Assembly: GCA_023228875.1 (NCBI GenBank) | Contig: JALOAG010000008.1 | Coordinates: 19,163-83,162, forward strand | Length of the DNA: 64,000 nucleotides | Direction of reading: 5' to 3' | DNA from: Bacteroidia bacterium | GTDB taxonomy: Bacteria; Bacteroidota; Bacteroidia; NS11-12g; UBA955 | Part shown: positions 1 to 64,000 of the stretch, piece by piece | How the letters are laid out: every line of letters starts with the position of its first letter | How positions within the stretch are numbered: position 1 is the stretch's first letter | Translations under genes and position numbers: made by a program | The notes under the pieces: model-generated | Database searches by the model: none | What the model was told of the DNA's origin: nothing | The model's input: only the letters and a program-made list of their open reading frames with translations

Positions 1-1167
1 GTGTTTTGCTACCGCTTCTCTCAAAGCCGCTTCAACCTCTTCTCCAATTACATGCTCTCCAAAAGCAGAGATGAAATGTTTAATCCTGCCCGTTACCACA
101 ATTCTGTGAGGATATTTACTTACAAATTTGACAGTATCTCCAATGGAGTAACCCCATAAACCTGCATTTGAATTGATTATAACTGCATAATTCTTATTGA
201 GTTCTACATCATGAATGGAAAGGCGAGGAGGATTGTTGTCAAAGTAGTTTTCAGCAGGAATAAATTCATAAAAAATTCCGTGATTCAGTACCATGAGTAA
301 TCCTTCACCTGCTTCTCCGTCTTGATAGGCGATAAAACCTTCTGATGCAGGATATGTTTCTATGCTATCTACTTTTCTCCCAATGCTGTTTTCGATTTTA
401 GCGCGATAAGGTTCATAGTTAACACCGCCATAAATAAAGAGGTTGAAATCGGGGAAAATCTCTTTGATATTTTGTTTTCCTGAACTTTCTATCAGTTTTT
501 CAAAGTACATCTGAACCCAAGGCGGAATGCCACTAATTAATGTCATTCTTTGGTTCAGTGTTTCGTGTGCAATTTGGGTTACTTTTTCTTCCCAATCTTC
601 AATACAATTGACTTCCCATGAAGGCATGCGATTTTTCAGCAAATATTGAGGGACATGATGAGCCACAATTCCTGAAAGTCGTCCGGTATTGATACCTGAC
701 TTTTGAGTCAAAATGGGGCTGCCTTGTAGAAAAATCATTTTCCCATCTACAAAATCTGTTTTGCCGGTTCGGTTGATATAGGTCAAGATGGCGTTTCGTG
801 CTGAGTCAATATGATTGGAAATGGAGTCTTTTGTGATAGGAATGTATTTGGCTCCTGAAGTTGTGCCCGATGTTTTAGCTAAGTAAATAGGCTTCCCTTT
901 CCATAATACATCTTGTTCGCCCATTACAACCCTTTCAATCCAAGGTTTTAAATCTTCATAGTCTCGGATTGGAATATTTTTTTTGAAATCTTCGTATGTG
1001 TGAATTTGGTCAGCGTGATGTTCAATGCCGAATTTTGTTTGCCTTAGCCCTTTGATTAGCTGCTGAAAAACAATGTTTTGTGTTTTTTCGGGTTCAACAC
1101 TCCATTTCTTTATTTTGTTGACGATAAATCTGGCAAATGGTTTAGATAAGGCTTTTTTAATTGACAT
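1..1167 (-). CDS. GH3 (auxin-responsive promoter) family protein, 3'-partial. The start codon is at 1167-1165 and the C-terminus runs off the window.
   Basis: Manual reverse-strand translation gives MSIKKALSKPFARFIVNKIKKW...LAKTSGTTSGAKYIPITKDSI..., with the GH3 signature (TSGTT) near the N-terminus. The frame is open to position 1. Confidence 0.6.
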   Translation of the reverse strand, partial: MSIKKALSKPFARFIVNKIKKWSVEPEKTQNIVFQQLIKGLRQTKFGIEHHADQIHTYEDFKKNIPIRDYEDLKPWIERVVMGEQDVLWKGKPIYLAKTSGTTSGAKYIPITKDSISNHIDSARNAILTYINRTGKTDFVDGKMIFLQGSPILTQKSGINTGRLSGIVAHHVPQYLLKNRMPSWEVNCIEDWEEKVTQIAHETLNQRMTLISGIPPWVQMYFEKLIESSGKQNIKEIFPDFNLFIYGGVNYEPYRAKIENSIGRKVDSIETYPASEGFIAYQDGEAGEGLLMVLNHGIFYEFIPAENYFDNNPPRLSIHDVELNKNYAVIINSNAGLWGYSIGDTVKFVSKYPHRIVVTGRIKHFISAFGEHVIGEEVEAALREAVAKH

Positions 1168-1283
1168 GCTTGCTCACTCTCTTGCTATGAGGGCAAATGT
1201 ATGTTTTTATGATTAATTTCAGAAACTCAGTCAATCTAACTCCTGAAATGTTTAGCATAGTTTTTTTAGCATTTAATTGACTC

Positions 1284-2564
1284 TTATACTGCATGAACAA
1301 GGTGTAGCACTTTAGAAGTTTTTTGCTCTAACACTATGTTTTTACCATTTGTTAAAGAAGGAGGAATCCCGCTGTCAGCATGGTTGTATATACTAATCAG
1401 TCTTAGGTGGTTGAGCAACTTGACTTCAAAACTATAGCTCAAATCTTTTTCAATGTTCGTGAGTTTTCTTTCATCACAATCTACAATGGCTTTGAAACTG
1501 ATTGCCGAGTTTTGCATTACGTTTACACGTACTTTATTTGCGGCAAGGATTCTGAAAATTTCTTGGAGGTTATTCTCGGCAACAAAAGAAAAGTCGCGAG
1601 TTTTGAGCGTAAGCAAGCATTGGTTCTCTTTGAAAATGTAGCATGTTTTTTCTGTTTTGTTTTCAGAACCTTCGCTTACTATTGTGCCGGGCTTGGAAGG
1701 GTCGATAAATGATTTTACGAATAATGGAATTCCTTTGCTCTTGAGCGGTTGTATTGTTTTTGGATGTATAACGCTTGCTCCGTAATAAGCTAACTCTATG
1801 GCTTGGTCAAAGCTGAGAGAGTCTATTTTTTCTGCATCATTAAATTTCTTTGGATCTGCGTTCATCACTCCGGCAACGTCTTTCCAAATGGTAACGGATT
1901 CAGCGTTTAGACACCATGCAAATATAGCTGCGCTGTAATCCGAACCTTCTCTCCCTAATGTGGTTGTGGCATTATTCCTGTCTTTGCCAATAAAACCTTG
2001 GGTGATAACCATGCTTCTTTCTGCAAATGGCTTGAGTTTTGAAACAATAATATGCTCGGTTTCTGTCCAGTTTACGTTTGCTTCTCTAAAATTGCTGTTT
2101 GTAAAAATGAAATTACGTGCGTCAACCCATTTGTTCTTGATTCCTTGTGAGAGTAAATATGCACTAATGATTTTTGTAGAAATCAATTCTCCTAAACTTA
2201 CAATTTGATCATACACAAAATCAAAATCATCCTTCACTTCTTTCTCTGTCATACATTCTAATTCAAGAAAAAGATTGTCAAGCTCATTGAAAATCGGGTG
2301 GTTAGTATCTGCAAATAAGTCCTTACAAATTTTTATATGAAATGTTGCAAATTCTTTGATGGTATCATTCAAATCAGATTTTTTATTTAAAAAAGAATCT
2401 ACTACGTGTTCTAATAAATTGGTTGTCTTTGCCATAGCAGAAATGACAACCAAGACTCTTTCTGAGGCGTAGATATTAAGAATGTTTGCTACGTTTCTAA
2501 CTGAAGCAGCATCTTTCACAGAAGCTCCTCCGAATTTGAATATTTTCATCTGATTTTGTTCCAA
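1284..2564 (-). CDS. lysC: aspartate kinase. The true start is probably the MKIFKFGGAS codon near 2546.
   Basis: MKIFKFGGASVKD... is the amino-acid-kinase N-terminal motif. The C-terminal ACT-like region is present and the length is typical. Confidence 0.85.
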   Translation of the reverse strand: MEQNQMKIFKFGGASVKDAASVRNVANILNIYASERVLVVISAMAKTTNLLEHVVDSFLNKKSDLNDTIKEFATFHIKICKDLFADTNHPIFNELDNLFLELECMTEKEVKDDFDFVYDQIVSLGELISTKIISAYLLSQGIKNKWVDARNFIFTNSNFREANVNWTETEHIIVSKLKPFAERSMVITQGFIGKDRNNATTTLGREGSDYSAAIFAWCLNAESVTIWKDVAGVMNADPKKFNDAEKIDSLSFDQAIELAYYGASVIHPKTIQPLKSKGIPLFVKSFIDPSKPGTIVSEGSENKTEKTCYIFKENQCLLTLKTRDFSFVAENNLQEIFRILAANKVRVNVMQNSAISFKAIVDCDERKLTNIEKDLSYSFEVKLLNHLRLISIYNHADSGIPPSLTNGKNIVLEQKTSKVLHLVHAV

Positions 2565-2607
2565 ATACTATTGTTATTTTTGAGGCGCGAAAATACAACA
2601 GAATTAG

Positions 2608-3573
2608 ATGAAAAATGCAGTAACAACATTAGGTCAATTTATAATTGACAGACAAGAAGAAGTTCATGATGCTAAAGGAGCATTTTCAGATATTTTCAGA
2701 GCCATAGAACTTGCTTCAAAAATTGTCAATAGAGATGTGCGCAAAGCCGGATTGGTGGACATATTAGGCTATCATGGCTCAACAAATATTCAAGGTGAAG
2801 AGGTGAAAAAGTTAGATATGATTGCTAATGAGGTTTTTAAAAGTCATATAGAAAAGACAGGAGAAGTCTGTGCCATTATTTCGGAGGAAGAAGATGATGT
2901 GTATTGGTGTATCGATGCAAAAAATGCTAAGTATATATTTTGTATGGACCCTTTGGATGGGTCTTCAAATATTGATGTAAATGCTTCAATCGGAACCATT
3001 TTTTCTTTGTACAAAAGACAAGATTTGACTCAACCTTGTTCATTGAACGACATCTTGCGTCCGGGACATGAAATTGTTGCAGCAGGTTATATTATTTATG
3101 GCTCAAGCACTATGCTTGTTTATTCTGCCGGAAATGGCGTAAATGGTTTTACACTTGATGATTCAATACATGAATTTTGTCTTTCGCATCCCAATATTAT
3201 CACACCTGAAAACGGCAGTATTTTGTCTGTTAATGAAGGAAATTTGCATGACTTTGAAGACAGGGTTCAGCAGTATATTCATCTATGCAAGGAACAACGT
3301 TTTAGTGCGAGATATATAGGCTCCTTGATAGCTGATTTTCATAGAAATCTTCTAAAGGGAGGAATTTACATTTATCCGGCTACCGAAAAAGCACCTAAAG
3401 GGAAGTTGCGCTTGTTGTACGAGTGTAATCCAATGGCGTTCTTAGTTGAAAATGCAGGAGGAAAAGCTTCTGACGGCACGCAAAGAATTTTGGACATTCT
3501 TCCTGAAAAATTGCACCAAAGAACCCCGCTGTATATTGGCTCGGCTAAAATGGTTGAAACGCTGTTAGGGTAG
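2608..3573 (+). CDS. fbp: fructose-1,6-bisphosphatase class I
   Basis: The ...DPLDGSSNIDVNASIGTIFS... metal-binding block and the overall architecture match FBPase class I. Confidence 0.9.
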   Translation: MKNAVTTLGQFIIDRQEEVHDAKGAFSDIFRAIELASKIVNRDVRKAGLVDILGYHGSTNIQGEEVKKLDMIANEVFKSHIEKTGEVCAIISEEEDDVYWCIDAKNAKYIFCMDPLDGSSNIDVNASIGTIFSLYKRQDLTQPCSLNDILRPGHEIVAAGYIIYGSSTMLVYSAGNGVNGFTLDDSIHEFCLSHPNIITPENGSILSVNEGNLHDFEDRVQQYIHLCKEQRFSARYIGSLIADFHRNLLKGGIYIYPATEKAPKGKLRLLYECNPMAFLVENAGGKASDGTQRILDILPEKLHQRTPLYIGSAKMVETLLG

Positions 3574-3622
3574 GGCTAAGTTTGTTTATATTTTGCCTGA
3601 ATAGTGTTTTCGATACTTTTGG

Positions 3623-4477
3623 TTGTATTTTTGCAATCATAGAAATATGCGCTTAGCAACTCTCTTTATTATTATTATTTGTATGTTGTTTTATGGATTT
3701 GGAGTGAATCATACTACACAGATATTTGTGGAATTTCATAGATTGAAGGTAAGTAATGTTGTGTGCTTTTCTGCTGATAATCTTGGGAATATTTATACAG
3801 CAAATTCCAACGGAGATATTGTGAAATATGATAAAGAAGGGACTAAGACAGCTGTCGCAAATAATAAATTATTAGGGAATGTGTTCTCAATAGATGCCTC
3901 AAATCCGTTTGAAATCTATGTGTTTTACAAAGAACAGAATAAAGTAATATACTATGACAACCAGCTAAACATGCTTGGACAATCAAACTTGGAAGAAGGC
4001 GGATTCTTAATGTTAAGCACGTTGGCAAGAAGTTATGATGGAAAAATTTGGCTCTTTGATCAAAGTGATATGAAGTTGAAAAAGGTTAAGAAAGATCTAA
4101 ACCTTGAATTAAGTAGTGGCAATGTACGTGATTATGCTAACAATCCGCAATTTGCACCTGTTTACATTGGGGATATGAATAATGCGATTTATTTGTTTGA
4201 CAGCACCTCGGGACTTTACGAATTTGACAATTTCGGCAATTTTGTGAGAACAATTGAACTTACAAACGCCTCGCAATTTTTTGTTATGTCGGGCAAAATG
4301 TATTTCTTGAAAAATAACGCAATCTATTTATTGGATAAGACTTTTTTGCAAGAGAAATCTATCCCAATAGAGAACAAGCCGGAGCAAATTGCTGCCTTTA
4401 CGCTTTCTCCGGACAGGATGGTGTTGCAAAGCGGAAATGAATTAATTTTGTACGCCCTTACAAATAAAAATAAATAA
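3623..4477 (+). CDS. hypothetical secreted or membrane-anchored protein, possibly a beta-propeller. The real start is likely MRLATLF near 3647.
   Basis: It has an N-terminal hydrophobic segment and no recognisable catalytic motif. Confidence 0.4.
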
Positions 4478-5550
4478 TGCTCGATAAGTTAGAGGCGATT
4501 GAAGCGCGGTTTAAAGATCTTGAAATCTTATTATCAAGTCCTGAGGTAATTTCTGATATGAAGAAATTTACCCAACTCAATAAAGAGTATAGTGATTTAC
4601 GCGAAGTAGTGGATGTAATAAAAAAATATAAGGTCTATTACAAAAACCGTGAACAAGCGAGAGAGATTCTAAAAAACGAAAAAGATATTGAATTAAAAGA
4701 GCTTGCCAAAGATGAGTTAGATGAAGCAGAATCAAAGTTGCCTGAACTGGAAGAGACTCTAAGAATCATGATGTTGCCCAAGGATCCACAAGATGAGCGC
4801 AATGCAATCATTGAAATCAGGGCAGGTACCGGAGGTGATGAGGCCGCAATTTTTGTAGGCGAGTTGGGTAGGATGTACATGAGATATTGCGAAGGCAGAG
4901 GGTGGAAAACAGAAATCATCGAATCCAATGAAAATGAAGCCGGAGGTTTTAGTAGGTTGTCTATATCTGTTGAAGGGAAAGACGTTTATGGGACATTAAA
5001 ATTTGAGTCAGGAGTGCATAGGGTGCAGCGAGTGCCTGTTACCGAGTCGCAGGGGCGCGTACACACTTCTGCCGTATCAGTAGCTGTGCTGCCCGAGGCT
5101 GATGAGGTGGAGATTGAAATTAAGGATTCTGATTTGAAATATGAAACAGCGCGCAGTGGTGGTGCCGGAGGTCAGAATGTAAACAAAGTTGAAACGAAAG
5201 TGCATTTAACCCATTTACCTACCGGTATCGTGGTTACGTGCCAAGTTGAAAGAACACAGTTAGGTAATAAAATGCTTGCACTAAAGATGTTGCGTACTAA
5301 GCTTTTTGAAGACGCAGTCAGAAAACAAGAAGAAGCCATTGCATCACAAAGAAAAACTTTGGTTTCTACCGGAGATAGGAGTGCAAAAGTAAGGACATAT
5401 AATTTCCCTCAAAGCCGTATGACAGATCATAGAATCGGCTTGACACTCTATAACCTTGCGGATGTAATGAATGGTGATATTGGTGAGATTATCAATAAGC
5501 TGCAACTTGCTGAGAACACTGAAAGGATGAAAAATCAGGAGCTAGCCTAA
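4477..5550 (+). CDS. prfA: peptide chain release factor 1
   Basis: It carries the GGQ motif ([11 protein letters not shown]) and the RF1-type PVT tripeptide ([14 protein letters not shown]). Confidence 0.9.
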
Positions 5551-5603
5551 GTACACTATTTAAACTTTTCTAACTTTGCACAATAATATTAACTGAATCT
5601 CTT

Positions 5604-6659
5604 ATGAAAAAACTATGGATTATGACTGCATTTGGTGCTTTGGGCATCATCTTAGCATGTAACAACAGACCACAACCTGTTACGGTTGATGAACCGCAAA
5701 TTAACCAAGACTCTTTATTAATGGACTTAGCTAAGTCAACTTTTGGCACACTGCCGGAAAGAGCTGAAAACCCTGACAATGAAATTACTAATGACAAAGT
5801 TCTGTTAGGCAGGGTGTTGTTTTTTGATTCAAGACTTTCTAAGAAAGGGAATATTAGTTGTAACTCTTGCCATTCTTTGGATAAGTTCGGAGTGGATAAT
5901 GAGCCTACCTCTCCGGGTGATGATGGAGTAAGAGGTGGTAGAAATTCTCCAACTGTGTTGAATGCAGCTTTGCATTTTATGCAATTTTGGGATGGCAGAG
6001 CACAGGATGTAGAAGAGCAAGCCGGTGGTCCTATTTTGAACCCTGTTGAACACAATATCCCTGATTCCGGATTTTTAATTAAGAAATTAAGCAAAATACC
6101 CATGTATCAGGATTTGTTTGCAAAAGCATTTCCCAATGAAAAAACTCCTATTACCTATGCAAATTTAACGAGAGCAATTGGAGCTTTTGAAAGAATTTTG
6201 ATTACACCTTCGAGAGTAGATAAATTTATTGCCGGAGATGCAAACGCACTTACGCAAGAGGAGAAGGCAGGATTCCAAGTCTTTATGGATGCAGGATGTA
6301 ATACTTGCCATAACGGACCTGCAGCCGGTGGTATGATTTTGCAAAAATTTGGTATTTATACAGACTATTGGAATGAAACAAAATGCGCGAAAGTAGATTC
6401 CGGACGCTATGATATTACAAAGAATGAGAATGATAAATACTTCTTTAAAGTGCCAACTTTGAGAAATGTTGAAAAGACATTTCCTTATTTCCATGATGGC
6501 GGTGTCACAGATTTGGGAGAGGCGGTTCGCATTATGGGTAAAGTACAGTTAAATAAAGACTTGACTCCTGAACAAATCGCGTCAATTGTAACATTCCTCA
6601 AAGCCTTTACAGCAGACATACCTGACGAATTAAAACATGCTCCGGAAGGATATTTATAA
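5604..6659 (+). CDS. di-haem cytochrome c peroxidase (MauG/CCP family)
   Basis: It has two CxxCH haem motifs (CNSCH and CNTCH) and a signal/lipoprotein N-terminus. Confidence 0.85.
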   Translation: MKKLWIMTAFGALGIILACNNRPQPVTVDEPQINQDSLLMDLAKSTFGTLPERAENPDNEITNDKVLLGRVLFFDSRLSKKGNISCNSCHSLDKFGVDNEPTSPGDDGVRGGRNSPTVLNAALHFMQFWDGRAQDVEEQAGGPILNPVEHNIPDSGFLIKKLSKIPMYQDLFAKAFPNEKTPITYANLTRAIGAFERILITPSRVDKFIAGDANALTQEEKAGFQVFMDAGCNTCHNGPAAGGMILQKFGIYTDYWNETKCAKVDSGRYDITKNENDKYFFKVPTLRNVEKTFPYFHDGGVTDLGEAVRIMGKVQLNKDLTPEQIASIVTFLKAFTADIPDELKHAPEGYL

Positions 6660-6739
6660 ACTCAAATCTTTGTGTTTTCATTAACCCGAAATAATGGTTT
6701 AATTTGCACCGAAATTTTTACAATTCAATAATAACAGAT

Positions 6740-8125
6740 ATGAAATTTGATGTAGTAGTATTAGGAAGTGGTCCCGGTGGTTATGTGGCAGCAATCAGAG
6801 CTTCACAACTTGGACTTAAGACAGCCATAGTAGAAAGAGCCGAATTGGGCGGAATTTGCTTGAATTGGGGTTGTATCCCAACAAAAGCCTTGTTAAAATC
6901 TGCACAAGTGTTTGAATATATTCATAATGCCAAAGATTTTGGTATTACTGTAAAAGATTCAAAAGAGGATTTTGATGCTGTTATAAAGCGTTCCCGAGGC
7001 GTTGCCGGCACCATGAGTAAAGGAATTGAATTTTTGCTTAAAAAGAATAAAATAACAGTAGTAAACGGTTTTGGTAAGTTAGTTGCAAAAGGTAAATTAG
7101 AGGTTGATAACAATGGTAAGAAAGAGACTGTAGAAGGTACACACATTATTTTAGCAACAGGTGCTCGTTCTAAAGAATTGCCAAATATTAAGATTGATGG
7201 CAAGAAAGTCATTGGATACCGTGAAGCCATGGTGCTTGACAAAAAACCGGAGAGTATGTTAATCATCGGTTCCGGGGCAATCGGAATGGAGTTTGGATAT
7301 TTCTATTCTACTATGGGAACTAAAGTTACTATTGTAGAATTTATGGACAGGGTGATGCCTGTTGAGGATGAGGAAGTATCAAAGGCTATCGAGAAGATAT
7401 ATAAGAAGAATGGCGTTGATATTATGACTTCCAGTGCTGTAGAAAAAGTTGAATCTACTGCCAAAGGTTGTAAAGTGAGTATCAAAACGGCAAAAGGTGT
7501 TGAAACTGTTGAATGTGATATCGTTTTGTCAGCAGCCGGTGTACAAACAAACATTGAAAATATTGGTATAGAAACGCTGGGTGTAAAGACTGAGAAAGGT
7601 AAGGTAATGGTAGATGAGTACTATAGAACAAATGTTGAAGGTGTTTATGCAATTGGAGATATAGTTCCCGGCCAAGCACTTGCCCACGTTGCCTCAGCTG
7701 AAGGTATTATTTGCGTTGAGAAAATCGCAGGTATGAATCCAGAACCTCTTGATTATGGTAACATACCGGGATGTACATACTGCCATCCTGAAGTTGCTTC
7801 AGTTGGGCTAACAGAAGCACAAGCAAAAGAAAAAGGATATGAAATTAAAGTTGGTAAATTCCCATTCTCTGCATCAGGAAAGGCTAATGCAAATGGGAGC
7901 AGAGAAGGATTTGTTAAAGTGATTTTTGATGCTAAATATGGTGAATGGCTTGGTTGTCACATGATTGGCGAAGGTGTTACAGATATGATAGCAGAGGCGG
8001 TTGTAGCTAGGAAACTTGAGACGACAGGACATGAAATTATAAAAGCTGTTCATCCGCACCCTACTATGAGTGAAGCTGTAATGGAAGCAGCGGCACAAGC
8101 TTATGGCGAGTGTATTCACTTGTAA
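6740..8125 (+). CDS. lpdA: dihydrolipoyl dehydrogenase (E3). The start is chosen at MKFDVVVLGSGPGG; the ORF track begins 36 nt upstream.
   Basis: It has the FAD-binding GSGPGGY motif and the redox-active disulfide GGICLNWGCIPTK. Confidence 0.9.
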   Translation: MKFDVVVLGSGPGGYVAAIRASQLGLKTAIVERAELGGICLNWGCIPTKALLKSAQVFEYIHNAKDFGITVKDSKEDFDAVIKRSRGVAGTMSKGIEFLLKKNKITVVNGFGKLVAKGKLEVDNNGKKETVEGTHIILATGARSKELPNIKIDGKKVIGYREAMVLDKKPESMLIIGSGAIGMEFGYFYSTMGTKVTIVEFMDRVMPVEDEEVSKAIEKIYKKNGVDIMTSSAVEKVESTAKGCKVSIKTAKGVETVECDIVLSAAGVQTNIENIGIETLGVKTEKGKVMVDEYYRTNVEGVYAIGDIVPGQALAHVASAEGIICVEKIAGMNPEPLDYGNIPGCTYCHPEVASVGLTEAQAKEKGYEIKVGKFPFSASGKANANGSREGFVKVIFDAKYGEWLGCHMIGEGVTDMIAEAVVARKLETTGHEIIKAVHPHPTMSEAVMEAAAQAYGECIHL

Positions 8126-8144
8126 TAAAGAATAAAAGATAATT

Positions 8145-8175
8145 GGAAAGGGCTGCATTTTGCAGCCCTTTTTTG
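8145..8175. terminator. bidirectional rho-independent terminator between lpdA and recG
   Basis: aaagGGCTGCAtttTGCAGCCCtttttt is a perfect 8-bp stem with an A-run on one side and a T-run on the other. Confidence 0.7.
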
Positions 8176-8194
8176 TTGTCTGTATTGATTGATT

Positions 8195-10306
8195 TTAGGA
8201 TATTTTACTCCAGAAGTTGTCTTTGCTGTGAGCCAATAGATATTTTTTGAGTAAGACATTCTCCGGTTTGCTCAATGTGGGATCTTCTCGCAACACATAA
8301 GAAGCAGCTTGTGAGCCTAAAAATATGATATATTCATCATTTACCAAGTTTAAAAATTTGAAATCAGGTAAACCACTTTGTTTAGTCCCCAAAATATCTC
8401 CGGGACCTCTTTGTTTTAAATCAATTTTTGCAATCTCAAATCCGTCAACGTGTTTCACCATTGCATTCATTCTTTCTTTTGCAGTTTTGCTAATTTCATT
8501 TTCAGTCATTAAAATGCAATAGCTCTGCTCCGCACCTCTGCCCACCCTGCCTCTAAGTTGATGAAGTTGAGAAAGCCCGAATCTGTCAGCATTCTCAATG
8601 ACCATCACACTTGCATTGGGAACGTTAACACCTACTTCAATCACAGTGGTTGCAACCATAATATGTGCAATTCCATTCTTAAAACGCAACATCTCTTTTT
8701 CTTTCTCTTCAGGACGCATTTGCCCGTGAACAATGGATAATCGGTATTCAGGTGTTGGAAAGAAACTTTCAACCATGTCATATCCATCCATTAAGTTTTT
8801 TAAATCTAAAGATTCACTTTCATTGATTAATGGGAATACAAAATATACTTGTCTCCCTTTTGTGATTTCATTTTTTATGAATGACATGAGCGCGATTCTG
8901 TTCTTTTCTTCTTTATGAGCAGTAACTATAGGCTTGCGTCCTGCAGGTAGTTCATCCAAAATACTGTGGTCGGATTCTCCATGTGCCGTCATTGCTAATG
9001 TACGGGGGATTGGCGTTGCTGTCATCACTAACATGTGAGGAGCGGGGTTCGATTTGAGCCAGAGTTTTGCCCTTTGTGCAACTCCAAAACGATGTTGTTC
9101 GTCAATGATAACTAAGCCTAATTTTTGAAAAACGACCCTGTCCTCTAAAATTGCATGTGTGCCGGTTATCAATGAAAGTTTGCCGGAGGCTAAGTCTTCG
9201 AGAATCAAATCGCGTTCTTTGGCAGGAGTGGAGCCGGTGAGCAGTGCTACTCGCAAGCCAAGCGGTGTTGCCCATTCTTGTAATGATTCATAATGTTGTT
9301 GGCAAAGTATTTCTGTTGGTGCAATCAGACAAGTCTGAAACCCATTGTCAATTGCCAAAAGAATTGAGATAAAGGCAATAATTGTTTTTCCGCTTCCTAC
9401 ATCGCCTTGCAACAATCGATTCATTTGTGAGCCATTTTTCATATCCGCCCATATTTCTTTAATTACTCTTTTTTGAGCTTCGGTTAATGAAAAGGGTAGG
9501 TGTTTACTATAAAATAAATTGAAAAAATAGCCCGGCTTGGTGATTTTTGGTCCAATTGAATTAGATATTCTTGTCAATCGGGTTCTTTCGCTGCGCAATT
9601 TGAAAAGAAATATTTCTTCGAATTTAAAACGTTCATTGGCTTTGCTTGCTTGGTCTAATTTGGTTGGGAAATGGATGTCAGCATAAGCTTTTGCGCGTAA
9701 TGGGAATCCTGTTTTTTCAAGAATGCGTGCAGGTAGAAATTCAGGCATATCAAAGTTTACATGCTCTAATGCCGTTTTTGTTAATTCTGCTATAAACTTT
9801 GAATCTATTTTAGATGCTTTGAGTTTTTCAGTTAGAGGGTAAACCGGAATGTATCCCAACACTTCTTGCTGTTTTGCAGGATCATAAATTTGAAGTTCAG
9901 GATGTGAAATTGAAAAGACAGTTTTGAACTCACTGACTCTGCCAAATGCTGTATAGAACTGACCCACTGTGATTGTTTTTTTTACCCAAGGAATTGAGCG
10001 AAACCAAACAAGTTCCATGCAGCCGGTGTCATCACAAAATACAGCTTTGAGTCTTTGAGTATTACGCACTCCTAAAACTTCAATTGATTCAATTTTTCCA
10101 CGCACTTGCACTTGTCCTGAATTGGGTTGAAGCTCTGCAATATTGATGTTGGCAGTCTTGTCAAGATACCGAATCGGAGTATGATTGAGTAAATCACCAA
10201 TAGTGAGGATTCCCAATTCATTCTCAAGAAGTTTCAGGCGTGCATTACTAAAATTTCCGAGCGCACTAATACCTAATTTTTCAAATTCCGACAAGTCAGA
10301 TTTCAC
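8195..10306 (-). CDS. recG: ATP-dependent DNA helicase RecG
   Basis: It has the Walker A motif GDVGSGKT, the DEQHRFG helicase motif II, and the N-terminal wedge-domain layout. Confidence 0.9.
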   Translation of the reverse strand: MKSDLSEFEKLGISALGNFSNARLKLLENELGILTIGDLLNHTPIRYLDKTANINIAELQPNSGQVQVRGKIESIEVLGVRNTQRLKAVFCDDTGCMELVWFRSIPWVKKTITVGQFYTAFGRVSEFKTVFSISHPELQIYDPAKQQEVLGYIPVYPLTEKLKASKIDSKFIAELTKTALEHVNFDMPEFLPARILEKTGFPLRAKAYADIHFPTKLDQASKANERFKFEEIFLFKLRSERTRLTRISNSIGPKITKPGYFFNLFYSKHLPFSLTEAQKRVIKEIWADMKNGSQMNRLLQGDVGSGKTIIAFISILLAIDNGFQTCLIAPTEILCQQHYESLQEWATPLGLRVALLTGSTPAKERDLILEDLASGKLSLITGTHAILEDRVVFQKLGLVIIDEQHRFGVAQRAKLWLKSNPAPHMLVMTATPIPRTLAMTAHGESDHSILDELPAGRKPIVTAHKEEKNRIALMSFIKNEITKGRQVYFVFPLINESESLDLKNLMDGYDMVESFFPTPEYRLSIVHGQMRPEEKEKEMLRFKNGIAHIMVATTVIEVGVNVPNASVMVIENADRFGLSQLHQLRGRVGRGAEQSYCILMTENEISKTAKERMNAMVKHVDGFEIAKIDLKQRGPGDILGTKQSGLPDFKFLNLVNDEYIIFLGSQAASYVLREDPTLSKPENVLLKKYLLAHSKDNFWSKIS

Positions 10307-10422
10307 GGTCTAAAATTATGAATAAACTTTCTATTGATAACCTGCAAACTAAATTACTCTGAACACAAATTATCCCTATTTTTGCGCTGCAAACAAAACA
10401 TACTTTTTAAGAGTAAATACAC

Positions 10423-11709
10423 ATGGCGTTAGAAATAAAAGTCCCTTCTCCGGGTGAGTCCATCAGCGAAGTTACAATCTCCAAATTGCTTGTTAATGTT
10501 GGTGATTATATTGAATTAGACCAACCTATTATTGAGGTGGAGTCAGAAAAAGCAACACTCGAAATCAATGCAGAAAAAGCAGGTGTGCTTGAAAAATTTA
10601 CTGCATCAGAAGGTGATTCTGTTAAGGTAGGGGATGTTGTTGCGCTGATTGATACTACTGCAAAAGCACCTGCAAATACAGTTAAAAAGGAAGAGAAAGC
10701 TGAAGCTCCAAAGTCTGCACCGGCTGTTGCAAAGCTAGAAGTGGCTCCGGTGAAGGAAACACCCAAAACAGAGACAAGTGCTAAACAAAGTGCTCCTTCT
10801 GTTCAACAAAATTATTCTGCGAGTCCATTGGCAGAACAGTTGTTGAAAGAGTATGGATTAAATCCTGATAAGGTGAAAGGAAGCGGTTTGAATGGCAGAA
10901 TTACTAAAATGGATGTTTTGCAAGCGGCAGTTGAACAAGGTGGAAGCGGAAAAGGTGCCGGCTACTTGAAAGGAAGCGGAAGTAGAGAAGAAAAAAGAGA
11001 AAAAATGTCAAACCTGCGCAAAACCATTGCAAAACGGTTGGTAATGGCAAAAAATGAGACGGCAATGTTGACTACGTTTAATGAAGTAAACATGAAGCCA
11101 ATCATGGATTTGCGTGCAAAGTATAAAGATACATTTAAAGAAAAACATGGAGTGGGGCTTGGTTTTATGTCATTCTTTACTCGTGCATGTGTATTAGCAC
11201 TTCAAAAGTGGCCTGCAGTTAACTCTTTTATTGATGGAGAGGAAATTGTGATGAATGATTATTGCGATATTTCTATTGCTGTTTCCGGTCCACGTGGATT
11301 AGTTGTGCCTGTAATTAGAAATGCAGAGACTTTGTCACTTGCTGAGATTGAGAATGAGGTTAAAAGACTCGCAATCAAAGCTAGAGACAATAAATTGTCA
11401 ATTGAAGAGATGACCGGTGGTACATTCACGATTACCAATGGTGGAGTGTTTGGCTCTATGATGTCTACACCGATTATCAATCCGCCTCAGTCTGCGATTC
11501 TTGGTATGCACAATATTGTTGAAAGACCTTGGGTAGAAAATGGTAAAATTGAGGTTAGACCTGTTATGTATATAGCCTTGTCTTATGACCACCGTGTTAT
11601 AGATGGCAGAGAGTCTGTAAGTTTCTTATTTATGGTGAAAACATTGTTGGAGAATCCGGAAATGTTGCTTAATGGAACAAGCTCAGCAGAAAGTTTATTG
11701 GATTTATAA
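10423..11709 (+). CDS. 2-oxoacid dehydrogenase E2 component (dihydrolipoyllysine-residue succinyl/acyltransferase)
   Basis: It has a single lipoyl domain ([11 protein letters not shown]), an Ala/Pro-rich linker and the catalytic DHRVIDG motif. No E1 gene lies next to it in this window. Confidence 0.8.
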
Positions 11710-11728
11710 TTTAATAAGATAGTTCTAT

Positions 11729-11762
11729 AAAAAAGGCGAGTCTGAATGACTCGCCTTTTTTA
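11729..11762. terminator. bidirectional rho-independent terminator between E2 (+) and the GltS-like gene (-)
   Basis: The sequence is aaaaaGGCGAGTCtgaatGACTCGCCtttttt. Confidence 0.75.
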
Positions 11763-11775
11763 TGATTGGGACTCT

Positions 11776-13389
11776 TTAGTATTTTGCGTTGGCAGCAACA
11801 GGGATTCCCCACTTGTGCATGTCTGCATATTGGAAATCTAACTTGTATTTTTCAGGGATGATGCCTTCAGCCATAGAACCTTCTTTTATTGAAGGGAAAA
11901 TTTCTTCATAAGTAAGCATTTCGTTTAAAGAAATACGTCTGTAAATATGTGAACGAGTAATGTTTTTAGCTTCATCTAAACCGGAAGCACCTAAAATTTC
12001 AACAAACGCTTTTACTGTTTCTTCATGATAGTTTGCTAAACGAACTTTCTTATCTGCCACATCAAGTCCCGCAGTTAATTGAGGATCATGAGTGGTAATA
12101 CCTGTAGGACAGCGGTTTGTATTACACAATAAAGATTGGATGCAACCAATGGCAATCATCATTGCACGGGCAGAATTACACACATCCGCACCCAAAGCCA
12201 TTGCTCTTGCAATATGGAAGCCTGTAGCAACTTTACCTGAAGCAATCAACTTAATATGTTTACGAATACCCAGTCCGGTCAAAATATTATGAACAAAATC
12301 AAGCCCGTCTAACAAAGGTGCACCAATATAGTTAGAGAATTCTTGAGGCGCAGCACCAGTACCGCCTTCGCCTCCATCAATAGTAATAAAGTCAGGATAT
12401 GTATCCTGTTCAATCATTGCTTTACATATTGCAATGAATTCATTTTTGTGCCCTATACAGATTTTAAAACCAATTGGTTTGCCACCGGATAAATCTCTTA
12501 GTTGTTTAAGGAACTGCACCATCTCATACGGAGTATTAAATGCAGAATGGTAAGGTGGAGATGCAATCTTGGTGTGAGGTTGAACGTGTCTTATTGCTGC
12601 GATTTCTGCAGTGTTTTTAATAGCCGGCAAAATACCGCCATGTCCTGGCTTAGCACCTTGTGATAGTTTTAATTCTATCATCTTGACTTGGGGCAGTTTT
12701 GATTTTTCAGCAAAAAGTACAGGGTCGAATTTCCCGTCTTTGTCTCTGCAACCAAAGTACCCTGTTCCTATTTGCCAGATCAAATCTCCTCCTTGTCTTA
12801 GATGATAAGGACTGATACCTCCTTCTCCGGTGTTTTGCGCAAAATTACCAATCTTGGCACCACCGTTCATTGCTTCAACTGCTTGGGCACTCAATGCACC
12901 ATAACTCATTGCAGAAACATTAAGGATGCTTGCTGAATATGGGTGTTTACAGTCTTTATTTCCAACAGTTACACGTGGGTCGTGATTGAGATGCTCAAAA
13001 TCTTTAGGAGAGATAGAGTGACACATCCATTCGTACCCTTCAGCATATACATCTAGCTGAGTTCCAAAAGGAATTGTCTGAAGAGTCTTCTTGGAACGTT
13101 GGTATATGGTTGAACGATCTACTCTGTGGTAGGGGTGTCCATTGATGTCAGATTCGACAAAATATTGATAGAGCTTGGGTCTGAGATCTTCCATTAAATA
13201 ACGAAGTCTGCCCAATAGTGGAAAGTTTCTTCTGATTGCATGTTTAGTTTGAACCATGTCCTGATAGCCCATAATGGTAAATACTAACAGAATGGCAAAT
13301 AATACAAACCAATTATACCCAAGAAACCATGCTAATCCAAAGGTTACAATTAAAGTAATACTCGAGATAATTACAAATTTTCTACGCAT
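11776..13389 (-). CDS. FMN-binding glutamate synthase family protein (GltB domain-2-like)
   Basis: It has the ...GGEGGTGAAP... FMN/Fe-S region and an N-terminal transmembrane segment. Confidence 0.75.
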   Translation of the reverse strand: MRRKFVIISSITLIVTFGLAWFLGYNWFVLFAILLVFTIMGYQDMVQTKHAIRRNFPLLGRLRYLMEDLRPKLYQYFVESDINGHPYHRVDRSTIYQRSKKTLQTIPFGTQLDVYAEGYEWMCHSISPKDFEHLNHDPRVTVGNKDCKHPYSASILNVSAMSYGALSAQAVEAMNGGAKIGNFAQNTGEGGISPYHLRQGGDLIWQIGTGYFGCRDKDGKFDPVLFAEKSKLPQVKMIELKLSQGAKPGHGGILPAIKNTAEIAAIRHVQPHTKIASPPYHSAFNTPYEMVQFLKQLRDLSGGKPIGFKICIGHKNEFIAICKAMIEQDTYPDFITIDGGEGGTGAAPQEFSNYIGAPLLDGLDFVHNILTGLGIRKHIKLIASGKVATGFHIARAMALGADVCNSARAMMIAIGCIQSLLCNTNRCPTGITTHDPQLTAGLDVADKKVRLANYHEETVKAFVEILGASGLDEAKNITRSHIYRRISLNEMLTYEEIFPSIKEGSMAEGIIPEKYKLDFQYADMHKWGIPVAANAKY

Positions 13390-13740
13390 TGCTAATGAAA
13401 TTAAGATGTTTAGATTGTTGAGGAATTAAAAAACAAGGGTTGAAAGGATGGCAGAATTGTTTGCTTAGAAAGTTCCGTGTTTATTATATCAATGTTTAAA
13501 AGATACATAATCATTTCTTGCTTCTTTGACCTTGTTTCGGGGGCAAATGTACAAGTTAATTAATAAATTCAAAGACCAATAATCCACTATTTGGACAAGA
13601 ATATGACTATTAAAAATGAATCAATCTGAATCTCGTTTTTGTAATACTTTGTTTATGGTGTAAAAAAGTACGTTCCTCAATTATTAATCATGTATTAGCC
13701 ATAATATGCTTTTTATTTCCTTTTTTCGTACCCCTTTAAT

Positions 13741-16056
13741 ATGAGTATGAAATCAGGGTTGAGATCTGTTGTACTATTGCTATCATTATTGTTGGTACAT
13801 GGTGTAAAGGCTCAAGATAAGGGGGAGGTGAAAGGGATAGTCCGAGATGGGGAAAAAGGAGATGCCATCATTTCTGCAAGTATATATGTCGTGGAAACAG
13901 GTACCGGTGCTGTAACCGACTTTGATGGGTTTTATACTATCAACAATCTGGCGTCCGGTGTCTATACATTGATCTGTACCTATGTAGGATATGATTCTAC
14001 ACAGTTTAAGGTTACAGTAAAATCGGGCCAAGCAACCGTGCAGAATATTTTCTTAAAAAGTACTGCAAGCACTCTCACCACTGCGGAAGTAAGCGGCAAA
14101 AAAAATGATAGAAGCATAGATCCTACGACTTCTAAAGTAACTGTGCATGCTAGAGATATCAAACGCCTTCCTTCAATGGGTGGCTCGCCAGACCTTGCGC
14201 AGTATTTGCAAGTGTTGCCCGGTGTGATTTTTACCGGAGATCAAGGTGGGCAGCTTTATATTAGAGGAGGTTCACCGGTGATGAATAAAATTTTGTTGGA
14301 TGGGATAACTATTTATAACCCATTTCATTCTATTGGTTTGTTTTCGGTTTTTGATGCAGACTTAATTCAAACTGCTGATGTATATTCTGCAGGATTTGGA
14401 GCAGAGTATGGAGATAGGATTTCAGCTATTGTGGATATTAAAACAAGAGATGGAAATAAAACCAGACATGGAGGAAGCGTGAATGTTGGTCCTTTCTTAT
14501 CTAAAATTTCTGTTGAAGGTCCTTTCAAAGCATTTGAACAAGGGTCAGGAAGTAGTTCGTATGTGATTTCAATTAAAAAGTCTTATTTAGAACAAAGTGC
14601 CCCCTTGTTCTATTCGTATACGAACTCCGAGAAGTTGCCTTATAATTTCACAGATATTTATGCTAAGACTTCCTTTCATTCTTCTAATGGAAGTAGTATA
14701 AAATTGTTTGGTTTTAGGTTTGACGATCAAGTTAATTTCCCGCAAAGTACTAATTATCATTGGGTTTCGAATGGTTTCGGCAGTAGATTCGTATTTATTC
14801 CCGAGTCAAGTAAAACAAAAATAGATGGTTTTTTAGCATATTCTGATTATTTGATGTCGCAAGAGGAGTCTGATGATAAGCCCAGAAAGAGTGGAATAGG
14901 AGGGTTTAATCTGGGGATAAATTTTACCTCATATATGAAGAGGGATGAATTTAGATATGGGCTTGAAGTAAATGGTTTTACTACTGATTTTGAGCTGTAT
15001 AATTCAAATAATAGAAGAATAGTACAGAATAACATTAATACTGAGATTGCCGGTTATGTTTTGTATAAATACATCCGTCATAGATTCCTTTTTGATTTAG
15101 GATTGCGTTTTCAGGAATATGCCTCTTTAGGCAGCCGTACAGCAGAACCGCGTGTTTCTGCAAAATATAATTTCACAAGAAAAATTAGGCTGAAGGCTGC
15201 AGCTGGTATGTATTCACAGAATTTGTTAAGTGCAATTTCTGATAGAGATGTTGTGAATCTGTTTTATGGATTTTTATCCGGACCGGACAATCTTCCCGGT
15301 GAGTTTAATGGTAAATATGTAACCTCCAGGTTGCAGAAATCATGGCATTTTGTGTCCGGATTTGAGTTTGATTTATCAAACAAGGTGGAAGTGAATTTGG
15401 AGTTTTTCTATAAAGGATTTCCCCAACTTACAAATGTCAACCGAGATAAACTTTTTGATGATATCCCTGCATATTCTGATAAGCCGGATCGCGAGAAAAA
15501 GGATTTTATTATTGAATCAGGAAGTGCTTTTGGTGGAGATTTCTCTTTTAAATATGAAGATAAAAGGCTGTATATATGGGCTGTCTATTCGCTCTCTTGG
15601 GTAGATAGATTTGATGGAATTAATCATTACCCTACACATTGGGATAGGCGACATAATGTTAATACTTTGATTGCTTACACACTTGATAAGAAAAAGACGT
15701 GGAATATGAATCTGCGTTGGAATTTAGGCTCAGGATTCCCATTTACACAGTCTGCAGGATTTTATGAGAAGCTGGACTTTCAATCCCAAGGAATTGGCTC
15801 TGATTACCTTTCTGCAAACGGCACATTGGGCATTGTTTATGGACCATTAAACGGTGGTCGTCTGCCTTATTATCACAGATTAGATTTTTCGGCTGAAAAG
15901 GTTTTTTATAAAACTAAGAACACAAAGTTCTGGGCTGTATTCTCGCTCACCAATGTTTATAATCGCAACAATGTTTTTTACTTTGACAGAGTGCGCTTTA
16001 CACGTGTTGATCAACTGCCGGTGTTACCTTCTCTAAGTATAAATGCGCAGTTCTAA
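13741..16056 (+). CDS. TonB-dependent outer-membrane receptor with an N-terminal carboxypeptidase-regulatory-like domain
   Basis: It has a signal peptide, a CarbopepD_reg-like block (GIVRDGEKGDAIISASIYV...GFYTI), plug and barrel regions, and a C-terminal aromatic residue. Confidence 0.8.
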   Translation: MSMKSGLRSVVLLLSLLLVHGVKAQDKGEVKGIVRDGEKGDAIISASIYVVETGTGAVTDFDGFYTINNLASGVYTLICTYVGYDSTQFKVTVKSGQATVQNIFLKSTASTLTTAEVSGKKNDRSIDPTTSKVTVHARDIKRLPSMGGSPDLAQYLQVLPGVIFTGDQGGQLYIRGGSPVMNKILLDGITIYNPFHSIGLFSVFDADLIQTADVYSAGFGAEYGDRISAIVDIKTRDGNKTRHGGSVNVGPFLSKISVEGPFKAFEQGSGSSSYVISIKKSYLEQSAPLFYSYTNSEKLPYNFTDIYAKTSFHSSNGSSIKLFGFRFDDQVNFPQSTNYHWVSNGFGSRFVFIPESSKTKIDGFLAYSDYLMSQEESDDKPRKSGIGGFNLGINFTSYMKRDEFRYGLEVNGFTTDFELYNSNNRRIVQNNINTEIAGYVLYKYIRHRFLFDLGLRFQEYASLGSRTAEPRVSAKYNFTRKIRLKAAAGMYSQNLLSAISDRDVVNLFYGFLSGPDNLPGEFNGKYVTSRLQKSWHFVSGFEFDLSNKVEVNLEFFYKGFPQLTNVNRDKLFDDIPAYSDKPDREKKDFIIESGSAFGGDFSFKYEDKRLYIWAVYSLSWVDRFDGINHYPTHWDRRHNVNTLIAYTLDKKKTWNMNLRWNLGSGFPFTQSAGFYEKLDFQSQGIGSDYLSANGTLGIVYGPLNGGRLPYYHRLDFSAEKVFYKTKNTKFWAVFSLTNVYNRNNVFYFDRVRFTRVDQLPVLPSLSINAQF

Positions 16057-16124
16057 GCGTTTGATTTTATTAAATTAAGAGTTTTTTTGTTTGCCAATGT
16101 GCTTATTTTTGAGGCGAAAAATAA

Positions 16125-19100
16125 GTGCATAACTCTATGAAAACTAATTACTCATTTCTGAAATTTCGCTCAGTATGCAAAGTGTTCTTAACTTTGATGT
16201 TTTTTCCGGTAATGCAAACACAAGCACAGTTGACAGCCGGTATCGGTTATACACTGGATAACACTACTGCTGCCAGTGCAACAAATTACACAAACTTACA
16301 ATCTTTCTTTAATGATATATCGTCCGGCACAAGGTCGGATGGCGGACCGGTTCAAGGACCCGGAGTTACGGGCAGTGGGGATATAGTTCTAAATATTCTG
16401 AACTCTGTTGTCAACGAACAAATTGTGGTGCTGCCTCATCCTTCTCTGAATGTAAACAGACGTGTGGTGGTAAAAGGTAAGTATCCCTATTGGTATTACA
16501 ATCCAAATGCTTCTTCAAAATATGTTTTATGGCTAAAAGGTGCGGATCATTTTGTTTTTGATAGTTTGCAAATTGTGAATTGGAATGCTTCCTGGTGTGA
16601 AACTGTGATTTTGTCAAATAATGCTGACTCAAATATTTTTCGTAATTGTAGTATCACAAATGATAATTATGATTATAACAAGATAACAGTGAATACAAGT
16701 CATACAGCAGATGAGTCTGTTGATAGGTCTAACTATGGGGATGCGGGTGCAATCATTGTTTTTGGCAATTCAATCAATAGTTTAAAACACAATGTCAGGG
16801 GTGCAAACGGGAGAGGGAATCTTTTTGAAAATAATAAGATTATCTGTGTGCTTGATGGGAATGGAAGAAGAGGTGCAACCTATGGAATATTTGAATTAGG
16901 TGATGGCACAGCCAACTCAGGTGGTAATATGTTTATTGGTAACAGAATCGTCAATCCTACAGGAGTCGGAATATATTCTTATGCATCCGGTGGAGGAAAG
17001 TATAACTATAACACAATCCTGCGCTCTACCACTGCTGCAATACAAGATGATAATGACCAAACTTGTCTCTATGGAATTCAACTGTATTATCCTTATTTAT
17101 CTGCTTATCCTGATAAAGATATAGAGGTAATAGGTAATACAATTCGAAATATGGGTGATAGTTCCAGAACGAATAATGCAAAAACATTTTATGGTATTGC
17201 TATTTCAAGGAGTGAGGGTATTACATCGGACGCACATGCAGGCTATGCAGGAACTAATGTGATTAGGGTCGAAGGGAACAATGTCTACAATAATTATGCA
17301 GGAAATAAATATGATAACAAAGCCTATGTGTATCCTTTTGCTGCGTACTTAGCTCAAAATGTATTTTTAGTAAATAATGTGTTTGCCAACAATGTGGCTT
17401 ATCCATCCATTTTGAATCCTATACGCGAAGCAAGAAGCTATATTGAATGGCAATATTCAACTGGCGATGTTGTAAATAATACTTTTTATAGGTCTTTTGA
17501 TTATTCATTACATTCAGGTACTGTCAATGCTTATGACTATTTGAATGTATCTGGTTCTAAAATTGTTGCAGGTAATCCCAGTATTACCAGACAGATTCAA
17601 ACCAATTTTTATAATAACATCTCTTATTATGATGTGAAAGCGACCAATTCATATAATAATGGACCCGGGTTTCTTTATTTGTATGATATAAAGAATAATT
17701 CTTTTTTCTATGATTCAATTCGTTCAAATAATAAAGCAGACATCAACTCAGTCAATTATTTAAGAGGTGTAAATAATCCACTCACTGCCATCAGTGTGGC
17801 TGATTTGAATAACCTGGGTGGTGCAGATAGCAACATTGTTGCAAACCCGGCATTTGTTAATCCTAATAAAAACAATTTCGCTTACCTCAATCCCGCTCTT
17901 AATGGTATGGGAAATTATTATACTTCATTCGCATATCCACATGGGATAACTAAAGACAAGTCAGGTTATGACAGAGATTCTACACACCCTGATATAGGAG
18001 CTGTAGAAGTCGATTTTGATTTTAAATTAGGTGGAGACTTCAATCAAGGTGATTATGATGTTTGTTCGAGTGTTCCAGCAAAATTTCAAGGCTATGTTAT
18101 AAGCAAGTTTAATTTTGACTATCAATCCGGTCAAATTGGGTATGTGTTGAATAATCAACAGCCGGTTTTGATTGACTTTGATACAATACACGCTAATGAT
18201 ACCACTTTTTTTGAAATTGATAACCTGAATTTTAAGGGAGCCCCGGATAATTCCCGTTTCACAGTATTCATTGCCCATTTTGATGACAACCATGCTAACG
18301 ACACTTTGCAATTTAATTTGAATGTTCATAGAGGTATAACCAATTCAAGTATTGGTGCTAACATCACGAGTAAGGGCTTGGAACTGGATTCCTCAAGAAG
18401 TTATTGGGTAACTATTCCAAATGATTCTATTGTGTTTGAAGTCCAATTTGCTTCACCTCCTCCAGCAATGGTGGTGAGCACAGTTGTTCTTTCAGCATCA
18501 GGAGATACGTTGCCGTTTGCAAGTTATTATCAACCGGTCAATACAGGATTTTGGATAATAAATCCAACCGATGACTATATAGATAGTATGGTGGAAGCGA
18601 GACTGATTCTGCATAACTCGCTCACAGGATGCGATTCGGTTATTGTGCGTAATGTTTTAGTTTCACCGTATGGCAGACCTGATTTTCTTGTAAAGAAAGC
18701 CTGTGTGGGAAAAGAGGTAGTTTTTGAAAATAAATCAACAGTTAAAAGCGGTAAAATTAAGTATGAATGGAATTTTGGTGATGGACAAACCAGTACCGCT
18801 GTCAATCCTAAGCATACTTATGCCTTGCCGGGATATTATCAAGTTACCTTGAAAACTACCACAGATTCGTTTGGATTTATAAAATCACTCACAAAGTCTG
18901 TAAAGGTTAGCAGTTTTCCGAATGCTGATTTTGCAGTAAGCAATCTATGTTTCGGACTCCCTATTTCCATCCAAAACAATACAACAAGCAGTTCAGATAC
19001 CGTTTTGTATAGCTGGGATTTTGGAGATGGTAACACTGCAACTGATGCTGTGCCAACTCCTGTTTATCAGGATGCAGGCAATTATTCAATCAGATTGATT

Positions 19101-20414
19101 GCTGCATCAGAAGGAGATTGTGCTGATACCATTGTGCGACCTATTTCTTTGTATCCTACACCTAAAGCTGACTTCGTTTATACTTCACCCGCTTGCTTTG
19201 GTTCTCCTGTTGGATTTACTAATAAGACTACGATCCCATTTTCAACTTGGAATTGTGAATGGCAATTTGGGCAAGGAGAAAGCAAATCTCTTCAAACTAG
19301 CCCTAATTATATATTTCAATCCGTAGGAAGTAAGGATGTAAAGTTAGTAGCTTACACCAACGAAGGGTGTAGTGATTCAGTTGTTAAAACATTAGAGGTA
19401 AATCTTGCTCCGCAAATTTCTATTACTCATTCTGATGCTTGTATCGGATTACCTACAATCTTTAACAGCAATGTTGTGGTTCCATCGGGAAATACGGCTA
19501 CCTACAAATGGGTGATAGAAAGCAAAACAATTATTGATTCTGTTCCCAAAGTTACATTTGCAACTATAGGATTGAAAACTATTTCACTGCAAGTAATTTT
19601 TTCATCAGGCTGTGCTAACAATGCTACAATCCAAGTTGGGACGGGGCATAAACCCAATGCTCAATTTACGCTCAATGATATGGTTTGTACAAAAGAGGTT
19701 CTTAAAATTACCAATACATCAACCATTAGTTTCGGAAGTGCAAAGTACAACTGGAACATGGGTGATACTGTTTACAATGATGTGTTTGTACCAAATCATG
19801 TTTACAAAACTAATGCGTCACAGAACTATCAAGTGATGTTAGTTGCTTTTGCTTCTACCGGTGTATGTTCAGATACAGCAGAGCAAAACGTTCGTGTTGG
19901 TGTTACTCCGGTTTGTGATTTTGTAATCAACCCTATATGGATACCCGGACATAGAGGCTATGAATTTGAAGTTGATGATTTTGATGCAACATACAAATGG
20001 GATTTTGGAGATGGAGAAGTTTCAAGTGATAAAAACCCTCAACACCAATTTAAAGAAGATGGTAAATATGATGTGAAGCTGTCTATAAGTACGGTTGAAG
20101 GATGCGAATGTGTAAAGACTGTTTCTCACACTGTAACCAACCTTAATGTCCGTGACGGTTTAAATGCGGCTTCATTCAAATTGTATCCTAACCCAACAAC
20201 AGGCTTCATTACAGTCAAATTGCAGAATGTAAATGACAACGGAATAATAGAGGTGATTGATATGAAAGGAGCACGAGTGCTTTCTGTTTCTCATGCTGAA
20301 CTTACAAGCAATGGCAATGTATTAGACTTGACTAATCAACAAGCAGGAATTTATATCATTCGCTATATCTCAGGAGCAGCAATAGCAATAGGAAAAGTCG
20401 AGCTTGTTAATTAA
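16125..20414 (+). CDS. large T9SS-secreted surface protein with a right-handed beta-helix region, about six PKD-like repeats and a Por C-terminal sorting domain
   Basis: W(D/N)FGDG PKD cores recur, the N-terminal half is N/Y/G-rich, and the C-terminus (...KLYPNPTTGFITVKL...GIYIIRY...) is T9SS CTD-like. Confidence 0.75.
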   Translation: MHNSMKTNYSFLKFRSVCKVFLTLMFFPVMQTQAQLTAGIGYTLDNTTAASATNYTNLQSFFNDISSGTRSDGGPVQGPGVTGSGDIVLNILNSVVNEQIVVLPHPSLNVNRRVVVKGKYPYWYYNPNASSKYVLWLKGADHFVFDSLQIVNWNASWCETVILSNNADSNIFRNCSITNDNYDYNKITVNTSHTADESVDRSNYGDAGAIIVFGNSINSLKHNVRGANGRGNLFENNKIICVLDGNGRRGATYGIFELGDGTANSGGNMFIGNRIVNPTGVGIYSYASGGGKYNYNTILRSTTAAIQDDNDQTCLYGIQLYYPYLSAYPDKDIEVIGNTIRNMGDSSRTNNAKTFYGIAISRSEGITSDAHAGYAGTNVIRVEGNNVYNNYAGNKYDNKAYVYPFAAYLAQNVFLVNNVFANNVAYPSILNPIREARSYIEWQYSTGDVVNNTFYRSFDYSLHSGTVNAYDYLNVSGSKIVAGNPSITRQIQTNFYNNISYYDVKATNSYNNGPGFLYLYDIKNNSFFYDSIRSNNKADINSVNYLRGVNNPLTAISVADLNNLGGADSNIVANPAFVNPNKNNFAYLNPALNGMGNYYTSFAYPHGITKDKSGYDRDSTHPDIGAVEVDFDFKLGGDFNQGDYDVCSSVPAKFQGYVISKFNFDYQSGQIGYVLNNQQPVLIDFDTIHANDTTFFEIDNLNFKGAPDNSRFTVFIAHFDDNHANDTLQFNLNVHRGITNSSIGANITSKGLELDSSRSYWVTIPNDSIVFEVQFASPPPAMVVSTVVLSASGDTLPFASYYQPVNTGFWIINPTDDYIDSMVEARLILHNSLTGCDSVIVRNVLVSPYGRPDFLVKKACVGKEVVFENKSTVKSGKIKYEWNFGDGQTSTAVNPKHTYALPGYYQVTLKTTTDSFGFIKSLTKSVKVSSFPNADFAVSNLCFGLPISIQNNTTSSSDTVLYSWDFGDGNTATDAVPTPVYQDAGNYSIRLIAASEGDCADTIVRPISLYPTPKADFVYTSPACFGSPVGFTNKTTIPFSTWNCEWQFGQGESKSLQTSPNYIFQSVGSKDVKLVAYTNEGCSDSVVKTLEVNLAPQISITHSDACIGLPTIFNSNVVVPSGNTATYKWVIESKTIIDSVPKVTFATIGLKTISLQVIFSSGCANNATIQVGTGHKPNAQFTLNDMVCTKEVLKITNTSTISFGSAKYNWNMGDTVYNDVFVPNHVYKTNASQNYQVMLVAFASTGVCSDTAEQNVRVGVTPVCDFVINPIWIPGHRGYEFEVDDFDATYKWDFGDGEVSSDKNPQHQFKEDGKYDVKLSISTVEGCECVKTVSHTVTNLNVRDGLNAASFKLYPNPTTGFITVKLQNVNDNGIIEVIDMKGARVLSVSHAELTSNGNVLDLTNQQAGIYIIRYISGAAIAIGKVELVN

Positions 20415-20430
20415 AGTCTGCAAGCGTTAT

Positions 20431-20460
20431 GCTGCATGCAATTGTTTTTAATTGCATGCA
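20431..20460. terminator. perfect palindromic hairpin between convergent genes, a candidate bidirectional terminator
   Basis: CTGCATGCAATTgtttttAATTGCATGCAG is a 12-bp perfect inverted repeat with only short T tracts. Confidence 0.4.
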
Positions 20461-20462
20461 GT

Positions 20463-21776
20463 TTAGTATCTGTATGCTTCGGATTTATAAGGTCCTTGTT
20501 GAGACACTCCTATATATTCTGCTTGCTCCGGTGTTAGTTTTTCTAACTTAGCACCAATATGCTCCAAATGTAACGCAGCTACTTTTTCATCAAGGTTTTT
20601 AGGTAAGGTATATACTTTGTTTACGTATTTATCCGCATGATTCCAAAGTTCAATTTGGGCAAGAGTTTGGTTTGAGAATGAATTACTCATTACAAAAGAA
20701 GGGTGTCCCATTGCACAGCCAAGATTAACTAAACGTCCTTCTGCCAAAATGATAACATCATGTCCGTCAACATCATAAATATCTACTTGTGGTTTGATAT
20801 TTGTCTTTTTATGACCGTAATTTTTGTTTAGCCAAGCCATATCAATTTCATTGTCAAAATGTCCAATGTTACACACAATTGACTTGTCTTTCATATTCTT
20901 AAAATGTCTGTCCACAATGATTTTCATGTTTCCGGTTGCAGTAACAAAAATATTTGCTCTCTTAACCGCATCGTCCATGGTAACTACTTCAAAACCGTCC
21001 ATGGCAGCTTGCAATGCACAAATAGGATCGATTTCAGTTACTAAAACTCGGCATCCTGCACCACTCAAGGATTGCGCACTTCCTTTTCCTACATCTCCAT
21101 AACCTGCAACGACTGCTACTTTGCCCGCAAGCATTAAGTCTGTTGCACGTCTGATTGCATCAACCAATGACTCTTTGCAGCCATATTTGTTGTCAAATTT
21201 TGATTTAGTAACTGAGTCGTTTACATTAATTGCAGGGATTGGCAATGTGCCTTTTTGCTCTCTCTGGTGTAAACGCATTACTCCGGTAGTAGTTTCTTCA
21301 CTGAGTCCTTTAATTCCTTTTGCTAATTCAGGGTATCGGTCAAAAACCATATTGGTTAAGTCACCGCCATCATCCAAAATCATATTTAACGGTTTACGTT
21401 CTTCACCAAAAAATAAAGTTTGTTCAATACACCAATCAAACTCTTCTTCTGTCATACCTTTCCAAGCATATACGGGGATTCCTTTTGCTGCAATTGCTGC
21501 CGCTGCATGGTCTTGAGTAGAAAAAATATTGCAAGAAGACCAAGTAACTTCTGCGCCAAGCTCAACCAAGGTTTCAATTAAAACAGCTGTTTGAATGGTC
21601 ATATGCAGACAACCTGCAATACGTGCACCTTTCAGAGGTTGTTGATGCCCAAATTCTTTGCGAATGGACATTAATCCCGGCATTTCTGCTTCTGCAAGGT
21701 TGATTTCTTTGCGTCCCCATTCTGCTAAGGAAATGTCTTTAACTTTGTAAGGAATATAGGTGCTTGTACTTGTCAT
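20463..21776 (-). CDS. ahcY: adenosylhomocysteinase
   Basis: It has the NAD-binding GYGDVGKG motif and the typical N-terminus and length. Confidence 0.9.
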
Positions 21777-21916
21777 GTTCTGTTAATTTTATGAGGTGCA
21801 AAAATAAGATTTAATTATGAATTAAAAATAAGTAGCAGACGCAAGTAGTTTTAGTTATTAAGGATTGGTGAAGGAGTGGGTACTATCGTTTTTATTATAG
21901 CTTTGCAGGATTCAAC

Positions 21917-22864
21917 ATGCAAAATAAAATCACAGCACTTTTTGGCATCAAATATCCGATAGTTCAAGGGGGGATGATATGGAACAGCGGTTGGAGATTG
22001 GCTTCGGCAGTAAGTAATCATGGAGGGCTTGGGTTAATCGGTGCCGGGTCAATGTACCCTCATATTTTAGAAGAACATATTCAAAAATGTAAAAAAGCAA
22101 CGGACAAGCCATTTGGTGTCAATTTGCCCTTGATTTATCCTCAAGTGGACGAACATATTGATATCATTATAAGAGAAAAAATTCAAGTTGTTTTTAGCTC
22201 AGCAGGCAACCCGGGCAAATGGACTCCCTTGTTAAAAGAACATGGTATCAAAGTAGTGCATGTTGTAGCGAATACAAAGTTTGCTCAGAAAAGTGAGCAA
22301 TGTGGAGTAGATGCAATTGTGGCAGAAGGGTTTGAAGCAGGCGGACACAATGGTAGGGAGGAAACCACTACAATGGTGCTGATTCCTTTAGTAAAGAAAG
22401 TATGTTCGCTTCCGGTGATAGCAGCCGGTGGTATTGGAAGCGGTAGGGCAATGGCTGCTGCTATGGCTCTTGGCGCAGATGGTGTGCAGGTAGGTTCGCG
22501 GTTTGCTGCAAGTGTAGAATCTTCTTCTCATATCAATTTTAAAGAAAGAATTGTTGCATCAAGTGACGGGGATACAACATTGACATTGAAGGAATTGATT
22601 CCTGTAAGATTGTTGCATAACGGCTTTTTTGATCGTGTACAAGAAGCGTATAGAAATGGTGCAACACAAGAACAACTGGCAGAATTGCTGGGTAGAGGCA
22701 GAGCAAAGAAAGGTATGTTTGAAGGAGATTTAGAAGAAGGAGAACTTGAGATTGGACAGATTGCTGCCTATTTTGACAGTATTGAATCTGTTGAAACTAT
22801 TATGCAATCTTTTGTGAGAGAATATAATAACGCAATAGGTGAATTACAGTCAAAAACTTTTTAA
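21917..22864 (+). CDS. nitronate monooxygenase / FabK-like FMN oxidoreductase
   Basis: The GIKYPIVQGGM... N-terminus matches the NMO (2-nitropropane dioxygenase) family. Confidence 0.8.
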   Translation: MQNKITALFGIKYPIVQGGMIWNSGWRLASAVSNHGGLGLIGAGSMYPHILEEHIQKCKKATDKPFGVNLPLIYPQVDEHIDIIIREKIQVVFSSAGNPGKWTPLLKEHGIKVVHVVANTKFAQKSEQCGVDAIVAEGFEAGGHNGREETTTMVLIPLVKKVCSLPVIAAGGIGSGRAMAAAMALGADGVQVGSRFAASVESSSHINFKERIVASSDGDTTLTLKELIPVRLLHNGFFDRVQEAYRNGATQEQLAELLGRGRAKKGMFEGDLEEGELEIGQIAAYFDSIESVETIMQSFVREYNNAIGELQSKTF

Positions 22865-24140
22865 TAAAGCGAGTAGGATAGAGGTGTTGGGTGAAAGTTT
22901 GATTTTCAAAACACTCTCAAATGGACTAAAGGTATTATACAAAAAAGTGGCACATTCTCATGTGGCACACTGTGGACTAGTAATCAATGCCGGCTCTCGT
23001 GATGATGATGGGTATATGGGTGCTGCGCATTGTATGGAACACATGCTTTTTAAAGGCACACAAAAGCGAAAATCTTTTCATATTCTTAATCGCATTGATT
23101 CTGTTGGTGGGGAAATCAATGCATATACAACCAAAGAAGTTACTGTACTTTATTCTACTGTTTATGAAGTATTCTTAGATAGAGCCGTGGAACTGCTTTT
23201 TGACGTTGCTTACCATTCAACTTTTCCTGTCAAAGAGTTGGCAAAAGAGCGCAAAGTCATCAAGGATGAAATCAGAATGTATGAAGATTCTCCTGATGAC
23301 AATATCTTTGATGAATTTCAAGAACTCATATTCAAAGATAATCCACTTGCAGGGAATATTTTAGGCACTGAAAAGAGCTTAGATACCATTACTTCAAAAA
23401 CATTGCGTGACTTTACTTCGGTTTATTATAAACCTGAAAATATGGTTTTTGTGGTGGTTTCAGATTTGCCTTCAGAAAAGATATTTAGAAAGATTGAAAA
23501 ATATGCACTCCAACCGCCTTTAAAATCCGACAATAAATCAGGATTTAATCCCATTAGAAAAAAGAATCAAGATTTTAATGTGCAAACAGTGATTAAAGAA
23601 ACAGACCATGTTCAAAGTTATGTGGTAATTGGCGGACAAGCGTCTCAATCGAATTCACCTGATAGATTAAAGGAAACATTGCTTCTCAATATTTTAGGTG
23701 GACCTGCGCTTAATTCACGTTTAAGTTTAGCAATCAGAGAGAAATATGGGTTTACTTATAATATTGAAGCAGGTACAACTCATTTTACCGATACTGGATT
23801 CTTCCATTGTTTTGCAGGTACTGATAATGCTCATCATAAAAAGACAATTGCGCTCATTCATAAGGAACTTGAGAAATTAAAAAACAAGAAATTAGGAGCA
23901 CTTCAAATGCACAATGCACTCAATCAATTTACCGGTCAAATCATGCTTGCCGAAGAAAATAAACTTTCATCCGTTATTGCAATGGGCAGGCAGTGGGCAC
24001 AAGGAGAAAAAGTGCTTACCCTGAGAGAAATTCTTGAATATGTCAATTCTATTACGGCAGTGCAATTGTTAGAGGTAGCAAACAGGTTATTCGAAAAAGA
24101 CAAGTTAAGTTTGCTGTCCTATATTCCGTCCAAAGACTAA
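22839..24140 (+). CDS. M16 (pitrilysin) family zinc peptidase
   Basis: It has the inverted zinc motif HxxEH (HCMEHMLFKGT). Confidence 0.8.
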   Translation: MNYSQKLFNKASRIEVLGESLIFKTLSNGLKVLYKKVAHSHVAHCGLVINAGSRDDDGYMGAAHCMEHMLFKGTQKRKSFHILNRIDSVGGEINAYTTKEVTVLYSTVYEVFLDRAVELLFDVAYHSTFPVKELAKERKVIKDEIRMYEDSPDDNIFDEFQELIFKDNPLAGNILGTEKSLDTITSKTLRDFTSVYYKPENMVFVVVSDLPSEKIFRKIEKYALQPPLKSDNKSGFNPIRKKNQDFNVQTVIKETDHVQSYVVIGGQASQSNSPDRLKETLLLNILGGPALNSRLSLAIREKYGFTYNIEAGTTHFTDTGFFHCFAGTDNAHHKKTIALIHKELEKLKNKKLGALQMHNALNQFTGQIMLAEENKLSSVIAMGRQWAQGEKVLTLREILEYVNSITAVQLLEVANRLFEKDKLSLLSYIPSKD

Positions 24141-24181
24141 ATAGTTTGAGATATTTTCATTCATTATTTGTTTCGGATTTT

Positions 24182-25531
24182 CTATAAATCCAATAAAATA
24201 CTTGTGGCAGAACTTTTCTTAATTAATCCCATTTTACTCATCTTGTTGAAGCGTTCTTTACCTACTTTGTGATATTGTTTCTGTAGCACAACAAAAATGG
24301 ATTTCACAATGACTAATGTTCCTTCTAATAAGAGTCCGAAGTCTAAGGTACCCATAGAAATAAGGTTTGCCGGCAACCCTTGGATTCTCAGCATTACTAA
24401 GGCAAATAAGAATGCAAGCGGGATGACTGTTGCTACAATCAGGGTGGTGCGCCAGTTGAATAAGAATATGAATACAATGAGTGAAACCAATTCGATTCCG
24501 GTGATTAAGTTTTCACTAACTGTCTTTACAGTGGTTCCGACTAATTCTGTTCTATCTATAAAGGGTTCAATATTGACATCTTTTGGTAAAATTCTGTTAT
24601 TTAATTCATGGATTTTGTCTTTAACCCTAGCGATTACTTCATTTGGGTTTTCTCCCCTTAACATAATAACAATTCCTTCTATCAAATCATCTTCGTCTTG
24701 CAGTCCTACAATACCTAAACGGGGTTTGGCTGTAACTTTCACTTCTGCAATATGTTTTACTAATATTGGTGTAGTTCCTCTTATCTGGATTACAATATTC
24801 TCAATGTCAGCAACGCTTTCTAGCAAGCCAACTCCTCTGACAACATATGCTTGGTCGCCTTTTTCAATAACATCACCACCTACATTGACATTGCTTTTTG
24901 AAACAGCTTCAAATGCTTCTAAAGGTGAGAGGTTGTAATTTGCTAGTTCTGTTGGATTAATCTTGATTTCATAGATTTTTTCTTCTCCTCCAAAACTCAC
25001 CACATCTGCCACGCCAGGCACCGCAGTCAGTTCCCTCTCAATAACCCAATCTTGAATAGCTGTTAGTTCTTTGATTGGTTTTTTACTTTTGATAACATAA
25101 CGAAAAATTTCTCCTGTTGCCCCACTTGGTGGTTCAATGCTCGTTTGTACACCTTCTGGTAGGGGTATCCCATGCAAACGATTAGAAGTGTATTGCTGAG
25201 CATAGAAGTCTGAAACATCATCGTCAAAGATTACCGAAACTATAGATAGACCAAATAATGAAATTGAGCGAACGTTAGATTTCTTTGGTATAGTGCTGAC
25301 TGCTTGAGTGATAGGGAGGGTTACAAATTTCTCAACCTCTTCTGCACTTCTTCCAGGCCATTGTGTAATAATTCTTGCGCGAACATTGGTAACATCAGGA
25401 AATGCTTCTATTGGGGTATGTATATAACTGACTATCCCTGCAACTAGTAATAATGCTGTTAAAAAGAATATTATAATATGATTCTTGAGAGAAAAGGCAA
25501 CTATTTTTAGCACTAATCTTTTCATATTCAA
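24182..25531 (-). pseudogene. truncated CzcA/CusA-family RND efflux permease. Only about 449 of roughly 1040 aa are present.
   Basis: The N-terminus matches the heavy-metal efflux RND family. The ORF stops 41 nt from the convergent M16 peptidase gene, so no space remains for the other ~600 codons. Confidence 0.7.
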
Positions 25532-25552
25532 TTGGTAATTACTTCTAGTTAA

Positions 25553-26434
25553 TTAATGCAAAAAGTTTTTTATTTCTTCATAAACCAATAACTGATTACG
25601 GGTAATTACCTTTTCACCTTCTTGTAATCCATGTGCAATAAAGGTTGTTCCGCTATATTGAGATAGAGTTTCAATTTTTCTAATTTCAATATCTGTTTGT
25701 GAGCGATACACTACCACGAAACTTTGGTTGTCATCAAACACAATAGCATCACTCGGAATACAGAGTTTTTCTGTGTTTACTTTGTTAAAAGCAATTGCCT
25801 CAATCATCATTCCCGGCTTTAGTTTCATATCAATGTTAGGTAGCACTACTCTCGCTTTTAATACTTTGGCTTGTTGGTGGTAGGCATCGGTGAGTTTTTT
25901 TATTTCAACTATTTGATTCTGATAAATATCGACCATACGCTCAAGATATGTTTGAGAATAAAGTAGTTTTCGAAATTGTAACTTTAGCGAACGTATCAGG
26001 TCTGCAAATCCTTCTTTTGTTTTATTCAGCTTTGCTTCCTCCATAGCCATGTTTTTCCATCTTTTTCCGGCAGTTATAATGAGTTGTTCAAAAGATAGAC
26101 TCGCATTTTGATATTTTCCCACATGCCCCTTACCCCATGATGGAAGCTCTTGAGCAAAAACAGCCCTTTGTTTGGCTTCTGGATTCCAGAGATTTACATC
26201 TTCAATACTCAGCAAAGGGTTGGGCCATAACTTCGCTTGAATCAAATCCGCTTCTGCTTTGGAAATCTCGAATTGATGTGCCATTAACAGCAGATTCTCG
26301 TTTATAAACTTGGCTTCGCATTGATTATATGTGAGAGTCAGGGTATCATTTGCGTTTGTTTTTGTAATGGAAATAATAGAAATGATGATAAGCAGGGTAT
26401 GCTTAAAAAATTGCTGTATTGCACTCATATTCAA
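25553..26434 (-). pseudogene. fusion remnant of an outer-membrane factor (CzcC/TolC-like) N-terminus with a membrane-fusion protein (CzcB-like) C-terminus. It looks like an internal-deletion relic.
   Basis: The N-terminal ~190 aa has a signal peptide and the TolC-family LTLTYNQCEA...WPNPLLS pattern. The C-terminal ~100 aa resembles the periplasmic-adaptor beta-barrel/MP domain (...LCIPSDAIVFDDNQSFVVVYR...EGEKVITRNQLLV). Confidence 0.55.
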
Positions 26435-26497
26435 AGTGCAAAGTTTCCTACTACTACCTTAAAATAACCTTAAAGTGATTAAATTTTGTCTTAGTGT

Positions 26498-27881
26498 TTA
26501 AAGCGTATGATTTTGTTTTTCAAATTCAATCGAAAAAACATTGAGCCCAGGAGTAGGTGCAGCATAAGAGATATTCCCATTGTGGAGGATAATTATTTTT
26601 TGGGATAATACCAGCCCTAATCCAAACCCGCTATGTTGTTTGCTGTTTGCTCCTCTGAAAAAATGTTGGAAAAGAAACTTTACTTCTTCCGGTGCCAGCG
26701 TTTTGCCGGAGTTTGTAATGTCAATTTTCAGTGAGTGATAATTTGTGCAGTCAATGGTAATCTGTGCTTTTTTGTTGTTAGAATATCGAATAGCATTTAA
26801 CAGTATATTCAACAATGCTTGCTTAAGCAATTGCTCATTTGCCTTGATAATGAGGTCTGATTCTTTAAAAGAGTCAGGTTTGTATTGAAGTTCGAAACTA
26901 AAATCAGTATATAAGACTTTCAACTCATCCATTATGTCGAATAAGCACTCATCCATTCTGACATCTTTTTGAATTGTGGCTTGCCCTGCCTCCACTTTTG
27001 ATATTTCAAGTAATGTGTTAATAATATCACCTAGCGATTTAGCTCGACATACTTGTTCGCCAAGTTGTTCATGTAGTTTCACATCTGAACTGATATTTTT
27101 GATGCGTTCTAGTTCAGATACTAAGACTGCAATGGGTGTCTTTAACTCATGTGAAATATGTTGAACCGCATTTTTCTGAAAAACGAAAGATTCATGGGTG
27201 CGAGTGAGCAATTCCTTAAATTGTTCTTGTAGGTAATCGATTTCTGTTGATGTTGTTCTGGTATTGCTTAATTCAAAGTGAGTTTTATTAATATTGATTT
27301 TTTTCATTTGGTCAGCCAATGCAGTTATTGGTTTTGAAATTATATTGGCGAGAAACAAGGAACCTAGAATCATGATTCCGGCTATTACAATAAAAATAAT
27401 AATCAGCACATTCCGCAAATATTGCAGTTTTGAGTAACCAAATTCATCATACGCTTTTAGCACTGCATAAAATGCTTCTTTGTTTTTTTTCTATATAAAC
27501 TCCAATCAAGTCATAATCCCCGTCCTTGGTCTCAATCCAGCGATTTGATGGTGAGAGTTGATTCGTAATTTCGTTTGCACTCTTGATAGGCAGGTCATTT
27601 ATGCTTGAAAAAACTAGCTTCTTTTTGCTATCAAATACCAAAAGTTTTTCATCATAAAAGTCGTGGATATTTTGTTTGTCAATCAAATCCAATAGTTCTC
27701 TATTGCGTACTTGGTAATCTCCGATTAGCTCGATAGAATAATTTACTTTTTCGTTCATCCTCTCTTGAAATTCCTCTTCTCGGTATTCTGCAAAGAGAAT
27801 GTAAATGGCTGAGAGGGTAAGAGCCGCTAAAATGATGATGGTAGTTGAAAAGTAAATGAGTATTTTATTTCTGATTTTCAT
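26498..27881 (-). pseudogene. sensor histidine kinase interrupted by a +1 frameshift in an A8 run. It is split into two ORFs, 27881-27447 and 27463-26498.
   Basis: ORF1 has TM1 plus a periplasmic domain. ORF2 has TM2, HAMP, HisKA (HELKTP) and HATPase. Deleting one A from the A8 tract (minus strand, 27483-27490) restores a continuous ~461-aa reading frame. Confidence 0.7.
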
Positions 27882-28566
27882 TGCACCTCAATGTAGTAGC
27901 CATATCCCACCTTAGTCTTTATGCTTTTTTTGTTAAAAGGTTTGTCTATCTTGTTTCTAAGAAAGTTAATGTAAACCTCTATTGTATTTGTATTTGCATC
28001 AAAGGAGCGCCCCCAGATTTCTTTTATTAATTCAGCTTTTGACACAAGCTCTCCCGTAGTTCTGCTTAACCTAAGAAGTATTTGATATTCTCTTGGTGTT
28101 AAATTGATTTCATTTCCTTGTCTGGACACGGTTTTAGATAAAGTATTGATTGAAATATCTCCAACAATAAGCAATGCTTTTTCTGATTGCGCTGTTGGTG
28201 CTAATCCTGCTCGTTTTGATAAGGCATTGATGCGTATTATCAACTCTCTCATAAAGAATGGTTTTGTGAGATAGTCATCTGCACCACAGTCAAAGCCTTT
28301 GATTTTATCCTCTAATTCGCTAAATGCCGTAAGCATTAATACAGGTGTGGTGGTATCAAATGTTCTGAAATTTTGACAAAGAGTATAGCCGTTCATACCA
28401 GGCAGGTTAATGTCCAATACAACACAATCAAAATTTTCTCTTTTTAAGATTTTTTCTGCAAGTAAACCATCGTAAACGCTAGTAGGATAGGCTCCATCTG
28501 CTGTTAGTGCCTCGCAAATATTTCTCATGAGTTGGGTCGTCTTCGACAATCAAGACCTTCATAGTT
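27878..28566 (-). pseudogene. OmpR-family response regulator with a frameshift in its first ~15 codons
   Basis: ATG at 28563 encodes MKVLIVEDDPTHEKYL, the canonical receiver beta1, then stops after 27 codons. The rest of the receiver and the winged-helix domain (DCVVLDINLPGMNGY..., ...YGYYIEVQ) continue in the +1 frame. Confidence 0.65.
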
Positions 28567-28653
28567 GCAAAAGTAGAAAGTTATTCTTGGATAATCCGAT
28601 ATTGTCAGGAATTTACTCAATAATCAATTAATTTTGCGATTTCAAATTTCAAC

Positions 28654-30546
28654 ATGAGCGATTCTATCAAACACGAATGTGGTATTGCATTCATTCGACT
28701 GCTTAAACCTCTTGAATACTATAAAGAAAAATACAATGAGCCATTATGGGGCTTGTCTCGAATGAGACTCTTAATGGTTAAACAACTCAATCGCGGTCAA
28801 GATGGTGCAGGATTGGGGGTCGTAAAGCTCAATCCGGAATTTGGTAATAGATATTTAGCACGTAAACGCTCTATTTCTAAGGGAGCTGTCGCAGAAATAT
28901 TTGAACAAATACATGAACAGTACAAGGCTTTTCCTGCGGATAAACAAGAAGATATTGATTGGCTAAAGGTAAATTTCCCTTATGCCGGAGAAGTGTTGCT
29001 TGGTCATTTGCGTTATGGTACAAGCGGGGGGAATAATATAGAGAACTTGCATCCCTTCTTGAGACAAAATAACTGGATGAGTCGTAATCTCATGATGGCA
29101 GGTAATCACAATTTGACTAATGTGGATGAATTGTTTGAGACTTTGATTCAGTTGGGACAACAGCCTAAGGAGATGAGCGACAATGTTACCATTTTGGAAA
29201 AAATCGGACATTTTTTGGATGAAGAAAATCAAGAGATTTTTAGAAAGTACAAGGACTTAGGTTTAACTAATGTTGAAATTACGGAGAAGATTAAACAAGA
29301 ACTGAACCTTGTCAAGATTCTGAAAAGAAGTGTCAAAGATTTTGATGGGGCATACAACCTTGTGGGGATTGTAGGTCATGGAGATTCATTCATTATTAGA
29401 GACCCGAATGGTATCAGACCGTCTTACTATTATGCAAATGATGAATTTATTGTAGGAGCCTCAGAAAGAGCTGCAATTTGCACCGTTTTTAATCTTCAAC
29501 CGGATGATGTGCAAGAGCTGGAACCGGGTCATGCATTAATTATCAAAGCAGACAAAAGTTGGATGATTGATGAAATTATTCCTGCCGGTGAAAAGAAAAG
29601 CTGTTCATTTGAAAGAATATACTTCTCCAGAGGAAATGACCGCGATATCTATAAAGAGCGGAGAATGTTGGGGCAGCTGTTAGCACCCGAAATATTGAAA
29701 AAGCTGAATTATGATTTTGAAAATACTGTTGTTTCTTATGTGCCCAATACGGCTGCTACTTGTTTTTATGGCTTAATTGACGGTATTAATGAGTGTAGAA
29801 AGGAACTGGAAATTGAAGAAATTCTAAAGAATAAGGAAACGCTGACTAAAGAATATCTTAAAAATGTTTTTAGAAACAATGTCAGAAGAGAAAAAGTGCT
29901 TATAAAAGACACCAAGATTCGCACATTCATTACAACTGAAAAAGATCGTGGAAACTTGGTAGGCTCAGTTTATGATATTACTTATAACTCCATAAGACCC
30001 CAAGTGGATAACCTTGTCATTGTAGATGATTCTATTGTTAGAGGGACCACCATGCGCGATAGTATTTTAAGTATTTTAGGCAGATTGAATCCTAAGAAGG
30101 TGATTGTTGTGTCTTCTTGCCCACAAATCCGCTATCCTGATTGTTACGGTATTGACATGAGCCGTATGAAAGAGTTTGTGGCATTTAATGCAGTATTGGA
30201 AGTGTTAAAAGATAAGAAAATGACACACAAATTGGATGAAATTTATCAGAACTGTAAAGCAGAAAACGAAAAACCTTTACATCAAATTCAGAATAGATTA
30301 AAAGACTTATATGCGTTGGTGAGTGAAGAAGAAATTGTTGCAAAAATTGCACAACTGCTTACTCCAAAAGATTATTCATCTGAAGTTGAGTTTGTGTTTC
30401 AGTCAATAGAGGGATTGCATAAAGCATGTCCAGATAATTTGGGTGATTGGTATTTCTCAGGCGATTATCCTACTCCGGGAGGTAATAGGGTTGCAAACCG
30501 CTCCTTCTGCTATTTTTACGAAAAAAATCCAGCCAGAGCTTATTAA
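28654..30546 (+). CDS. purF: amidophosphoribosyltransferase (long Bacteroidota-type, class II glutamine amidotransferase)
   Basis: It has an N-terminal nucleophile Cys (HECGIAF), the PRTase-type DDSIVRGTT motif and ~630 aa length. Confidence 0.8.
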   Translation: MSDSIKHECGIAFIRLLKPLEYYKEKYNEPLWGLSRMRLLMVKQLNRGQDGAGLGVVKLNPEFGNRYLARKRSISKGAVAEIFEQIHEQYKAFPADKQEDIDWLKVNFPYAGEVLLGHLRYGTSGGNNIENLHPFLRQNNWMSRNLMMAGNHNLTNVDELFETLIQLGQQPKEMSDNVTILEKIGHFLDEENQEIFRKYKDLGLTNVEITEKIKQELNLVKILKRSVKDFDGAYNLVGIVGHGDSFIIRDPNGIRPSYYYANDEFIVGASERAAICTVFNLQPDDVQELEPGHALIIKADKSWMIDEIIPAGEKKSCSFERIYFSRGNDRDIYKERRMLGQLLAPEILKKLNYDFENTVVSYVPNTAATCFYGLIDGINECRKELEIEEILKNKETLTKEYLKNVFRNNVRREKVLIKDTKIRTFITTEKDRGNLVGSVYDITYNSIRPQVDNLVIVDDSIVRGTTMRDSILSILGRLNPKKVIVVSSCPQIRYPDCYGIDMSRMKEFVAFNAVLEVLKDKKMTHKLDEIYQNCKAENEKPLHQIQNRLKDLYALVSEEEIVAKIAQLLTPKDYSSEVEFVFQSIEGLHKACPDNLGDWYFSGDYPTPGGNRVANRSFCYFYEKNPARAY

Positions 30547-30779
30547 GCGCAATGTTCAATGGTTGCATTTTCGTTGTCGAAAAAGAAATATCCCTCCAGT
30601 TTGTTCATGTGTGTTTGTGAAGGTGGCTAATAAATAGAATGTTTGGTTTGTTTTTAGTGGAAATGTGGATGAAACTAATGTTAAGTTTATATACTGTTGC
30701 CATTACTTCGCAGGGTGTTGAGGGTGCGAATGTCATTGAGTAACAATTCTAACCCTGTTTACCACGTTAAACTTATTTA

Positions 30780-31559
30780 ATGCGGAATATCTTAAAACCA
30801 AGTGCGATCTGTTTAGTATTTGCTGTTGTAGCGATTTCATGGAGTGCTTGTAAAAATCGAAAGCAAATAGTTTCCGAAGATTTGTCTATTATTACTGCGG
30901 ATAACTATGTGAAAGTATTGCAAGCAAAAGCATCAGGATGGACATTGTTTTCAAGTAAACTTAAGGTAGAATATATTGATGGTGGCTCAAGTATGACAGC
31001 CAATGCCTCATTGCGTATGAAACGCGATAGTTTGATTTGGATGTCTGTGTCTGTATTGGGATTTGAGGCTGCTCGAGTGCTTATTACACAGGATTCTTTT
31101 TTTATTATGCAAAAAATGCCGCAAAAGCATATAGAGGCAAATAGTATTGATGTGTTAGGTAATTATATTGGTACTTCTGTTTCATTGACTCAATTACAAA
31201 ATTTATTACTTGGAAATACAATTTTAGAACCGCGCCAATATCGTTGGAGCGACTCACCGGATGAAGGTATATTTTACCTAAAGGGGCGTAAAGATTCAAT
31301 CGAAGTTACGCATCGATATTATTTTAAAAACATTGTACCCATAGATGCCGTTATACGTAGTTTAACAGTGTATAACAAGGCTACCATTACTTACCAAGGC
31401 ACACAGAAAACCAATCTTAAGGATGTGCCAGCTAAGTGTTCTTTCAAAATCGAATACTCACCGGAGAGTCAGCCGATTTCAGTAAATATTGACTTTCAAT
31501 CACCGGAGTTCCCGAATAATTTAACATTCCCATTCTCTAAACCTACAAACAATGAATAA
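30780..31559 (+). CDS. lipoprotein of unknown function (DUF4292-like), paired with the downstream M23 peptidase
   Basis: It has a lipobox (...ISWSACKN). The call rests on its being upstream of an EnvC-like M23 gene, a common Bacteroidota pairing. Confidence 0.5.
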   Translation: MRNILKPSAICLVFAVVAISWSACKNRKQIVSEDLSIITADNYVKVLQAKASGWTLFSSKLKVEYIDGGSSMTANASLRMKRDSLIWMSVSVLGFEAARVLITQDSFFIMQKMPQKHIEANSIDVLGNYIGTSVSLTQLQNLLLGNTILEPRQYRWSDSPDEGIFYLKGRKDSIEVTHRYYFKNIVPIDAVIRSLTVYNKATITYQGTQKTNLKDVPAKCSFKIEYSPESQPISVNIDFQSPEFPNNLTFPFSKPTNNE

Positions 31560-32796
31560 TTTCTTCCTTAAGTATATTTTGCTTGTGTTTGTTGCAGTAT
31601 TTGTCATTAATACAGCCCAAGCTCAAGATAGGAAAACGCTTGAAAGAAAGAAAATTGCGGCTCAAAAAGAAATTGATTTAACAAAGAAAATTCTTTTGCA
31701 AACCGGCAAACAAAAAACAGATAATCTGCACGCCTTAATGGCTATCAAAAATCTTATCAAAGCAAGAGAAAAACTCATTTATACGTTATCACAACAAGTA
31801 GATGAAGTTGCTAATGAGCTTGAAATTCAAAAGGAAGAATTAATTGTTCTGGAAAGTAGATTAGAAGCTGAAAAAGGTAATTATGCGAAACTCATTGTAA
31901 ATACTTATAAAACACGCGGCACATACAATGAAGTTGCTTTTATTTTTTCATCAACAGGGTTCTTCAATGCTCTGACCCGTTTGAAATATCTAAAGATGTT
32001 CAGCAATGAACAAGACAGGCTGGTTCACTCAATTGAAGAAAAAAAGGTTCAGATACATGATGCCATTGTACGACTGGAAAAACTGAAAATTGAATTAGAA
32101 TCTTTATTAGGACAAAGAGTTCAGGAGCGAGACAAACTGGAAGGTGATAAAGTTCAAAAGGATGAAATGGTAAAATCTTTGTCAAATAGAGAAAAAGAAC
32201 TCAACGAAAAACTAAAAAAGCAACAAGCCGCTTATAACGAACTTGACAGGCAGATAAAGATTGCGATACAACGAGAAATAGAGGAGGCACGCAAGAAACG
32301 AGAAGCCGAGAATAAGAAGAAAGGTAAAACGGAAGAAAATAAGTCCAATGTGAATATTCTTACACCTGAAGCACAAGCTTTGTCTAATGAGTTTGCGGGT
32401 AACCGATTAAAACTGCCATGGCCCACAGAAACAGGATTTATAACCCAAAAGTTTGGAAATAATGCACATCCCACGCTTGCAGGCATTTACATCGAAAATA
32501 ACGGAGTAGATATTGCCACACAAAAAGGAACAAAAGCCAGAGCAGTGTTCAAAGGTGAGGTTGTTACAATTTTTCAAGTGCCGGGTATGGGAAAAGCAAT
32601 ACTCATCAATCACGGTGAATATTATTCTGTTTATGCGCGTTTGGATGAGATTTTTGTAAAACAAGGACAGAAAGTGAATACCAAAGAATCTCTGGGAATT
32701 ATTTTTACGGATGATAGCGGTAAAACCGAATTACATTTTGAAATTTGGAAAAACACAGACAAGCTGAATCCCGAGCAGTGGTTAATGAAAAGATAA
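31552..32796 (+). CDS. coiled-coil M23 family peptidoglycan DD-metalloendopeptidase (EnvC-like)
   Basis: It has a long coiled-coil N-terminal half and a C-terminal M23 LytM domain (...GIDIATQKGTKARAVFKGEV...). Confidence 0.8.
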   Translation: MNNFFLKYILLVFVAVFVINTAQAQDRKTLERKKIAAQKEIDLTKKILLQTGKQKTDNLHALMAIKNLIKAREKLIYTLSQQVDEVANELEIQKEELIVLESRLEAEKGNYAKLIVNTYKTRGTYNEVAFIFSSTGFFNALTRLKYLKMFSNEQDRLVHSIEEKKVQIHDAIVRLEKLKIELESLLGQRVQERDKLEGDKVQKDEMVKSLSNREKELNEKLKKQQAAYNELDRQIKIAIQREIEEARKKREAENKKKGKTEENKSNVNILTPEAQALSNEFAGNRLKLPWPTETGFITQKFGNNAHPTLAGIYIENNGVDIATQKGTKARAVFKGEVVTIFQVPGMGKAILINHGEYYSVYARLDEIFVKQGQKVNTKESLGIIFTDDSGKTELHFEIWKNTDKLNPEQWLMKR

Positions 32797-32811
32797 ATAG
32801 GTAGGTAAATT

Positions 32812-34206
32812 GTGAAAAAGAAGAAGTTCGACATTGTTCCTGCTGTAACCATAGAGCGTGCGGGTGGAGAAGGCAAGGCAATCGCCCATTTAGATGGGAA
32901 GGTGGCTTTTGTGAAGTATGCTGCAGTTGGCGATGTGGTAGATTTACGTTTGACCAAGGTCAAAGGGAAGTTTATAGAGGCTGAAATTCATAAATTAATT
33001 ACACCGGGAAGTGCCAGGCTACAGCCTTTTTGCGAGCATTTCGGTACTTGTGGAGGATGTCAATGGCAACATGTGAGCTATCAAGAGCAACTTGCAATCA
33101 AAAATCAATGGGCTTTAGACTGTTTGAACAGGATTGGCAAGGTAGATATTGCAGAGGTTTTACAACCTATGGCTGCACCTGATTTAATTGCATATAGAAA
33201 CAAAGTTGAATTTACGTTTTCTGATAAATGTTGGGAAGAACATTTTGATAAAAACAACCCTAAAGGCTTGAAAGGGCTTGGGTTTCACGTGCCAGGCAGG
33301 TGGGATAAGGTGCTGGATATTCGTTACTGTCATATTGCATCTGATTTAATGAACCAAGTACAGAACAGAATCAAAGCGATTGCAAAACAGCATGAGTTTG
33401 AGTTTTGGAAAACGCGAGAACAAGTAGGATGGTTGCGTAACTTGTTAATCAGAACTTCATCAACAGGCGATAACATGGTAATCTTGTCTGTGTTTGATGA
33501 GCGACCGGAAAGTATAACACTCATTTTTGATACATTAGCTTCTGAGTTTCCGCAGGTAAATTCTTGGCTCTATACAATCAATGACAAACGAAATGACAGT
33601 TGGACTGGGCTGGAACCTATTGTGTATAGAGGCAAAGGTTATATGGAGGAGCGAATGGAGGATTTGGTATTTAAAATCCGACCTTTTTCTTTCTTTCAAA
33701 CTAATTTTAAACAAGCTTTAAATCTTTACAAACTTGCGCGGGATTGGGCGCAAATAACTTCTCAAGATACTGTCTATGACCTTTATTCAGGTACCGGAAC
33801 TATTGCATTATTTGTGGCTAAGTTGGCAAAAAAAGTGATTGGATTGGAATATGTTGAGAGTGCTGTTTCAGATGCAAAAGACAATGCAATTGCAAATGGT
33901 CTTGATAATACGTTTTTTCAATCCGGAGATATGAAGGATTTGCTCAACACTTCCTTTTTTGAAATCCATGGCGTACCGGATATCATCATCACCGACCCAC
34001 CCAGAGACGGAATGCATCCGGATGTCATTCAGGCAATATTGTCAGCATCCCCGAGGCGTATTGTTTATGTGAGCTGCAACCCTGCAACGCAGGCAAGAGA
34101 TTTGACCCTGCTGTCAACAAAATATGATGTGATTAAGTCTCAAGCGGTAGATATGTTTCCGCATACAGCACATATAGAGAATGTTGCAATGTTAGAGCTG
34201 CGATAA
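32812..34206 (+). CDS. rlmD: 23S rRNA (uracil-C5)-methyltransferase RlmD/RumA
   Basis: It has a TRAM domain, a 4-Cys cluster (CEHFGTCGGCQWQH) and SAM-methyltransferase motifs with the catalytic C in VSCNP. Confidence 0.85.
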   Translation: MKKKKFDIVPAVTIERAGGEGKAIAHLDGKVAFVKYAAVGDVVDLRLTKVKGKFIEAEIHKLITPGSARLQPFCEHFGTCGGCQWQHVSYQEQLAIKNQWALDCLNRIGKVDIAEVLQPMAAPDLIAYRNKVEFTFSDKCWEEHFDKNNPKGLKGLGFHVPGRWDKVLDIRYCHIASDLMNQVQNRIKAIAKQHEFEFWKTREQVGWLRNLLIRTSSTGDNMVILSVFDERPESITLIFDTLASEFPQVNSWLYTINDKRNDSWTGLEPIVYRGKGYMEERMEDLVFKIRPFSFFQTNFKQALNLYKLARDWAQITSQDTVYDLYSGTGTIALFVAKLAKKVIGLEYVESAVSDAKDNAIANGLDNTFFQSGDMKDLLNTSFFEIHGVPDIIITDPPRDGMHPDVIQAILSASPRRIVYVSCNPATQARDLTLLSTKYDVIKSQAVDMFPHTAHIENVAMLELR

Positions 34207-34243
34207 TTTCAGTTTTATTGAATAATATGTTGTAATCTCTGAT

Positions 34244-34669
34244 TTGATTATCTTTGGACTGAGAATCATGAGATACTCTTTTTCTTTTTTGGAATTTAAA
34301 ATAATACTTGTTTCCCTTATGTTGAGTGTATCATCATGTAGTAAAGAAATTAGAATAAAGAATGATCTTGTCGGCTTGTGGAATTTAGATATTGTTTATC
34401 AAAAAGGACGAGATGTTACCAAGCAGTTTTATGAATTTAATTATACCCTGTTATTAGAAAGCAATCAGCACTTTACTCTTTATATGGATAGCCAAAAGAT
34501 TTTGGGTGAATGGCAATACAGCCGTTCAAAGAATCAAGTGTTTTTGACCAATGAAAACGGATTTGAGAAGACTTTCAATTTTGTGAATATTGATGCGTAT
34601 GAGTTAGTGCTTAGCGAAATTGTTGATGACAATCTTCTCACAGTCATGTATTTTGTCAGACGCAGTTAA
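34244..34669 (+). CDS. hypothetical small lipoprotein, lipocalin-like
   Basis: It has a signal plus lipobox (SVSSCSK) and no catalytic motif. Confidence 0.4.
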   Translation: MIIFGLRIMRYSFSFLEFKIILVSLMLSVSSCSKEIRIKNDLVGLWNLDIVYQKGRDVTKQFYEFNYTLLLESNQHFTLYMDSQKILGEWQYSRSKNQVFLTNENGFEKTFNFVNIDAYELVLSEIVDDNLLTVMYFVRRS

Positions 34670-34739
34670 GCCCATTTTTTTAATCAAGAAAACTATTGCA
34701 TTAATTTGAGTCTGTCTCCATAGTTACACTTTAGTATCT

Positions 34740-36506
34740 TTGCCGCCACAAATGAGTTTGCTTGAAAAGATAAATTCTCCTTCCGACTTAAAAAAATTAA
34801 CCCAAGATGAATTGCAAAGCTATGCTGATGAATTACGAGGGTTTGTTATTGATACAGTCAGTAAAACCGGAGGACACTTAGCTGCGAACTTGGGTGCAGT
34901 TGAGTTGGCAGTAGCTATTCACTATGTGTTTAATACTCCTGAAGATAAGGTTGTCTGGGATGTTGGACACCAAGCATATCCTCATAAAATTATTACAGGA
35001 AGAAGAGAAGTCTTTAGCCAACTCAGACAGTTTCAAGGTATTTCTGGTTTTCCCAAAATGAATGAAAGTCAATATGACGCTTTTGGAACAGGACATTCAT
35101 CCACATCCATATCCGCGGTTGTTGGAATGGCACAAGCAGACAAATTATTAGGAAAATCAAATTGCCATATTGCCGTTATCGGAGATGGTGCATTGTCTGC
35201 CGGACAAGCGTTTGAAGGATTAAACAATCTTGGCTTTTTGAAATTACCGGTCATTGTAATTTTGAATGATAACCATATAGGAATTGACCCGGTGGCGGGT
35301 GCACTCAATAATTATTTAAAGTCATTGGAAGAGGGGCAACCTAATTTGTTCACCCGACTTGGTTTTGCATACAAAGGCGGGATTGACGGACACAATTTAG
35401 CACAACTTATCAGTGTCTTGTCAGAAGCAAAAAATACTACGATTCCGATTCTGCTGCATGTAAAAACAGTGAAAGGCAAAGGGTTTGAACCTGCAGAGCG
35501 TGAACAAACACGTTGGCACTCTACCAGCGGATTTGATAAAATTAATCCATTGGGGCAACATGCGGTTAAAGCAGGGATGAAATACCAAGATGTTGCCGGC
35601 AAAAAGTTGCTTCAACTTGCGCAATTACACCAAGATGTAGTAGCAGTTACACCTGCTATGATTAGTGGTAGTTCTTTGCATTTCATGCAGCAAGCGTTTC
35701 CTGAAAGGGTATTTGACGTAGCCATTGCAGAACAGCACGCTGTAACGTTTTCCGCAGGCATGGCAGCAAGCGGATTAAAACCATTTTGCTTTCTCTATTC
35801 TACTTTTATGCAAAGAGCAATGGATCAAATCATTCATGATGTTTGCTTGCAGCATTTACCTGTTGTTTTTTGCATAGACAGGGCAGGATTGGTTGGGGAA
35901 GATGGTGCTACTCATCATGGTGTTTTTGATTTGAGTTTGCTACATGCTATTCCGAATACCGTGATTTGTACTCCATCTTCGGTTCAAGATTTGGAAACAA
36001 TGATGGAGTTTGCTTACTCTTATTCGCACGGTCCGGTCTTTATTCGATATCCGCGCGGTACGGGTAAGGAGACTGAACTTGATAGTGCACTTTTCGAGTT
36101 GGGTAAAGCGCAGATTGTTCGGCAGGGGGAAGATATTGCATTACTTTCCTTCGGAACAATTCGCGACCGTGTAGATGCGGTTGCAGAGAATTTATTAATG
36201 AATGGAATAAATCCTACCATTGTTGATATGAAGTTTCTCAAACCCTTGGATACCGAAATGCTGACAAGACTACTGTCTGACCACAAATTGTTTTGTACAT
36301 TTGAGGATGGTGCTGTTGTAGGCGGTGCCGGTTCAGCAGTTAGTTTATGGTTGCACCAAAATGGTTTAGAAAACAAAATGTACTGTTTTGGGATTCCTGA
36401 TGAGTTTGTTACACAAGGCAAAACTGAGCTGTTATTTGATTACTATGGTCTGAAAGTGGAAGAGATGAGCAGGCACATTCTTAAATTTGTGCAACAAAAT
36501 CAATAA
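34740..36506 (+). CDS. dxs: 1-deoxy-D-xylulose-5-phosphate synthase
   Basis: It has the thiamine-diphosphate motif (GDGALSAG...N), a transketolase-like layout and the HQAYPHKIITGRR block. Confidence 0.9.
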   Translation: MPPQMSLLEKINSPSDLKKLTQDELQSYADELRGFVIDTVSKTGGHLAANLGAVELAVAIHYVFNTPEDKVVWDVGHQAYPHKIITGRREVFSQLRQFQGISGFPKMNESQYDAFGTGHSSTSISAVVGMAQADKLLGKSNCHIAVIGDGALSAGQAFEGLNNLGFLKLPVIVILNDNHIGIDPVAGALNNYLKSLEEGQPNLFTRLGFAYKGGIDGHNLAQLISVLSEAKNTTIPILLHVKTVKGKGFEPAEREQTRWHSTSGFDKINPLGQHAVKAGMKYQDVAGKKLLQLAQLHQDVVAVTPAMISGSSLHFMQQAFPERVFDVAIAEQHAVTFSAGMAASGLKPFCFLYSTFMQRAMDQIIHDVCLQHLPVVFCIDRAGLVGEDGATHHGVFDLSLLHAIPNTVICTPSSVQDLETMMEFAYSYSHGPVFIRYPRGTGKETELDSALFELGKAQIVRQGEDIALLSFGTIRDRVDAVAENLLMNGINPTIVDMKFLKPLDTEMLTRLLSDHKLFCTFEDGAVVGGAGSAVSLWLHQNGLENKMYCFGIPDEFVTQGKTELLFDYYGLKVEEMSRHILKFVQQNQ

Positions 36507-36516
36507 ATATTTTTGA

Positions 36517-37242
36517 ATGAAAGCAACGATGAAAGTAGAGATATGGAGTGATGTGATGTGTCCTTTTTGTTACATTGGTAAGAGGTACTTTGAGGCAGCA
36601 CTGAAACAATTTACTCATCAACAAGAGTTAGAGGTGGTATGGAAAAGTTTTCAACTGGATCCTACCATTCCTGAAGTTATTGAACATAAGCAGAATGTTT
36701 ACGAATATCTTGCACAAAGTAAAGGAATAAGCGTTGAACAGTCAGTCTCAATGCATGAAAGAGTGCGGGAAATGGCAGCAAATGCCGGATTGCACTATAA
36801 TTTTGATAAATTGGTAGTTGCCAATTCTTTCAAAATTCATCGTATGATTCAATATGCAAAAACACATGGGCTTGGGGACACGGCTGAGGAGGTGTTTTTT
36901 GAGGCTTATTTTATTAACGGAAAAGATTTGGCAGACACTCAAACACTGATATCCTTAGGAGAACAGATTGGTTTGACAAAGGCGCAAGTCAATGAAGCAC
37001 TTACAAATGATGAATTTGCTTATGCAGTTAAGCAAGATATCATGGAAGCACAGAGCTTGGGTATTAGCAGTGTTCCTTTCTTTGTCTTTGATAGGAAATA
37101 TGGAATTGCAGGAGCGCAACCCATTGAATCATTTATTCAGACTCTCAATCAGTCTTATGAAGAATGGGCAAAGACCAATCACATTGCCAATCTCAAAGTA
37201 CAAAATGGTCCGGCATGTTCAACAGACGGACACTGCGAGTAA
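36517..37242 (+). CDS. DsbA-family dithiol oxidoreductase (FrnE-like)
   Basis: It has a CPFC active site near the N-terminus (SDVMCPFCYIGK). Confidence 0.8.
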   Translation: MKATMKVEIWSDVMCPFCYIGKRYFEAALKQFTHQQELEVVWKSFQLDPTIPEVIEHKQNVYEYLAQSKGISVEQSVSMHERVREMAANAGLHYNFDKLVVANSFKIHRMIQYAKTHGLGDTAEEVFFEAYFINGKDLADTQTLISLGEQIGLTKAQVNEALTNDEFAYAVKQDIMEAQSLGISSVPFFVFDRKYGIAGAQPIESFIQTLNQSYEEWAKTNHIANLKVQNGPACSTDGHCE

Positions 37243-37245
37243 GTA

Positions 37246-38019
37246 TTACTTGTATTTATTTATCAACTCTGTCAGTTGCTCATAGCTGTGTAAACCGGCT
37301 TGATTATAAAGAACCTCGTTGTTTTTGAACAATATCAGCGTTGGGATTGCTGAAATTTGATATTTCTCGGCTAATGCTTGCTCATTATCAGTATTGATTT
37401 TTAATACAGTAACGTCATCAGTTCTTTCTTTTTTGATGCGGTTAACATCGGGTTCCATGATTTTGCAAGGTCTGCACCAGTCAGCATAGAAATCAACCAT
37501 GACAAGTTTGTCTCCTTTAATCTCTTCATAAAATTTCTCGGATGCAGAAAGCCTTTTTTCGCCTGTTTGAGGGTCTGTATTGGCAGTTGGTAAACCTGCA
37601 TTTCTCCAACCTAATAGACCTTGGTTCAGTTCTTTTACTTTGAAGCCTAATTTTGATAATCTATTACCAGCGTCTTTGCTTCTTGACCCGGAAAGACAAT
37701 ACACATAAATGGTTTTGTTTTTGTCTAAACTTGAAACTTGATTTTCAAATTCGGGACTGTTAACGTCTATGTTTTGTGCGCCTTCAATCCTGCTAACATT
37801 GTATTCTTGTGGAGTACGCACATCAAGTAAAATTGCATTACCCGATTCATTTTGATACTGTGTTTGAAACTCTTGAGGGGATAAGCTGGCAATCTCACTG
37901 TTTTGTGAACATGAACTGATTGTTAAGATTGCGAAAAAAAGTGAAAATAAATAAGTGGTTTGCTTGATCATATTACTTGGGTTGTTTAGTACAAAATTAG
38001 AATAGTAATTCTCTTTCAT
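37246..38019 (-). CDS. lipoprotein with a rhodanese domain and a thioredoxin domain
   Basis: It has a lipobox, a rhodanese active-site Cys (YCLSGSRS) and a thioredoxin WCRPCK motif. Confidence 0.7.
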   Translation of the reverse strand: MKENYYSNFVLNNPSNMIKQTTYLFSLFFAILTISSCSQNSEIASLSPQEFQTQYQNESGNAILLDVRTPQEYNVSRIEGAQNIDVNSPEFENQVSSLDKNKTIYVYCLSGSRSKDAGNRLSKLGFKVKELNQGLLGWRNAGLPTANTDPQTGEKRLSASEKFYEEIKGDKLVMVDFYADWCRPCKIMEPDVNRIKKERTDDVTVLKINTDNEQALAEKYQISAIPTLILFKNNEVLYNQAGLHSYEQLTELINKYK

Positions 38020-38059
38020 TACTCTTTATCTATAAAAGTCGGATTGTTTAGATTGAAAA

Positions 38060-38344
38060 TTAAAGCCCTAAGCCGCCTGCAATACCTGCAAACTCACCCT
38101 TTAACTGCGTGCTGAGTTCATCTTGTGCAGCATTAATCACTAATGCGAGCATCTCTTCAATTTCTTGTTTGCTTTTGTTTGTAAAAAAATCATCTGCAAA
38201 GGTGATACTTTCTACTTTGTTTAATCCGCTAAGAACAACCTTGATTCCAAGGTTTTCTTTTACTACTCTCATCTGACCTAATTTGGTTTTCATCTCTTCC
38301 GCTTGTTTCTTTAGTTCAAGCATTTTGCTAATGTTTCCGAACAT
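38060..38344 (-). CDS. YbaB/EbfC family nucleoid-associated protein. The start is set at MFGNISKM.
   Basis: MFGN...MLELKKQAEEMKTKL matches the YbaB N-terminus and the length is ~95 aa. Confidence 0.8.
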   Translation of the reverse strand: MFGNISKMLELKKQAEEMKTKLGQMRVVKENLGIKVVLSGLNKVESITFADDFFTNKSKQEIEEMLALVINAAQDELSTQLKGEFAGIAGGLGL

Positions 38345-38429
38345 AATGTTAAGTTTTTTCGGTTGCAAAGATAGCCAAGCCGTAATTATGGTAATACATT
38401 GTATTTTTCAATTTCTTTGCAAACGCAAA

Positions 38430-39080
38430 ATGGGAAAGGGAAAACTCCAAAAATTTGCTGAATACAATGCAATGGAACATGCTTTTGATGCAAAAGATAC
38501 GCATCTGAAAGGAAAGTGGAGTAAAGAGGTGTTTAACAATCAAAACCCGATAGTGCTTGAATTAGCGTGCGGCAGGGGTGAATATTCAGTAGGGCTGGCA
38601 GCAATGCATTCTGATAAAAATTTTATTGGAGTAGATATCAAAGGAGCACGACTGTGGAAAGGTGCTACCCAAGCATTGGAAAGAGGTTTTCATAATGTTG
38701 CATTCTTGCGCATTCAGATTGAGCAGATAGAGAGTTTCTTTGAAGAGAATGAAGTGGATGAAATTTGGATCATTTTTCCCGACCCTCAACCTCAAGAAAG
38801 TAGAATAAAGAAAAGGCTTACATCGCCACGTTTTTTAGATATTTATAGGAAAATTGCTAAACACAATACAGTGATTCACCTCAAAACGGATTCCCCTTTA
38901 TTGTATGATTATACTAAAGAAGTGATTGCAGAACAAGGATTAACAGTCTTGGATGATATCTCCAATATCAATAAAACGCAGACCATTCCTGATTATTTGC
39001 AAATTCAAACCTATTATGAAAAGTTGTGGCTCAAAGAAAAGCGTGTGATTAGATTCTTGAAATTTGAGTTGAATAAGTAG
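38430..39080 (+). CDS. trmB: tRNA (guanine46-N7)-methyltransferase. The start is at MGKGKLQKF; the upstream part of the listed ORF overlaps ybaB antisense and is not coding.
   Basis: It has the SAM motif VLELACGRGEY, the IGVDIKG block and ~216 aa length. Confidence 0.85.
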   Translation: MGKGKLQKFAEYNAMEHAFDAKDTHLKGKWSKEVFNNQNPIVLELACGRGEYSVGLAAMHSDKNFIGVDIKGARLWKGATQALERGFHNVAFLRIQIEQIESFFEENEVDEIWIIFPDPQPQESRIKKRLTSPRFLDIYRKIAKHNTVIHLKTDSPLLYDYTKEVIAEQGLTVLDDISNINKTQTIPDYLQIQTYYEKLWLKEKRVIRFLKFELNK

Positions 39081-39116
39081 AAAATGTCATATTGGTTTTA
39101 TAAATAACCTATTACT

Positions 39117-40145
39117 TTGCCCGAGCCTGTGAAAAAGCATTTTTGCATATTGATTTTCTTGCTGCTACTTGTCTCGGTATTGGATATCTTGTTTGGTTCC
39201 AGTCGTTTGACATGGCAAGAACTCAAGGAAGGGTTGTTTTTGAATCAGTCTGACAGTGCAGTAAACTTTGTCATATGGAAATATAGAATCCCAAAACTAA
39301 TTACCGCAATGCTTGCCGGTGCCGGATTGGCTGTGAGCGGGCTTTTAATGCAGACCTTGTTTAGAAATCCATTGGCCGGTCCTTATGTGTTAGGCATTAG
39401 TTCCGGTGCAGCATTTGGAGTGAGCTTTGTCATGTTAGGGACAAGTTTTTTACCGCAATATGTAGCCAACTTTCTTAGGCATGATGTAGGGATAAGTATG
39501 GCTGCTTTGTCGGGTACTTTTTTTGTGATGCTGCTGATGATTTGGGTGGCAGGAAGGGTGGGCGGTAATTTTACGATTCTGATTATGGGTTTAATAATCG
39601 GACAGATATTGGGGGCGTTACAAGGTTTGACAAATTTTCTTGCAAATCCGGAAACACTCAAAGAGTTTGTTTTGTGGGGGTTGGGAAGTTTTACCCAAAC
39701 AAATAATTTTCAGAATCTTATTATGCTGTTTGCAGTATTTTTATCGTTATTTGTTGCTATTGTGTATTCAGGAAAACTGAATACATACTTATTGGGTGAC
39801 TTATATGCCAAGTCATTGGGTATTGATTTGAGAAGTTTTAGAAGGGTCGTAATTATTATTACCTGTATTGCTGCTGGAATTATAACCGCATTCTGTGGAC
39901 CTATTGCATTTGTAGGGCTTGCCGTACCTCATCTGGCAAGGCATTTGTTTAAGACGTATAAGCATAGTATGCTCTTGCCGGCTTCTGCTTTGCTAGGAGC
40001 CATTCTTACGGTTGTGTGTGATTTAATTTCACACGTGTTCATAGAGGGCTATATTATTCCGATTAATGTTATTTCTGCCATATTTGGCGGTCCTGTGGTA
40101 GTATGGGTGATTGTCAAACAAAGAGCCAAAATGTATGAAGGATAA
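39117..40145 (+). CDS. FecCD-family iron-siderophore/B12 ABC transporter permease
   Basis: It has ~9 transmembrane helices and a BtuC/FecCD-like conserved glycine-rich region. Confidence 0.8.
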   Translation: MPEPVKKHFCILIFLLLLVSVLDILFGSSRLTWQELKEGLFLNQSDSAVNFVIWKYRIPKLITAMLAGAGLAVSGLLMQTLFRNPLAGPYVLGISSGAAFGVSFVMLGTSFLPQYVANFLRHDVGISMAALSGTFFVMLLMIWVAGRVGGNFTILIMGLIIGQILGALQGLTNFLANPETLKEFVLWGLGSFTQTNNFQNLIMLFAVFLSLFVAIVYSGKLNTYLLGDLYAKSLGIDLRSFRRVVIIITCIAAGIITAFCGPIAFVGLAVPHLARHLFKTYKHSMLLPASALLGAILTVVCDLISHVFIEGYIIPINVISAIFGGPVVVWVIVKQRAKMYEG

Positions 40146-40851
40146 GCACGTTCTTAAAATCGAAAACTTGGTATGGGGCTATGATGCTAAGGGGCTTGTC
40201 AATCAGCCGGTTTCAATTGAAGTGAGCACCCCATCTTTTATATTGTTGTTGGGTGCAAACGGAACCGGAAAATCTACCTTGCTCAAAACGATTGGTGCGG
40301 TGTTAAGACCTGTCAAAGGAGCCTTGTTTTTTAATGGTGAAAGTATTGAAAAGTACAAAAAGCGCGGTGGTTTTGTTTCATTTGTCTTTGCACAAAGACC
40401 TCAAGTAGATTTTATGAAAGTCAGTGATTTGGTTTTGTCAGGATTGTATTTGCATCAAAACCCTTTTCTAAAAATCAGTCCGGAGCAAATGCAGCGTTAT
40501 GATTTTGCAGTAAAGGTTACAAGGATTGAGCATTTACAACATCATTTTGTGAATAAGATTAGCGATGGGGAGTTTCAGAAAGTAATGATTGCACGTGCTC
40601 TTGTGCAAGATACACCCTTGATTTTGCTGGATGAGCCTACAGCTTTTATTGATTACAGGAGTAAGAGGGAGTTGTTTTCCTTACTTGCAGAAATTAGCCG
40701 ACAAGAAAATAAAATAATCATTGCATCTACACATGACCCGGATTTGGCACAAGAAAAGGGCGAGGATTTTTGGTTAATAAAAGACCATACATTACATCAG
40801 CTAAATCATACCAACTTAGCCTACAAAAAGTTGAAGGAAGAATTAATGTAA
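40135..40851 (+). CDS. ABC transporter ATP-binding protein, partner of the upstream permease
   Basis: It has Walker A (GANGTGKST), an ABC signature-like (ISDGEFQKV) and Walker B (ILLDEP). Confidence 0.8.
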   Translation: MKDKHVLKIENLVWGYDAKGLVNQPVSIEVSTPSFILLLGANGTGKSTLLKTIGAVLRPVKGALFFNGESIEKYKKRGGFVSFVFAQRPQVDFMKVSDLVLSGLYLHQNPFLKISPEQMQRYDFAVKVTRIEHLQHHFVNKISDGEFQKVMIARALVQDTPLILLDEPTAFIDYRSKRELFSLLAEISRQENKIIIASTHDPDLAQEKGEDFWLIKDHTLHQLNHTNLAYKKLKEELM

Positions 40852-40887
40852 GGCATTGTATCGTACCTTTGCACCACCTTTTTTAAC

Positions 40888-42096
40888 ATGGAAGAAATTA
40901 AGCTAAATACAATAGAAGAAGCTATTGAAGATATTAAAGCAGGCAAAGTAATTATCGTGGTAGATGACGAAGACCGCGAAAATGAGGGTGATTTTTTAAC
41001 TGCTGCACGCAATGTAACACCTGAGGTCATTAACTTTATGGCTAAGGAAGGTCGTGGGTTGATTTGTGCCCCAATATCCGAAGAAATTTCTAATAGACTT
41101 GAATTAGAGTTAATGGTCGGTAAAAACACCGCGCTTTTTGACACCCCGTTTACTATTTCAGTGGATTTGATTGGTGACGGGTGTACCACAGGGATTTCCG
41201 CTCATGATAGGGCTAAATGTATTCAGCGATTAATCCATCCTGATGCTAAACCGGAAGACTTTGCGCGTCCGGGACATATTTTTCCTTTGAAAGCCAGAAC
41301 GGAAGGCGTACTTAGAAGAGCCGGACATACGGAAGCAGCCATTGACCTTGCACAGCTTGCAGGATTTGAACCCGCAGGATGTTTGGTTGAAATTATGAAT
41401 GAAGATGGAACAATGGCACGCTTGCCTGATTTAATGAAAGTGGCTAAGAAGTTTAATCTTAAAATTGTTTCAATCGAAGATTTGATTAAGTACAGAATCA
41501 AGAATGAAAGCTTGATTAAAAAAGAAGTAACAGTGAAACTGCCCACCGCACACGGGGATTTTATGCTTACTGCTTATACACAAATCAATACAGGGGAAGT
41601 GCATTTGGCTTTAGTTAAAGGTGAAATTAAACCTAATGAGCCGGTCTTGGTAAGAGTTCATTCAAGTTGTGTAACCGGTGATATTTTTGCTTCATTCAGA
41701 TGTGATTGCGGTGATCAATTGCATCATGCAATGGAAATGATTGAACACGAAGGAAAAGGAGTTGTTGTCTATATGAACCAAGAGGGCAGGGGCATTGGGT
41801 TAATTAATAAACTCAAAGCATATAAACTTCAGGAACAAGGAATGGATACAGTAGAAGCCAATATTGAATTAGGGTTCAAACCTGATCAGCGTGATTATGG
41901 TGTGGGTGCGCAAATCTTGAGAGATTTGGGAGTGAGTAAAATGCGCCTGATGTCTAACAATCCCAAAAAACGCACAGGGCTGATTGGTTATGGTTTGGAG
42001 ATTGTAGAGAATGTGCCTATTAAGATTCATTCAAATCCTCATAACGCTTGTTACTTGGAAACCAAGAAAGAAAAAATGGGACACGAACTAGATTAA
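40888..42096 (+). CDS. ribBA: bifunctional 3,4-dihydroxy-2-butanone-4-phosphate synthase / GTP cyclohydrolase II
   Basis: The DHBP synthase N-terminus ([11 protein letters not shown]) is fused to the GCHII zinc motif (CxCGDQLH...). Confidence 0.9.
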
Positions 42097-45000
42097 AGGT
42101 TCTTCGTGTTAATCTTTACATGAGCATTGATATCTTCTAATCCTCTCAACAATTTCTTGCTTAAGGCTACTTTATATTTGTCAGTTCTTGTTTGCAATTT
42201 GTAGCCAGTTGCCGAAAAATATAAGTTAACAGGGAAATCTCCTTTGTGTGTTTTGAGTAATAAAATTAATTGGTTCAATCTTTCATTATCGGTACTCTGC
42301 ACAGGGAAAGTAACTGTTAAACTGCTTATTTTTTGCTTACTCAGGTCTTGCAACATTCCAAATTCGAAATATTTAGTTCTGATAAAAGACTTTCCTTCTC
42401 CTGCTTTATTTGCATATTCATTTTTTACAAACTCCATTGACATAAAGACTGCTGTTTTTGGCGTAAAAAATTTAGCATAATTCACAAAGTCTTGGTCATA
42501 TAGGCGAAAAGTGTAAGCGTCAGATTTGTCTTCTGCTTCAACAATCAAAAATGGTTTGTTGTTTTTGCCAATTAATTGTTTCACGCTCAAAACATAAAAT
42601 GCAAGTAAAAGCTTTTTACCAATGAGTTTATGATTGTCGCGAAGTGCATATAATGGTGTAACCTTGGTTGCCTGTATTTCTACCTCATATAAATCTAATG
42701 GATGGCTAGAAAGAAACAGTCCGGTAATTTTTCGTTCTTCTTCTAACAATGTAAAGTTGGGCAGTGGCTCTACATCGGGGAGCTTAGGTTTGCCTATTCC
42801 GCTTTGAGCCCCTTCTGTACTTCCAAACAATGACACTTGAGATGATTGCTCGGCTTCTTGAGCCGCAGTGCCGTATTTTATTAATAGTTCAATACCGGTT
42901 AGCTCACCTTGATTCGAAATAAAATATTGGCTACGGTGATGTTTTTTGTCAAAATCAAATGCTCCTGAGCGTGCCAAACTGTCTAAGACTCTCTTGTTGA
43001 GCTGTTTTGACTTCACTCTTTTGACCAAGTCAAAGGCATCAGCGTAATTGCCGTTAGATTCTCTTTCTGTAACTATTGCTTCTGCAGCTCCTTCACCTAC
43101 ACCGCTCAGTCCACTTAAGCCAAATCGAATTGCTCCTTTTTTGTTTACCGAAAATTTTACATCACTTTCGTTGATGTCAGGTCCTAATACGTCTATATTC
43201 ATTGACTTACATTCATCCATAAAGAAGGAGAGTTTTGACAAGTCATTTAAGTTGTGGGACAACACCGTAGCCATGTATTCTGCGGGATAGTGGGCTTTGA
43301 GATAGGCTGTTTGATAGGCGACAATAGCATAACATGTTGAGTGGGATTTGTTAAATGCGTACTGAGCAAATTTTTTCCAATCGTTCCAAATTTTTACACA
43401 AGGCTCTTTGTCTAAACCGTTTGCAGCACATCCTTTGATGAATTTTTCCTCCATCTTATTGATGGTATCAATGTTCTTTTTACCCATTGCTTTTCGCAAA
43501 TTGTCAGCTTCTCCCTTAGTAAATCCTGCTAATTTTTGACTTAACAACATTACCTGCTCCTGATAAACCGTAATTCCATAGGTCTCCGCCAGATATTCTT
43601 CCATTTCCGGCAAATCATACACTATGGGTTCTTTGCCTCGTTTGCGTGCTATAAAAGAACTGATATACTGCATCGGACCCGGTCGGTAAAGCGCGTTCAT
43701 TGCAATCAAATCCTCAAGTCTGTCCGGTTTGAGTTCGCGCAAATATTTTTGCATAGGTGGACTTTCAAATTGAAAAGTTCCTATTGTGTGCCCTTGTTTG
43801 TATAGTTCAAAAGTCTTTTTATCTGTCAAAGGTATTGTGTCAAGATCAATCTCAACCCCATGTTTAGACTTGATGAGTTGGATTGCGTCTCTTAATATTG
43901 ACAAGGTTTTTAAGCCAAGGAAGTCCATTTTGATAACTCCGGCTGACTCAATAACGGTACCTTCATATTGGGTTACATACAATTCTGCATCCTTAGCCAC
44001 TGCAACGGGTAGAATGTCAGAAATGTCGCGAGGTGCAATGATAACGCCTGCTGCATGAACTCCTGTGTTACGCGCTGTCCCTTCCAGTTTGCGTGCCTCT
44101 ATTAAAACTTTTGTTTTTAAATCGTCCGGATCCCCTAAAATAATTGCCCGCAGTATTTTTATTTTGTTTAAATCATCAGCAGAAACGCCTTTGGTTTCTA
44201 AACTGTCAATCTGCTCGTCATTACCTGTGAGAGGTCGTTCATACAAATCGTAAAATTTTAACCCTGTCGGGCGGTCAGGAATAAGTTTAGCCAAATAGTC
44301 AGACTCTTTCAAATCTAAGTCCATCACCCGTGCAGTATCTCTAATGCTGGTTTTGGCAGCCATTGTGCCATAAGTAATAATGTTGGCTACCTGATTCTTG
44401 CCATACTTTTCTGACACATAACGCAACACGCGTTCCCGTCCCTCATCATCAAAATCTGTATCAATATCGGGCATGCTGGCTCTGTCCGGATTAAGAAAAC
44501 GCTCAAACAGCAACTCGTATTTAATCGGGTCGATGTTGGTGATCCCAATGCAGTATGCAACCACGCTTCCTGCTGCCGACCCTCTGCCGGGTCCAATAAA
44601 TACACCGTTATTTTTTCCCCAAACAATAAAATCCGAAACAATCAAGAAATACCCTGCAAACCCCATTGTTTTAATGGTGTGTAATTCAAAGTCAATTCGC
44701 TCTTTGACTTTGTCTTCTAAGGAGCCATATCTTTTTTGTGCCCCCTCGTAAGTCAAGTGTTTGAGGTATTCCCATTGGTTCAGTACCCCCGCCTCAATCT
44801 TTTTATCGTTTATAATCTCCCCTTGAGTGTAGATTTTAAACTCATCGGGAATAGGGAAGTCCGGCAACATGATGTCTTTGGTTAAACTCAGCGCTTCAAC
44901 CTTATCTACGATTTCATTTGTATTGTCAATTGCTTCAGGAATGTCCTTGAACAAAGCAATCATTTCGTCCTGCTTTTTAAAATAAAACTCATCATTAGCG

Positions 45001-45776
45001 AATGCAAAACGACCGGACTTGCTAACTCCATCTTCTGCAAAACTAGTTGCTTTTGGGTCGCTAACTTTAGAACCTGTATTGATACAAAGCAAAATGTCAT
45101 GTGCGCTTGCATCCTCGCGTTCTGTGTAGTGACTGTCATTGGATGCAATGGTTTTGAGATTGTATTTTTTTGCAAACCTGAGCAGTACTTCATTCACTTT
45201 GATTTGATCAGGAATGTTATGTCTTTGTATTTCAATATAAAAATCCTCGCCAAAAAGGTTGAGCCACCATTTTAATAACTCTTCTGCCTCTTCTTCGCCT
45301 TTGCGCAGAATGGTTCTGGGAATTTCGGCAGCCAAACAACAACTGGTAGCAATTAATCCTTCATGGTATTTTTCAACCAGTTCCTTGTCAATACGCGGGT
45401 ACTTGCTGTAATAGCCTTCTATATAACCGAGAGAGCAGAGTTTTGTGAGATTGCGGTATCCAACTTCATTCTTTGCCAACATAAGCTGATGGCAGCGTTG
45501 GTCTCTGTCTTCCTTTGTAAATGTCTTGCGATGTCGATCTTCCACCAAATAGAACTCACAACCGATGATCGGTTTCACCTTGGGTTTTCCTTGTGCATCT
45601 TTGTGGTTCCATGCTTCTGCTACAAACTCAAATACTCCAAACATGTTGCCATGGTCTGTAATTGCCACAGCAGGCATGTTGTCCGAAAGTGCTTTCTTAT
45701 AAATATCCTTAATCTTAGCAGCACCATCGAGCAAAGAATATTGTGTATGTACGTGTAAATGAGAAAATTTAGGCAT
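42093..45776 (-). CDS. dnaE: DNA polymerase III alpha subunit
   Basis: It has the PHP N-terminus ([15 protein letters not shown]), polymerase core and OB fold, at 1227 aa. Confidence 0.9.
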
Positions 45777-45928
45777 ATTAAAGGGACAAAATGTGCAAAC
45801 AAAAATAGAGGTCTAAACTTCCAAAACCGCTATAGAAAAGTTTTTTTTATAGAGAAGTAATCAACAGCGAAATTGGATAAGTTGTCAGCAATTACTATTC
45901 ATTTGATTCCGTACCCTATAGAAAACAA

Positions 45929-45965
45929 AAAAGGTTGTTCCGTACGGAACAACCTTTTTGTATAA
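45929..45965. terminator. rho-independent terminator downstream of the OMP gene on the minus strand
   Basis: aaaaaaGGTTGTTCCGtaCGGAACAACCtttttg is a 10-bp perfect stem. Confidence 0.7.
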
Positions 45966-45979
45966 GCAATGAATAATCC

Positions 45980-46681
45980 TTATTTGCCGAAATAATAATT
46001 TACGCCAAGAGTAGGAGTAAGTCCAAGCCCAATGTTGAATTGGCTGCTTGATGTTGAACTAGAACCGTTGTTATTAGGTGTTTGAGAAGTTGACTTCATA
46101 GAAGTATATCCAATAATATTGTTTAATGAAAAGTCAACACCCCAATTGTTGCTAAAGAAGTAAGTTAATCCGGGAGTAATATTCACTCCAATGATGTTGT
46201 TCTTTATTTTGTTTCCATCAATAATGTCTGAAGGGTGAAGAATATCCGGAGTTCTGTTTTGAGTAGTACCTGAATTGTAACCTACAGAAACTTGTCCAAA
46301 CAAATAAAGTCCGTTACCTACTTCTTTGTAGTATCTAGAAAAAACGCCTGCACCTAAGTTAACGGTATTCACTGTTTCTTCTTTCTTTCCATCTATAGAA
46401 GCGACCCTTCCAAAAAAACTGCTGCCGACATTTAAATTAAGTCCTACAACAATATTGTCGCTAATAAAATAGCCTGCGGTTGGGCTAACATTCCAATTTA
46501 AATTACCTTTAGTCTCGGTTGAAGTGGCATTGCCTGAGGGAGGGGTAACTTTGTTTACAGTTTTGCCTGCTAAATTTACGTTTAATCCACCGCCAATCAT
46601 GATAGATCCTTTACCGGTCTGAGCATTGGCAACCATACAAGTTGAGATTGCTGCTACGAAAGTTAAAACTACTTTTTTCAT
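45980..46681 (-). CDS. small outer-membrane beta-barrel (porin/OmpA-like barrel) protein. The start is at MKKVVLTFVAA.
   Basis: It has a signal peptide ending ...ANAQ, alternating amphipathic beta strands and a C-terminal aromatic residue (..YYFGK). Confidence 0.6.
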   Translation of the reverse strand: MKKVVLTFVAAISTCMVANAQTGKGSIMIGGGLNVNLAGKTVNKVTPPSGNATSTETKGNLNWNVSPTAGYFISDNIVVGLNLNVGSSFFGRVASIDGKKEETVNTVNLGAGVFSRYYKEVGNGLYLFGQVSVGYNSGTTQNRTPDILHPSDIIDGNKIKNNIIGVNITPGLTYFFSNNWGVDFSLNNIIGYTSMKSTSQTPNNNGSSSTSSSQFNIGLGLTPTLGVNYYFGK

Positions 46682-46852
46682 AAATATTTGATTTAAAAAA
46701 TGTACTTGCAAATGTATGGATAACATAATCAATGCCGTAGGTTGAAGTTCTCCACAAATTGAGTGGTTGGTCTAAGAAAATGTAGTGTTGGTTAGAATTT
46801 ATTCAGCATTTCTTGCAGATGACGGCTTCTTTCTATACAGATTTTTTTCAAT

Positions 46853-49800
46853 GTTGTGATTTGCTTACAGTTCTTATCTTTGATGTGGTCATAAACAATG
46901 AACAAAGCCCTATACCGGCACGAACACAAGTTGTGATTTGCTTACAGTTCTTATCTTTGATGTGGTCATAAACAATATTTAAAAACAAAAGAAGACAGAG
47001 ACGTAGTTGTGATTTGCTTACAGTTCTTATCTTTGATGTGGTCATAAACAATAATGGGATACATGGAGAAGTACAGACATAATGAAAGAAGCCCTCAAAA
47101 AGAAGGCTCCTTAGTTCCTTACATTGCGAAGTCTATAAGATTAAGCAGTCCAGAACAACTGCAAATATACAACAATAATTTAAACCTAAGAATAAAAACT
47201 AAAAATTAGAAGATATGGCACAAGGCGGATTAGAATATGTAATAGACCTGATAGACGGTTCTTTTGGCAAGAACATTCAGAAGGCGCAGCAGCAGACAAG
47301 TAAGCTGGACGGCTTGGTTAAGCGCGTGGGGGCTGGCGTTGCAGCTGTGTTTACTGTGCAAAAAGTGTGGGGATTGGTGGAAGAGAGCACCAAAGTGCGG
47401 GCAGAGATGGAAGCTCTGGACACCAAGATTAAAATAGTGAGTGGTTCGACAGAACAATACACCCGCTACACTCAAGCGTTGGGTAGCATGATTGACAACC
47501 TTGCACTGCCTATCAAAGAGACAACAGAGTTGTGATTTGCTTACAGTTCTTATCTTTGATGTGGTCATAAACAATTGCCTGCTGAATAGGCTTCTTGGTA
47601 TGCATTGTTGTGATTTGCTTACAGTTCTTATCTTTGATGTGGTCATAAACAATGACAAAAACCGTTACAATCCGAATCAATTTGTTGTGATTTGCTTACA
47701 GTTCTTATCTTTGATGTGGTCATAAACAATTAGACTGTTGGTCTTTTCGTTCAAATACCTGTTGTGATTTGCTTACAGTTCTTATCTTTGATGTGGTCAT
47801 AAACAATTTCTTACAACGTACTTGTATGGTCTTACCCGTTGTGATTTGCTTACAGTTCTTATCTTTGATGTGGTCATAAACAATCCGAATACAACAGGTG
47901 GAAAATAATGGGTAGTTGTGATTTGCTTACAGTTCTTATCTTTGATGTGGTCATAAACAATGACAAGGGCAACGATAGTGAGCAGCCAATAGTTGTGATT
48001 TGCTTACAGTTCTTATCTTTGATGTGGTCATAAACAATCAACTTTTCTTCCTCAACTCGTTTTCTTCTGTTGTGATTTGCTTACAGTTCTTATCTTTGAT
48101 GTGGTCATAAACAATAAAAGTAAATGTCTTTGACTTTGTTGGGTAGTTGTGATTTGCTTACAGTTCTTATCTTTGATGTGGTCATAAACAATGTTGGCGA
48201 AGGGTAGGTCTGTGTCTGTTTCGTTGTGATTTGCTTACAGTTCTTATCTTTGATGTGGTCATAAACAATCTTATTGTTCTCATTATAAGCATTCTCAGGT
48301 TGTGATTTGCTTACAGTTCTTATCTTTGATGTGGTCATAAACAATTAGATAGTTACTTGATTGCATTATTCCAAAGTTGTGATTTGCTTACAGTTCTTAT
48401 CTTTGATGTGGTCATAAACAATTTTAAGGCTCTGGATGTGCCTAATGTGGAGTGTTGTGATTTGCTTACAGTTCTTATCTTTGATGTGGTCATAAACAAT
48501 AAATTGCCCTGCGTTTGCATCAATCTGCTTGTTGTGATTTGCTTACAGTTCTTATCTTTGATGTGGTCATAAACAATTGCTCAACTATTAGGTGGTAATG
48601 TATGCTAGTTGTGATTTGCTTACAGTTCTTATCTTTGATGTGGTCATAAACAATACAGGTTCTAGTTCCTTAAAGGTGTACAAAGTTGTGATTTGCTTAC
48701 AGTTCTTATCTTTGATGTGGTCATAAACAATTTGCTTACTTTGACATGTAGTAATTGTCCAGTTGTGATTTGCTTACAGTTCTTATCTTTGATGTGGTCA
48801 TAAACAATTCTCAATCTTATTCTAAATTTTACTCTTTGGTTGTGATTTGCTTACAGTTCTTATCTTTGATGTGGTCATAAACAATAAGTCATCTATTTAT
48901 ATACACTTGTATAGCGTTGTGATTTGCTTACAGTTCTTATCTTTGATGTGGTCATAAACAATTTTTCAATTACAAATCATTAATAAGTGCATGTTGTGAT
49001 TTGCTTACAGTTCTTATCTTTGATGTGGTCATAAACAATAGGGCATCCAGCTTCAATCATTCGCTTTACGTTGTGATTTGCTTACAGTTCTTATCTTTGA
49101 TGTGGTCATAAACAATGCCGGCAAATGAGTATAACGGCAAAACAGAGTTGTGATTTGCTTACAGTTCTTATCTTTGATGTGGTCATAAACAATTGCCAAC
49201 ATTCCAACGGCTGCCAACCTTTCGTTGTGATTTGCTTACAGTTCTTATCTTTGATGTGGTCATAAACAATTGTAAGAGTGGCAAGCACTACAGTTGAAGC
49301 GTTGTGATTTGCTTACAGTTCTTATCTTTGATGTGGTCATAAACAATAGATAGGTCGTCGCCCCCTTTTCGTTTTTAGTTGTGATTTGCTTACAGTTCTT
49401 ATCTTTGATGTGGTCATAAACAATGTCTCTCTCGTAGTTAAAATCGTCAGGGAGGTTGTGATTTGCTTACAGTTCTTATCTTTGATGTGGTCATAAACAA
49501 TTTAACTCTCTTTTGAAAAACGCAGTAGGGGGTTGTGATTTGCTTACAGTTCTTATCTTTGATGTGGTCATAAACAATGATTTTGCAGTAGAGAATTTAG
49601 AGAAACAAGTTGTGATTTGCTTACAGTTCTTATCTTTGATGTGGTCATAAACAATTATATTTGAGTAGCTTATTGACGGGTTTAGTTGTGATTTGCTTAC
49701 AGTTCTTATCTTTGATGTGGTCATAAACAATTAGCAGACGGAAATGGGAAAATAGTAATGAGTTGTGATTTGCTTACAGTTCTTATCTTTGATGTGGTCA

Positions 49801-49885
49801 TAAACAATCTTCTAAAGAATTTCCTATTTGTTTTATGTGTTGTGATTTGCTTACAGTTCTTATCTTTGATGTGGTCATAAACAAT
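46853..49885 (+). CRISPR. type II-C CRISPR array of 34 identical 47-bp direct repeats (GTTGTGATTTGCTTACAGTTCTTATCTTTGATGTGGTCATAAACAAT). It has 32 spacers of 29-31 bp plus one 476-bp insert in a spacer position. crRNA orientation is '+', as written.
   Basis: I enumerated every repeat by hand; starts are at 46853, 46930, 47006, 47529, 47607, 47684 ... 49839. Every copy looks identical. Orientation follows from the 19-nt complementarity between the repeat 5' end and the tracrRNA anti-repeat on the same strand. Confidence 0.97.
47053..47528 (+). other. 476-bp foreign insert in a spacer position (a 'mega-spacer'). It holds a phage-like intergenic region plus a 5'-truncated tail-tape-measure-like ORF; ATG is at 47215 and the ORF runs into the next repeat.
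   Basis: Intact repeats flank it precisely on both sides. The ORF 47215-47535 (MAQGGLEYVIDLIDGSFGKNIQKAQQ...) has no stop until the TGA inside repeat 4. Its N-terminus resembles tape-measure N-termini (lambda gpH-like MA..G.L.V.DL...F). Confidence 0.75.
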
Positions 49886-49956
49886 ATACCCTACTTGTAT
49901 CTATTGATAGTTCAAGGATGTCGTGGGATATGACACAAAGAAAAAAATGAAATGAC

Positions 49957-49990
49957 CAAGGAGGATTTATTTAGTAAATCCTCCTTTTTT

Positions 49991-49992
<2 letters not shown>
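49957..49992. terminator. bidirectional terminator between the array end and the cas2 3' end
   Basis: aaGGAGGATTTAtttagTAAATCCTCCttttttttt sits 1 nt beyond the cas2 stop on the minus strand and ~70 nt past the last repeat on the plus strand. Confidence 0.7.
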
Positions 49993-50341
<349 letters not shown>

Positions 50342-50350
50342 TCATACTTT

Positions 50351-51292
50351 TCAGAGGTTCATGGCTGGATAGGGGATTTTGTTTGCTTTGCCCTCAAAAC
50401 ATTTCACTAAACCGGCTGTGGTTCTTTGCAACGCAACCATTAAGGGGCTTTTGTTATTATCAATTTCAACATCTATTGCTGGTATGATTAACAACTCTTT
50501 CTTGATTTCTGTGGTTAATTCACCTTCAGTTTTTGGGAACTTGTGTAAAAGTCCACAAATCAGTTCATCCACAAATGGGCGATAAGGTTCCATAATATCA
50601 TCTGCCAGACAATATGAGTTGTATTGATTGCGATGATGAATCCCCAATGTTGGCAAGAGTCCGCTTCCAACCAATGAACGTGCCACGCAAGCACGTAAGA
50701 TAGAGTAGCCATAGTTCAGCCAAGTATTCGGTTTGTTGCCTTCGCGATCTCGAATGAAATTTGACTCGACTCCGAAAATATGTTGCCAATAGTAGGCTGC
50801 CGCCCTGCCTTCAAAGTTTTCAGGGTCTCCACTACGTACTTGTTTTGCCATGTTATACAGCATTTGTGCATCCCCTTGCCTTTGTTTTTCGAGCAAGATT
50901 CCTTGATTGTTTATTTTTTGTTTGACGGTTTGTTGCCATAGTTGTTTCTTTAGCGGAAGCGAGCTTTCAATCTGTGCCATAAAACGTTTTGCTTGCAGCG
51001 TGTTTCCGTCTAAATTAAGCATCATGCCGCATGGGTGGTGGGTTGAGTTACAGGTAATTAATGCCACATTGTTTTCTAATAGTTCACTCATCAGTGCTTG
51101 TGTCAATGTGATACGACTATGGTCTAAAATTAATAATCCGATGTCTTCAATGGGAATTGAAGCAATCGCTTCTTTTTTAACCTGCTCCGGCATATTCGCG
51201 TCTTGTTCAATCTCAGGCAGTTTTACAACCAATTGTTTAAGATTCAGACTTAAATAAGCCGGATTACCAAAATAGAGCGTGCGTTTAATCAT
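50351..51292 (-). CDS. cas1: CRISPR-associated integrase Cas1 (type II)
   Basis: It is 313 aa and begins MIKRTLYFGNPAYLSL...; operon context supports the call. Confidence 0.9.
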   Translation of the reverse strand: MIKRTLYFGNPAYLSLNLKQLVVKLPEIEQDANMPEQVKKEAIASIPIEDIGLLILDHSRITLTQALMSELLENNVALITCNSTHHPCGMMLNLDGNTLQAKRFMAQIESSLPLKKQLWQQTVKQKINNQGILLEKQRQGDAQMLYNMAKQVRSGDPENFEGRAAAYYWQHIFGVESNFIRDREGNKPNTWLNYGYSILRACVARSLVGSGLLPTLGIHHRNQYNSYCLADDIMEPYRPFVDELICGLLHKFPKTEGELTTEIKKELLIIPAIDVEIDNNKSPLMVALQRTTAGLVKCFEGKANKIPYPAMNL

Positions 51293-51295
51293 AGG

Positions 51296-52018
51296 CTAAA
51301 GAGTTAATTCATTTTCAATTTGCACGTATTCTTCAAACTGCTTTTCTTTTAGCGAGTGCTGTTCTTTATAGTTTTCCATGTTGTTAAACAAATGCTCAGC
51401 TAATTCGGTGTTACGGCTGTAAAAGCCGGTGTTGTTCGTCCATTCCCAATCGTTTATATCAGTAGTGAAATTGTGTTTTATCGGGTTGAGGTGAATATAG
51501 AGAATAATTGCTCGGAGGTAGTCATCGTCTTTGATTTCCTTCCGTTTGAAATTTTTAAGAAAAAGAGAACCGCGTCTTTGATAAACCTTATTAAAGGATT
51601 GGGTGTAACTGCTAAACAGATTAGCAAATTGTTTGCTGAGAAACTTTCCATCAATGGTTGGGATGGGGTTAGACTTTTCAACTGGTTTAAACTTTTCCAA
51701 AGTTCTAAACTTTGGAAAAGTTTGGAGTTGGTTAGGGAAGGTTGAGTTTGACGAAGTTTCCTCTATATTTGGTATATCGTTACTAAGCAGTACCTCTACT
51801 TCCCCTTTTAAAATCTTTTTAATTTCCTCCTTGCTTCTGATTTTGACTAAAAAATGAAAATGATTAGGCATCAGACACCAAGTCAGGGTCTCGGCTATGG
51901 GGCTGATATGCCGATTCCATTTGCTCAAGAAAAACAGATGGTTCTTTCTCTCAACAAATAGATTATCCGTTCCGTTTGCATGGTTGAAAATGTGGTAGTA
52001 TGTCTCAAAATTAAGCAT
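51296..52018 (-). CDS. HUH-superfamily Y1 transposase-family protein (IS200/IS605 TnpA or RayT-like, COG1943/PF01797-like), embedded in the cas operon
   Basis: It has an N-terminal YYHIFNHANG, the HuH motif PNHFHFLVK, and the C-terminal catalytic-Tyr region YQRRG...DDDYLRAIILYIHLNPIKHN, which matches the W-QRR...DExDY...Y-I-H-x-N-P-V-K pattern of RayT/IS200-like proteins. It is 46 nt after the cas9 stop and 3 nt before the cas1 start, on the same strand. Confidence 0.8.
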   Translation of the reverse strand: MLNFETYYHIFNHANGTDNLFVERKNHLFFLSKWNRHISPIAETLTWCLMPNHFHFLVKIRSKEEIKKILKGEVEVLLSNDIPNIEETSSNSTFPNQLQTFPKFRTLEKFKPVEKSNPIPTIDGKFLSKQFANLFSSYTQSFNKVYQRRGSLFLKNFKRKEIKDDDYLRAIILYIHLNPIKHNFTTDINDWEWTNNTGFYSRNTELAEHLFNNMENYKEQHSLKEKQFEEYVQIENELTL

Positions 52019-52064
52019 CTGCTATTATTTTTTAGTCATTAAACTTTATGAAGTCTTGTTTCTT

Positions 52065-55000
52065 TTAATATTCTCCAATACTTACAATATCGCCCAAATG
52101 ATTGATGCGTACTTTGACAATCCCTTCAAAATTGGGTAAACTTTTAATATTTTTGAAAGTGATGTCTTTTAGTTCTTTCCTATCATCTATTGTTGTTTCT
52201 AAATGATGCCTAAAAACATATTCTCTCACAGCTGAATTGCCATAAATAAGTTTTGAAAATTTCTGCACCCTAAACAAATTTTGACTGATTTCCTTTTTAT
52301 TTTTCGGGTCTAACAAATCAATTTCATTGGGGTTAAATCCTGTTTTTTCATTTGGGAAAACAAACATTTCATTTTGTTTCAAGGTAAATAGAAACTGCCA
52401 GCCTAAATGTTGGTTATATGTTTTATCAATTATTGGTAATCCTTGATTAGAGCGAGCAACAGCTTCATAGAACGAAACCACATTTTCTTGTAAATTTCCT
52501 TTCTCATCTCTGTAAACTGCTACGTGGTGATTGTTTCCAGTGCTAACATAATCAACAGGAATTTTCATCCCATTTTCATCCAACATAAAATTACCAAAAT
52601 GGTCTTTTTTGTAGTGCAAAGGTTCAGCATTGCTAACACCGCTAATTGTAACACGTTTTATTGAAATTCCCTTTTCTTTATTGAGCCAAATCGGGTTTTT
52701 GTCTAAATCAGAAAATGCTTTTTTGGGATCTCCTCCGTATTCTTTTAAGCGATTTCTCATTATCGTTTTAATTCCCTCATCAACAATTTTACCTATTAAT
52801 TTATCATCTTTAAAATTTTCCGGGGTAATATCTTTTCTAATTGAAAAATCTTCTGTCAGCCATACTAGTTTTACAATTTCAGGAAGTGCTTTTGATTTTG
52901 CTTCATCCAAGTAAATCGGATTTTTGCTCAAAGCATTTTTTCCTGCAAAAACTTTCATCGGGTCATTGCCATTTTCTGATAATCTTTGTAATAAAAACTT
53001 TCTATAAAGAGGGTTAGCCACTTTATTTATGGTTTCAACGTCAAATTTTGTGCTTACTTTTTCTTCTTTACTTTCGTAATAATGGTATTTACCGTAAACA
53101 GTTTCTTTGTGCAACTGTCCTCTTGGAGTTAACGTTTCTTGAGCTTTGTCTTTGCCCGAAATTTTATTTTTATTTTTCGTAACTACCTTATTTTTTGCTT
53201 TATGCGAAATCAATACATTTTCCAAATGCTCTTTGGCTACCTGACGGAAGTTTGGTATTGGTTCTTTAAAAACACGCTTTTTGTTTCCGTCATTATCCAC
53301 TTTTATTTCGGTTTCCAAATTCTCAATGGCAACTATATTGCTGTGCAATTTATGATTTTCGTTTTTCCGTGCATTCAGGTAATTCAAATACTGAATATGA
53401 TTATGTTTGGTAAATGCAACCGTCAAAGCGTCCATAGCGTGATGACGGTGGTCGTTCCGTTTTGTCCAGTCTTTAATAACTTCTACTTGCTTTCCAAATT
53501 TCCGTTCTTGCATTTCAGTCAACCCTAAACTTCTGTATTTCGGCAGATTAAGCTCTTTCATTACATTAACCAAGTCCCAATCTTCACGAAGTCTGTCTGT
53601 AATACTTCCCGAAGTGGAAACTACTGAACGGGTAATTTTAAACAGCATTTCTTTTGCCTTTTTGGCAATGTATTGCGTTTCTCTTAAATCACGCTCTATA
53701 AATCCGTCCCCGATTTCAGACTCTTTTTTGAATAATTTTTGATATTTAGCTTTTGAAATCTTCTTTTCCATGTACAAAATTTCGACTACTGATTCATACT
53801 TAGAAAAATCACCTTCGCCTTTTGTGCTCATATAATCAAATGCTGTCTTGTTTCCCTTATCCAAATTTGCTTGTCTCGGTACTAAAACTTTATTTGAAAA
53901 ACTGTCATCAAACAAACGGGATTGAGGAATGATATGGTCTATATCATATTCTTTTCCAAATAACTTATGATAATCAATTTTGGTATTTGTATATAAATCT
54001 TTATAAGCATTAAAGGCTAATTCCTCATATAGTTTATATCTTATAATATCATTTTTTGTTGGATTCTGAACACTTGGAAAATCTCTCTTTATGATCGCTC
54101 TTATTTTATCATTCTCCAATTTTGCAGCATTGATATTCGTAGTCATTTCTGCTCTTTCCTGTGCATTTTTCTTTAATTCACGAGCCAATTCTATACGGAT
54201 TTCGTCAAATCGGAAATCGGGATTTCCTTTTCTATTTTTCTCAATCAATGTGTTTACCACATTGACCATTTGATTAAGAATTTTCTCCACCACAGGTTGA
54301 CGTAAACTGTTCTTTTTCAACAACTCCAATTTATCCTCCAATGGTCTATTGTCTATTTCCTCTTTGGTCAAAGAATGCTTGGAATGACGATAACCTGCCA
54401 ATTCGCAAGCCGTACTATAATTGTTTTCCTTAATAAACGGATAAACTTTTCGCATCGCTTTGGAAGAAAGATTTCCGTAATCATCAGATAAGGAAATATT
54501 AGCCAAAATCTGACTATGTTCTTTTTTGAAGCCGAATTTCTTTTCTAACAGTTCATACAATTTTTCGTTTCCACTTTGGGAATTATCGCCTTCATACGAA
54601 TACAATAAATGCCACAATTGATAAGATAGCTGTTCTTCAAACGCTGTTCCGTCCAGCTCTGCATCAAATTCCAAAATCTTCGTATCAATTTCCAATGTCT
54701 GAAAAATATCCCTGACCATCTTCTTGATTTCAATGGCAGGAACATTCAAATCGTCCAGTTCAACCTCATCTTTGTTGGATTTTACTTTCAGTAAATCTTT
54801 TACGTCATACCCCTCTATATCCAAAATTTTCAGATAGGCTTCATAAAGTGCTTTATTGGTTCGATTGCCCTCCAATTCAGAATAATTGATTTCCCAATCA
54901 GTAGGTTTGTACCCTAATAGTTCAATGATTTTATTGGCTTTTAAATTGCCTTTAAAGTTCAATTCATCAAACAAATGTTGCTTTGTTTCTAAATCGAGCG

Positions 55001-56342
55001 TAAATATTTCCTTTTCTTCTTCAAAAAGACTATCCTGATTGTCTTGTTTTGCTGTACGTTTCTTACTTCCTTTTTTTCGGATTAAAATATTGTTCAAGTT
55101 TTGCCAAATCTTAAACTCCTGAAATAAAGGCGAAGATTTTGGTGCAACACGCAAGCCAATTGTTTTTTTCTTTCCGTTTAATTCAACTTCCTTACTCTCA
55201 AATTCGCAAAAGCTGATTAAGCCTTTTTGAGATTTCAGTTTTCTTTGGTAAAAGATGATGATGTCCCGAATTTCTGTTTTGAGTTCTTCTGTTAATTCTG
55301 AATGATAGTTAGATTGAACTTCCCAAATTTTCTCAAACTCGTCCAAATAATCCTGACGATAAAACACTTGATTTTTCAATCGTGTATGACGGTTTTCCTT
55401 GATTTGCTGATACAAATATTGACCGACCGTCTGCTTGCTAAAATACAACTCCTTACTTCGATCTGAAATTGCACCAAGATAACCGCTCGAATTATTAAGG
55501 TTGTTGTTTATCTCTGTCAGAACAAAAGCGACCTCATCTTTTTCCAATTGTTTGGAAATTGCTTCACTTCGCCATTTGTAAGCCTGTATCTTTTTTTCTT
55601 CTCTTGTTCCTTTGTTTTCGGCTGTATTGAATTGATATTTTGTCCAAAACAAAGTGGAAGTTGCTCGTTGTCCTTTTCCTTTTAATTCTTTATAAAATTC
55701 ATCGGTAAGGATTTCAGGATAGAATTGTCTTTGAAAATCCCACACTTTGTCAAATTCAGCCTGCAAATCCGACCTGTAAAAATCAGGTATTGACTTTTTG
55801 CCTTCTTTCAAAAGCTGATAAACCAACTGGCCGGGCGTTATCTGTTCATCATACAACCGTTTCGCAACAGCCATTCCATCAATCGCCTGACCTTCATCTT
55901 CGTTCTTAGCTTTTCTACTGCTTTTATAACCTCGTTTTTTATTGATAGCTAAAAAAACACGTGCCAATTCATCTTTATCAATTTTCTCATAAGCGGCTTT
56001 TGATCGTAACATCCAAGTTGAAAAAGTGGTTTGTTTGCCATCTTCATTTAAAATAGAATTATTGTTAATGATATTAGCATTAACCAGTGCTTCAATTAAA
56101 TTTTTACGTCTGATTTTAAAACGGTCTAAATTTCTTCTAGCTCCACGTTTTAAGGTTCTTTCTTTATTAATCGAAAAAGATTTGCCTTTTTCAAAATTGG
56201 TTTGTTCATCTACAGTTAGTGAAATAATTCTAACACCTATTTGATTAATTTCAGAGTTTTTTAGTTTTTCATCTTCCAAGATGTGTGCAAAACCTATTGA
56301 GGATACTCCTAAATCCAGTCCAAGTATATTTTTTTTTGCCAT
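52065..56342 (-). CDS. cas9: Cas9 endonuclease, long Bacteroidota-type, type II-C (1425 aa)
   Basis: It has RuvC-I (ILGLDLGVSSIGFA), HNH (YDIDHIIPQSRLFDDSFSNKVLV) and RuvC-III (HHAMDALTVAF). No csn2 or cas4 is in the locus. Confidence 0.95.
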   Translation of the reverse strand: MAKKNILGLDLGVSSIGFAHILEDEKLKNSEINQIGVRIISLTVDEQTNFEKGKSFSINKERTLKRGARRNLDRFKIRRKNLIEALVNANIINNNSILNEDGKQTTFSTWMLRSKAAYEKIDKDELARVFLAINKKRGYKSSRKAKNEDEGQAIDGMAVAKRLYDEQITPGQLVYQLLKEGKKSIPDFYRSDLQAEFDKVWDFQRQFYPEILTDEFYKELKGKGQRATSTLFWTKYQFNTAENKGTREEKKIQAYKWRSEAISKQLEKDEVAFVLTEINNNLNNSSGYLGAISDRSKELYFSKQTVGQYLYQQIKENRHTRLKNQVFYRQDYLDEFEKIWEVQSNYHSELTEELKTEIRDIIIFYQRKLKSQKGLISFCEFESKEVELNGKKKTIGLRVAPKSSPLFQEFKIWQNLNNILIRKKGSKKRTAKQDNQDSLFEEEKEIFTLDLETKQHLFDELNFKGNLKANKIIELLGYKPTDWEINYSELEGNRTNKALYEAYLKILDIEGYDVKDLLKVKSNKDEVELDDLNVPAIEIKKMVRDIFQTLEIDTKILEFDAELDGTAFEEQLSYQLWHLLYSYEGDNSQSGNEKLYELLEKKFGFKKEHSQILANISLSDDYGNLSSKAMRKVYPFIKENNYSTACELAGYRHSKHSLTKEEIDNRPLEDKLELLKKNSLRQPVVEKILNQMVNVVNTLIEKNRKGNPDFRFDEIRIELARELKKNAQERAEMTTNINAAKLENDKIRAIIKRDFPSVQNPTKNDIIRYKLYEELAFNAYKDLYTNTKIDYHKLFGKEYDIDHIIPQSRLFDDSFSNKVLVPRQANLDKGNKTAFDYMSTKGEGDFSKYESVVEILYMEKKISKAKYQKLFKKESEIGDGFIERDLRETQYIAKKAKEMLFKITRSVVSTSGSITDRLREDWDLVNVMKELNLPKYRSLGLTEMQERKFGKQVEVIKDWTKRNDHRHHAMDALTVAFTKHNHIQYLNYLNARKNENHKLHSNIVAIENLETEIKVDNDGNKKRVFKEPIPNFRQVAKEHLENVLISHKAKNKVVTKNKNKISGKDKAQETLTPRGQLHKETVYGKYHYYESKEEKVSTKFDVETINKVANPLYRKFLLQRLSENGNDPMKVFAGKNALSKNPIYLDEAKSKALPEIVKLVWLTEDFSIRKDITPENFKDDKLIGKIVDEGIKTIMRNRLKEYGGDPKKAFSDLDKNPIWLNKEKGISIKRVTISGVSNAEPLHYKKDHFGNFMLDENGMKIPVDYVSTGNNHHVAVYRDEKGNLQENVVSFYEAVARSNQGLPIIDKTYNQHLGWQFLFTLKQNEMFVFPNEKTGFNPNEIDLLDPKNKKEISQNLFRVQKFSKLIYGNSAVREYVFRHHLETTIDDRKELKDITFKNIKSLPNFEGIVKVRINHLGDIVSIGEY

Positions 56343-56388
56343 TGTGAAAAATTAATAATTAATGGCATGCAAGTAATAACTTTATTCT

Positions 56389-56396
56389 TATATTTG
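56389..56396 (+). promoter_or_regulatory. Bacteroidota sigma-A -7 box (TAtaTTTG) positioned to start tracrRNA transcription at about 56401
   Basis: TATATTTG matches TAnnTTTG and sits 4-8 nt upstream of the first anti-repeat nucleotide. No convincing -33 TTTG was found. Confidence 0.45.
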
Positions 56397-56400
56397 CAAC

Positions 56401-56472
56401 ACTGTAAGCAAATCACAATAAGGATTATTTCCGTTGTGAAAACATTTAAGGCGGGGTAACTCGCCTTTTTTT
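56401..56472 (+). ncRNA. tracrRNA. The anti-repeat ACUGUAAGCAAAUCACAAU is followed by a stem-loop region and an intrinsic terminator (GGCGGGguaaCUCGCC-U7).
   Basis: Positions 56401-56419 are the reverse complement of repeat nt 1-18(19), with a G-U at the end. The terminator is at 56449-56472. It lies in the 197-nt gap upstream of cas9 and is transcribed divergently. Confidence 0.85.
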
Positions 56473-56539
56473 ATCCAAATCTATAACGCATTTTTTCAAC
56501 TTTACCTACTACCTTTGCAGCCTTCAAACAAAAATCCAA

Positions 56540-57865
56540 ATGAACAGGTCTGTCGCTTTTTATACTTTGGGTTGTAAGCTCAATTACTCCGAATCTTCTT
56601 CGCTCAACCAACAGCTTGAGAAAATTGGATATACAACTAAGGACTTTACTGAAGGACCTGATGTTTATGTGATTAATACTTGTTCAGTTACAGACCATGC
56701 GGATAAAAAGTGTAAGAAGATAGTGAGAGAGGCGTTGAAGTATAATCCCAACGCTTTTGTTGCGGTGATTGGTTGCTATGCGCAGTTGAAGCCCGGTGAA
56801 ATTGCTACAATTGAAGGGGTTGATTTGGTGTTGGGTGCTGCTGAAAAGTTCAATCTGACACAACATTTGGATAATATCACCAAGAAAGAAAAAGCTGAAA
56901 TCGCCCATTCTAATATCAAAAAAGTAGTGGACTTTGTGCCCGGATTTTCCGGAGATGACAGAACAAGGTCTTTTTTAAAAGTTCAAGACGGCTGTGATTA
57001 TTTCTGTTCCTTCTGCACAATCCCATTGGCAAGAGGCAGTAGCCGCAGTCTCAATGTGAGTGATACGTTGAAAGTAGCTCGCACACTTGCAGCTACTGAC
57101 GTGAAAGAAGTCGTGCTGACCGGATGTAATCTGGGAGACTTTGGTGTCAATCACGATGAGAGTTTTCTGGATTTAATTAGAGAATTGGATAAAGTAGATG
57201 GGATTATGCGTTATCGTATTTCCTCTATTGAGCCAAATTTGTTGAAAGATGAAATCATTGATTTTGTTGCCAATTCAAATAAATTTCTACCCCATTTTCA
57301 TATTCCGCTTCAAAGTGGATCGAACACTATTCTCAAAGCAATGCGCAGACGTTATTTGAGAGAGTTATATGAAGAAAAAATCAACAAGATTAAAGTAGTT
57401 ATGCCTGATTGTGCCATTGGAGTTGATGTTATTGTTGGTTTTCCGGGCGAAACCCACGAGGAGTTTTTAAAGACATATAATTTTTTAAATGGCTTAGATG
57501 TTAGCTACTTTCACGTATTTCCGTATTCTGAACGACCCAATACCACTGCTTGGAAAATGTCTGATATTGTGCCTGTAAAGGTAAGAGGGGAGAGGACGCA
57601 GCAGTTGATGAATCTTTCTGAAAAGAAAAGACAATTTTTCTATCGCTCATGTTTAGGCAAAACCTATCCTGTATTATTTGAAAAAGAGGAAAGAGAAGGC
57701 AAGATGTATGGGTTTACTCCCAACTACATTCGTGTTGAGGCAGACTATGACCCTATGTTAATCAACGAGATTGTGGATGTGAAATTGGAAAGTATCAATA
57801 CCGAAACAATGCATGTTGTGGGCACTGTTTCGGAGTATTCAGCCACAGCACTTAAATTCAGTTGA
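56540..57865 (+). CDS. mtaB: radical-SAM methylthiotransferase, MtaB-like (tRNA t6A37 methylthiotransferase), MiaB/RimO family
   Basis: It has an N-terminal MTTase Cys triad (YTLGCKLN...C...C), a radical SAM CxxxCxxC (CDYFCSFC) and a TRAM-like C-terminus. Confidence 0.75.
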   Translation: MNRSVAFYTLGCKLNYSESSSLNQQLEKIGYTTKDFTEGPDVYVINTCSVTDHADKKCKKIVREALKYNPNAFVAVIGCYAQLKPGEIATIEGVDLVLGAAEKFNLTQHLDNITKKEKAEIAHSNIKKVVDFVPGFSGDDRTRSFLKVQDGCDYFCSFCTIPLARGSSRSLNVSDTLKVARTLAATDVKEVVLTGCNLGDFGVNHDESFLDLIRELDKVDGIMRYRISSIEPNLLKDEIIDFVANSNKFLPHFHIPLQSGSNTILKAMRRRYLRELYEEKINKIKVVMPDCAIGVDVIVGFPGETHEEFLKTYNFLNGLDVSYFHVFPYSERPNTTAWKMSDIVPVKVRGERTQQLMNLSEKKRQFFYRSCLGKTYPVLFEKEEREGKMYGFTPNYIRVEADYDPMLINEIVDVKLESINTETMHVVGTVSEYSATALKFS

Positions 57866-57880
57866 TTCTAAAAATACAGA

Positions 57881-59077
57881 ATGTATCCTACCTTATATGA
57901 CATGTTTGCAGATTTGTTTGGAGTTCATCTCCCATTTCTGCGTGTAGTTCAATCCTTTGGTTTTTTTGTTGCCATCTCTTTTTTGCTCGCTCATTATACG
58001 ATGTCTCTTGAGTTGAAGCGCAAAGAAAAAGCAGGGGTGTTGAGTGGAAAAAAGATTAAAGTAATTATTGGAAAACCCTATGCTGTGTCCGAGTATGTAT
58101 TGAGCGGTTTTCTCGGTTTTTTGTTGGGATTTAAACTGTTACCAATCTTCTTTTTCAGCAGCGATATGGCAGATCCGCGTTCTTTTCTTTTGTCAGCAGA
58201 AGGAAATTGGTTGTTGGGAGGATTGAGTGCTGTTGCTGTTGTTTTATATAAAAAATACGAAGACAAGAAGCAGCGTAAAAATCCTCCTGTGGAGCAAGAG
58301 GTTTTGGAACGTCCTTATCAAATAATGGGGAATATGACGGTTATTGCGGCTGTTGCAGGCTTGATTGGAGCTAAACTGTTTCATAATCTCGAAAACTGGG
58401 ATCATTTTGTTGCAGACCCTATTGGCTCTTTGCTATCATTTAGCGGGCTTACATTTTTTGGAGGATTAATATGTGGTGGTGCTGCTGTTCTTTGGTATGC
58501 AAACAAAAAAGGAGTAAAACCCTTACACATGCTTGACGTTGGAGGACCTGCTATGATGTTGGCTTATGCATCCGGTAGAATCGGGTGTCATATTTCAGGT
58601 GATGGCGATTGGGGGATTGTGAATACGGCTCCAATGCCGGCTTGGTTGTCTTGGCTTCCTGAATGGGTCTGGGCTTATAATTATCCTAACAATGTGAATG
58701 GTGAATGTAATCCATACACGATTGGAACTCCTGAGTATTTGGCAAATCTGAATTGTGATTTTTCTGAAACTCCTTATTTGGTTGCTAATGTTTTTCCAAC
58801 TCCTTTATACGAAATCATCGTTTGTGGTATTTTCTTTTTTGTATTGTGGTCTTTGCGTAAACGGATTCATACTCCGGGAGTTTTATTTGGAATTTATATG
58901 ATCATGGCAGGTTTTGAACGCTTTTGGATTGAAAAAATCAGGGTAAACACTATTATACACTTTTTAGGAATGAAAGTTACCCAAGCCGAAATCATCTCTG
59001 TTATACTAATGTTGGGAGGCGTTGCATTGATTGTGTATGCAAAACGAAAAAATAAGATTCAAACAGCCCTTTTATAA
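57881..59077 (+). CDS. lgt: prolipoprotein diacylglyceryl transferase (long Bacteroidota form)
   Basis: It is a polytopic membrane protein with the Lgt-like G...R.G....GD.D.G signature region (ASGRIGCHISGDGDWG). Confidence 0.55.
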   Translation: MYPTLYDMFADLFGVHLPFLRVVQSFGFFVAISFLLAHYTMSLELKRKEKAGVLSGKKIKVIIGKPYAVSEYVLSGFLGFLLGFKLLPIFFFSSDMADPRSFLLSAEGNWLLGGLSAVAVVLYKKYEDKKQRKNPPVEQEVLERPYQIMGNMTVIAAVAGLIGAKLFHNLENWDHFVADPIGSLLSFSGLTFFGGLICGGAAVLWYANKKGVKPLHMLDVGGPAMMLAYASGRIGCHISGDGDWGIVNTAPMPAWLSWLPEWVWAYNYPNNVNGECNPYTIGTPEYLANLNCDFSETPYLVANVFPTPLYEIIVCGIFFFVLWSLRKRIHTPGVLFGIYMIMAGFERFWIEKIRVNTIIHFLGMKVTQAEIISVILMLGGVALIVYAKRKNKIQTALL

Positions 59078-59192
59078 CTGTTGTTGTATTTGTTAGTTCA
59101 GTTCGTCTGTCTGACAATATCGATTTTTATAGAGAACAATGTGTGGCAATTGCATATTTACAGTTAATTCGTACATTCAAAAAAACTTATAT

Positions 59193-59645
59193 ATGAAACA
59201 TAAAGTATTACTAAGTCTGTTGATTATTCTTTCTTTCATCTCCTTCAATGTGTATGCAGTTGTGAACCAAACCAAGGTGAAGAATGAGAATAAGTACAAA
59301 AATTTGAAAGTGCTTCCCCAAGATATTTCTGAAGAAGAACTCAAAGCAACCATGAAATTTTTTAATACTTCTTTGGGTGTTAAATGTAGCTTTTGCCATG
59401 TCGCCAATCCTGATAATCCTAAAGATTTAGACTTCGCAAGTGATGACAATCATAAAAAGCTGGCTGCACGTTATATGATGAAAATGACGCAGGAAATCAA
59501 TGATACACACTTCAAGCCATTTCTCGGTCAAGATGGCAACACCATAGTTCCTGATCATATTAACTGTATGACTTGTCATAATGGACAGCAAAAACCAATT
59601 ACTACTCCTGCGGTTCCTATACCTGATGTGAACAATGGTAAGTAA
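59193..59645 (+). CDS. di-haem c-type cytochrome. The start is at MKHKVLL.
   Basis: It has a signal peptide and two CxxCH motifs (CSFCH and CMTCH). Confidence 0.7.
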   Translation: MKHKVLLSLLIILSFISFNVYAVVNQTKVKNENKYKNLKVLPQDISEEELKATMKFFNTSLGVKCSFCHVANPDNPKDLDFASDDNHKKLAARYMMKMTQEINDTHFKPFLGQDGNTIVPDHINCMTCHNGQQKPITTPAVPIPDVNNGK

Positions 59646-59730
59646 TGTTATTTTTAAACGCGAATACACGCTTCTAACTTTATTTTCAGACTCTTACCAA
59701 AGATGATTTAACTGAGATTATCTTTGCTGC

Positions 59731-60096
59731 GTGAAAAATGCTTTGAGATCCATTGCGGTGTCGCTTTTGATTGTTGTCTATGCCTTTGCAGTAGGGCATA
59801 GCAGTTTACATAGCGATTTGCATCAAAGCAAAACTCACACAGATGAGTCAAGTACTTTTAAAAATATTGTCGATAGCTGGCTTAGTTCTGCAAGTGGCAA
59901 TGAAAGCTCATACAGTAATAGCCTTAGATTCTATTTTTCAGGGGAGAAGAATCTGAATACGGATTTTGTGATTTTATTAAAAAAAGCAGCCCGTTACTTT
60001 CAGACCTATTTTATTCAATATACATTCTTTGAAAAGAATCTCATTGAGAGACTGTTTCCACAGGATATCATTTTCCCTTTCCATTATTTTTGGTAA
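59731..60096 (+). CDS. hypothetical small secreted protein
   Basis: Support is the ORF plus a signal-like N-terminus only. Confidence 0.3.
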   Translation: MKNALRSIAVSLLIVVYAFAVGHSSLHSDLHQSKTHTDESSTFKNIVDSWLSSASGNESSYSNSLRFYFSGEKNLNTDFVILLKKAARYFQTYFIQYTFFEKNLIERLFPQDIIFPFHYFW

Positions 60097-60193
60097 AAGC
60101 AGAGGTTTCATGCAGTTTTAACGGATACCTTTCTCTCCGTCAATGTTGACGGGATCAAAAAATTATTAACCAAAAAAAATAAAAATTAATAAA

Positions 60194-60685
60194 ATGTTTT
60201 CAGGAACAACAATCATAGGGTTGATTATAGTGTTGCTATGTATCATTCCCATAGTGCTGATGTTTGTCAGCAGCAAAAAGAAAAAAGCAAGAGCGCTAAA
60301 CGCTTTAAAGGAGCTGGCAACTGAGTCAAATAAGAAGGTTGCACAATTTGACCAATGGAAAGAAAATGCAATCGGAACTGACGAAGCCCATACCATGATT
60401 TTTGCTGTACGCAAAATGAAAGATAGTGTGTTGAAATATGCTATTAATCTGAGTGGTGTCAGGTCTTGCAAAGTCATCAATAGGAGCAGGACAGTGAAAT
60501 TTGAAGGAGGGAATACCACATTAATAGAACAATTGTCTTTGCAATTTGAATATAAAGACCCATCAAAAGGAGAAATGGTACTTGATTTTTATCACAATGG
60601 CTATGATACAGTAGCGATTGCAGATGAACTTCTACTCATACAGAAATGGGAAATACTCATTCAGGATGCCTTAAACAAAAACTAA
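60194..60685 (+). CDS. hypothetical membrane-anchored protein
   Basis: It has an N-terminal TM helix and is followed by a strong terminator. Confidence 0.4.
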   Translation: MFSGTTIIGLIIVLLCIIPIVLMFVSSKKKKARALNALKELATESNKKVAQFDQWKENAIGTDEAHTMIFAVRKMKDSVLKYAINLSGVRSCKVINRSRTVKFEGGNTTLIEQLSLQFEYKDPSKGEMVLDFYHNGYDTVAIADELLLIQKWEILIQDALNKN

Positions 60686-60704
60686 AGGTTTTGGACTTGT
60701 TAAA

Positions 60705-60735
60705 AAGCCTCGCTCAAAAGCGAGGTTTTTTTTTG
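60705..60735. terminator. bidirectional rho-independent terminator
   Basis: The sequence is aaaaaGCCTCGCTcaaaaGCGAGGttttttttt. Confidence 0.75.
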
Positions 60736-60740
60736 TCTTT

Positions 60741-61811
60741 TTATGATTTGAGTAAGACATCTACTATTTCTTGAGCAGCATTTCCGTTGCCATAAAGCCC
60801 TTCTTTTGCTTCAAAAGGCTTGTTGTAGATTTGATTGAAATAGGATATGATTTTGTCTTCATTGGCACCTGCCACAAAATTTACATTGTGTTGCACTAAT
60901 TCTATCCATTCGGTTTCATCTCGCATGGTGATACAGTATTTCTTTTTAAGATAAGCCTCCTTTTGCAGTCCACCGCTGTCGGTGAGGACGAAACTACAAT
61001 TTTCTAATAAGCCCAACATGGTGAGATAACCAACAGGGTCAATGATTTTAAAATTTGGAACGATATTTAAAGTTTCAAAAAATTGACGAGTGCGCGGATG
61101 TAGGGGTAGTATAATCTCAACTTCCTTAGAAATTGTGTTCAATGCATTAACAATTGCGCGAAGGCGATCGGGATTGTCAGTGTTTTCTGCGCGATGTATG
61201 GTACAGAGGGTATATTTCTTTTGTTCAGTTATGGGAGACAAGGACTCAGCATCAGGGGCATAGTTAGAAAAGAATTTAAGTGCATCATACATAATGTCTC
61301 CGGTGCGGATTACTTGACAGGGGTAATCTTTAAACCCTTCTTTACTAAGATTTTCAATAGCGCTATCGGTAGGGCAGAATAGGAAGTCCGAAATGCGGTC
61401 AGTCAATATTCGGTTTACTTCTTCCGGCATTTTCATGTTGAAACTTCGCAAACCTGCCTCCACATGAGCCACCTTCACATGCAGTTTTTTTGCAGCTAAT
61501 GCCCCTGCAAGAGTGGAGTTTGTATCTCCATACACAAGCACAAAGTCGGGTTTTTCTTTCAGTATAATTTTTTCAATTTCTTCCAACATGCGACCTGTCA
61601 TAGCACCATGTCCTAAACTGTGAATATCAAGTTTGTATGAGGGAGCAGGGATTTTCATTTCAGAAAAGAAAATGTCACTCATGTTGGAATCAAAGTGTTG
61701 TCCCGTATGAACCAATATTTCGGTAATACCATTGGTCTCAGCTATTTTTCTGCTTAGAGGAGCAGCCTTTATAAACTGCGGACGTGCTCCGATGATGGTC
61801 AAAATCTTCAT
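60741..61811 (-). CDS. wecB: UDP-N-acetylglucosamine 2-epimerase (non-hydrolysing)
   Basis: MKILTIIGARPQFIKAAPL... is the canonical WecB/MnaA N-terminus. Confidence 0.9.
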   Translation of the reverse strand: MKILTIIGARPQFIKAAPLSRKIAETNGITEILVHTGQHFDSNMSDIFFSEMKIPAPSYKLDIHSLGHGAMTGRMLEEIEKIILKEKPDFVLVYGDTNSTLAGALAAKKLHVKVAHVEAGLRSFNMKMPEEVNRILTDRISDFLFCPTDSAIENLSKEGFKDYPCQVIRTGDIMYDALKFFSNYAPDAESLSPITEQKKYTLCTIHRAENTDNPDRLRAIVNALNTISKEVEIILPLHPRTRQFFETLNIVPNFKIIDPVGYLTMLGLLENCSFVLTDSGGLQKEAYLKKKYCITMRDETEWIELVQHNVNFVAGANEDKIISYFNQIYNKPFEAKEGLYGNGNAAQEIVDVLLKS

Positions 61812-62049
61812 GAAGGCTGCGAAGTTAATTCAAATACTTCTTTTGAACTTGTCTTTTCATCTAAGTAATATAGGTGCGCTTGCTACGTTCCATTCTCTCA
61901 CAAGGTTTGATAACAATACTTTTCCGGTTACTGCTTGGGGTTCAGGTATAAGTAGTGCGATGGATAGCGGTTTCTTGTATGGAGTGCGCTATCAATTTTA
62001 AACCTTTAGTTTTGACAATTCAAAACTAAACAATCATTACTCAACATTC

Positions 62050-63150
62050 TTGCCTACATTTGCGCCACTCAATAAAATAATGACTCAAATTAAATTTACT
62101 TCAAAACCTGACTTCTTTCTCATACTCAGAAACAGAATTGACGGTTACTTTAAGGATAACAATCTGAATAAAACCGGAGATTTCCGACTGTATTCAAAAT
62201 CTATCATATTGTTTAGTGCATTGGTTGCACTCTATGTTATATTGGTGTTTTTTACACCCTCAACCTGGTTGGCACTCTTGCTTTGTGTGTTGATGGGGGT
62301 TACTTTAGCCGCCATTGGTTTTAACGTAATGCACGATGGAGCACATGGGTGTTATTCTTCAAATCCAACGATTAATGCAATCATGGGTTTTTCTTTAAAT
62401 GTAATGGGGGGGAATGTGTATATCTGGAAACAAAAACATAACGTGAATCACCACTCTTTTACGAATATCGAAGGAATGGATGATGATATTGACATCAAAC
62501 CTTTTATTCGCGTTCATACTGCGCAAAAGAAGAATTTTCTCCACCCTTTACAACATTTCTATTGGGTTTTGCTTTATGGTACAACTTATATCTTTTGGGT
62601 GTTTTATAATGATTTTAAAAAGTATTTCAGTGGTAAAATCTCTGAATATACCCCCATTCCTAAGATGAGTATCAAAGAACAGCTGAATTTCTGGTCCTCA
62701 AAAATATTCTATGTTTTCTTGTTCATCGTACTTCCGGGAATAATGGTTGGATGGATTCCAATGTTAGTTGGCTATTTAGTGATTTGTTATGTTACAGGCT
62801 TGTTGATTGCTGTTGTCTTTCAATTGGCGCATGTAGTAGAGAAGGCTGACTTTGTTGACCCTGTGTCTTCAGGTTTTAGTGTGGAGGATGAATGGGCAAT
62901 ACATCAATTAAAGACTACTGCAAATTTTGGAACCGGCAGTAAATTTCTGAATTGGTTGTTGGGTGGGTTAAATTTTCAGGTTGAACATCATTTGTTTCCA
63001 AGAATCAGTCATGTGCATTATGCTAAGATGAATGAGATTGTGAAAGAAACTTGTAAAGAGTATAATGTTGAATACAAAGAGTATAGAACTATGTATCAAG
63101 CACTCAAATCTCATGTCATGCACTTAAAAGCAGTAGGACAGGCAGCTTAA
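62050..63150 (+). CDS. membrane fatty-acid desaturase (acyl-lipid/acyl-CoA desaturase family). The start is possibly at MTQIKF near 62080.
   Basis: It has three His boxes (HDGAHG, HNVNHH, QVEHHLFP) and four TM segments. Confidence 0.8.
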   Translation: MPTFAPLNKIMTQIKFTSKPDFFLILRNRIDGYFKDNNLNKTGDFRLYSKSIILFSALVALYVILVFFTPSTWLALLLCVLMGVTLAAIGFNVMHDGAHGCYSSNPTINAIMGFSLNVMGGNVYIWKQKHNVNHHSFTNIEGMDDDIDIKPFIRVHTAQKKNFLHPLQHFYWVLLYGTTYIFWVFYNDFKKYFSGKISEYTPIPKMSIKEQLNFWSSKIFYVFLFIVLPGIMVGWIPMLVGYLVICYVTGLLIAVVFQLAHVVEKADFVDPVSSGFSVEDEWAIHQLKTTANFGTGSKFLNWLLGGLNFQVEHHLFPRISHVHYAKMNEIVKETCKEYNVEYKEYRTMYQALKSHVMHLKAVGQAA

Positions 63151-64000
63151 TGTTGCATTGTTCGTTGTGTAATAAATTCTGCAACCCTGTCTGACGCTCC
63201 GTTCCCACCAACTCGGATTCTAAGGGCAGCATATCCATTCATAATTTCTGTTCTTCTGTCAGTCTCCAAGAGTGCTTTTAATTCTTTTTTAATATTCAAC
63301 TCAGTTAATTCGTCCTGAATCAGTTCTTTGACGAGCGGGCTATTGAGAATGAGGTTTACTAAGGAGATATATTTGATTTTCATCAATGGCTTTACAATCA
63401 AATATGAGATTTTGGAAAATTTGTAACAAACTACTTGTGGAACTTGCCAAAGTGCGGTCTCTAAGGTTGCAGTGCCGCTTGTTACCAATGCAGCCTTAGC
63501 GCAAGCGAGAATTTCGTATGTTTTGCCTCTTAAAATTTCAATCCCGTATTGTTGAGACAATGAATGTAGCTCTTCTTGCGAGAAGGAGTCCGAACCAGCC
63601 ATCACAAATCGATAGTCAGGAAAGTGTTTTGGAATGGTTGCCATAATCGGTAAGATGTTGGCAAGCTCCATTTTTCTACTGCCGGGTAGCAATGCAATTA
63701 CCGGTTTCCCATCTTTAAGTTGTTGAATGGTGGCGGTATCTTGTTTGTATTCCGAAATTAAGTCTACTAATGGATTGCCTACATAATCTGATGTGATCTG
63801 ATGTTGCAGAAAAAACTCAGGTTCAAATGGTAGAATTGTGTAGAGATAATTCACAAAAGCCTTGATTTTTGTGATTCTCTTGCGATTCCATGCCCAGACT
63901 TTGGGAGCGATATAATAATGAACAGGTACCCCTAACTCTTTGGCTATGGGTGCAATGCGAAGATTAAACCCCGGATAGTCAATCAAAATAAGTGCATCGG
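63147..64000 (-). CDS. lpxB: lipid-A-disaccharide synthase, 5'-partial. The N-terminus lies beyond the window end.
   Basis: The ...DYPGFNLRIAPIAKELGVPVHYYIAPKVWAW... block is LpxB-typical, and the reading frame stays open to position 64000. Confidence 0.8.
   Translation of the reverse strand, partial: DALILIDYPGFNLRIAPIAKELGVPVHYYIAPKVWAWNRKRITKIKAFVNYLYTILPFEPEFFLQHQITSDYVGNPLVDLISEYKQDTATIQQLKDGKPVIALLPGSRKMELANILPIMATIPKHFPDYRFVMAGSDSFSQEELHSLSQQYGIEILRGKTYEILACAKAALVTSGTATLETALWQVPQVVCYKFSKISYLIVKPLMKIKYISLVNLILNSPLVKELIQDELTELNIKKELKALLETDRRTEIMNGYAALRIRVGGNGASDRVAEFITQRTMQH

What the first reader, a model, noticed from the sequence alone, without database searches (positions are those of the whole stretch)
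47053..47528. 476-bp 'mega-spacer': phage intergenic region plus the first 104 codons of a tape-measure-like gene inserted precisely between two CRISPR repeats
Seen in sequence: between repeat 3 (ends 47052) and repeat 4 (starts 47529) there are 476 bp where a 29-31-bp spacer belongs. Both flanking repeats are intact and there are no partial repeats. The insert carries an AT-rich upstream region, then ATG at 47215 opening an ORF (MAQGGLEYVIDLIDGSFGKNIQKAQQQTSKLDGL...) that reads straight into repeat 4. It is therefore a 5' gene fragment, not a gene.

Established knowledge: Cas1-Cas2 normally integrate ~30-bp prespacers with ruler-like precision. Tape-measure N-termini often begin like MA..G.L.V.DL...F.

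Inference: three explanations are possible. One is aberrant integration of an untrimmed long prespacer. Another is recombination between this array and a repeat-bearing mobile element or phage. The third is recombination between a spacer and its phage protospacer. Each is a rarely documented event. The boundaries sit exactly at the repeat edges, and that pattern argues for Cas1-Cas2-type integration chemistry.
Basis: partly seen in the sequence, partly recalled or inferred. Interest (0 to 1): 0.8.

Follow-up and report, generated by a model that had tools for sequence, protein, structure and literature searches.

The report
Phage gene fragment as giant CRISPR spacer
A 476-base piece of a Mu-like phage sits exactly where a 30-base spacer belongs in a type II-C CRISPR array. 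A second, unrelated array holds a longer piece of the same phage region, so this looks like a rare, recurring way for CRISPR arrays to take up long DNA.

Summary
There are 34 perfect 47-nt repeats at 46853-49885. Every spacer is 29-31 nt except 47053-47528, which is 476 nt, sits flush against intact repeats on both sides, and contains no partial repeat.

The insert is a colinear fragment of an uncultured Mu-like phage. It carries the last ~20 codons of a MuF minor-capsid gene, the intergenic region, and codons 1-104 of a 520-640-aa tape-measure (TMP_3) gene. MuF followed by TMP is the native gene order in related phages (L002-L006).

Another genome (L001) has a 1481-bp fragment of the same phage region between repeats of a related II-C array. 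That fragment is 86-88% identical to prophage L002 but only 63% identical to the window's insert, so the two captures were independent. Their right ends are only 27 nt apart in homologous coordinates; their left ends are about 1 kb apart.

The tracrRNA position and published II-C work place both inserts near the oldest end of their arrays, not the newest.

The mechanism is unresolved. I favour Cas1-Cas2 integration of an untrimmed prespacer (about 0.45) over double recombination between spacers and their protospacers (about 0.3). Recombination with a repeat-bearing phage, transposon insertion and misassembly are unlikely.

The parts
46853..49885 (+). Type II-C CRISPR array: 34 identical 47-nt repeats and 33 spacers. 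The + strand is the crRNA sense, transcribed towards cas2.
   Evidence: The sense follows from the tracrRNA anti-repeat.
46853..47052 (+). Three repeats and two ordinary spacers (30 and 29 nt) on the cas-distal (oldest) side of the insert.
   Evidence: Polarity is taken from PMC6008519 and PMC12080349.
47006..47052 (+). Repeat 3: intact and flush with the left end of the insert.
47053..47528 (+). The 476-bp insert ('mega-spacer'), a colinear fragment of a Mu-like phage.
47055..47114 (+). Remnant of the last ~19 codons and the TAG stop of the upstream MuF-like minor-capsid gene. A degenerate terminator-like hairpin lies at about 47090-47108. This sub-part is the least certain.
   Evidence: Alignment to the L001 insert; reading frame and hairpin comparison with L001-L003. 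MuF C-termini vary between phages, so the homology here is weak.
47115..47214 (+). Phage MuF-TMP intergenic region. It contains the motif ACTGCAAATATACAACAATAA (about 47157-47178), conserved upstream of the TMP start in L001, L002, L003 and L007.
47215..47528 (+). Codons 1-104 (plus 2 nt) of a tape-measure (TMP_3-family) gene. The ORF ends at a TGA inside repeat 4 (ORF 47215-47535).
47529..47575 (+). Repeat 4: intact and flush with the right end of the insert. It would give a crRNA whose guide is the last 20-24 nt of the insert.
   Evidence: The crRNA is an inference.
49886..49990 (+). Presumed leader between the last repeat and cas2. It includes a hairpin plus T-run (about 49959-49992) that would terminate array transcripts.
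   Evidence: Sequence; leader position by analogy with R. anatipestifer.
49991..50335 (-). cas2
   Evidence: PF09827; TIGR01573.
50351..51292 (-). cas1 (type II, cas1_NMENI)
52065..56342 (-). cas9 (1425 aa)
   Evidence: HNH and RuvC_III domains; TIGR01865, 465 bits.
56398..56472 (+). Putative tracrRNA: anti-repeat at 56401-56418 (18/18 complementary to repeat positions 2-19), a TAtaTTTG -7 box just upstream, and a terminator hairpin plus T-run.

Best explanation
What it is (near certain): a real 476-bp fragment of an uncultured Mu-like phage of Bacteroidota. It comprises the MuF 3' end, the intergenic region and TMP codons 1-104. It occupies one spacer position near the old end of a type II-C array and is flanked by two intact repeats.

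How it got there (inferred, about 0.45): the adaptation integrase Cas1-Cas2 inserted an over-long prespacer by its normal chemistry. Two transesterifications at the two borders of one repeat were followed by gap filling, which duplicated the repeat.

The end that lies where every normal spacer has its PAM-proximal end (the right end, next to the downstream repeat) was chosen at a favoured site in the phage TMP gene. The distal end was not measured or trimmed. That would explain why the two independent inserts share a right end to within 27 nt but differ by about 1 kb on the left.

At the time, the target repeat was next to the leader on the cas2 side. About 30 later acquisitions pushed the insert towards the old end.

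Today (inferred): the per-repeat promoter would transcribe the insert in the sense direction. Repeat 4 can still give a crRNA guided by the last 20-24 nt of the insert. A 106-aa TMP stub could be translated; its effect is unknown.
For: The feature is real: 34 perfect repeats and one 476-nt spacer with no partial repeat inside.

Phage origin: the only close homologue of the ORF is in L001. The profile search finds 67 proteins, mostly 520-640 aa, all matching through their residues 1-113. L002 and L003 carry Portal_Mu, Phage_Mu_F, a 544-554-aa TMP_3 protein and Phage_tail_S in that order. The L002 TMP passes TIGR02675. Insert GC is 43% against 37% for the window.

Integrase-like anatomy: there are four flush junctions (two in the window, two in L001) with complete repeats on both sides. 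None shows microhomology to the phage continuation, terminal inverted repeats, or any target duplication other than the repeat itself.

Independent recurrence: the L001 insert (1481 bp) is 85.8-88.5% identical to prophage L002. The window insert is 63% identical to L001 and 68.6% to L002. dN/dS is 0.14 for L001 vs L002. For window vs L001, synonymous sites are saturated (pN 0.22, pS 0.91). Most of the divergence therefore happened in working phage genes, not inside arrays.

Asymmetry: the right ends fall at TMP codon 104 and codon 113, 27 nt apart. The chance of that is about 0.0014 on a ~38-kb genome. The left ends fall at -162 and -1142 relative to the ATG.

Machinery and polarity: cas1 and cas2 are intact next to the array. 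The tracrRNA fixes the crRNA sense. II-C acquisition at the cas2-proximal repeat is from the literature.
Against: No PAM is known for this Cas9, and the true donor phage was not found. The key prediction, a PAM immediately after the right end in the donor, is therefore untested.

Proxy sequences after the two right ends (TGCYTTTGG for the window; ACACAAGGAAG for L001, read from L002) do not resemble each other or the R. anatipestifer PAM.

From general knowledge, Cas1-Cas2 complexes measure prespacers with a ruler, and full-site integration of 0.5-1.5-kb DNA in vivo has not been documented.

In L001, repeats 3 and 4, just left of the insert, share a SNP that is absent from repeats 1, 2 and 5 onwards. 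Simple sequential leader-end acquisition does not produce that pattern.

Both inserts lie 3-4 units from the old end. This model treats that as coincidence or survivorship.
Confidence: 0.45

Rival explanations
1. Spacer-guided homologous recombination. The array once held two ordinary spacers against this phage, one matching the tail of MuF and one matching TMP codons ~95-104. A double crossover, or an integration followed by a deletion, between those spacers and their protospacers replaced the intervening repeat(s) with the phage DNA lying between them. The junctions are flush because the outer edges of the two old spacers never moved.
For: This predicts flush junctions, intact flanking repeats and colinearity with the phage, exactly as seen. 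Recombination between spacers and phage targets is documented in staphylococci (Varble et al. 2019, as cited in PMC8616872). It allows insertion anywhere in the array, so the old-end position and the L001 repeat-SNP pattern are not a problem. Durable spacers against a conserved TMP segment in different hosts could explain the shared right end.
Against: It needs two pre-existing spacers in the right order and orientation, plus recombination on only ~30 bp at each side, and all of this twice independently. No other spacer of either array matches the phage family. No allele with the two parental spacers was found; the only other copy of the locus, L012, has its array collapsed to one repeat. It does not by itself explain why only the right ends coincide.
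Confidence: 0.3
2. Retained because it is useful. However the fragment entered, it persists at the conserved old end because the phage promoter region plus an N-terminal TMP stub of ~105-113 aa, or the long homology to the phage, benefits the host. The stub might act as a dominant-negative tail-assembly poison or a phage-responsive transcription unit. This adds to an entry mechanism rather than replacing one.
For: The two flush fragments keep the TMP start codon, its upstream region and an intact ORF ending at codon 104 or 113. A looser third case (L007/L008) ends somewhere between codons ~94 and ~110. dN/dS is low. The insert lies in the sense direction downstream of a repeat that carries a Bacteroidetes-type -7 box, TAtcTTTG (compare the tracrRNA promoter).
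Against: Low dN/dS and intact ORFs are equally expected from recent independent capture. The cut lies inside the Pfam TMP_3 region, which starts at about residue 56, and before the tape_meas_nterm domain (residues 140-206 in L002), so it is not at a recognised domain boundary. The repeat-encoded C-terminal tails differ between the cases. In L007 the fragment is antisense to the crRNA direction and not flush with a repeat.
Confidence: 0.1
3. Recombination with a repeat-bearing phage or element (a solitary repeat unit or mini-array), or prophage integration into a repeat followed by decay to a remnant.
For: Phages that integrate into CRISPR repeats and phages that carry repeat mimics are known (bioRxiv 10.1101/2020.10.09.333658; PMC10651486; PMC8616872). 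A 27-nt repeat-like element lies in a MuF-encoding phage-like region, L093.
Against: L002, 86-88% identical to the L001 insert, and L003 read through both junction positions as uninterrupted coding sequence. They contain no repeat-like sequence in 18-21 kb. Single-site integration followed by deletion would leave a permuted remnant, not a colinear one. There is no integrase and no att-like duplication other than whole repeats.
Confidence: 0.06
4. A single ancient insertion inherited by both arrays, so the two events are not independent.
For: The same phage region, the same orientation, a position near the old end in both arrays, and related repeats (38/47 identical).
Against: The boundaries differ on both sides yet are flush in both arrays. 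The L001 insert is much closer to a free prophage (86-88%) than to the window insert (63%). Synonymous sites between the two inserts are saturated while both ORFs stay intact. The flanking host genes differ.
Confidence: 0.05
5. Assembly artefact: a chimeric join of array and phage reads.
For: The contig is a short-read metagenome assembly (MEGAHIT k141 naming). Arrays are often mis-assembled; L012 collapses this array to a single repeat.
Against: A chimera needs sequence shared between phage and array. The insert has none and neither do related phages. Both junctions fall exactly at repeat borders. The same architecture appears in an independent assembly of another organism.
Confidence: 0.03

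Closest known systems
Canonical Cas1-Cas2 spacer acquisition in type II-C systems (R. anatipestifer, C. jejuni, N. meningitidis)
   Same: 47-nt repeats, with cas9-cas1-cas2 and a tracrRNA upstream of cas9. The new DNA sits between two complete copies of the repeat, comes from a phage, and lies in the same register as the other spacers.
   Different: The length is 476 bp (1481 bp in L001) instead of 30 +/- 1. The PAM is untested. The insert is now at the old end of the array.
Spacer-protospacer recombination between phages and CRISPR loci (Varble et al. 2019, staphylococci)
   Same: Phage DNA becomes joined to an array through the spacer sequence, which would give flush junctions.
   Different: That work describes whole-phage cointegrates that promote transduction. 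It does not describe a stable sub-kb colinear fragment bounded by two different former spacers, and no parental spacers are seen here.
Casposons (Cas1-solo integrases)
   Same: A Cas1-family integrase inserts kb-scale DNA and duplicates the target site. The repeat duplication here is formally equivalent.
   Different: Casposons carry their own cas1, a polymerase and terminal inverted repeats. This insert has none of these and is a random piece of a phage.
'Long spacers' (>=100 nt) catalogued in E. coli, P. aeruginosa and S. thermophilus arrays (Kupczok et al. 2015, PMC4524480)
   Same: Similar rarity. Here about 1 flush case in roughly 1200 spacers of this repeat family.
   Different: Most of the catalogued ones are transposons or IS elements. 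This one has no transposase, no inverted repeats and no short target duplication.
Prophage integration into CRISPR repeats (S. pyogenes phage AP1.1) and Tn7-like elements that target repeats
   Same: Large foreign DNA flanked by CRISPR repeats.
   Different: Those are complete elements with their own recombinase that use the repeat as an attachment site. Here the DNA is an internal fragment of two structural genes.
Phage-borne solitary repeat units, mini-arrays and RNA anti-CRISPRs (Racrs)
   Same: CRISPR repeats and phage DNA are physically linked. A possible repeat mimic was seen in L093.
   Different: In those cases the repeats are in the phage. Here the phage DNA is in a chromosomal, cas-adjacent array, and the related phages lack repeats at these positions.

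Membership tests
Type II-C CRISPR-Cas locus | cas9, cas1 and cas2 present, with no csn2 or cas4 | tested here: met
   TIGR01865 Cas9, cas1_NMENI and TIGR01573 Cas2. The only extra ORF between cas9 and cas1 is a RAYT-like protein scoring below its cutoff.
Type II-C CRISPR-Cas locus | tracrRNA with an anti-repeat complementary to the repeat | tested here: met
   18/18 complementarity at 56401-56418, followed by a terminator. No Rfam model matched.
Type II-C CRISPR-Cas locus | Array transcribed towards cas2 from promoters inside the repeats, with acquisition at the cas2-proximal repeat | tested here: inconclusive
   The direction follows from the tracrRNA. A TAtcTTTG -7-like box lies in each repeat. 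Acquisition polarity is taken from the literature only.
CRISPR spacer | Lies between two intact direct repeats, in register with the array | tested here: met
CRISPR spacer | Length set by the integrase ruler (29-31 nt in this array) | tested here: not met
   476 nt against 29-31 nt for the other 32 spacers.
CRISPR spacer | Derived from a mobile element | tested here: met
   Homologous and syntenic to Mu-like phages L002-L006.
CRISPR spacer | Protospacer flanked by the system's PAM in the donor | not testable with these tools
   No protospacer was found for any spacer and no close donor for the insert.
Tape-measure protein gene (Pfam TMP_3 / TIGR02675) | Homology to full-length tape-measure proteins | tested here: met
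   The profile matches residues 1-113 of 67 proteins, mostly 520-640 aa. The L002 and L003 homologues carry PF20155, and L002 passes TIGR02675.
Tape-measure protein gene (Pfam TMP_3 / TIGR02675) | The fragment itself passes the curated family threshold | tested here: not met
   PF20155 scores 16.4 bits against a cutoff of 41. The PHROG TMP hit is E 2e-5. This is expected for a 104-residue stub that ends before the signature domain.
Mu-like phage (donor) | Mu-type head module and Mu-specific genes | tested here: met
   Portal_Mu, Phage_Mu_F, Phage_Mu_Gp36, DUF3164 and, in L009, Phage_Mu_Gam. A transposase was not seen in the stretches retrieved, so transposable replication is not shown.
IS element or transposon insertion | Transposase, terminal inverted repeats, a short target duplication, and an interrupted repeat or spacer | tested here: not met
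   None of these is present. Compare L103, where an element does split a repeat.
Prophage integrated at a CRISPR repeat | A complete element with an integrase, with its attachment site equal to the repeat | tested here: not met
   The insert is 476 bp with no integrase. Related phages have no repeat-like site.

The most novel reading that the evidence does not exclude
Type II-C adaptation machinery can occasionally act like a casposase. It would insert 0.5-1.5-kb stretches of phage DNA whose PAM-side end is picked at a break-prone or otherwise favoured site, here in the TMP gene near the middle of one Mu-like phage contig. Phage Mu itself has a strong gyrase cleavage site at its genome centre. 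Such mega-spacers would then persist at the conserved end of arrays, perhaps because they still make a crRNA and also express a phage promoter plus a truncated tail protein. That would be a second, protein-level or transcription-level layer of memory stored inside a CRISPR array.
Probability: 0.12. Interest if true: 0.85.

Novelty: new variant of a known kind. Interest (0 to 1): 0.62.

Why it matters
CRISPR adaptation is thought to be strictly length-gauged. Long 'spacers' in catalogues are usually written off as transposons.

Here there are two independent, flush, colinear phage fragments, from the same locus of one phage family, in two related II-C arrays. This points to a reproducible route by which arrays take up hundreds of bases of invader DNA.

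If the route is integrase-mediated, it ties CRISPR integrases functionally to their casposon ancestors in living cells, and it exposes a step (distal-end trimming or measuring) that can fail. If the route is spacer-guided recombination, it shows that a process seen in the laboratory leaves stable scars in nature.

Either way, the insert gives the array several hundred bases of homology to the phage, which could promote further recombination between phage and CRISPR locus, and possibly transduction. The near-identical right ends mark a hot spot on these phage genomes that can be tested directly.

Tried and rejected
- **Donor search.** blastn of the insert and of the whole array against 50,697 phage records gave nothing significant, and tblastn of the stub gave nothing. 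Protein-pattern scans of IMG/VR, GTDB genomes and JGI metagenomes found no relative. The family was reached only through the protein databases.
- **PAM.** Exact scans of viral contigs with spacers 9 and 26 gave no hit. None of the window's spacers, the L001 spacers or 1184 spacers from 75 related arrays matches the Mu-like phages above chance. The PAM remains unknown.
- **Self-targeting or local duplication.** No copy of the insert or of any spacer exists elsewhere in the 64-kb window.
- **Array alleles.** The only other copy of the locus (L012) has the array collapsed to one repeat, so it says nothing about the insert.
- **Shared flanks.** The identity AACAGA|repeat|TGCC at 47523-47579 and 49141-49197 does not extend into either spacer. 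I treat it as chance.
- **Microhomology at the junctions.** None was consistent across the four junctions.
- **L007/L008 as a third flush case.** Rejected: the fragment is antisense to the crRNA, 125-185 nt from a degenerate repeat, and the break point is uncertain.
- **Profile search for more fragments.** The wider N-terminal profile (A5) returned only the three fragments already known.
- **Central gyrase site as the hot spot.** This is only an analogy. In the 30.9-kb contig behind L003 the site lies at about 13.7 kb, but the phage ends are not defined.
Full report
**1. The observation**

The 47-nt repeat GTTGTGATTTGCTTACAGTTCTTATCTTTGATGTGGTCATAAACAAT occurs 34 times without a single mismatch between 46853 and 49885 on the + strand. 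Thirty-two spacers are 29-31 nt. The third from the left, 47053-47528, is 476 nt. Both neighbouring repeats are complete. The best local alignment between the insert and the repeat, on either strand, is no better than for shuffled sequence. An ORF opens at ATG 47215 and stops at a TGA inside repeat 4.

**2. The locus and its polarity**

To the right of the array, on the minus strand, lie:
- cas2 (49991-50335)
- cas1 (50351-51292; type II cas1_NMENI)
- a 240-aa RAYT-like ORF
- cas9 (52065-56342)

There is no csn2 or cas4, so this is a type II-C locus.

Upstream of cas9, on the + strand, an 18-nt anti-repeat (56401-56418) is perfectly complementary to repeat positions 2-19. It is preceded by TAtaTTTG and followed by a hairpin and a T-run, which makes it a putative tracrRNA. 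This fixes the + strand as the crRNA sense, so the array is transcribed towards cas2.

Each repeat contains TAtcTTTG, which fits the Bacteroidetes -7 promoter consensus (from general knowledge). A promoter in every repeat, as in other II-C systems, is therefore plausible.

In R. anatipestifer, which also has 47-bp repeats and a tracrRNA upstream of cas9, new spacers enter between cas2 and the adjacent repeat (PMC6008519). PMC12080349 states the same rule for II-C in general. By that rule the mega-spacer is the third-oldest unit of 33, not a recent acquisition.

**3. What the insert is**

The ORF product has weak tape-measure hits on its own: PHROG 9959 at E 2e-5, and PF20155 below its cutoff. 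A profile search of 1.8 billion representative proteins found 67 relatives, nearly all 520-640 aa. The query aligned to their residues 1-113.

Through the neighbouring gene in L001 I reached full phage contexts. In L002 (a prophage at the end of a 776-kb Bacteroidota contig) and in L003-L006, the gene order is terminase, Portal_Mu, Phage_Mu_F, a 544-554-aa TMP_3 protein, Phage_tail_S. Mu-type genes are nearby (Mu_Gp36, DUF3164; Mu Gam in L009). The L002 protein passes the curated tape-measure model at residues 140-206, just beyond the truncation point.

MuF followed by TMP is therefore the native order. The 162 nt upstream of the ATG in the window are the native intergenic region. They include a motif conserved in all relatives, preceded by what looks like the last ~19 codons and the terminator hairpin of the MuF gene. 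That last sub-part is weak, because MuF C-termini vary between phages.

No cultured phage matches. Insert GC is 43% against 37% for the window.

**4. A second, independent case**

The only close homologue of the ORF (66% identity) lies in L001, a contig from another MAG. There it is again between two repeats of a related II-C array (38/47 identical positions). The L001 insert is 1481 bp (6824-8304) and sits after the fourth repeat from the same cas-distal end. It starts 240 nt inside the MuF gene and ends after TMP codon 113.

This insert is 88.5% and 85.8% identical to prophage L002 in its two conserved blocks. The middle block differs because the MuF C-terminal toxin-like domain has been swapped. 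The window insert is only 63% identical to L001 and 68.6% to L002.

Between the window and L001 copies, synonymous sites are saturated (pS 0.91) while pN is 0.22. Between L001 and L002, dN/dS is 0.14. The divergence therefore arose in functional phage genes, and the two arrays captured their fragments separately from different members of one phage family. A single ancestral insertion is not tenable.

**5. Junction anatomy and the hot spot**

All four junctions are flush with complete repeats. The phage relatives read through the junction positions as normal coding sequence and have no repeat-like sequence in 18-21 kb. There is no consistent microhomology.

The two right ends are 27 nt apart in homologous coordinates (codons 104 and 113). 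The left ends are about 980 nt apart. For two random fragments of a ~38-kb genome, right ends this close have a probability of about 0.0014.

A third TMP 5' fragment (L007/L008) breaks somewhere between codons ~94 and ~110. It lies 125-185 nt from a degenerate II-C-type repeat next to another array. However, it is antisense to the crRNA and not flush, so I count it only as a hint.

**6. How common is this?**

The long inserts among them were:
- One further flush long insert: L031, 1058 bp between two near-identical repeats. It holds a DUF5053 gene and a 5' gene fragment cut by a repeat, with no cas genes nearby.
- One transposon-like insertion that splits a repeat: L103.
- Several arrays whose old end is separated from a degenerate repeat or mini-array by 0.1-0.9 kb: L091, L110, L127.

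This rarity matches the published rate of 'long spacers', most of which are transposons (PMC4524480). The window's insert is not one. It has no transposase, no inverted repeats and no short target duplication.

**7. Mechanism**

Two models predict flush junctions with whole repeats on both sides.

(a) Cas1-Cas2 integration of an over-long prespacer. The repeat duplication is the integrase's own signature.

(b) Double recombination between two ordinary spacers and their protospacers, as known from staphylococci.

I favour (a) at about 0.45 against about 0.3 for (b), for two reasons:
- Asymmetry. The shared end is the one that occupies the PAM-proximal position of every normal spacer, while the other end is free. 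That is what a failure of distal measuring or trimming would produce.
- Parsimony. Model (b) needs two correctly ordered spacers and two 30-bp crossovers, twice independently, and no parental or additional spacers against these phages are seen.

Against (a):
- No precedent for kb-scale full-site integration in vivo (general knowledge).
- The PAM is unknown.
- The proxy sequences after the two right ends do not match each other.
- The L001 repeat-SNP pattern (repeats 3 and 4 differ from all the others) points to an ectopic event or gene conversion next to the insert.

Why this spot on the phage is favoured is unexplained. Candidates are a preferred PAM in a conserved segment, a Cas9 cut site, or a break-prone site. 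Phage Mu has a strong gyrase cleavage site at its genome centre (PMC10052514), and in the L003 contig the spot lies near the middle. That is analogy only.

Three other explanations are unlikely: recombination with a repeat-bearing phage, prophage integration followed by decay, and misassembly.

**8. Present-day consequences (inferred)**

Transcription from repeat 3 would run through the insert in the sense direction. Repeat 4, together with the tracrRNA, could still yield a crRNA guided by the last 20-24 nt of the insert. A 106-aa TMP stub could be made. The insert also gives related phages 476 bp of homology to the array. None of this was testable here.

**9. Verdict**

The finding is real and its phage origin is established. 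The independent recurrence with a shared end was not expected. It is a new variant of known CRISPR-phage DNA transactions, not a new kind of system. The mechanism remains open and can be tested directly.

Noticed in passing
window 51296-52018 (-): A 240-aa ORF lies between cas9 and cas1. It resembles REP-associated tyrosine transposases (NF047646, 55.6 bits, below the cutoff of 80; weak Pfam Y1_Tnp hit). It is conserved in the second copy of the locus, L012. This is an unusual passenger inside a II-C cas operon.
   Followed up: partly
window 47523-47579 and 49141-49197: The sequence AACAGA + repeat + TGCC is identical at the mega-spacer/spacer-4 junction and at the spacer-24/spacer-25 junction, giving 10 flanking nt in common. 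The identity does not extend further. It is probably chance, at a rough p of 0.005.
   Followed up: partly
L001 6700-6823: Repeats 3 and 4, the two just left of the L001 insert, share a C-to-A change (GACATAATCAT) that is absent from repeats 1, 2 and 5 onwards. This fits an ectopic acquisition at a mutated internal repeat, or local gene conversion, but not simple leader-end growth.
   Followed up: no
L001 6838-7872: The MuF fragment inside the L001 insert carries a C-terminal domain different from that of L002. The related protein P0005 hits PF18451 (CdiA_C). This looks like the 'MuF polymorphic toxin' arrangement, so a toxin-domain gene fragment sits inside a CRISPR array.
   Followed up: partly
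L007 267-1123 (= L008): A third TMP 5' fragment (125-aa ORF; homology ends at about residues 94-106). It is preceded by three tandem 101-bp copies of the phage terminator-plus-upstream-motif region, and followed 125 nt later by a degenerate II-C-type repeat. A 103-aa ORF and a II-C array follow. It is antisense to the crRNA direction, and the architecture is unexplained.
   Followed up: partly
L031 633-1784: Two near-identical 47-nt II-C-type repeats flank 1058 bp that hold a DUF5053 gene and a coiled-coil gene 5' fragment cut by the left repeat. There are no other repeats or cas genes within 8 kb (Tangfeifania MAG). It may be another mega-spacer in an orphan mini-array.
   Followed up: partly
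L093 6664-6690 (-): A 27-nt element, GTTGTGATTTGCTTTCAAAAGAGTATC, matches the tracrRNA-pairing half of II-C repeats. It lies directly after a gene in a phage-like region that encodes portal and MuF proteins. It could be a solitary repeat unit or RNA anti-CRISPR, or a chance match. No tRNA was found next to it.
   Followed up: partly
L012 5780-5840: The same cas9-cas1-cas2 and outer-membrane-protein flanks occur in another sequencing run (SRR34875121), with the array reduced to a single repeat. This is either an assembler collapse or an array-less allele.
   Followed up: no
L091, L110, L127 (oriented coordinates): Several related II-C arrays have a degenerate repeat or a 2-repeat mini-array at the crRNA-5' (old) end, separated from the main array by 120-930 nt of non-CRISPR DNA. 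Together with the window and L001, this suggests that the old end of these arrays is where odd insertions survive.
   Followed up: no
window 45838-45959 (+): A sub-threshold Rfam match to Bacteroides sRNA BTnc231 (34 bits against a gathering score of 80; E 6e-4) lies between dnaE and the outer-membrane-protein gene.
   Followed up: no

What the first reader, a model, noticed from the sequence alone, without database searches (positions are those of the whole stretch)
51296..52018. HUH/Y1 (IS200/RayT-family) transposase-like gene tightly embedded between cas9 and cas1 of a type II-C operon
Seen in sequence: a 240-aa ORF on the cas strand carries the hallmarks of COG1943/PF01797 Y1 HUH enzymes. 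These are an N-terminal YYHIF..., the HuH box PNHFHFLV, and the catalytic-Tyr block QRR...DDDY...YIHLNPIKH. It starts 46 nt after the cas9 stop and ends 3 nt before the cas1 ATG. That leaves no room for the ~50-150-nt hairpin-bearing left and right ends an autonomous IS200/IS605 copy needs.

Established knowledge: canonical II-C operons are cas9-cas1-cas2 only. Cas9 descends from IscB, a cargo of IS200/IS605 elements whose transposase TnpA belongs to this family. RayT-type HUH enzymes act on single-stranded hairpin DNA.

Inference: this looks like an operon-integrated, possibly co-opted, ssDNA nicking/joining enzyme in a Cas9 system. It could be a decayed IS remnant, a relic of the IscB-to-Cas9 ancestry, or a novel accessory protein. 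Candidate accessory roles are prespacer generation, array maintenance or mobilisation. It sits in the same locus as an aberrant 476-bp spacer, which makes an adaptation-related role worth testing.
Basis: partly seen in the sequence, partly recalled or inferred. Interest (0 to 1): 0.85.

Follow-up and report, generated by a model that had tools for sequence, protein, structure and literature searches.

The report
RAYT-type nuclease gene inside Cas9 operon
The gene between cas9 and cas1 is an intact relative of the "domesticated transposase" RayT that carries its own DNA hairpin inside its coding sequence. The same four-gene layout recurs in well over a hundred Bacteroidota CRISPR loci, so it is a conserved and so far apparently undescribed companion of Cas9 systems, not a stray insertion sequence.

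Summary
Window 51296-52018 (-) is a 240-aa HUH/Y1 ORF, 46 nt after cas9 and 3 nt before cas1, in a complete type II-C locus.

- **Identity.** It is a RAYT/TnpA-REP-like enzyme. The best fold match is PDB 4ER8. His53/His55 are invariant or nearly so and Tyr174 is invariant. dN/dS is 0.05-0.18.
- **Not a stray IS.**
  - 56 of 79 scorable species genomes and 41 of 71 scorable metagenome loci carry homologues in the order cas9-HUH-cas1-cas2. They are always co-oriented, and the median gap to cas1 is 5 nt.
  - 5 of 6 Cas1-anchored loci have a RAYT-like gene in that slot.
  - A second, unrelated RAYT lineage fills the slot in an otherwise orthologous locus.
A perfect 16-bp hairpin sits inside the ORF at 51689-51723.
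  - It is present in 107 of 148 family genes and in 0 of 60 shuffled controls.
  - It shows compensatory changes and is read in two different frames.
  - In relatives it is repeated around the gene in locus-specific variants, as a REP-like cognate site would be.
- **Reading.** The best reading is a domesticated RAYT-REP unit integrated into the adaptation side of the operon. Its role in CRISPR biology is inferred, not shown.
- **Rivals.** The main rival is a commensal RAYT that hitch-hikes in this slot. The "decayed IS" and "IscB relic" readings are not supported.

The parts
51296..52018 (-). RAYT-type (TnpA-REP-like) HUH/Y1 gene, 240 aa. The HUH motif is His53-Phe54-His55 and the likely catalytic residue is Tyr174. 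Residues ~80-123 form a length-variable, disordered insert.
51689..51723 (.). Intragenic REP-like hairpin: AAACTTTTCCAAAGTT-3 nt-AACTTTGGAAAAGTTT. The stem is a perfect 16 bp. It encodes TFPKFRTLEKF in the disordered insert.
52065..56342 (-). cas9 (type II-C, 1425 aa)
50351..51292 (-). cas1 (313 aa). Its start lies 3 nt after the HUH stop. It is 100% identical to a Cas1 from a 'Bacteroidia bacterium' MAG.
49991..50335 (-). cas2 (114 aa)
46853..49885 (+). CRISPR array of 34 identical 47-nt repeats with 29-31-nt spacers, plus one 476-bp insert. The repeat strand that pairs with the tracrRNA is the + strand.
56401..56472 (+). Putative tracrRNA. The 18-nt anti-repeat is at 56401-56418, followed by a GC-rich hairpin and a T-run. 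It diverges from cas9.

Best explanation
The ORF is an intact RAYT-type (REP-associated tyrosine transposase-like) HUH single-strand-DNA endonuclease. It carries its own cognate REP-like hairpin inside its reading frame. It is this window's copy of a conserved four-gene Bacteroidota type II-C operon, cas9-RAYT-cas1-cas2. It is a domesticated, operon-integrated unit, not an autonomous or decayed insertion sequence.

**Shown**
- The fold, the catalytic residues and purifying selection on the protein.
- The conserved slot, orientation and tight spacing to cas1.
- Selection on the palindrome itself, independent of the peptide it encodes.
- Locus-specific copies of the same hairpin around the gene in relatives.
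- Replacement by a second RAYT lineage in the same slot.

**Inferred, by analogy with E. coli TnpA-REP**
- When the locus is single-stranded (replication or transcription), the protein binds the AACTTTTCCAAAGTT hairpin.
- It nicks next to the hairpin with Tyr174 and the His53/His55-bound metal, and can reseal the DNA.

**Inferred role.** The unit is retained because it serves the CRISPR locus, most probably the adaptation side (cas1-cas2). It may supply or process single-stranded DNA ends. Alternatively, it may create a recombinogenic nick at the boundary between the effector and adaptation modules.
For: **Fold and chemistry**
- The best PDB match is 4er8, TnpA-REP.
- H53, F54 and Y174 are invariant, and H55 and Y167 at least 90% conserved, in the 56-sequence alignment (>=97% across 120 sequences).
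- dN/dS is 0.05-0.18 in ten cas-linked pairs.

**Association with cas genes**
- 5 of 5 first context look-ups gave cas9-HUH-cas1-cas2.
- Genome survey: 52 loci cas1-adjacent, 4 with cas genes nearby, 23 without and 1 too short to score. Among hits at least 45% identical, 38 of 42 are cas-linked.
- Metagenome survey: 41 cas-linked against 30 not.
- The gene is always co-oriented with the cas genes.
- The median HUH-stop to cas1-start gap is 5 nt and 8 of 51 overlap. The median cas9-stop to HUH-start gap is 16 nt.
- Loci chosen through Cas1 alone: 5 of 6 have a RAYT-like gene in the slot.

**Convergent occupancy of the slot**
- L184 has Cas9, Cas1, Cas2 and DnaE 68, 76, 81 and 81% identical to the window. 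Yet its slot holds a different RAYT subclass (NHIH / WQ / YIVNNP) with its own internal palindrome.
- The nearest homologue of that protein (59% identity) also sits between cas9 and cas1. Its palindrome carries a compensatory change, GTGG..CCAC to GTAG..CTAC.

**The hairpin**
- 107 of 148 family genes contain a perfect stem of at least 10 bp. The longest stem in 60 codon-shuffled controls was 9 bp.
- In the structure count, 18 of 20 tested pairs show double changes. One-sided changes are few in the 15 core pairs.
- The hairpin is translated in two frames, 59 times in one and 32 in the other.
- Copies flanking the gene share locus-specific variants.

**Not mobile-element-like**
- 80 loci came from 79 assemblies.
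- The family has no match at E<=1e-10 in the phage records and gave one distant hit on plasmids.
Against: - There is no functional evidence of any kind.
- 30-40% of sampled family members sit among unrelated housekeeping genes, usually bracketed by hairpins 3-30 nt from the ORF ends, like a minimal IS200-like or 'REPtron' unit.
- cas-linked and unlinked copies interleave in a poorly resolved tree.
- HUH distances do not track Cas1 distances overall (Mantel r=0.02).
- The slot turns over faster than its neighbours. HUH identity is 42-51% where Cas1 identity is 71-76%.
- Hairpins can multiply locally: L186 has about 8 in tandem. That is selfish REP-like behaviour.
- Some II-C loci lack the gene. 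L187 is one. F. psychrophilum is described as cas9-cas1-cas2 only (PMC10309648).
- Both surveys kept the hits most similar to a cas-linked query, which inflates the linked fraction.
Confidence: 0.6

Rival explanations
1. This is a commensal or selfish RAYT-REP unit with no role in immunity. A small hairpin-bounded RAYT cassette repeatedly lands in, or recombines into, the cas9|cas1 junction. It persists there because co-oriented insertion is harmless and CRISPR loci travel horizontally. The tight spacing is later streamlining.
For: - Hairpin-bracketed copies occur outside cas loci in random contexts.
- Linked and unlinked copies interleave in the tree.
- The slot turns over fast and is sometimes filled by a different RAYT.
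- Hairpins proliferate locally.
- Both boundaries of the HUH gene are recombination breakpoints.
- No cellular function has been established for RAYTs in general (PMC5581495).
Against: - Tolerance alone cannot explain why about 60-90% of the nearer family members sit in one intergenic slot and one orientation. Positions upstream of cas9, after cas2 or elsewhere would be equally tolerated.
- Known HUH elements target only 4-5 nt (established knowledge of IS200/IS605).
- Most cas-linked copies have no flanking hairpins and no room for them.
- Selection on the protein is strong.
- Copies are single per genome and the family has no phage match and only one distant plasmid hit.
Confidence: 0.28
2. 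The hairpin is the functional part, acting as an operon-internal regulatory element. It could be an RNA stabiliser or processing site, or a DNA operator, that sets the cas9 to cas1-cas2 expression ratio. The protein would be secondary.
For: - The hairpin is more conserved than the peptide it encodes.
- Copies also occur in the cas1|cas2 and cas2|array spacers of some loci.
- The predicted fold is stable: RNA -20 kcal/mol with z -5.6, and DNA -15.6 kcal/mol with z -5.4.
- REPs are known mRNA stabilisers in enterobacteria (established knowledge).
Against: - G-U intermediates are few in the 15 core pairs. That points to a constraint on both DNA strands rather than on one RNA.
- The hairpin is not followed by a T-run.
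- The protein is itself under strong purifying selection with an intact active site.
- The same hairpins flank non-cas copies of the gene.
Confidence: 0.07
3. This is a decayed remnant of an IS200/IS605 insertion sequence.
For: - The Pfam Y1_Tnp hit is below threshold.
- There are no terminal hairpins in the window.
Against: - The ORF is full length.
- The catalytic residues are invariant or nearly so.
- dN/dS is 0.05-0.18.
- The slot is conserved across several Bacteroidota lineages.
- The nearest fold is RayT, not IS200 TnpA.
Confidence: 0.02
4. This is a relic of the IscB-to-Cas9 transition, that is, the original TnpA of the ancestral IS200/IS605 element.
For: Only the general fact that IscB elements carry a Y1 TnpA (Altae-Tran 2021, cited in PMC10910872).
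Against: - The enzyme is of the RAYT class, not the IS200/IS605 class.
- Nearly all sampled carriers are Bacteroidota II-C loci.
- cas9 next to it is exchanged in situ while HUH stays with cas1-cas2.
- Two unrelated RAYT lineages occupy the slot.
Confidence: 0.02

Closest known systems
E. coli TnpA-REP / RayT (PDB 4ER8) and the RAYT family of domesticated Y1 transposases
   Same: - HUH fold with a single catalytic tyrosine in a YI..NP helix, and the best structural match.
- Essentially one copy per genome.
- Palindromic hairpins next to the gene that co-vary with the locus.
   Different: - It scores below the NCBIfam equivalog cut-off (55.6 against 80 bits).
- It has about 45 extra C-terminal residues and an insert of about 40 residues.
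- The hairpins have no GTAG foot and are local rather than dispersed: 9 distant copies in 1.35 Mb of flanks and none in the other 63 kb of the window.
- No RAYT has been reported inside a cas operon in the papers I could search.
TnpA-Y1 subclass 2.4 (RAYT group 4) with REP sequences inserted in-frame inside the tnpA-REP gene (Quentin et al. 2018, PMC6006769)
   Same: [quoted passage not shown]
- The subclass occurs in Bacteroidetes.
- The L184 and L190 proteins match the 2.4 signature (NH[IFV]H, WQ, YIxNNP, GT[AG]G 'double foot').
   Different: - The window's protein has NHFH, F-K and YIHLNP. That signature is closer to the second motif set of subclass 2.1.
- Its hairpin is AT-rich and has no GT[AG]G foot.
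- That paper does not mention CRISPR (0 occurrences).
IS200/IS605 TnpA, the partner of IscB and TnpB
   Same: - Y1 HUH chemistry and hairpin recognition.
- Some non-cas relatives look like a roughly 0.75-kb hairpin-ORF-hairpin unit.
   Different: - No flanking ends in the window.
- Not multi-copy.
- Fold matches to the IS200/IS608 TnpA structures are much weaker (E about 0.02) than to RayT.
- The Pfam score is below threshold.
Fourth genes of type II systems: Csn2 (II-A), Cas4 (II-B) and PcrIIC1 (II-C accessory; PMC12669027, PMC13153721)
   Same: A conserved extra gene in the cas9-cas1-cas2 operon of a subset of loci, so a candidate accessory factor.
   Different: - It is unrelated in fold to all three. 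PcrIIC1 is a PIN-domain protein.
- It lies between cas9 and cas1, not after cas2.
- No function has been tested.
- PADLOC has no model for it.

Membership tests
HUH / Y1 transposase superfamily | HUH metal-binding motif on a beta-strand plus one catalytic Tyr on the following helix | tested here: met
   His53-Phe54-His55 lies on strand 53-60. Tyr174 lies in helix 165-181 and aligns to the tyrosine of YIYINP in 4er8. H53, F54 and Y174 are invariant and H55 is at least 90% conserved.
HUH / Y1 transposase superfamily | Pfam PF01797 (Y1_Tnp) above the gathering score | tested here: not met
   19.8 bits against a cut-off of 23, and only residues 43-72 match.
RAYT / TnpA-REP | Fold closest to TnpA-REP | tested here: met
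   Foldseek against the PDB: 4er8_A ranks first with E=1.2e-5 and target TM-score 0.60. The IS200/IS608 TnpA structures score E about 0.02.
RAYT / TnpA-REP | NCBIfam NF047646 (REP_Tyr_transpos, equivalog) above its cut-off | tested here: not met
   55.6 bits (E=5e-15) against a cut-off of 80. The protein is related but not an equivalog.
RAYT / TnpA-REP | Single or low copy per genome, not on plasmids or phages | tested here: met
   - 80 loci came from 79 assemblies.
- There is no second copy in the window.
- There was one distant plasmid hit and no phage hit.
- Whole genomes could not be read.
RAYT / TnpA-REP | Cognate palindromes (REP) flanking the gene | tested here: inconclusive
   - This holds in many relatives, with hairpins 3-30 nt from the ORF ends and locus-specific variants.
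- In the window only the intragenic copy exists.
RAYT / TnpA-REP | REP/REPIN population dispersed through the genome | tested here: not met
   - There are 9 family hairpins more than 400 nt from the gene in 1.35 Mb of flanks.
- There are none in the other 63 kb of the window.
- Whole-genome counts were not possible.
Autonomous IS200/IS605 insertion sequence | Subterminal left and right hairpin ends around the transposase gene | tested here: not met
   The flanks are 46 nt and 3 nt and contain no hairpin.
Autonomous IS200/IS605 insertion sequence | Several near-identical copies per genome | tested here: not met
   - The window holds one copy.
- The best full-length database homologue is 57% identical.
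- Each assembly has one locus.
Type II-C CRISPR-Cas | cas9, cas1, cas2, tracrRNA and a CRISPR array, with no csn2 or cas4 | tested here: met
CRISPR accessory (cas-linked) gene | Non-random, evolutionarily conserved linkage to cas genes | tested here: met
   - 56 of 79 scorable genome loci and 41 of 71 scorable metagenome loci are cas-linked.
- 5 of 6 Cas1-anchored loci have a RAYT-like gene in the slot.
- A second RAYT lineage is cas-linked in both of its sampled members.
- No formal genome-wide enrichment statistic was computed.
CRISPR accessory (cas-linked) gene | Demonstrated contribution to adaptation, expression or interference | not testable with these tools
   This needs genetics or biochemistry.

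The most novel reading that the evidence does not exclude
A co-opted RAYT is a genuine fourth component of a Bacteroidota type II-C variant. Under this reading its hairpin-directed single-strand nicking and joining activity works with Cas1-Cas2. It could generate 3'-OH single-stranded ends for prespacers. Or it could place a programmed nick at the effector/adaptation boundary that drives the in situ cas9 swapping seen in Flavobacteriales. This would be the first cellular function assigned to any RAYT. It would also be a functional counterpart of Csn2 or Cas4 for II-C systems.
Probability: 0.3. Interest if true: 0.9.

Novelty: new variant of a known kind. Interest (0 to 1): 0.74.

Why it matters
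Two open questions meet in this locus.

- **What RAYTs are for.** RAYTs are widespread "domesticated transposases" and no cellular function has been established for them.
- **How II-C systems adapt.** Type II-C systems lack the fourth adaptation gene (Csn2 or Cas4) that II-A and II-B have.

Most near members of this RAYT lineage are wired into the cas9-cas1-cas2 operon. A second RAYT lineage has taken the same slot independently. Together these give a concrete, genetically tractable place to test a RAYT function.

Cultured strains with the architecture exist: Niabella drilacis DSM 25811, Pedobacter puniceum, Pedobacter alpinus, Hydrotalea flava and Paenimyroides aquimaris.

The gene also marks the exact boundary at which cas9 genes are exchanged between otherwise near-identical loci.

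Even if the unit turns out to be only a hitch-hiker, it is a clean case of a transposase-derived element specialised on a CRISPR operon. Annotators should also stop calling these genes plain "transposase" insertions.

Tried and rejected
- **Second copy or further hairpins in the window.** None found.
- **PADLOC models.** No hit.
- **Sequence search of the PDB.** Only a marginal hit to 4er8 (E=0.22). The fold search was needed.
- **Literature.** Nine valid searches found no paper that links a Y1/RAYT gene to cas9-cas1.
  - I read the CRISPR-linked-genes preprint, the 2023 FLSHclust paper, the 2025 classification and the Pro-CRISPR guide. None mentions the association.
  - Zhang et al. 2024 (Nature 630:484), on "novel associated genes" of II-C loci, is not held and could not be checked.
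- **Neighbours of non-cas copies.** There is no common neighbourhood, only assorted housekeeping genes.
- **HUH-Cas1 co-evolution by a Mantel test.** No overall correlation (r=0.02). It is informative only at short range.
- **Hairpin as a phage target.** Only 11 IMG/VR contigs carry it, and one of those is a cas fragment.
- **Similarity between the hairpin and the CRISPR repeat or leader.** None was seen by eye.
- **Long inserts in arrays of HUH-bearing loci.** Five arrays have an insert of 480 bp or more (the window's own, and 4 of the 35 arrays scanned). Without a control set of HUH-less arrays this says nothing.
- **Co-folding HUH with Cas1.** Not attempted.
Full report
**1.

The window carries a complete type II-C locus on the minus strand.
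- cas9 is 52065-56342, cas1 is 50351-51292 and cas2 is 49991-50335.
- There are 34 identical 47-nt repeats at 46853-49885.
- A tracrRNA anti-repeat lies at 56401-56418 on the plus strand, upstream of and divergent from cas9.

Between cas9 and cas1 lies a 240-aa ORF (51296-52018, minus strand). It starts 46 nt after the cas9 stop and ends 3 nt before the cas1 ATG.

Profile searches alone are weak. Pfam Y1_Tnp gives 19.8 bits against a cut-off of 23. NCBIfam REP_Tyr_transpos gives 55.6 bits (E=5e-15) against a cut-off of 80.

An AlphaFold model built on 56 homologues (pLDDT 83.8) settles the fold. The best PDB match is the E. coli REP-associated tyrosine transposase 4er8 (E=1.2e-5). The IS200, IS608 and ISDra2 TnpA structures follow at E about 0.02.

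In the 56-sequence alignment H53, F54 and Y174 are invariant, and H55 and Y167 are at least 90% conserved (all are >=97% conserved across 120 sequences). Tyr174 aligns with the tyrosine of the YIYINP motif of 4er8. From memory, that residue is the catalytic Tyr115.

**2. It is not a stray insertion sequence**

*Copy number and mobility.*
- There is no second copy in the window.
- The best full-length homologue among 5.8 billion proteins is 57% identical.
- The family has no phage match at E<=1e-10 and only one distant plasmid hit.

*Context of homologues.*
- All five homologues looked up first lie between cas9 and cas1.
- A scan of one genome per species found 331 loci. Of the best 80, from 79 assemblies, 52 have cas1 directly downstream. 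Four more have cas genes nearby, 23 have none and 1 is too short.
- Among hits at least 45% identical, 38 of 42 are cas-linked. Below 45% about half are.
- A metagenome scan gave 41 linked, 30 unlinked and 9 too short to score.
- Carriers include Flavobacteriales, Chitinophagales, Sphingobacteriales, Bacteroidales and Cytophagales. Cultured strains include Niabella drilacis, Pedobacter puniceum, P. alpinus, Hydrotalea flava and Paenimyroides aquimaris.

*Operon integration.*
- The gene is always co-oriented with the cas genes.
- The median distance from its stop to the cas1 start is 5 nt, and 8 of 51 overlap. The median distance from the cas9 stop is 16 nt.
- dN/dS in ten closely related cas-linked pairs is 0.05-0.18, against 0.03-0.07 for Cas1.

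Both surveys kept the hits most similar to a cas-linked query, so the fractions are upper-biased. To avoid that bias I sampled six loci through Cas1 alone, at 61-76% identity to the window's Cas1.
- Three have the same family in the slot, at 51, 43 and 36% identity.
- One has a more distant RAYT-like gene, at 25% identity.
- One has a different RAYT subclass.
- One has nothing between cas9 and cas1.

**3. A second RAYT lineage uses the same slot**

L184 is orthologous to the window. DnaE is 81% identical, Cas9 68%, Cas1 76% and Cas2 81%. Yet its slot holds a protein that shares only the HUH region with the window's.
- It has NHIH, WQ and YIVNNP motifs.
- It has its own GC-rich internal palindrome, TGGTGGGGACAACGCA|TGCGTTGTCCCCACCA.
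- This is the signature that Quentin et al. (PMC6006769) give for TnpA-Y1 subclass 2.4: a GT[AG]G "double foot" and a REP inserted in the gene.

Its nearest homologue (59% identity) again lies between cas9 and cas1, in a locus with 58% Cas1 identity and 26% Cas9 identity. The palindrome there carries a compensatory change, GTAG..CTAC. So having a RAYT in this slot is more conserved than which RAYT it is.

**4.

Inside the ORF, at 51689-51723, is a perfect 16-bp inverted repeat with a 3-nt loop.
- As DNA it folds at -15.6 kcal/mol (z = -5.4). As RNA it folds at -20 kcal/mol.
- It lies in the length-variable, low-confidence insert between the HUH strand with its following helix and the long helix that precedes the tyrosine helix (residues 83-114 have pLDDT below 50).

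Several lines show that selection acts on the palindrome itself.
- Of 148 distinct family genes, 107 contain a perfect stem of at least 10 bp, mostly at the same relative position. The split is 77 of 90 cas-linked and 28 of 48 unlinked. None of 60 codon-shuffled controls exceeded 9 bp.
- The alignment used 73 sequences that were selected for having a hairpin, so it leans towards the structure. In it the 15 core pairs are paired in 95% or more of the sequences. Of the 20 pairs tested, 18 show changes on both sides. One-sided (G-U type) changes are few in the core pairs. Every measure beats the shuffled and slid controls.
- The same DNA is translated as TFPKFxTLEKL in 59 genes and as NFSKVxNFGKV in 32. 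The constraint is therefore on the nucleic acid and not on the peptide. The lack of wobble pairs points to DNA rather than a single RNA strand.

In many relatives the same hairpin also sits just outside the gene, often 3-30 nt from the ORF ends.
- It carries locus-specific variants shared by all copies of a locus (L030, L043, L090, L074/L085).
- It sometimes lies in the cas1|cas2 or cas2|array spacers (L035, L038, L050, L052).
- In L186 it forms a run of about eight copies between HUH and cas1.
- Away from the gene it is rare: 9 copies in 1.35 Mb of flanks and none elsewhere in the window.

This is how a RAYT and its cognate REP behave, except that the copies stay local. In-gene REPs have been described for subclass 2.4 (PMC6006769). 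The window's protein has a different motif signature (NHFH, YIHLNP), so I do not assign it to a subclass.

**5. Relation to the neighbouring modules**

Overall, HUH distances do not correlate with Cas1 distances (Mantel r=0.02). At short range the picture is clear.
- In pairs with nearly identical cas1-cas2 but unrelated cas9, DNA identity jumps from about 40% to about 90% at or just upstream of the HUH start codon. Examples are L126/L132, L038/L050 and L042/L152.
- In other pairs (L011/L107/L116) HUH travels with cas9 and the break is at the HUH|cas1 border.

The gene thus sits at the junction where effector and adaptation modules are exchanged. The 2025 classification reported this phenomenon for Flavobacteriales (PMC12669027). 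The gene is itself an exchangeable cassette. Against the window, L185 and L186 show 51% and 43% HUH identity but 76% and 71% Cas1 identity.

**6. Interpretation**

*Shown.* This is an active-looking RAYT-type enzyme with a co-evolving palindrome. It is integrated in one slot and one orientation of a II-C operon across several Bacteroidota lineages. A second RAYT lineage occupies the same slot convergently.

*Inferred from E. coli TnpA-REP biochemistry.* The protein binds the hairpin in single-stranded DNA and nicks and rejoins next to it through Tyr174.

*Inferred role.* I favour retention by selection as an accessory of the locus, most likely on the adaptation side (confidence 0.6 for the overall statement). 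Two observations drive this. Tolerance of insertion cannot explain why most near members occupy this one slot. And two lineages converged on it.

*The main rival (0.28).* A commensal RAYT-REP cassette could use this junction as a hot spot or safe haven. In its favour:
- Hairpin-bracketed copies lie among housekeeping genes.
- Linked and unlinked copies interleave in the tree.
- The slot turns over fast.
- Hairpins multiply locally.

*Minor rivals.* An RNA-level or operator-like regulatory role for the hairpin (0.07) can coexist with either view. The "decayed IS" and "IscB relic" readings are contradicted by purifying selection, RAYT-type affinity, the largely Bacteroidota distribution and free cas9 swapping.

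**7. Novelty and limits**

In the open-access library searched, no paper links a Y1/RAYT gene to cas9-cas1.
- The RAYT phylogenomics paper does not mention CRISPR.
- The 2025 classification passages found name only PcrIIC1 as a II-C accessory.
- PADLOC has no model for the family.
- Zhang et al. 2024, on "novel associated genes" of II-C loci, could not be read. Prior notice there cannot be excluded.

Limits of this work:
- There was no whole-genome access for hairpin counts or copy number.
- The surveys are biased towards the query.
- The tree is neighbour-joining and poorly resolved.
- Gene calls in the fetched loci are my own simple ORF calls.
- MAG taxonomic labels may be wrong: two loci are labelled Hungatella and one Bacillota.

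Noticed in passing
window 47053-47528: A 476-bp unique segment sits between two intact repeats where a 30-nt spacer should be. Its GC content is 43%, against 37% for the window. It contains an ORF (47215-47535, +) whose product weakly matches the N-terminus of phage tail tape-measure proteins (PHROG 9959, E=1.9e-5). It looks like an oversized phage-derived 'spacer'. No spacer duplication was seen around it.
   Followed up: partly
window 56401-56472 (+) and 46853-49885: The tracrRNA is encoded upstream of and divergent from cas9. The repeat strand that pairs with it is the + strand. The array is therefore transcribed towards cas2, convergent with the cas operon. A bidirectional-looking terminator hairpin lies at 49958-49986.
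   Followed up: partly
L186:6427-6979: About eight tandem copies of the family hairpin, with a period of about 60 nt, fill the 580-nt gap between the HUH gene and cas1. This locus has a Cas1 71% identical to the window's. It resembles a BIME-like cluster of REPs.
   Followed up: partly
L184:6271-6948 and L190:6001-6732: A different RAYT subclass (NH[IV]H / WQ / YI[IV]NNP) occupies the cas9|cas1 slot. It has an internal 16+16-nt palindrome with GT[AG]G..C[TC]AC feet. L184 is otherwise orthologous to the window's locus.
   Followed up: yes
pairs L126/L132, L004/L094, L038/L050, L042/L152 (region -900..+900 around HUH): Loci with 93-97% identical Cas1 proteins carry unrelated cas9 genes (about 30% protein identity). 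In L126/L132, L038/L050 and L042/L152 the breakpoint falls at or within about 100 nt upstream of the HUH start codon. In L004/L094 it lies about 650 nt upstream, beyond the two extra genes.
   Followed up: partly
L004:6972-7924 (also L005, L006); L189:5622-6092; L011:9854-10717: Some HUH-bearing loci carry further extra genes. L004 has a 114-aa ORF plus a PRiA4_ORF3-domain protein between cas9 and HUH. L189 has a DUF6036 protein there. L011 has a HIRAN-domain protein directly after cas2.
   Followed up: no
L060:31-2682 and 3751-4416: A family member scored as not cas-linked lies about 1 kb from a CRISPR array of at least 9 repeats with no cas genes in reach. It may be the remains of a II-C locus.
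   Followed up: no
L011, L102, L124, L127 arrays: Four of 35 arrays in HUH-bearing loci contain inserts of 0.5-3.5 kb between repeats. L011's includes a HicA toxin gene. There is no control set, so the meaning is unknown.
   Followed up: no
L124:10001-10084, L134:9977-10324, L139:9977-10462: Three cas-linked copies appear truncated or frameshifted, with ORFs of 27, 115 and 161 aa. The gene is therefore occasionally lost in place.
   Followed up: no

What the first reader, a model, noticed from the sequence alone, without database searches (positions are those of the whole stretch)
56380..56472. tracrRNA with a 19-nt anti-repeat, its own -7 promoter box and an intrinsic terminator
Seen in sequence: 56401-56419 (ACTGTAAGCAAATCACAAT) is the reverse complement of repeat nt 1-18, plus a G-U at nt 19. 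It is followed by a structured ~30 nt and then GGCGGGgtaaCTCGCC-T7. A TATATTTG box at 56389-56396 fits the Bacteroidota TAnnTTTG -7 consensus and places the transcription start at about 56401.

Complementarity does not extend upstream of 56401. The repeat:anti-repeat duplex is therefore short, about 18-19 bp.
Basis: seen in the sequence. Interest (0 to 1): 0.5.

Follow-up and report, generated by a model that had tools for sequence, protein, structure and literature searches.

The report
Ordinary tracrRNA gene beside Bacteroidota cas9

Summary
Confirmed, and ordinary. Window 56401-56472 (+) is a 72-nt tracrRNA gene. It lies 58 bp upstream of a 1425-aa type II-C cas9 (52065-56342, -) and points away from it.

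- **Anti-repeat:** its first 19 nt pair with nt 1-19 of the 47-nt CRISPR repeat (18 Watson-Crick pairs plus a terminal G-U). This is the only such match outside the array.
- **Scaffold:** a nexus hairpin, a small GAAA hairpin and a GC hairpin followed by T7.
- **Promoter:** the TATATTTG box at 56389-56396 fits the Bacteroidota sigma-A box, which sits at -12 to -5. That puts +1 at 56401, the first paired base.
- **Family:** a covariance model built from 14 orthologues, without the window, hits exactly 56401-56472 (91.9 bits). It also finds a divergent tracrRNA upstream of cas9 in 77 of 80 related loci.
- **Known relatives:** the core matches the tracrRNA tested in vitro with Flavobacterium psychrophilum Fp2Cas9, apart from one compensated substitution and one extra loop base. 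A 16-nt anti-repeat at this position was reported for Riemerella in 2016.

Short duplexes (15-24 bp) and a promoter box next to the anti-repeat are typical of the family. The modest new point is that the predicted start coincides with the edge of the duplex. Expression and processing remain untested.

The parts
56389..56396 (+). Predicted sigma-A promoter box TATATTTG (Bacteroidota TAnnTTTG consensus, positions -12 to -5). It predicts +1 at 56401.
   Evidence: Sequence. Box position relative to the transcription start from PMC9723704. An exact box at the equivalent place in 51 of 76 orthologous loci; 33 of 46 against a shuffle mean of 1.6.
56401..56472 (+). The whole predicted tracrRNA (72 nt), from the predicted start to the end of the terminator T-run.
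   Evidence: Covariance model R1, built without the window, matches 1-71/71 at exactly these coordinates: 91.9 bits, E 9e-18.
56401..56419 (+). Anti-repeat. It pairs with repeat nt 1-19: 18 Watson-Crick pairs plus G1-U56419.
   Evidence: The window-specific T at 56405 (A in the orthologues) is matched by A instead of T at repeat nt 15, a compensatory change between the two RNAs.
56422..56432 (+). Nexus-like hairpin GGAUUAUUUCC: a 3-bp stem with a loop one U longer than the family consensus GGAUUAUUCC.
   Evidence: Co-fold and model alignment. The stem never varies in the family, so there is no covariation. L036 carries an insertion here whose arms can pair, judged by eye and not folded, which would lengthen the hairpin.
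56435..56444 (+). Mini-hairpin UGU-GAAA-ACA.
   Evidence: Co-fold. Most family variation in this segment falls in the loop (GAAA, GUAA, GAGA, GAAG), but L018 has lost a stem base. Weak support.
56448..56472 (+). Intrinsic terminator: AAGGCGGGGUAACUCGCCUU (8 pairs, GUAA loop) followed by U7.
   Evidence: Terminator scan. Three stem pairs show changes on both sides among 16 orthologues.
46853..49885 (+). Cognate CRISPR array: 34 identical 47-nt repeats (GTTGTGATTTGCTTACAGTTCTTATCTTTGATGTGGTCATAAACAAT), read as crRNA on the + strand. Spacers are 29-31 nt, plus one 476-bp insert.
52065..56342 (-). cas9 (1425 aa, type II-C, large Bacteroidota clade), divergent from the tracrRNA gene.
   Evidence: Pfam HNH_4 and RuvC_III; TIGR01865 at 465 bits; 59-88% identical homologues across Bacteroidota.
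49991..51292 (-). cas1 (50351-51292) and cas2 (49991-50335).
   Evidence: Pfam Cas_Cas1 and CRISPR_Cas2.

Best explanation
Window 56401-56472 (+) encodes the tracrRNA of the neighbouring type II-C CRISPR-Cas9 system.

**Inferred mechanism.**
1. RNA polymerase with the Bacteroidota primary sigma factor uses the TATATTTG box at 56389-56396 and starts at about A56401. The 19-nt anti-repeat is therefore the very 5' end of the primary transcript.
2. Transcription stops at the GC hairpin and U7 (56448-56472), giving an RNA of about 72 nt.
3. The anti-repeat pairs with nt 1-19 of the repeat that follows each spacer in + strand crRNA transcripts.
4. The invariant 3' part (AAGGAUUAUUUCC GUUGUGAAAACAUU plus the terminator hairpin) is the scaffold that Cas9 binds. 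The crRNA:tracrRNA:Cas9 complex then cuts DNA matching the spacer.

**What is shown.** The complementarity, its uniqueness in the window, the fold, and family-wide conservation of sequence, position and orientation. An almost identical RNA also works with Fp2Cas9 in vitro.

**What is inferred.** The transcription start, termination, Cas9 binding in this organism, and whether RNase III or another nuclease trims the duplex.
For: - The anti-repeat is unique in the window outside the array.
- Co-folding gives a 19-bp duplex plus three hairpins, about -44 kcal/mol.
- A covariance model from 14 orthologues, without the window, hits exactly 56401-56472 at 91.9 bits. It finds the same RNA upstream of and divergent from cas9 in 77 of 80 loci.
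- The window's repeat and anti-repeat carry matching changes relative to the family: CUUACAG with CUGUAAG, against CUUUCA with UGAAAG.
- The terminator stem shows compensatory changes at 3 pairs.
- An exact TAnnTTTG box is present in 51 of 76 orthologues, far above the shuffle expectation. In 12 of 19 loci with an exact box and a full repeat, the predicted start falls within 2 nt of the edge of complementarity. The window's offset is 0.
- The Fp2Cas9 tracrRNA has the same core, and its essential region, nt 25-64, corresponds to window 56406-56446.
- A 16-nt anti-repeat upstream of cas9 was reported in Riemerella. A predicted tracrRNA upstream of cas9 supported cleavage by CoCas9.
Against: - There are no transcript data for this organism.
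- No Rfam family matches the region.
- The nexus and mini-hairpin stems never vary in the family, so covariation cannot support them.
- About a third of orthologues lack an exact promoter box.
- In 7 of 19 loci the predicted start and the duplex edge differ by 3-9 nt.
- The Fp2Cas9 study used a 99-nt tracrRNA with a longer 5' end, so longer forms may exist in some relatives.
Confidence: 0.9

Rival explanations
1. The tracrRNA is made as a longer precursor from a promoter further upstream, or by read-through, and is then trimmed. On this view 56401 is not the primary 5' end and the TATATTTG box is a chance match.
For: The Fp2Cas9 work used a 99-nt tracrRNA that starts 24 nt before the core. About a third of orthologues lack an exact box. 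In 7 of 19 loci the box-derived start and the duplex edge differ by 3 nt or more.
Against: Only 58 bp separate 56401 from the divergent cas9 start codon, and there is no complementarity upstream of 56401. The box is strongly enriched at this position across the family, and its spacing tracks the duplex edge. The authors of the Fp2Cas9 locus study state that tracrRNA transcription was not determined.
Confidence: 0.12
2. The segment is a leftover inverted fragment of a CRISPR repeat beside a terminator that belongs to a neighbouring gene. On this view it is not a functional RNA gene.
For: The complementarity is short (19 nt). Extra anti-repeat copies without a Cas9 scaffold do occur upstream of cas9 in four related loci: L006, L012, L054 and L070.
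Against: The roughly 30 nt after the anti-repeat are almost invariant across loci whose Cas9 proteins are only 59-80% identical, and they match a tracrRNA shown to work in vitro. No + strand gene ends upstream that would need this terminator, because the neighbour is cas9 on the other strand.
Confidence: 0.02
3. The main role of the region is as part of the cas9 mRNA leader. On this view a minus-strand promoter (TAGATTTG, 56483 to 56476) starts cas9 transcription at about 56471, so the leader is antisense to the tracrRNA gene. This could coexist with the tracrRNA.
For: An exact TAnnTTTG box lies on the minus strand just past the terminator. I saw no exact box in the 58 bp between the cas9 start codon and 56401 when reading the sequence by eye.
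Against: This is a single chance-level match and was not tested across orthologues. Such a transcript would start inside the terminator hairpin. It would not explain conservation of the + strand scaffold and the T-run.
Confidence: 0.1

Closest known systems
Fp2Cas9 tracrRNA, Flavobacterium psychrophilum CN46 (PMC12609912; locus described in PMC10309648)
   Same: The core is the same: AAGCAAWUCACAAUAAGGAUUAUUCCGUUGUGAAAACAUUUAA followed by a GC hairpin and a U-run. The gene lies upstream of cas9. The repeat begins GUUGUGAAUUGCUUUC. In vitro, tracrRNA nt 25-64 are essential and 16 nt of repeat are enough, which fits a natural 19-bp duplex.
   Different: The window has A instead of U at one anti-repeat position, compensated in its repeat, and one extra U in the nexus loop. 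Its terminator hairpin is a different variant. The published RNA was given a 24-nt longer 5' end, and its promoter was not determined. In CN46 an IS982 element separates the tracrRNA gene from cas9.
Riemerella anatipestifer CRISPR1 anti-repeat (PMC5006608)
   Same: Type II-C locus with 47-nt repeats and a short anti-repeat (16 nt, TGAAAGCAATTCACAA) upstream of cas9. This is the same motif as the family consensus found here.
   Different: That study reported only the anti-repeat and defined no scaffold, promoter or terminator. It found no repeat-internal promoter, whereas the window's repeat carries a TAnnTTTG box.
CoCas9 tracrRNA, Capnocytophaga ochracea (PMC10521337)
   Same: A large type II-C Cas9 with 46-bp repeats. 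The tracrRNA was predicted upstream of cas9, with its 5' part complementary to the repeat, and it supported cleavage in vitro. Capnocytophaga Cas9s are about 67-73% identical to the window's protein.
   Different: That locus lacks cas1 and cas2.
Neisseria meningitidis type II-C tracrRNA and crRNA system (Zhang et al. 2013, as cited in PMC5006608 and PMC10309648)
   Same: A minimal cas9-cas1-cas2 locus, crRNAs driven by promoters inside the repeats, and RNase III processing that is dispensable.
   Different: Repeats are 36 nt and the repeat promoter is a different one, not the Bacteroidota TAnnTTTG box. From memory, unchecked here: an extended -10 box, a longer anti-repeat and a smaller (about 1080 aa) Cas9.

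Membership tests
tracrRNA (trans-activating RNA of type II CRISPR-Cas) | An anti-repeat complementary to the repeat of the cognate array | tested here: met
   19 contiguous pairs with repeat nt 1-19; unique in the window outside the array.
tracrRNA (trans-activating RNA of type II CRISPR-Cas) | Encoded within a cas9 locus | tested here: met
   58 bp upstream of cas9 and divergent from it, with cas1, cas2 and the array downstream.
tracrRNA (trans-activating RNA of type II CRISPR-Cas) | A structured 3' scaffold (nexus and hairpins) ending in an intrinsic terminator | tested here: met
   Fold and co-fold, terminator scan and compensatory changes in the terminator stem. The nexus is invariant, so its pairing rests on energy alone.
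tracrRNA (trans-activating RNA of type II CRISPR-Cas) | Expressed as a separate small RNA | not testable with these tools
   Only a predicted promoter box (56389-56396) and terminator. No RNA data.
tracrRNA (trans-activating RNA of type II CRISPR-Cas) | Needed for Cas9 loading and interference | not testable with these tools
   Shown in vitro for near-identical RNAs with Fp2Cas9 and for CoCas9, not for this locus.
tracrRNA family of the large Bacteroidota type II-C Cas9 clade (Fp2Cas9 / CoCas9 / Riemerella type) | Conserved core AAGCAAWUCACAAUAAGGAUUAUUCCGUUGUGAAAACAUU | tested here: met
   The covariance model built without the window scores 91.9 bits over 1-71/71. There is one compensated substitution and one extra loop base relative to the Fp2Cas9 RNA.
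tracrRNA family of the large Bacteroidota type II-C Cas9 clade (Fp2Cas9 / CoCas9 / Riemerella type) | Position upstream of cas9 on the opposite strand | tested here: met
   The same arrangement in 77 of 80 related loci and in the window.
tracrRNA family of the large Bacteroidota type II-C Cas9 clade (Fp2Cas9 / CoCas9 / Riemerella type) | Repeats of 46-47 nt beginning GUUGUGAWUUGCUU, with a terminal G-U pair to the tracrRNA | tested here: met
   Window repeat. Nearly all recovered full-length family repeats are 46-47 nt (range 36-50) and start this way, and the tracrRNA ends its anti-repeat in CACAAU.
Any tracrRNA or other RNA family in Rfam 15 | A match to the family covariance model | tested here: not met
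   No Rfam family matches 56380-56472 even at E up to 10. This tracrRNA type is therefore not represented in Rfam. This is not evidence against a tracrRNA.

The most novel reading that the evidence does not exclude
In this whole Cas9 clade, both guide RNAs may be defined by where transcription starts and not by RNase III cutting. The tracrRNA would begin exactly at the first paired base, and each crRNA would begin at a TAnnTTTG box inside the preceding repeat (repeat nt 23-30, predicted start at nt 35). The 15-24-bp duplex would then sit flush with the tracrRNA 5' end. This could explain why these repeats are 46-47 nt long when only about 16-19 nt are used for pairing. The likeness between the tracrRNA promoter (TTCTTATATTTG) and repeat nt 19-30 (TTCTTATCTTTG) could even hint that the tracrRNA promoter came from a repeat.
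Probability: 0.3. Interest if true: 0.4.

Novelty: new member of a known kind. Interest (0 to 1): 0.2.

Why it matters
It gives this metagenome-derived Cas9 a usable guide RNA design: repeat nt 1-16 to 1-19, a loop, then 56401-56472. It also shows that one conserved tracrRNA scaffold serves a very large Bacteroidota Cas9 clade, found in 77 of 80 loci examined.

The conserved promoter box that abuts the anti-repeat offers a concrete, testable answer to a question the Flavobacterium authors left open, namely how the tracrRNA is transcribed (PMC10309648). Beyond that it adds no new biology.

Tried and rejected
- **Rfam.** A scan of 45000-64000 at E up to 10 found no tracrRNA hit, only weak unrelated matches.
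- **A longer or second anti-repeat in the window.** None found.
- **Longer imperfect pairing upstream of 56401.** Extending the tracrRNA to 56360 in the co-fold added only scattered pairs.
- **The 240-aa ORF between cas9 and cas1 as PcrIIC1.** I suspected this after CbCas9 came up as the closest solved Cas9. I rejected it: PcrIIC1 is a PIN-domain protein. The ORF matches REP-associated tyrosine transposases and has no PADLOC hit.
- **CoCas9 tracrRNA sequence.** The supplement is not held, so no direct alignment was possible.
- **First script to extract repeats from the related loci.** It failed because the pattern was too loose. It was redone with a k-mer approach.
- **The 476-bp array insert against the phage genome collection.** No match.
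- **The tracrRNA promoter resembling repeat nt 19-30.** This holds only in the window. Other loci merely share the box consensus, judged by eye.

Full report
**What is in the window.** A CRISPR array lies at 46853-49885. It has 34 identical 47-nt repeats (GTTGTGATTTGCTTACAGTTCTTATCTTTGATGTGGTCATAAACAAT) and 29-31-nt spacers. Next to it, on the minus strand, come four genes:
- cas2 (49991-50335)
- cas1 (50351-51292)
- a 240-aa extra ORF (51296-52018)
- a 1425-aa cas9 (52065-56342) with HNH and RuvC-III domains and a 465-bit match to TIGR01865

The finding lies in the 197-bp gap between the cas9 start codon (56342) and a + strand radical-SAM gene (56540-57865).

**Checking the observation.** Every sequence statement holds.
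- ACTGTAAGCAAATCACAAT is at 56401-56419.
- At up to 3 mismatches the 19-mer occurs 35 times: once here, and 34 times as the reverse strand of the array repeats. Chance expectation is 0.06.
- With the array masked, the best match of the whole repeat anywhere in the window is 56401-56418 (18/18, E 3e-5). No other antisense match is longer than 11 nt.
- Pairing is 18 Watson-Crick pairs (repeat nt 2-19) plus a G-U between repeat G1 and U56419. The next two positions upstream of 56401 are mismatches.
- The TATATTTG box is at 56389-56396.
- The hairpin AAGGCGGGGTAACTCGCCTT (56448-56467) with T7 (56466-56472) is scored as terminator-like.
- Co-folding the repeat with 56401-56472 gives a 19-bp duplex, a GGA/UCC hairpin (56422-56432), a UGU-GAAA-ACA hairpin (56435-56444) and the terminator, at about -44 kcal/mol.

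**Comparative evidence.** The Cas9 has thousands of homologues in Bacteroidota. The 120 best listed are 70-88% identical and include Capnocytophaga, Chryseobacterium, Flavobacterium and Algoriphagus. I fetched 80 genomic loci whose Cas9 is 59-80% identical.
- **Conserved sequence.** A pattern search found the same arrangement in 46 loci, upstream of cas9 on the opposite strand: a TAnnTTTG-like box, a few bases, (c)uGAAAGCAAWUCACAAU, then AAGGAUUAUUCCGUUGUGAAAACAUU, a variable GC hairpin and a U-run.
- **Independent model.** A covariance model built from 14 of these, with the window left out, matches the window at exactly 56401-56472 over its full length (91.9 bits, E 9e-18). All other hits in the window score 18 bits or less. 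Most are antisense copies of the array repeats and a handful are scattered chance-level matches.
- **Conserved position.** The same model finds a minus-strand hit upstream of cas9 in 77 of the 80 loci. The three without a hit (L058, L066 and L071) have little or no sequence upstream of cas9.
- **Compensatory change between the two RNAs.** The window differs from the family at one anti-repeat position (CUGUAAGC against CUGAAAGC). Its repeat carries the matching change (GCUUACAG against GCUUUCAG).
- **Terminator.** The stem shows changes on both sides at 3 pairs among 16 orthologues.
- **Nexus and mini-hairpin.** These stems never vary, so covariation says nothing about them. L036 has an insertion in the nexus whose arms can pair, judged by eye and not folded. 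Most variation in the mini-hairpin falls in its loop, although L018 has lost a stem base.

**Promoter and 5' end.**
- **Predicted start.** In Flavobacterium psychrophilum transcription-start maps the sigma-A box TAnnTTTG occupies -12 to -5 (PMC9723704). Applied here, +1 is 56401, the first base of the anti-repeat.
- **Box in orthologues.** An exact box is present at the equivalent place in 51 of 76 orthologues, and many of the rest are one mismatch away. In the first set, 33 of 46 had an exact box, against a mean of 1.6 and a maximum of 6 in shuffled sequence.
- **Match to the duplex edge.** Among 19 loci with an exact box and a full repeat, the predicted start lies within 2 nt of the start of contiguous complementarity in 12. 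The window's offset is 0. Two of the larger offsets (L029 and L080) are duplexes interrupted by mismatches.
- **Duplex length.** Contiguous duplex length in the family is 15-24 bp, most often 17-20.

The window's short duplex at the very 5' end is therefore the family norm.

**What is already known.**
- Chylinski et al. 2013 noted the Bacteroidetes Cas9 subcluster with repeats of up to 48 nt. They found no anti-repeat in Bacteroides fragilis.
- Zhu et al. 2016 reported a 16-nt anti-repeat, TGAAAGCAATTCACAA, upstream of cas9 in Riemerella anatipestifer, which has 47-nt repeats. They asked whether 16 nt is enough.
- CoCas9 from Capnocytophaga ochracea cuts DNA with a tracrRNA predicted upstream of cas9.
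- The Fp2Cas9 tracrRNA of F. psychrophilum is UUGUAGUUUUGUACUACAAUUUUGAAGCAAUUCACAAUAAGGAUUAUUCCGUUGUGAAAACAUUUAAAGCGGCCUCUAAAGGGUCGCUUUUUU... Its essential region is nt 25-64, and 16 nt of repeat are enough in the crRNA. The essential region corresponds to window 56406-56446, with one substitution and one extra U.
- The same group stated that the transcription and maturation of the tracrRNA were not determined.

The window's RNA is therefore a new member of a known, biochemically validated tracrRNA family. The only modest addition is the conserved promoter box that places the start at the duplex edge.

**Mechanism.** Sigma-A-dependent transcription starts at about 56401 and stops at the hairpin and U7. 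The 5' 19 nt pair with the repeat part of + strand crRNAs, and Cas9 binds the duplex and scaffold.

The repeat itself carries TATCTTTG at nt 23-30, which predicts crRNA starts at repeat nt 35. An exact box occurs in 18 of 48 related repeats. Repeat-encoded promoters have been proposed for Flavobacterium. Whether RNase III trims a 19-bp duplex here is unknown.

In the free RNA, the lowest-energy fold pairs UCACAAU of the anti-repeat with the invariant GUUGUGA at 56433-56439. This could be a closed form that crRNA pairing displaces. It is inference only.

**Rivals.**
- A longer precursor made from an upstream start cannot be excluded without RNA data. It is disfavoured by the box statistics and by the 58-bp distance to cas9.
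- A decayed repeat fragment is excluded by the conserved scaffold.
- A minus-strand box, TAGATTTG (56483 to 56476), might drive cas9 with a leader antisense to the tracrRNA gene. It is a single unverified match.

**Verdict.** This is a new member of a known kind and of low interest.

Noticed in passing
window 51296-52018 (-): A 240-aa ORF sits between cas9 and cas1. It resembles REP-associated tyrosine transposases (NF047646, E 5e-15, below its cut-off; Pfam Y1_Tnp, E 9e-4; weak hit to PDB 4er8). tblastn finds a relative within about 1 kb downstream of cas9 in 14 of 80 related loci: about 26-54% identity in 13, and only a 48-residue fragment in L021. L037 also has a copy upstream of cas9. It is not the PIN-domain PcrIIC1 and has no PADLOC match. 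It may be an unrecognised accessory gene of type II-C loci.
   Followed up: partly
window 47053-47528 (+): The array holds a 476-bp 'spacer' between two intact repeats. It carries the first 104 codons of an ORF that weakly resembles phage tail tape measure proteins (phrog_9959, E 1.8e-5). There is no match in the phage genome collection.
   Followed up: partly
window array repeats, nt 23-30 of each (for example 46875-46882): Every repeat contains TATCTTTG, a perfect TAnnTTTG box. It predicts that each crRNA starts at repeat nt 35, which is 13 nt before the spacer. An exact box is present in 18 of 48 related repeats, at nt 23-32.
   Followed up: partly
L006 near 9883, L012 near 2635, L054 near 1428, L070 near 9480 (all minus strand): These four related loci carry a second anti-repeat copy upstream of cas9. 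It ends in CACAAC (a perfect match to the repeat, with no G-U) and is followed by an AT-rich hairpin in place of the Cas9 scaffold. In three of them it lies beside what looks by eye like a tRNA gene (no tRNA scan was run). The window has no such element.
   Followed up: no
L003, L026, L030, L037, L038, L043, L057, L065: just 3' of the tracrRNA terminator: A conserved motif, AAATGTTTCATGA or a close variant, follows the terminator U-run in taxonomically scattered loci. It is nearly complementary to the tracrRNA's own GUGAAAACAUUU. It is absent from the window.
   Followed up: no
window 56385-56396 (+) against repeat nt 19-30: The tracrRNA promoter region TTCTTATATTTG matches repeat nt 19-30, TTCTTATCTTTG, at 11 of 12 positions on the same strand. 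Other loci share only the box consensus, so this may be chance.
   Followed up: partly
window 56476-56483 (minus strand reads TAGATTTG): An exact TAnnTTTG box lies on the minus strand just past the tracrRNA terminator. If used, cas9 mRNA would start near 56471 with a leader antisense to the whole tracrRNA gene.
   Followed up: no
window 45838-45964 (+): A sub-threshold Rfam match to the Bacteroides small RNAs BTnc231 and GibS (34 bits, E 9e-4, gathering score 80), with a strong terminator hairpin. It lies about 900 bp before the array.
   Followed up: no
window 56413-56439 (+): In the free tracrRNA the lowest-energy fold pairs UCACAAU (the 3' end of the anti-repeat) with the invariant GUUGUGA at 56433-56439, which copies repeat nt 1-7. 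All 7 pairs are invariant in the 16 orthologues examined, so there is no covariation either way.
   Followed up: partly
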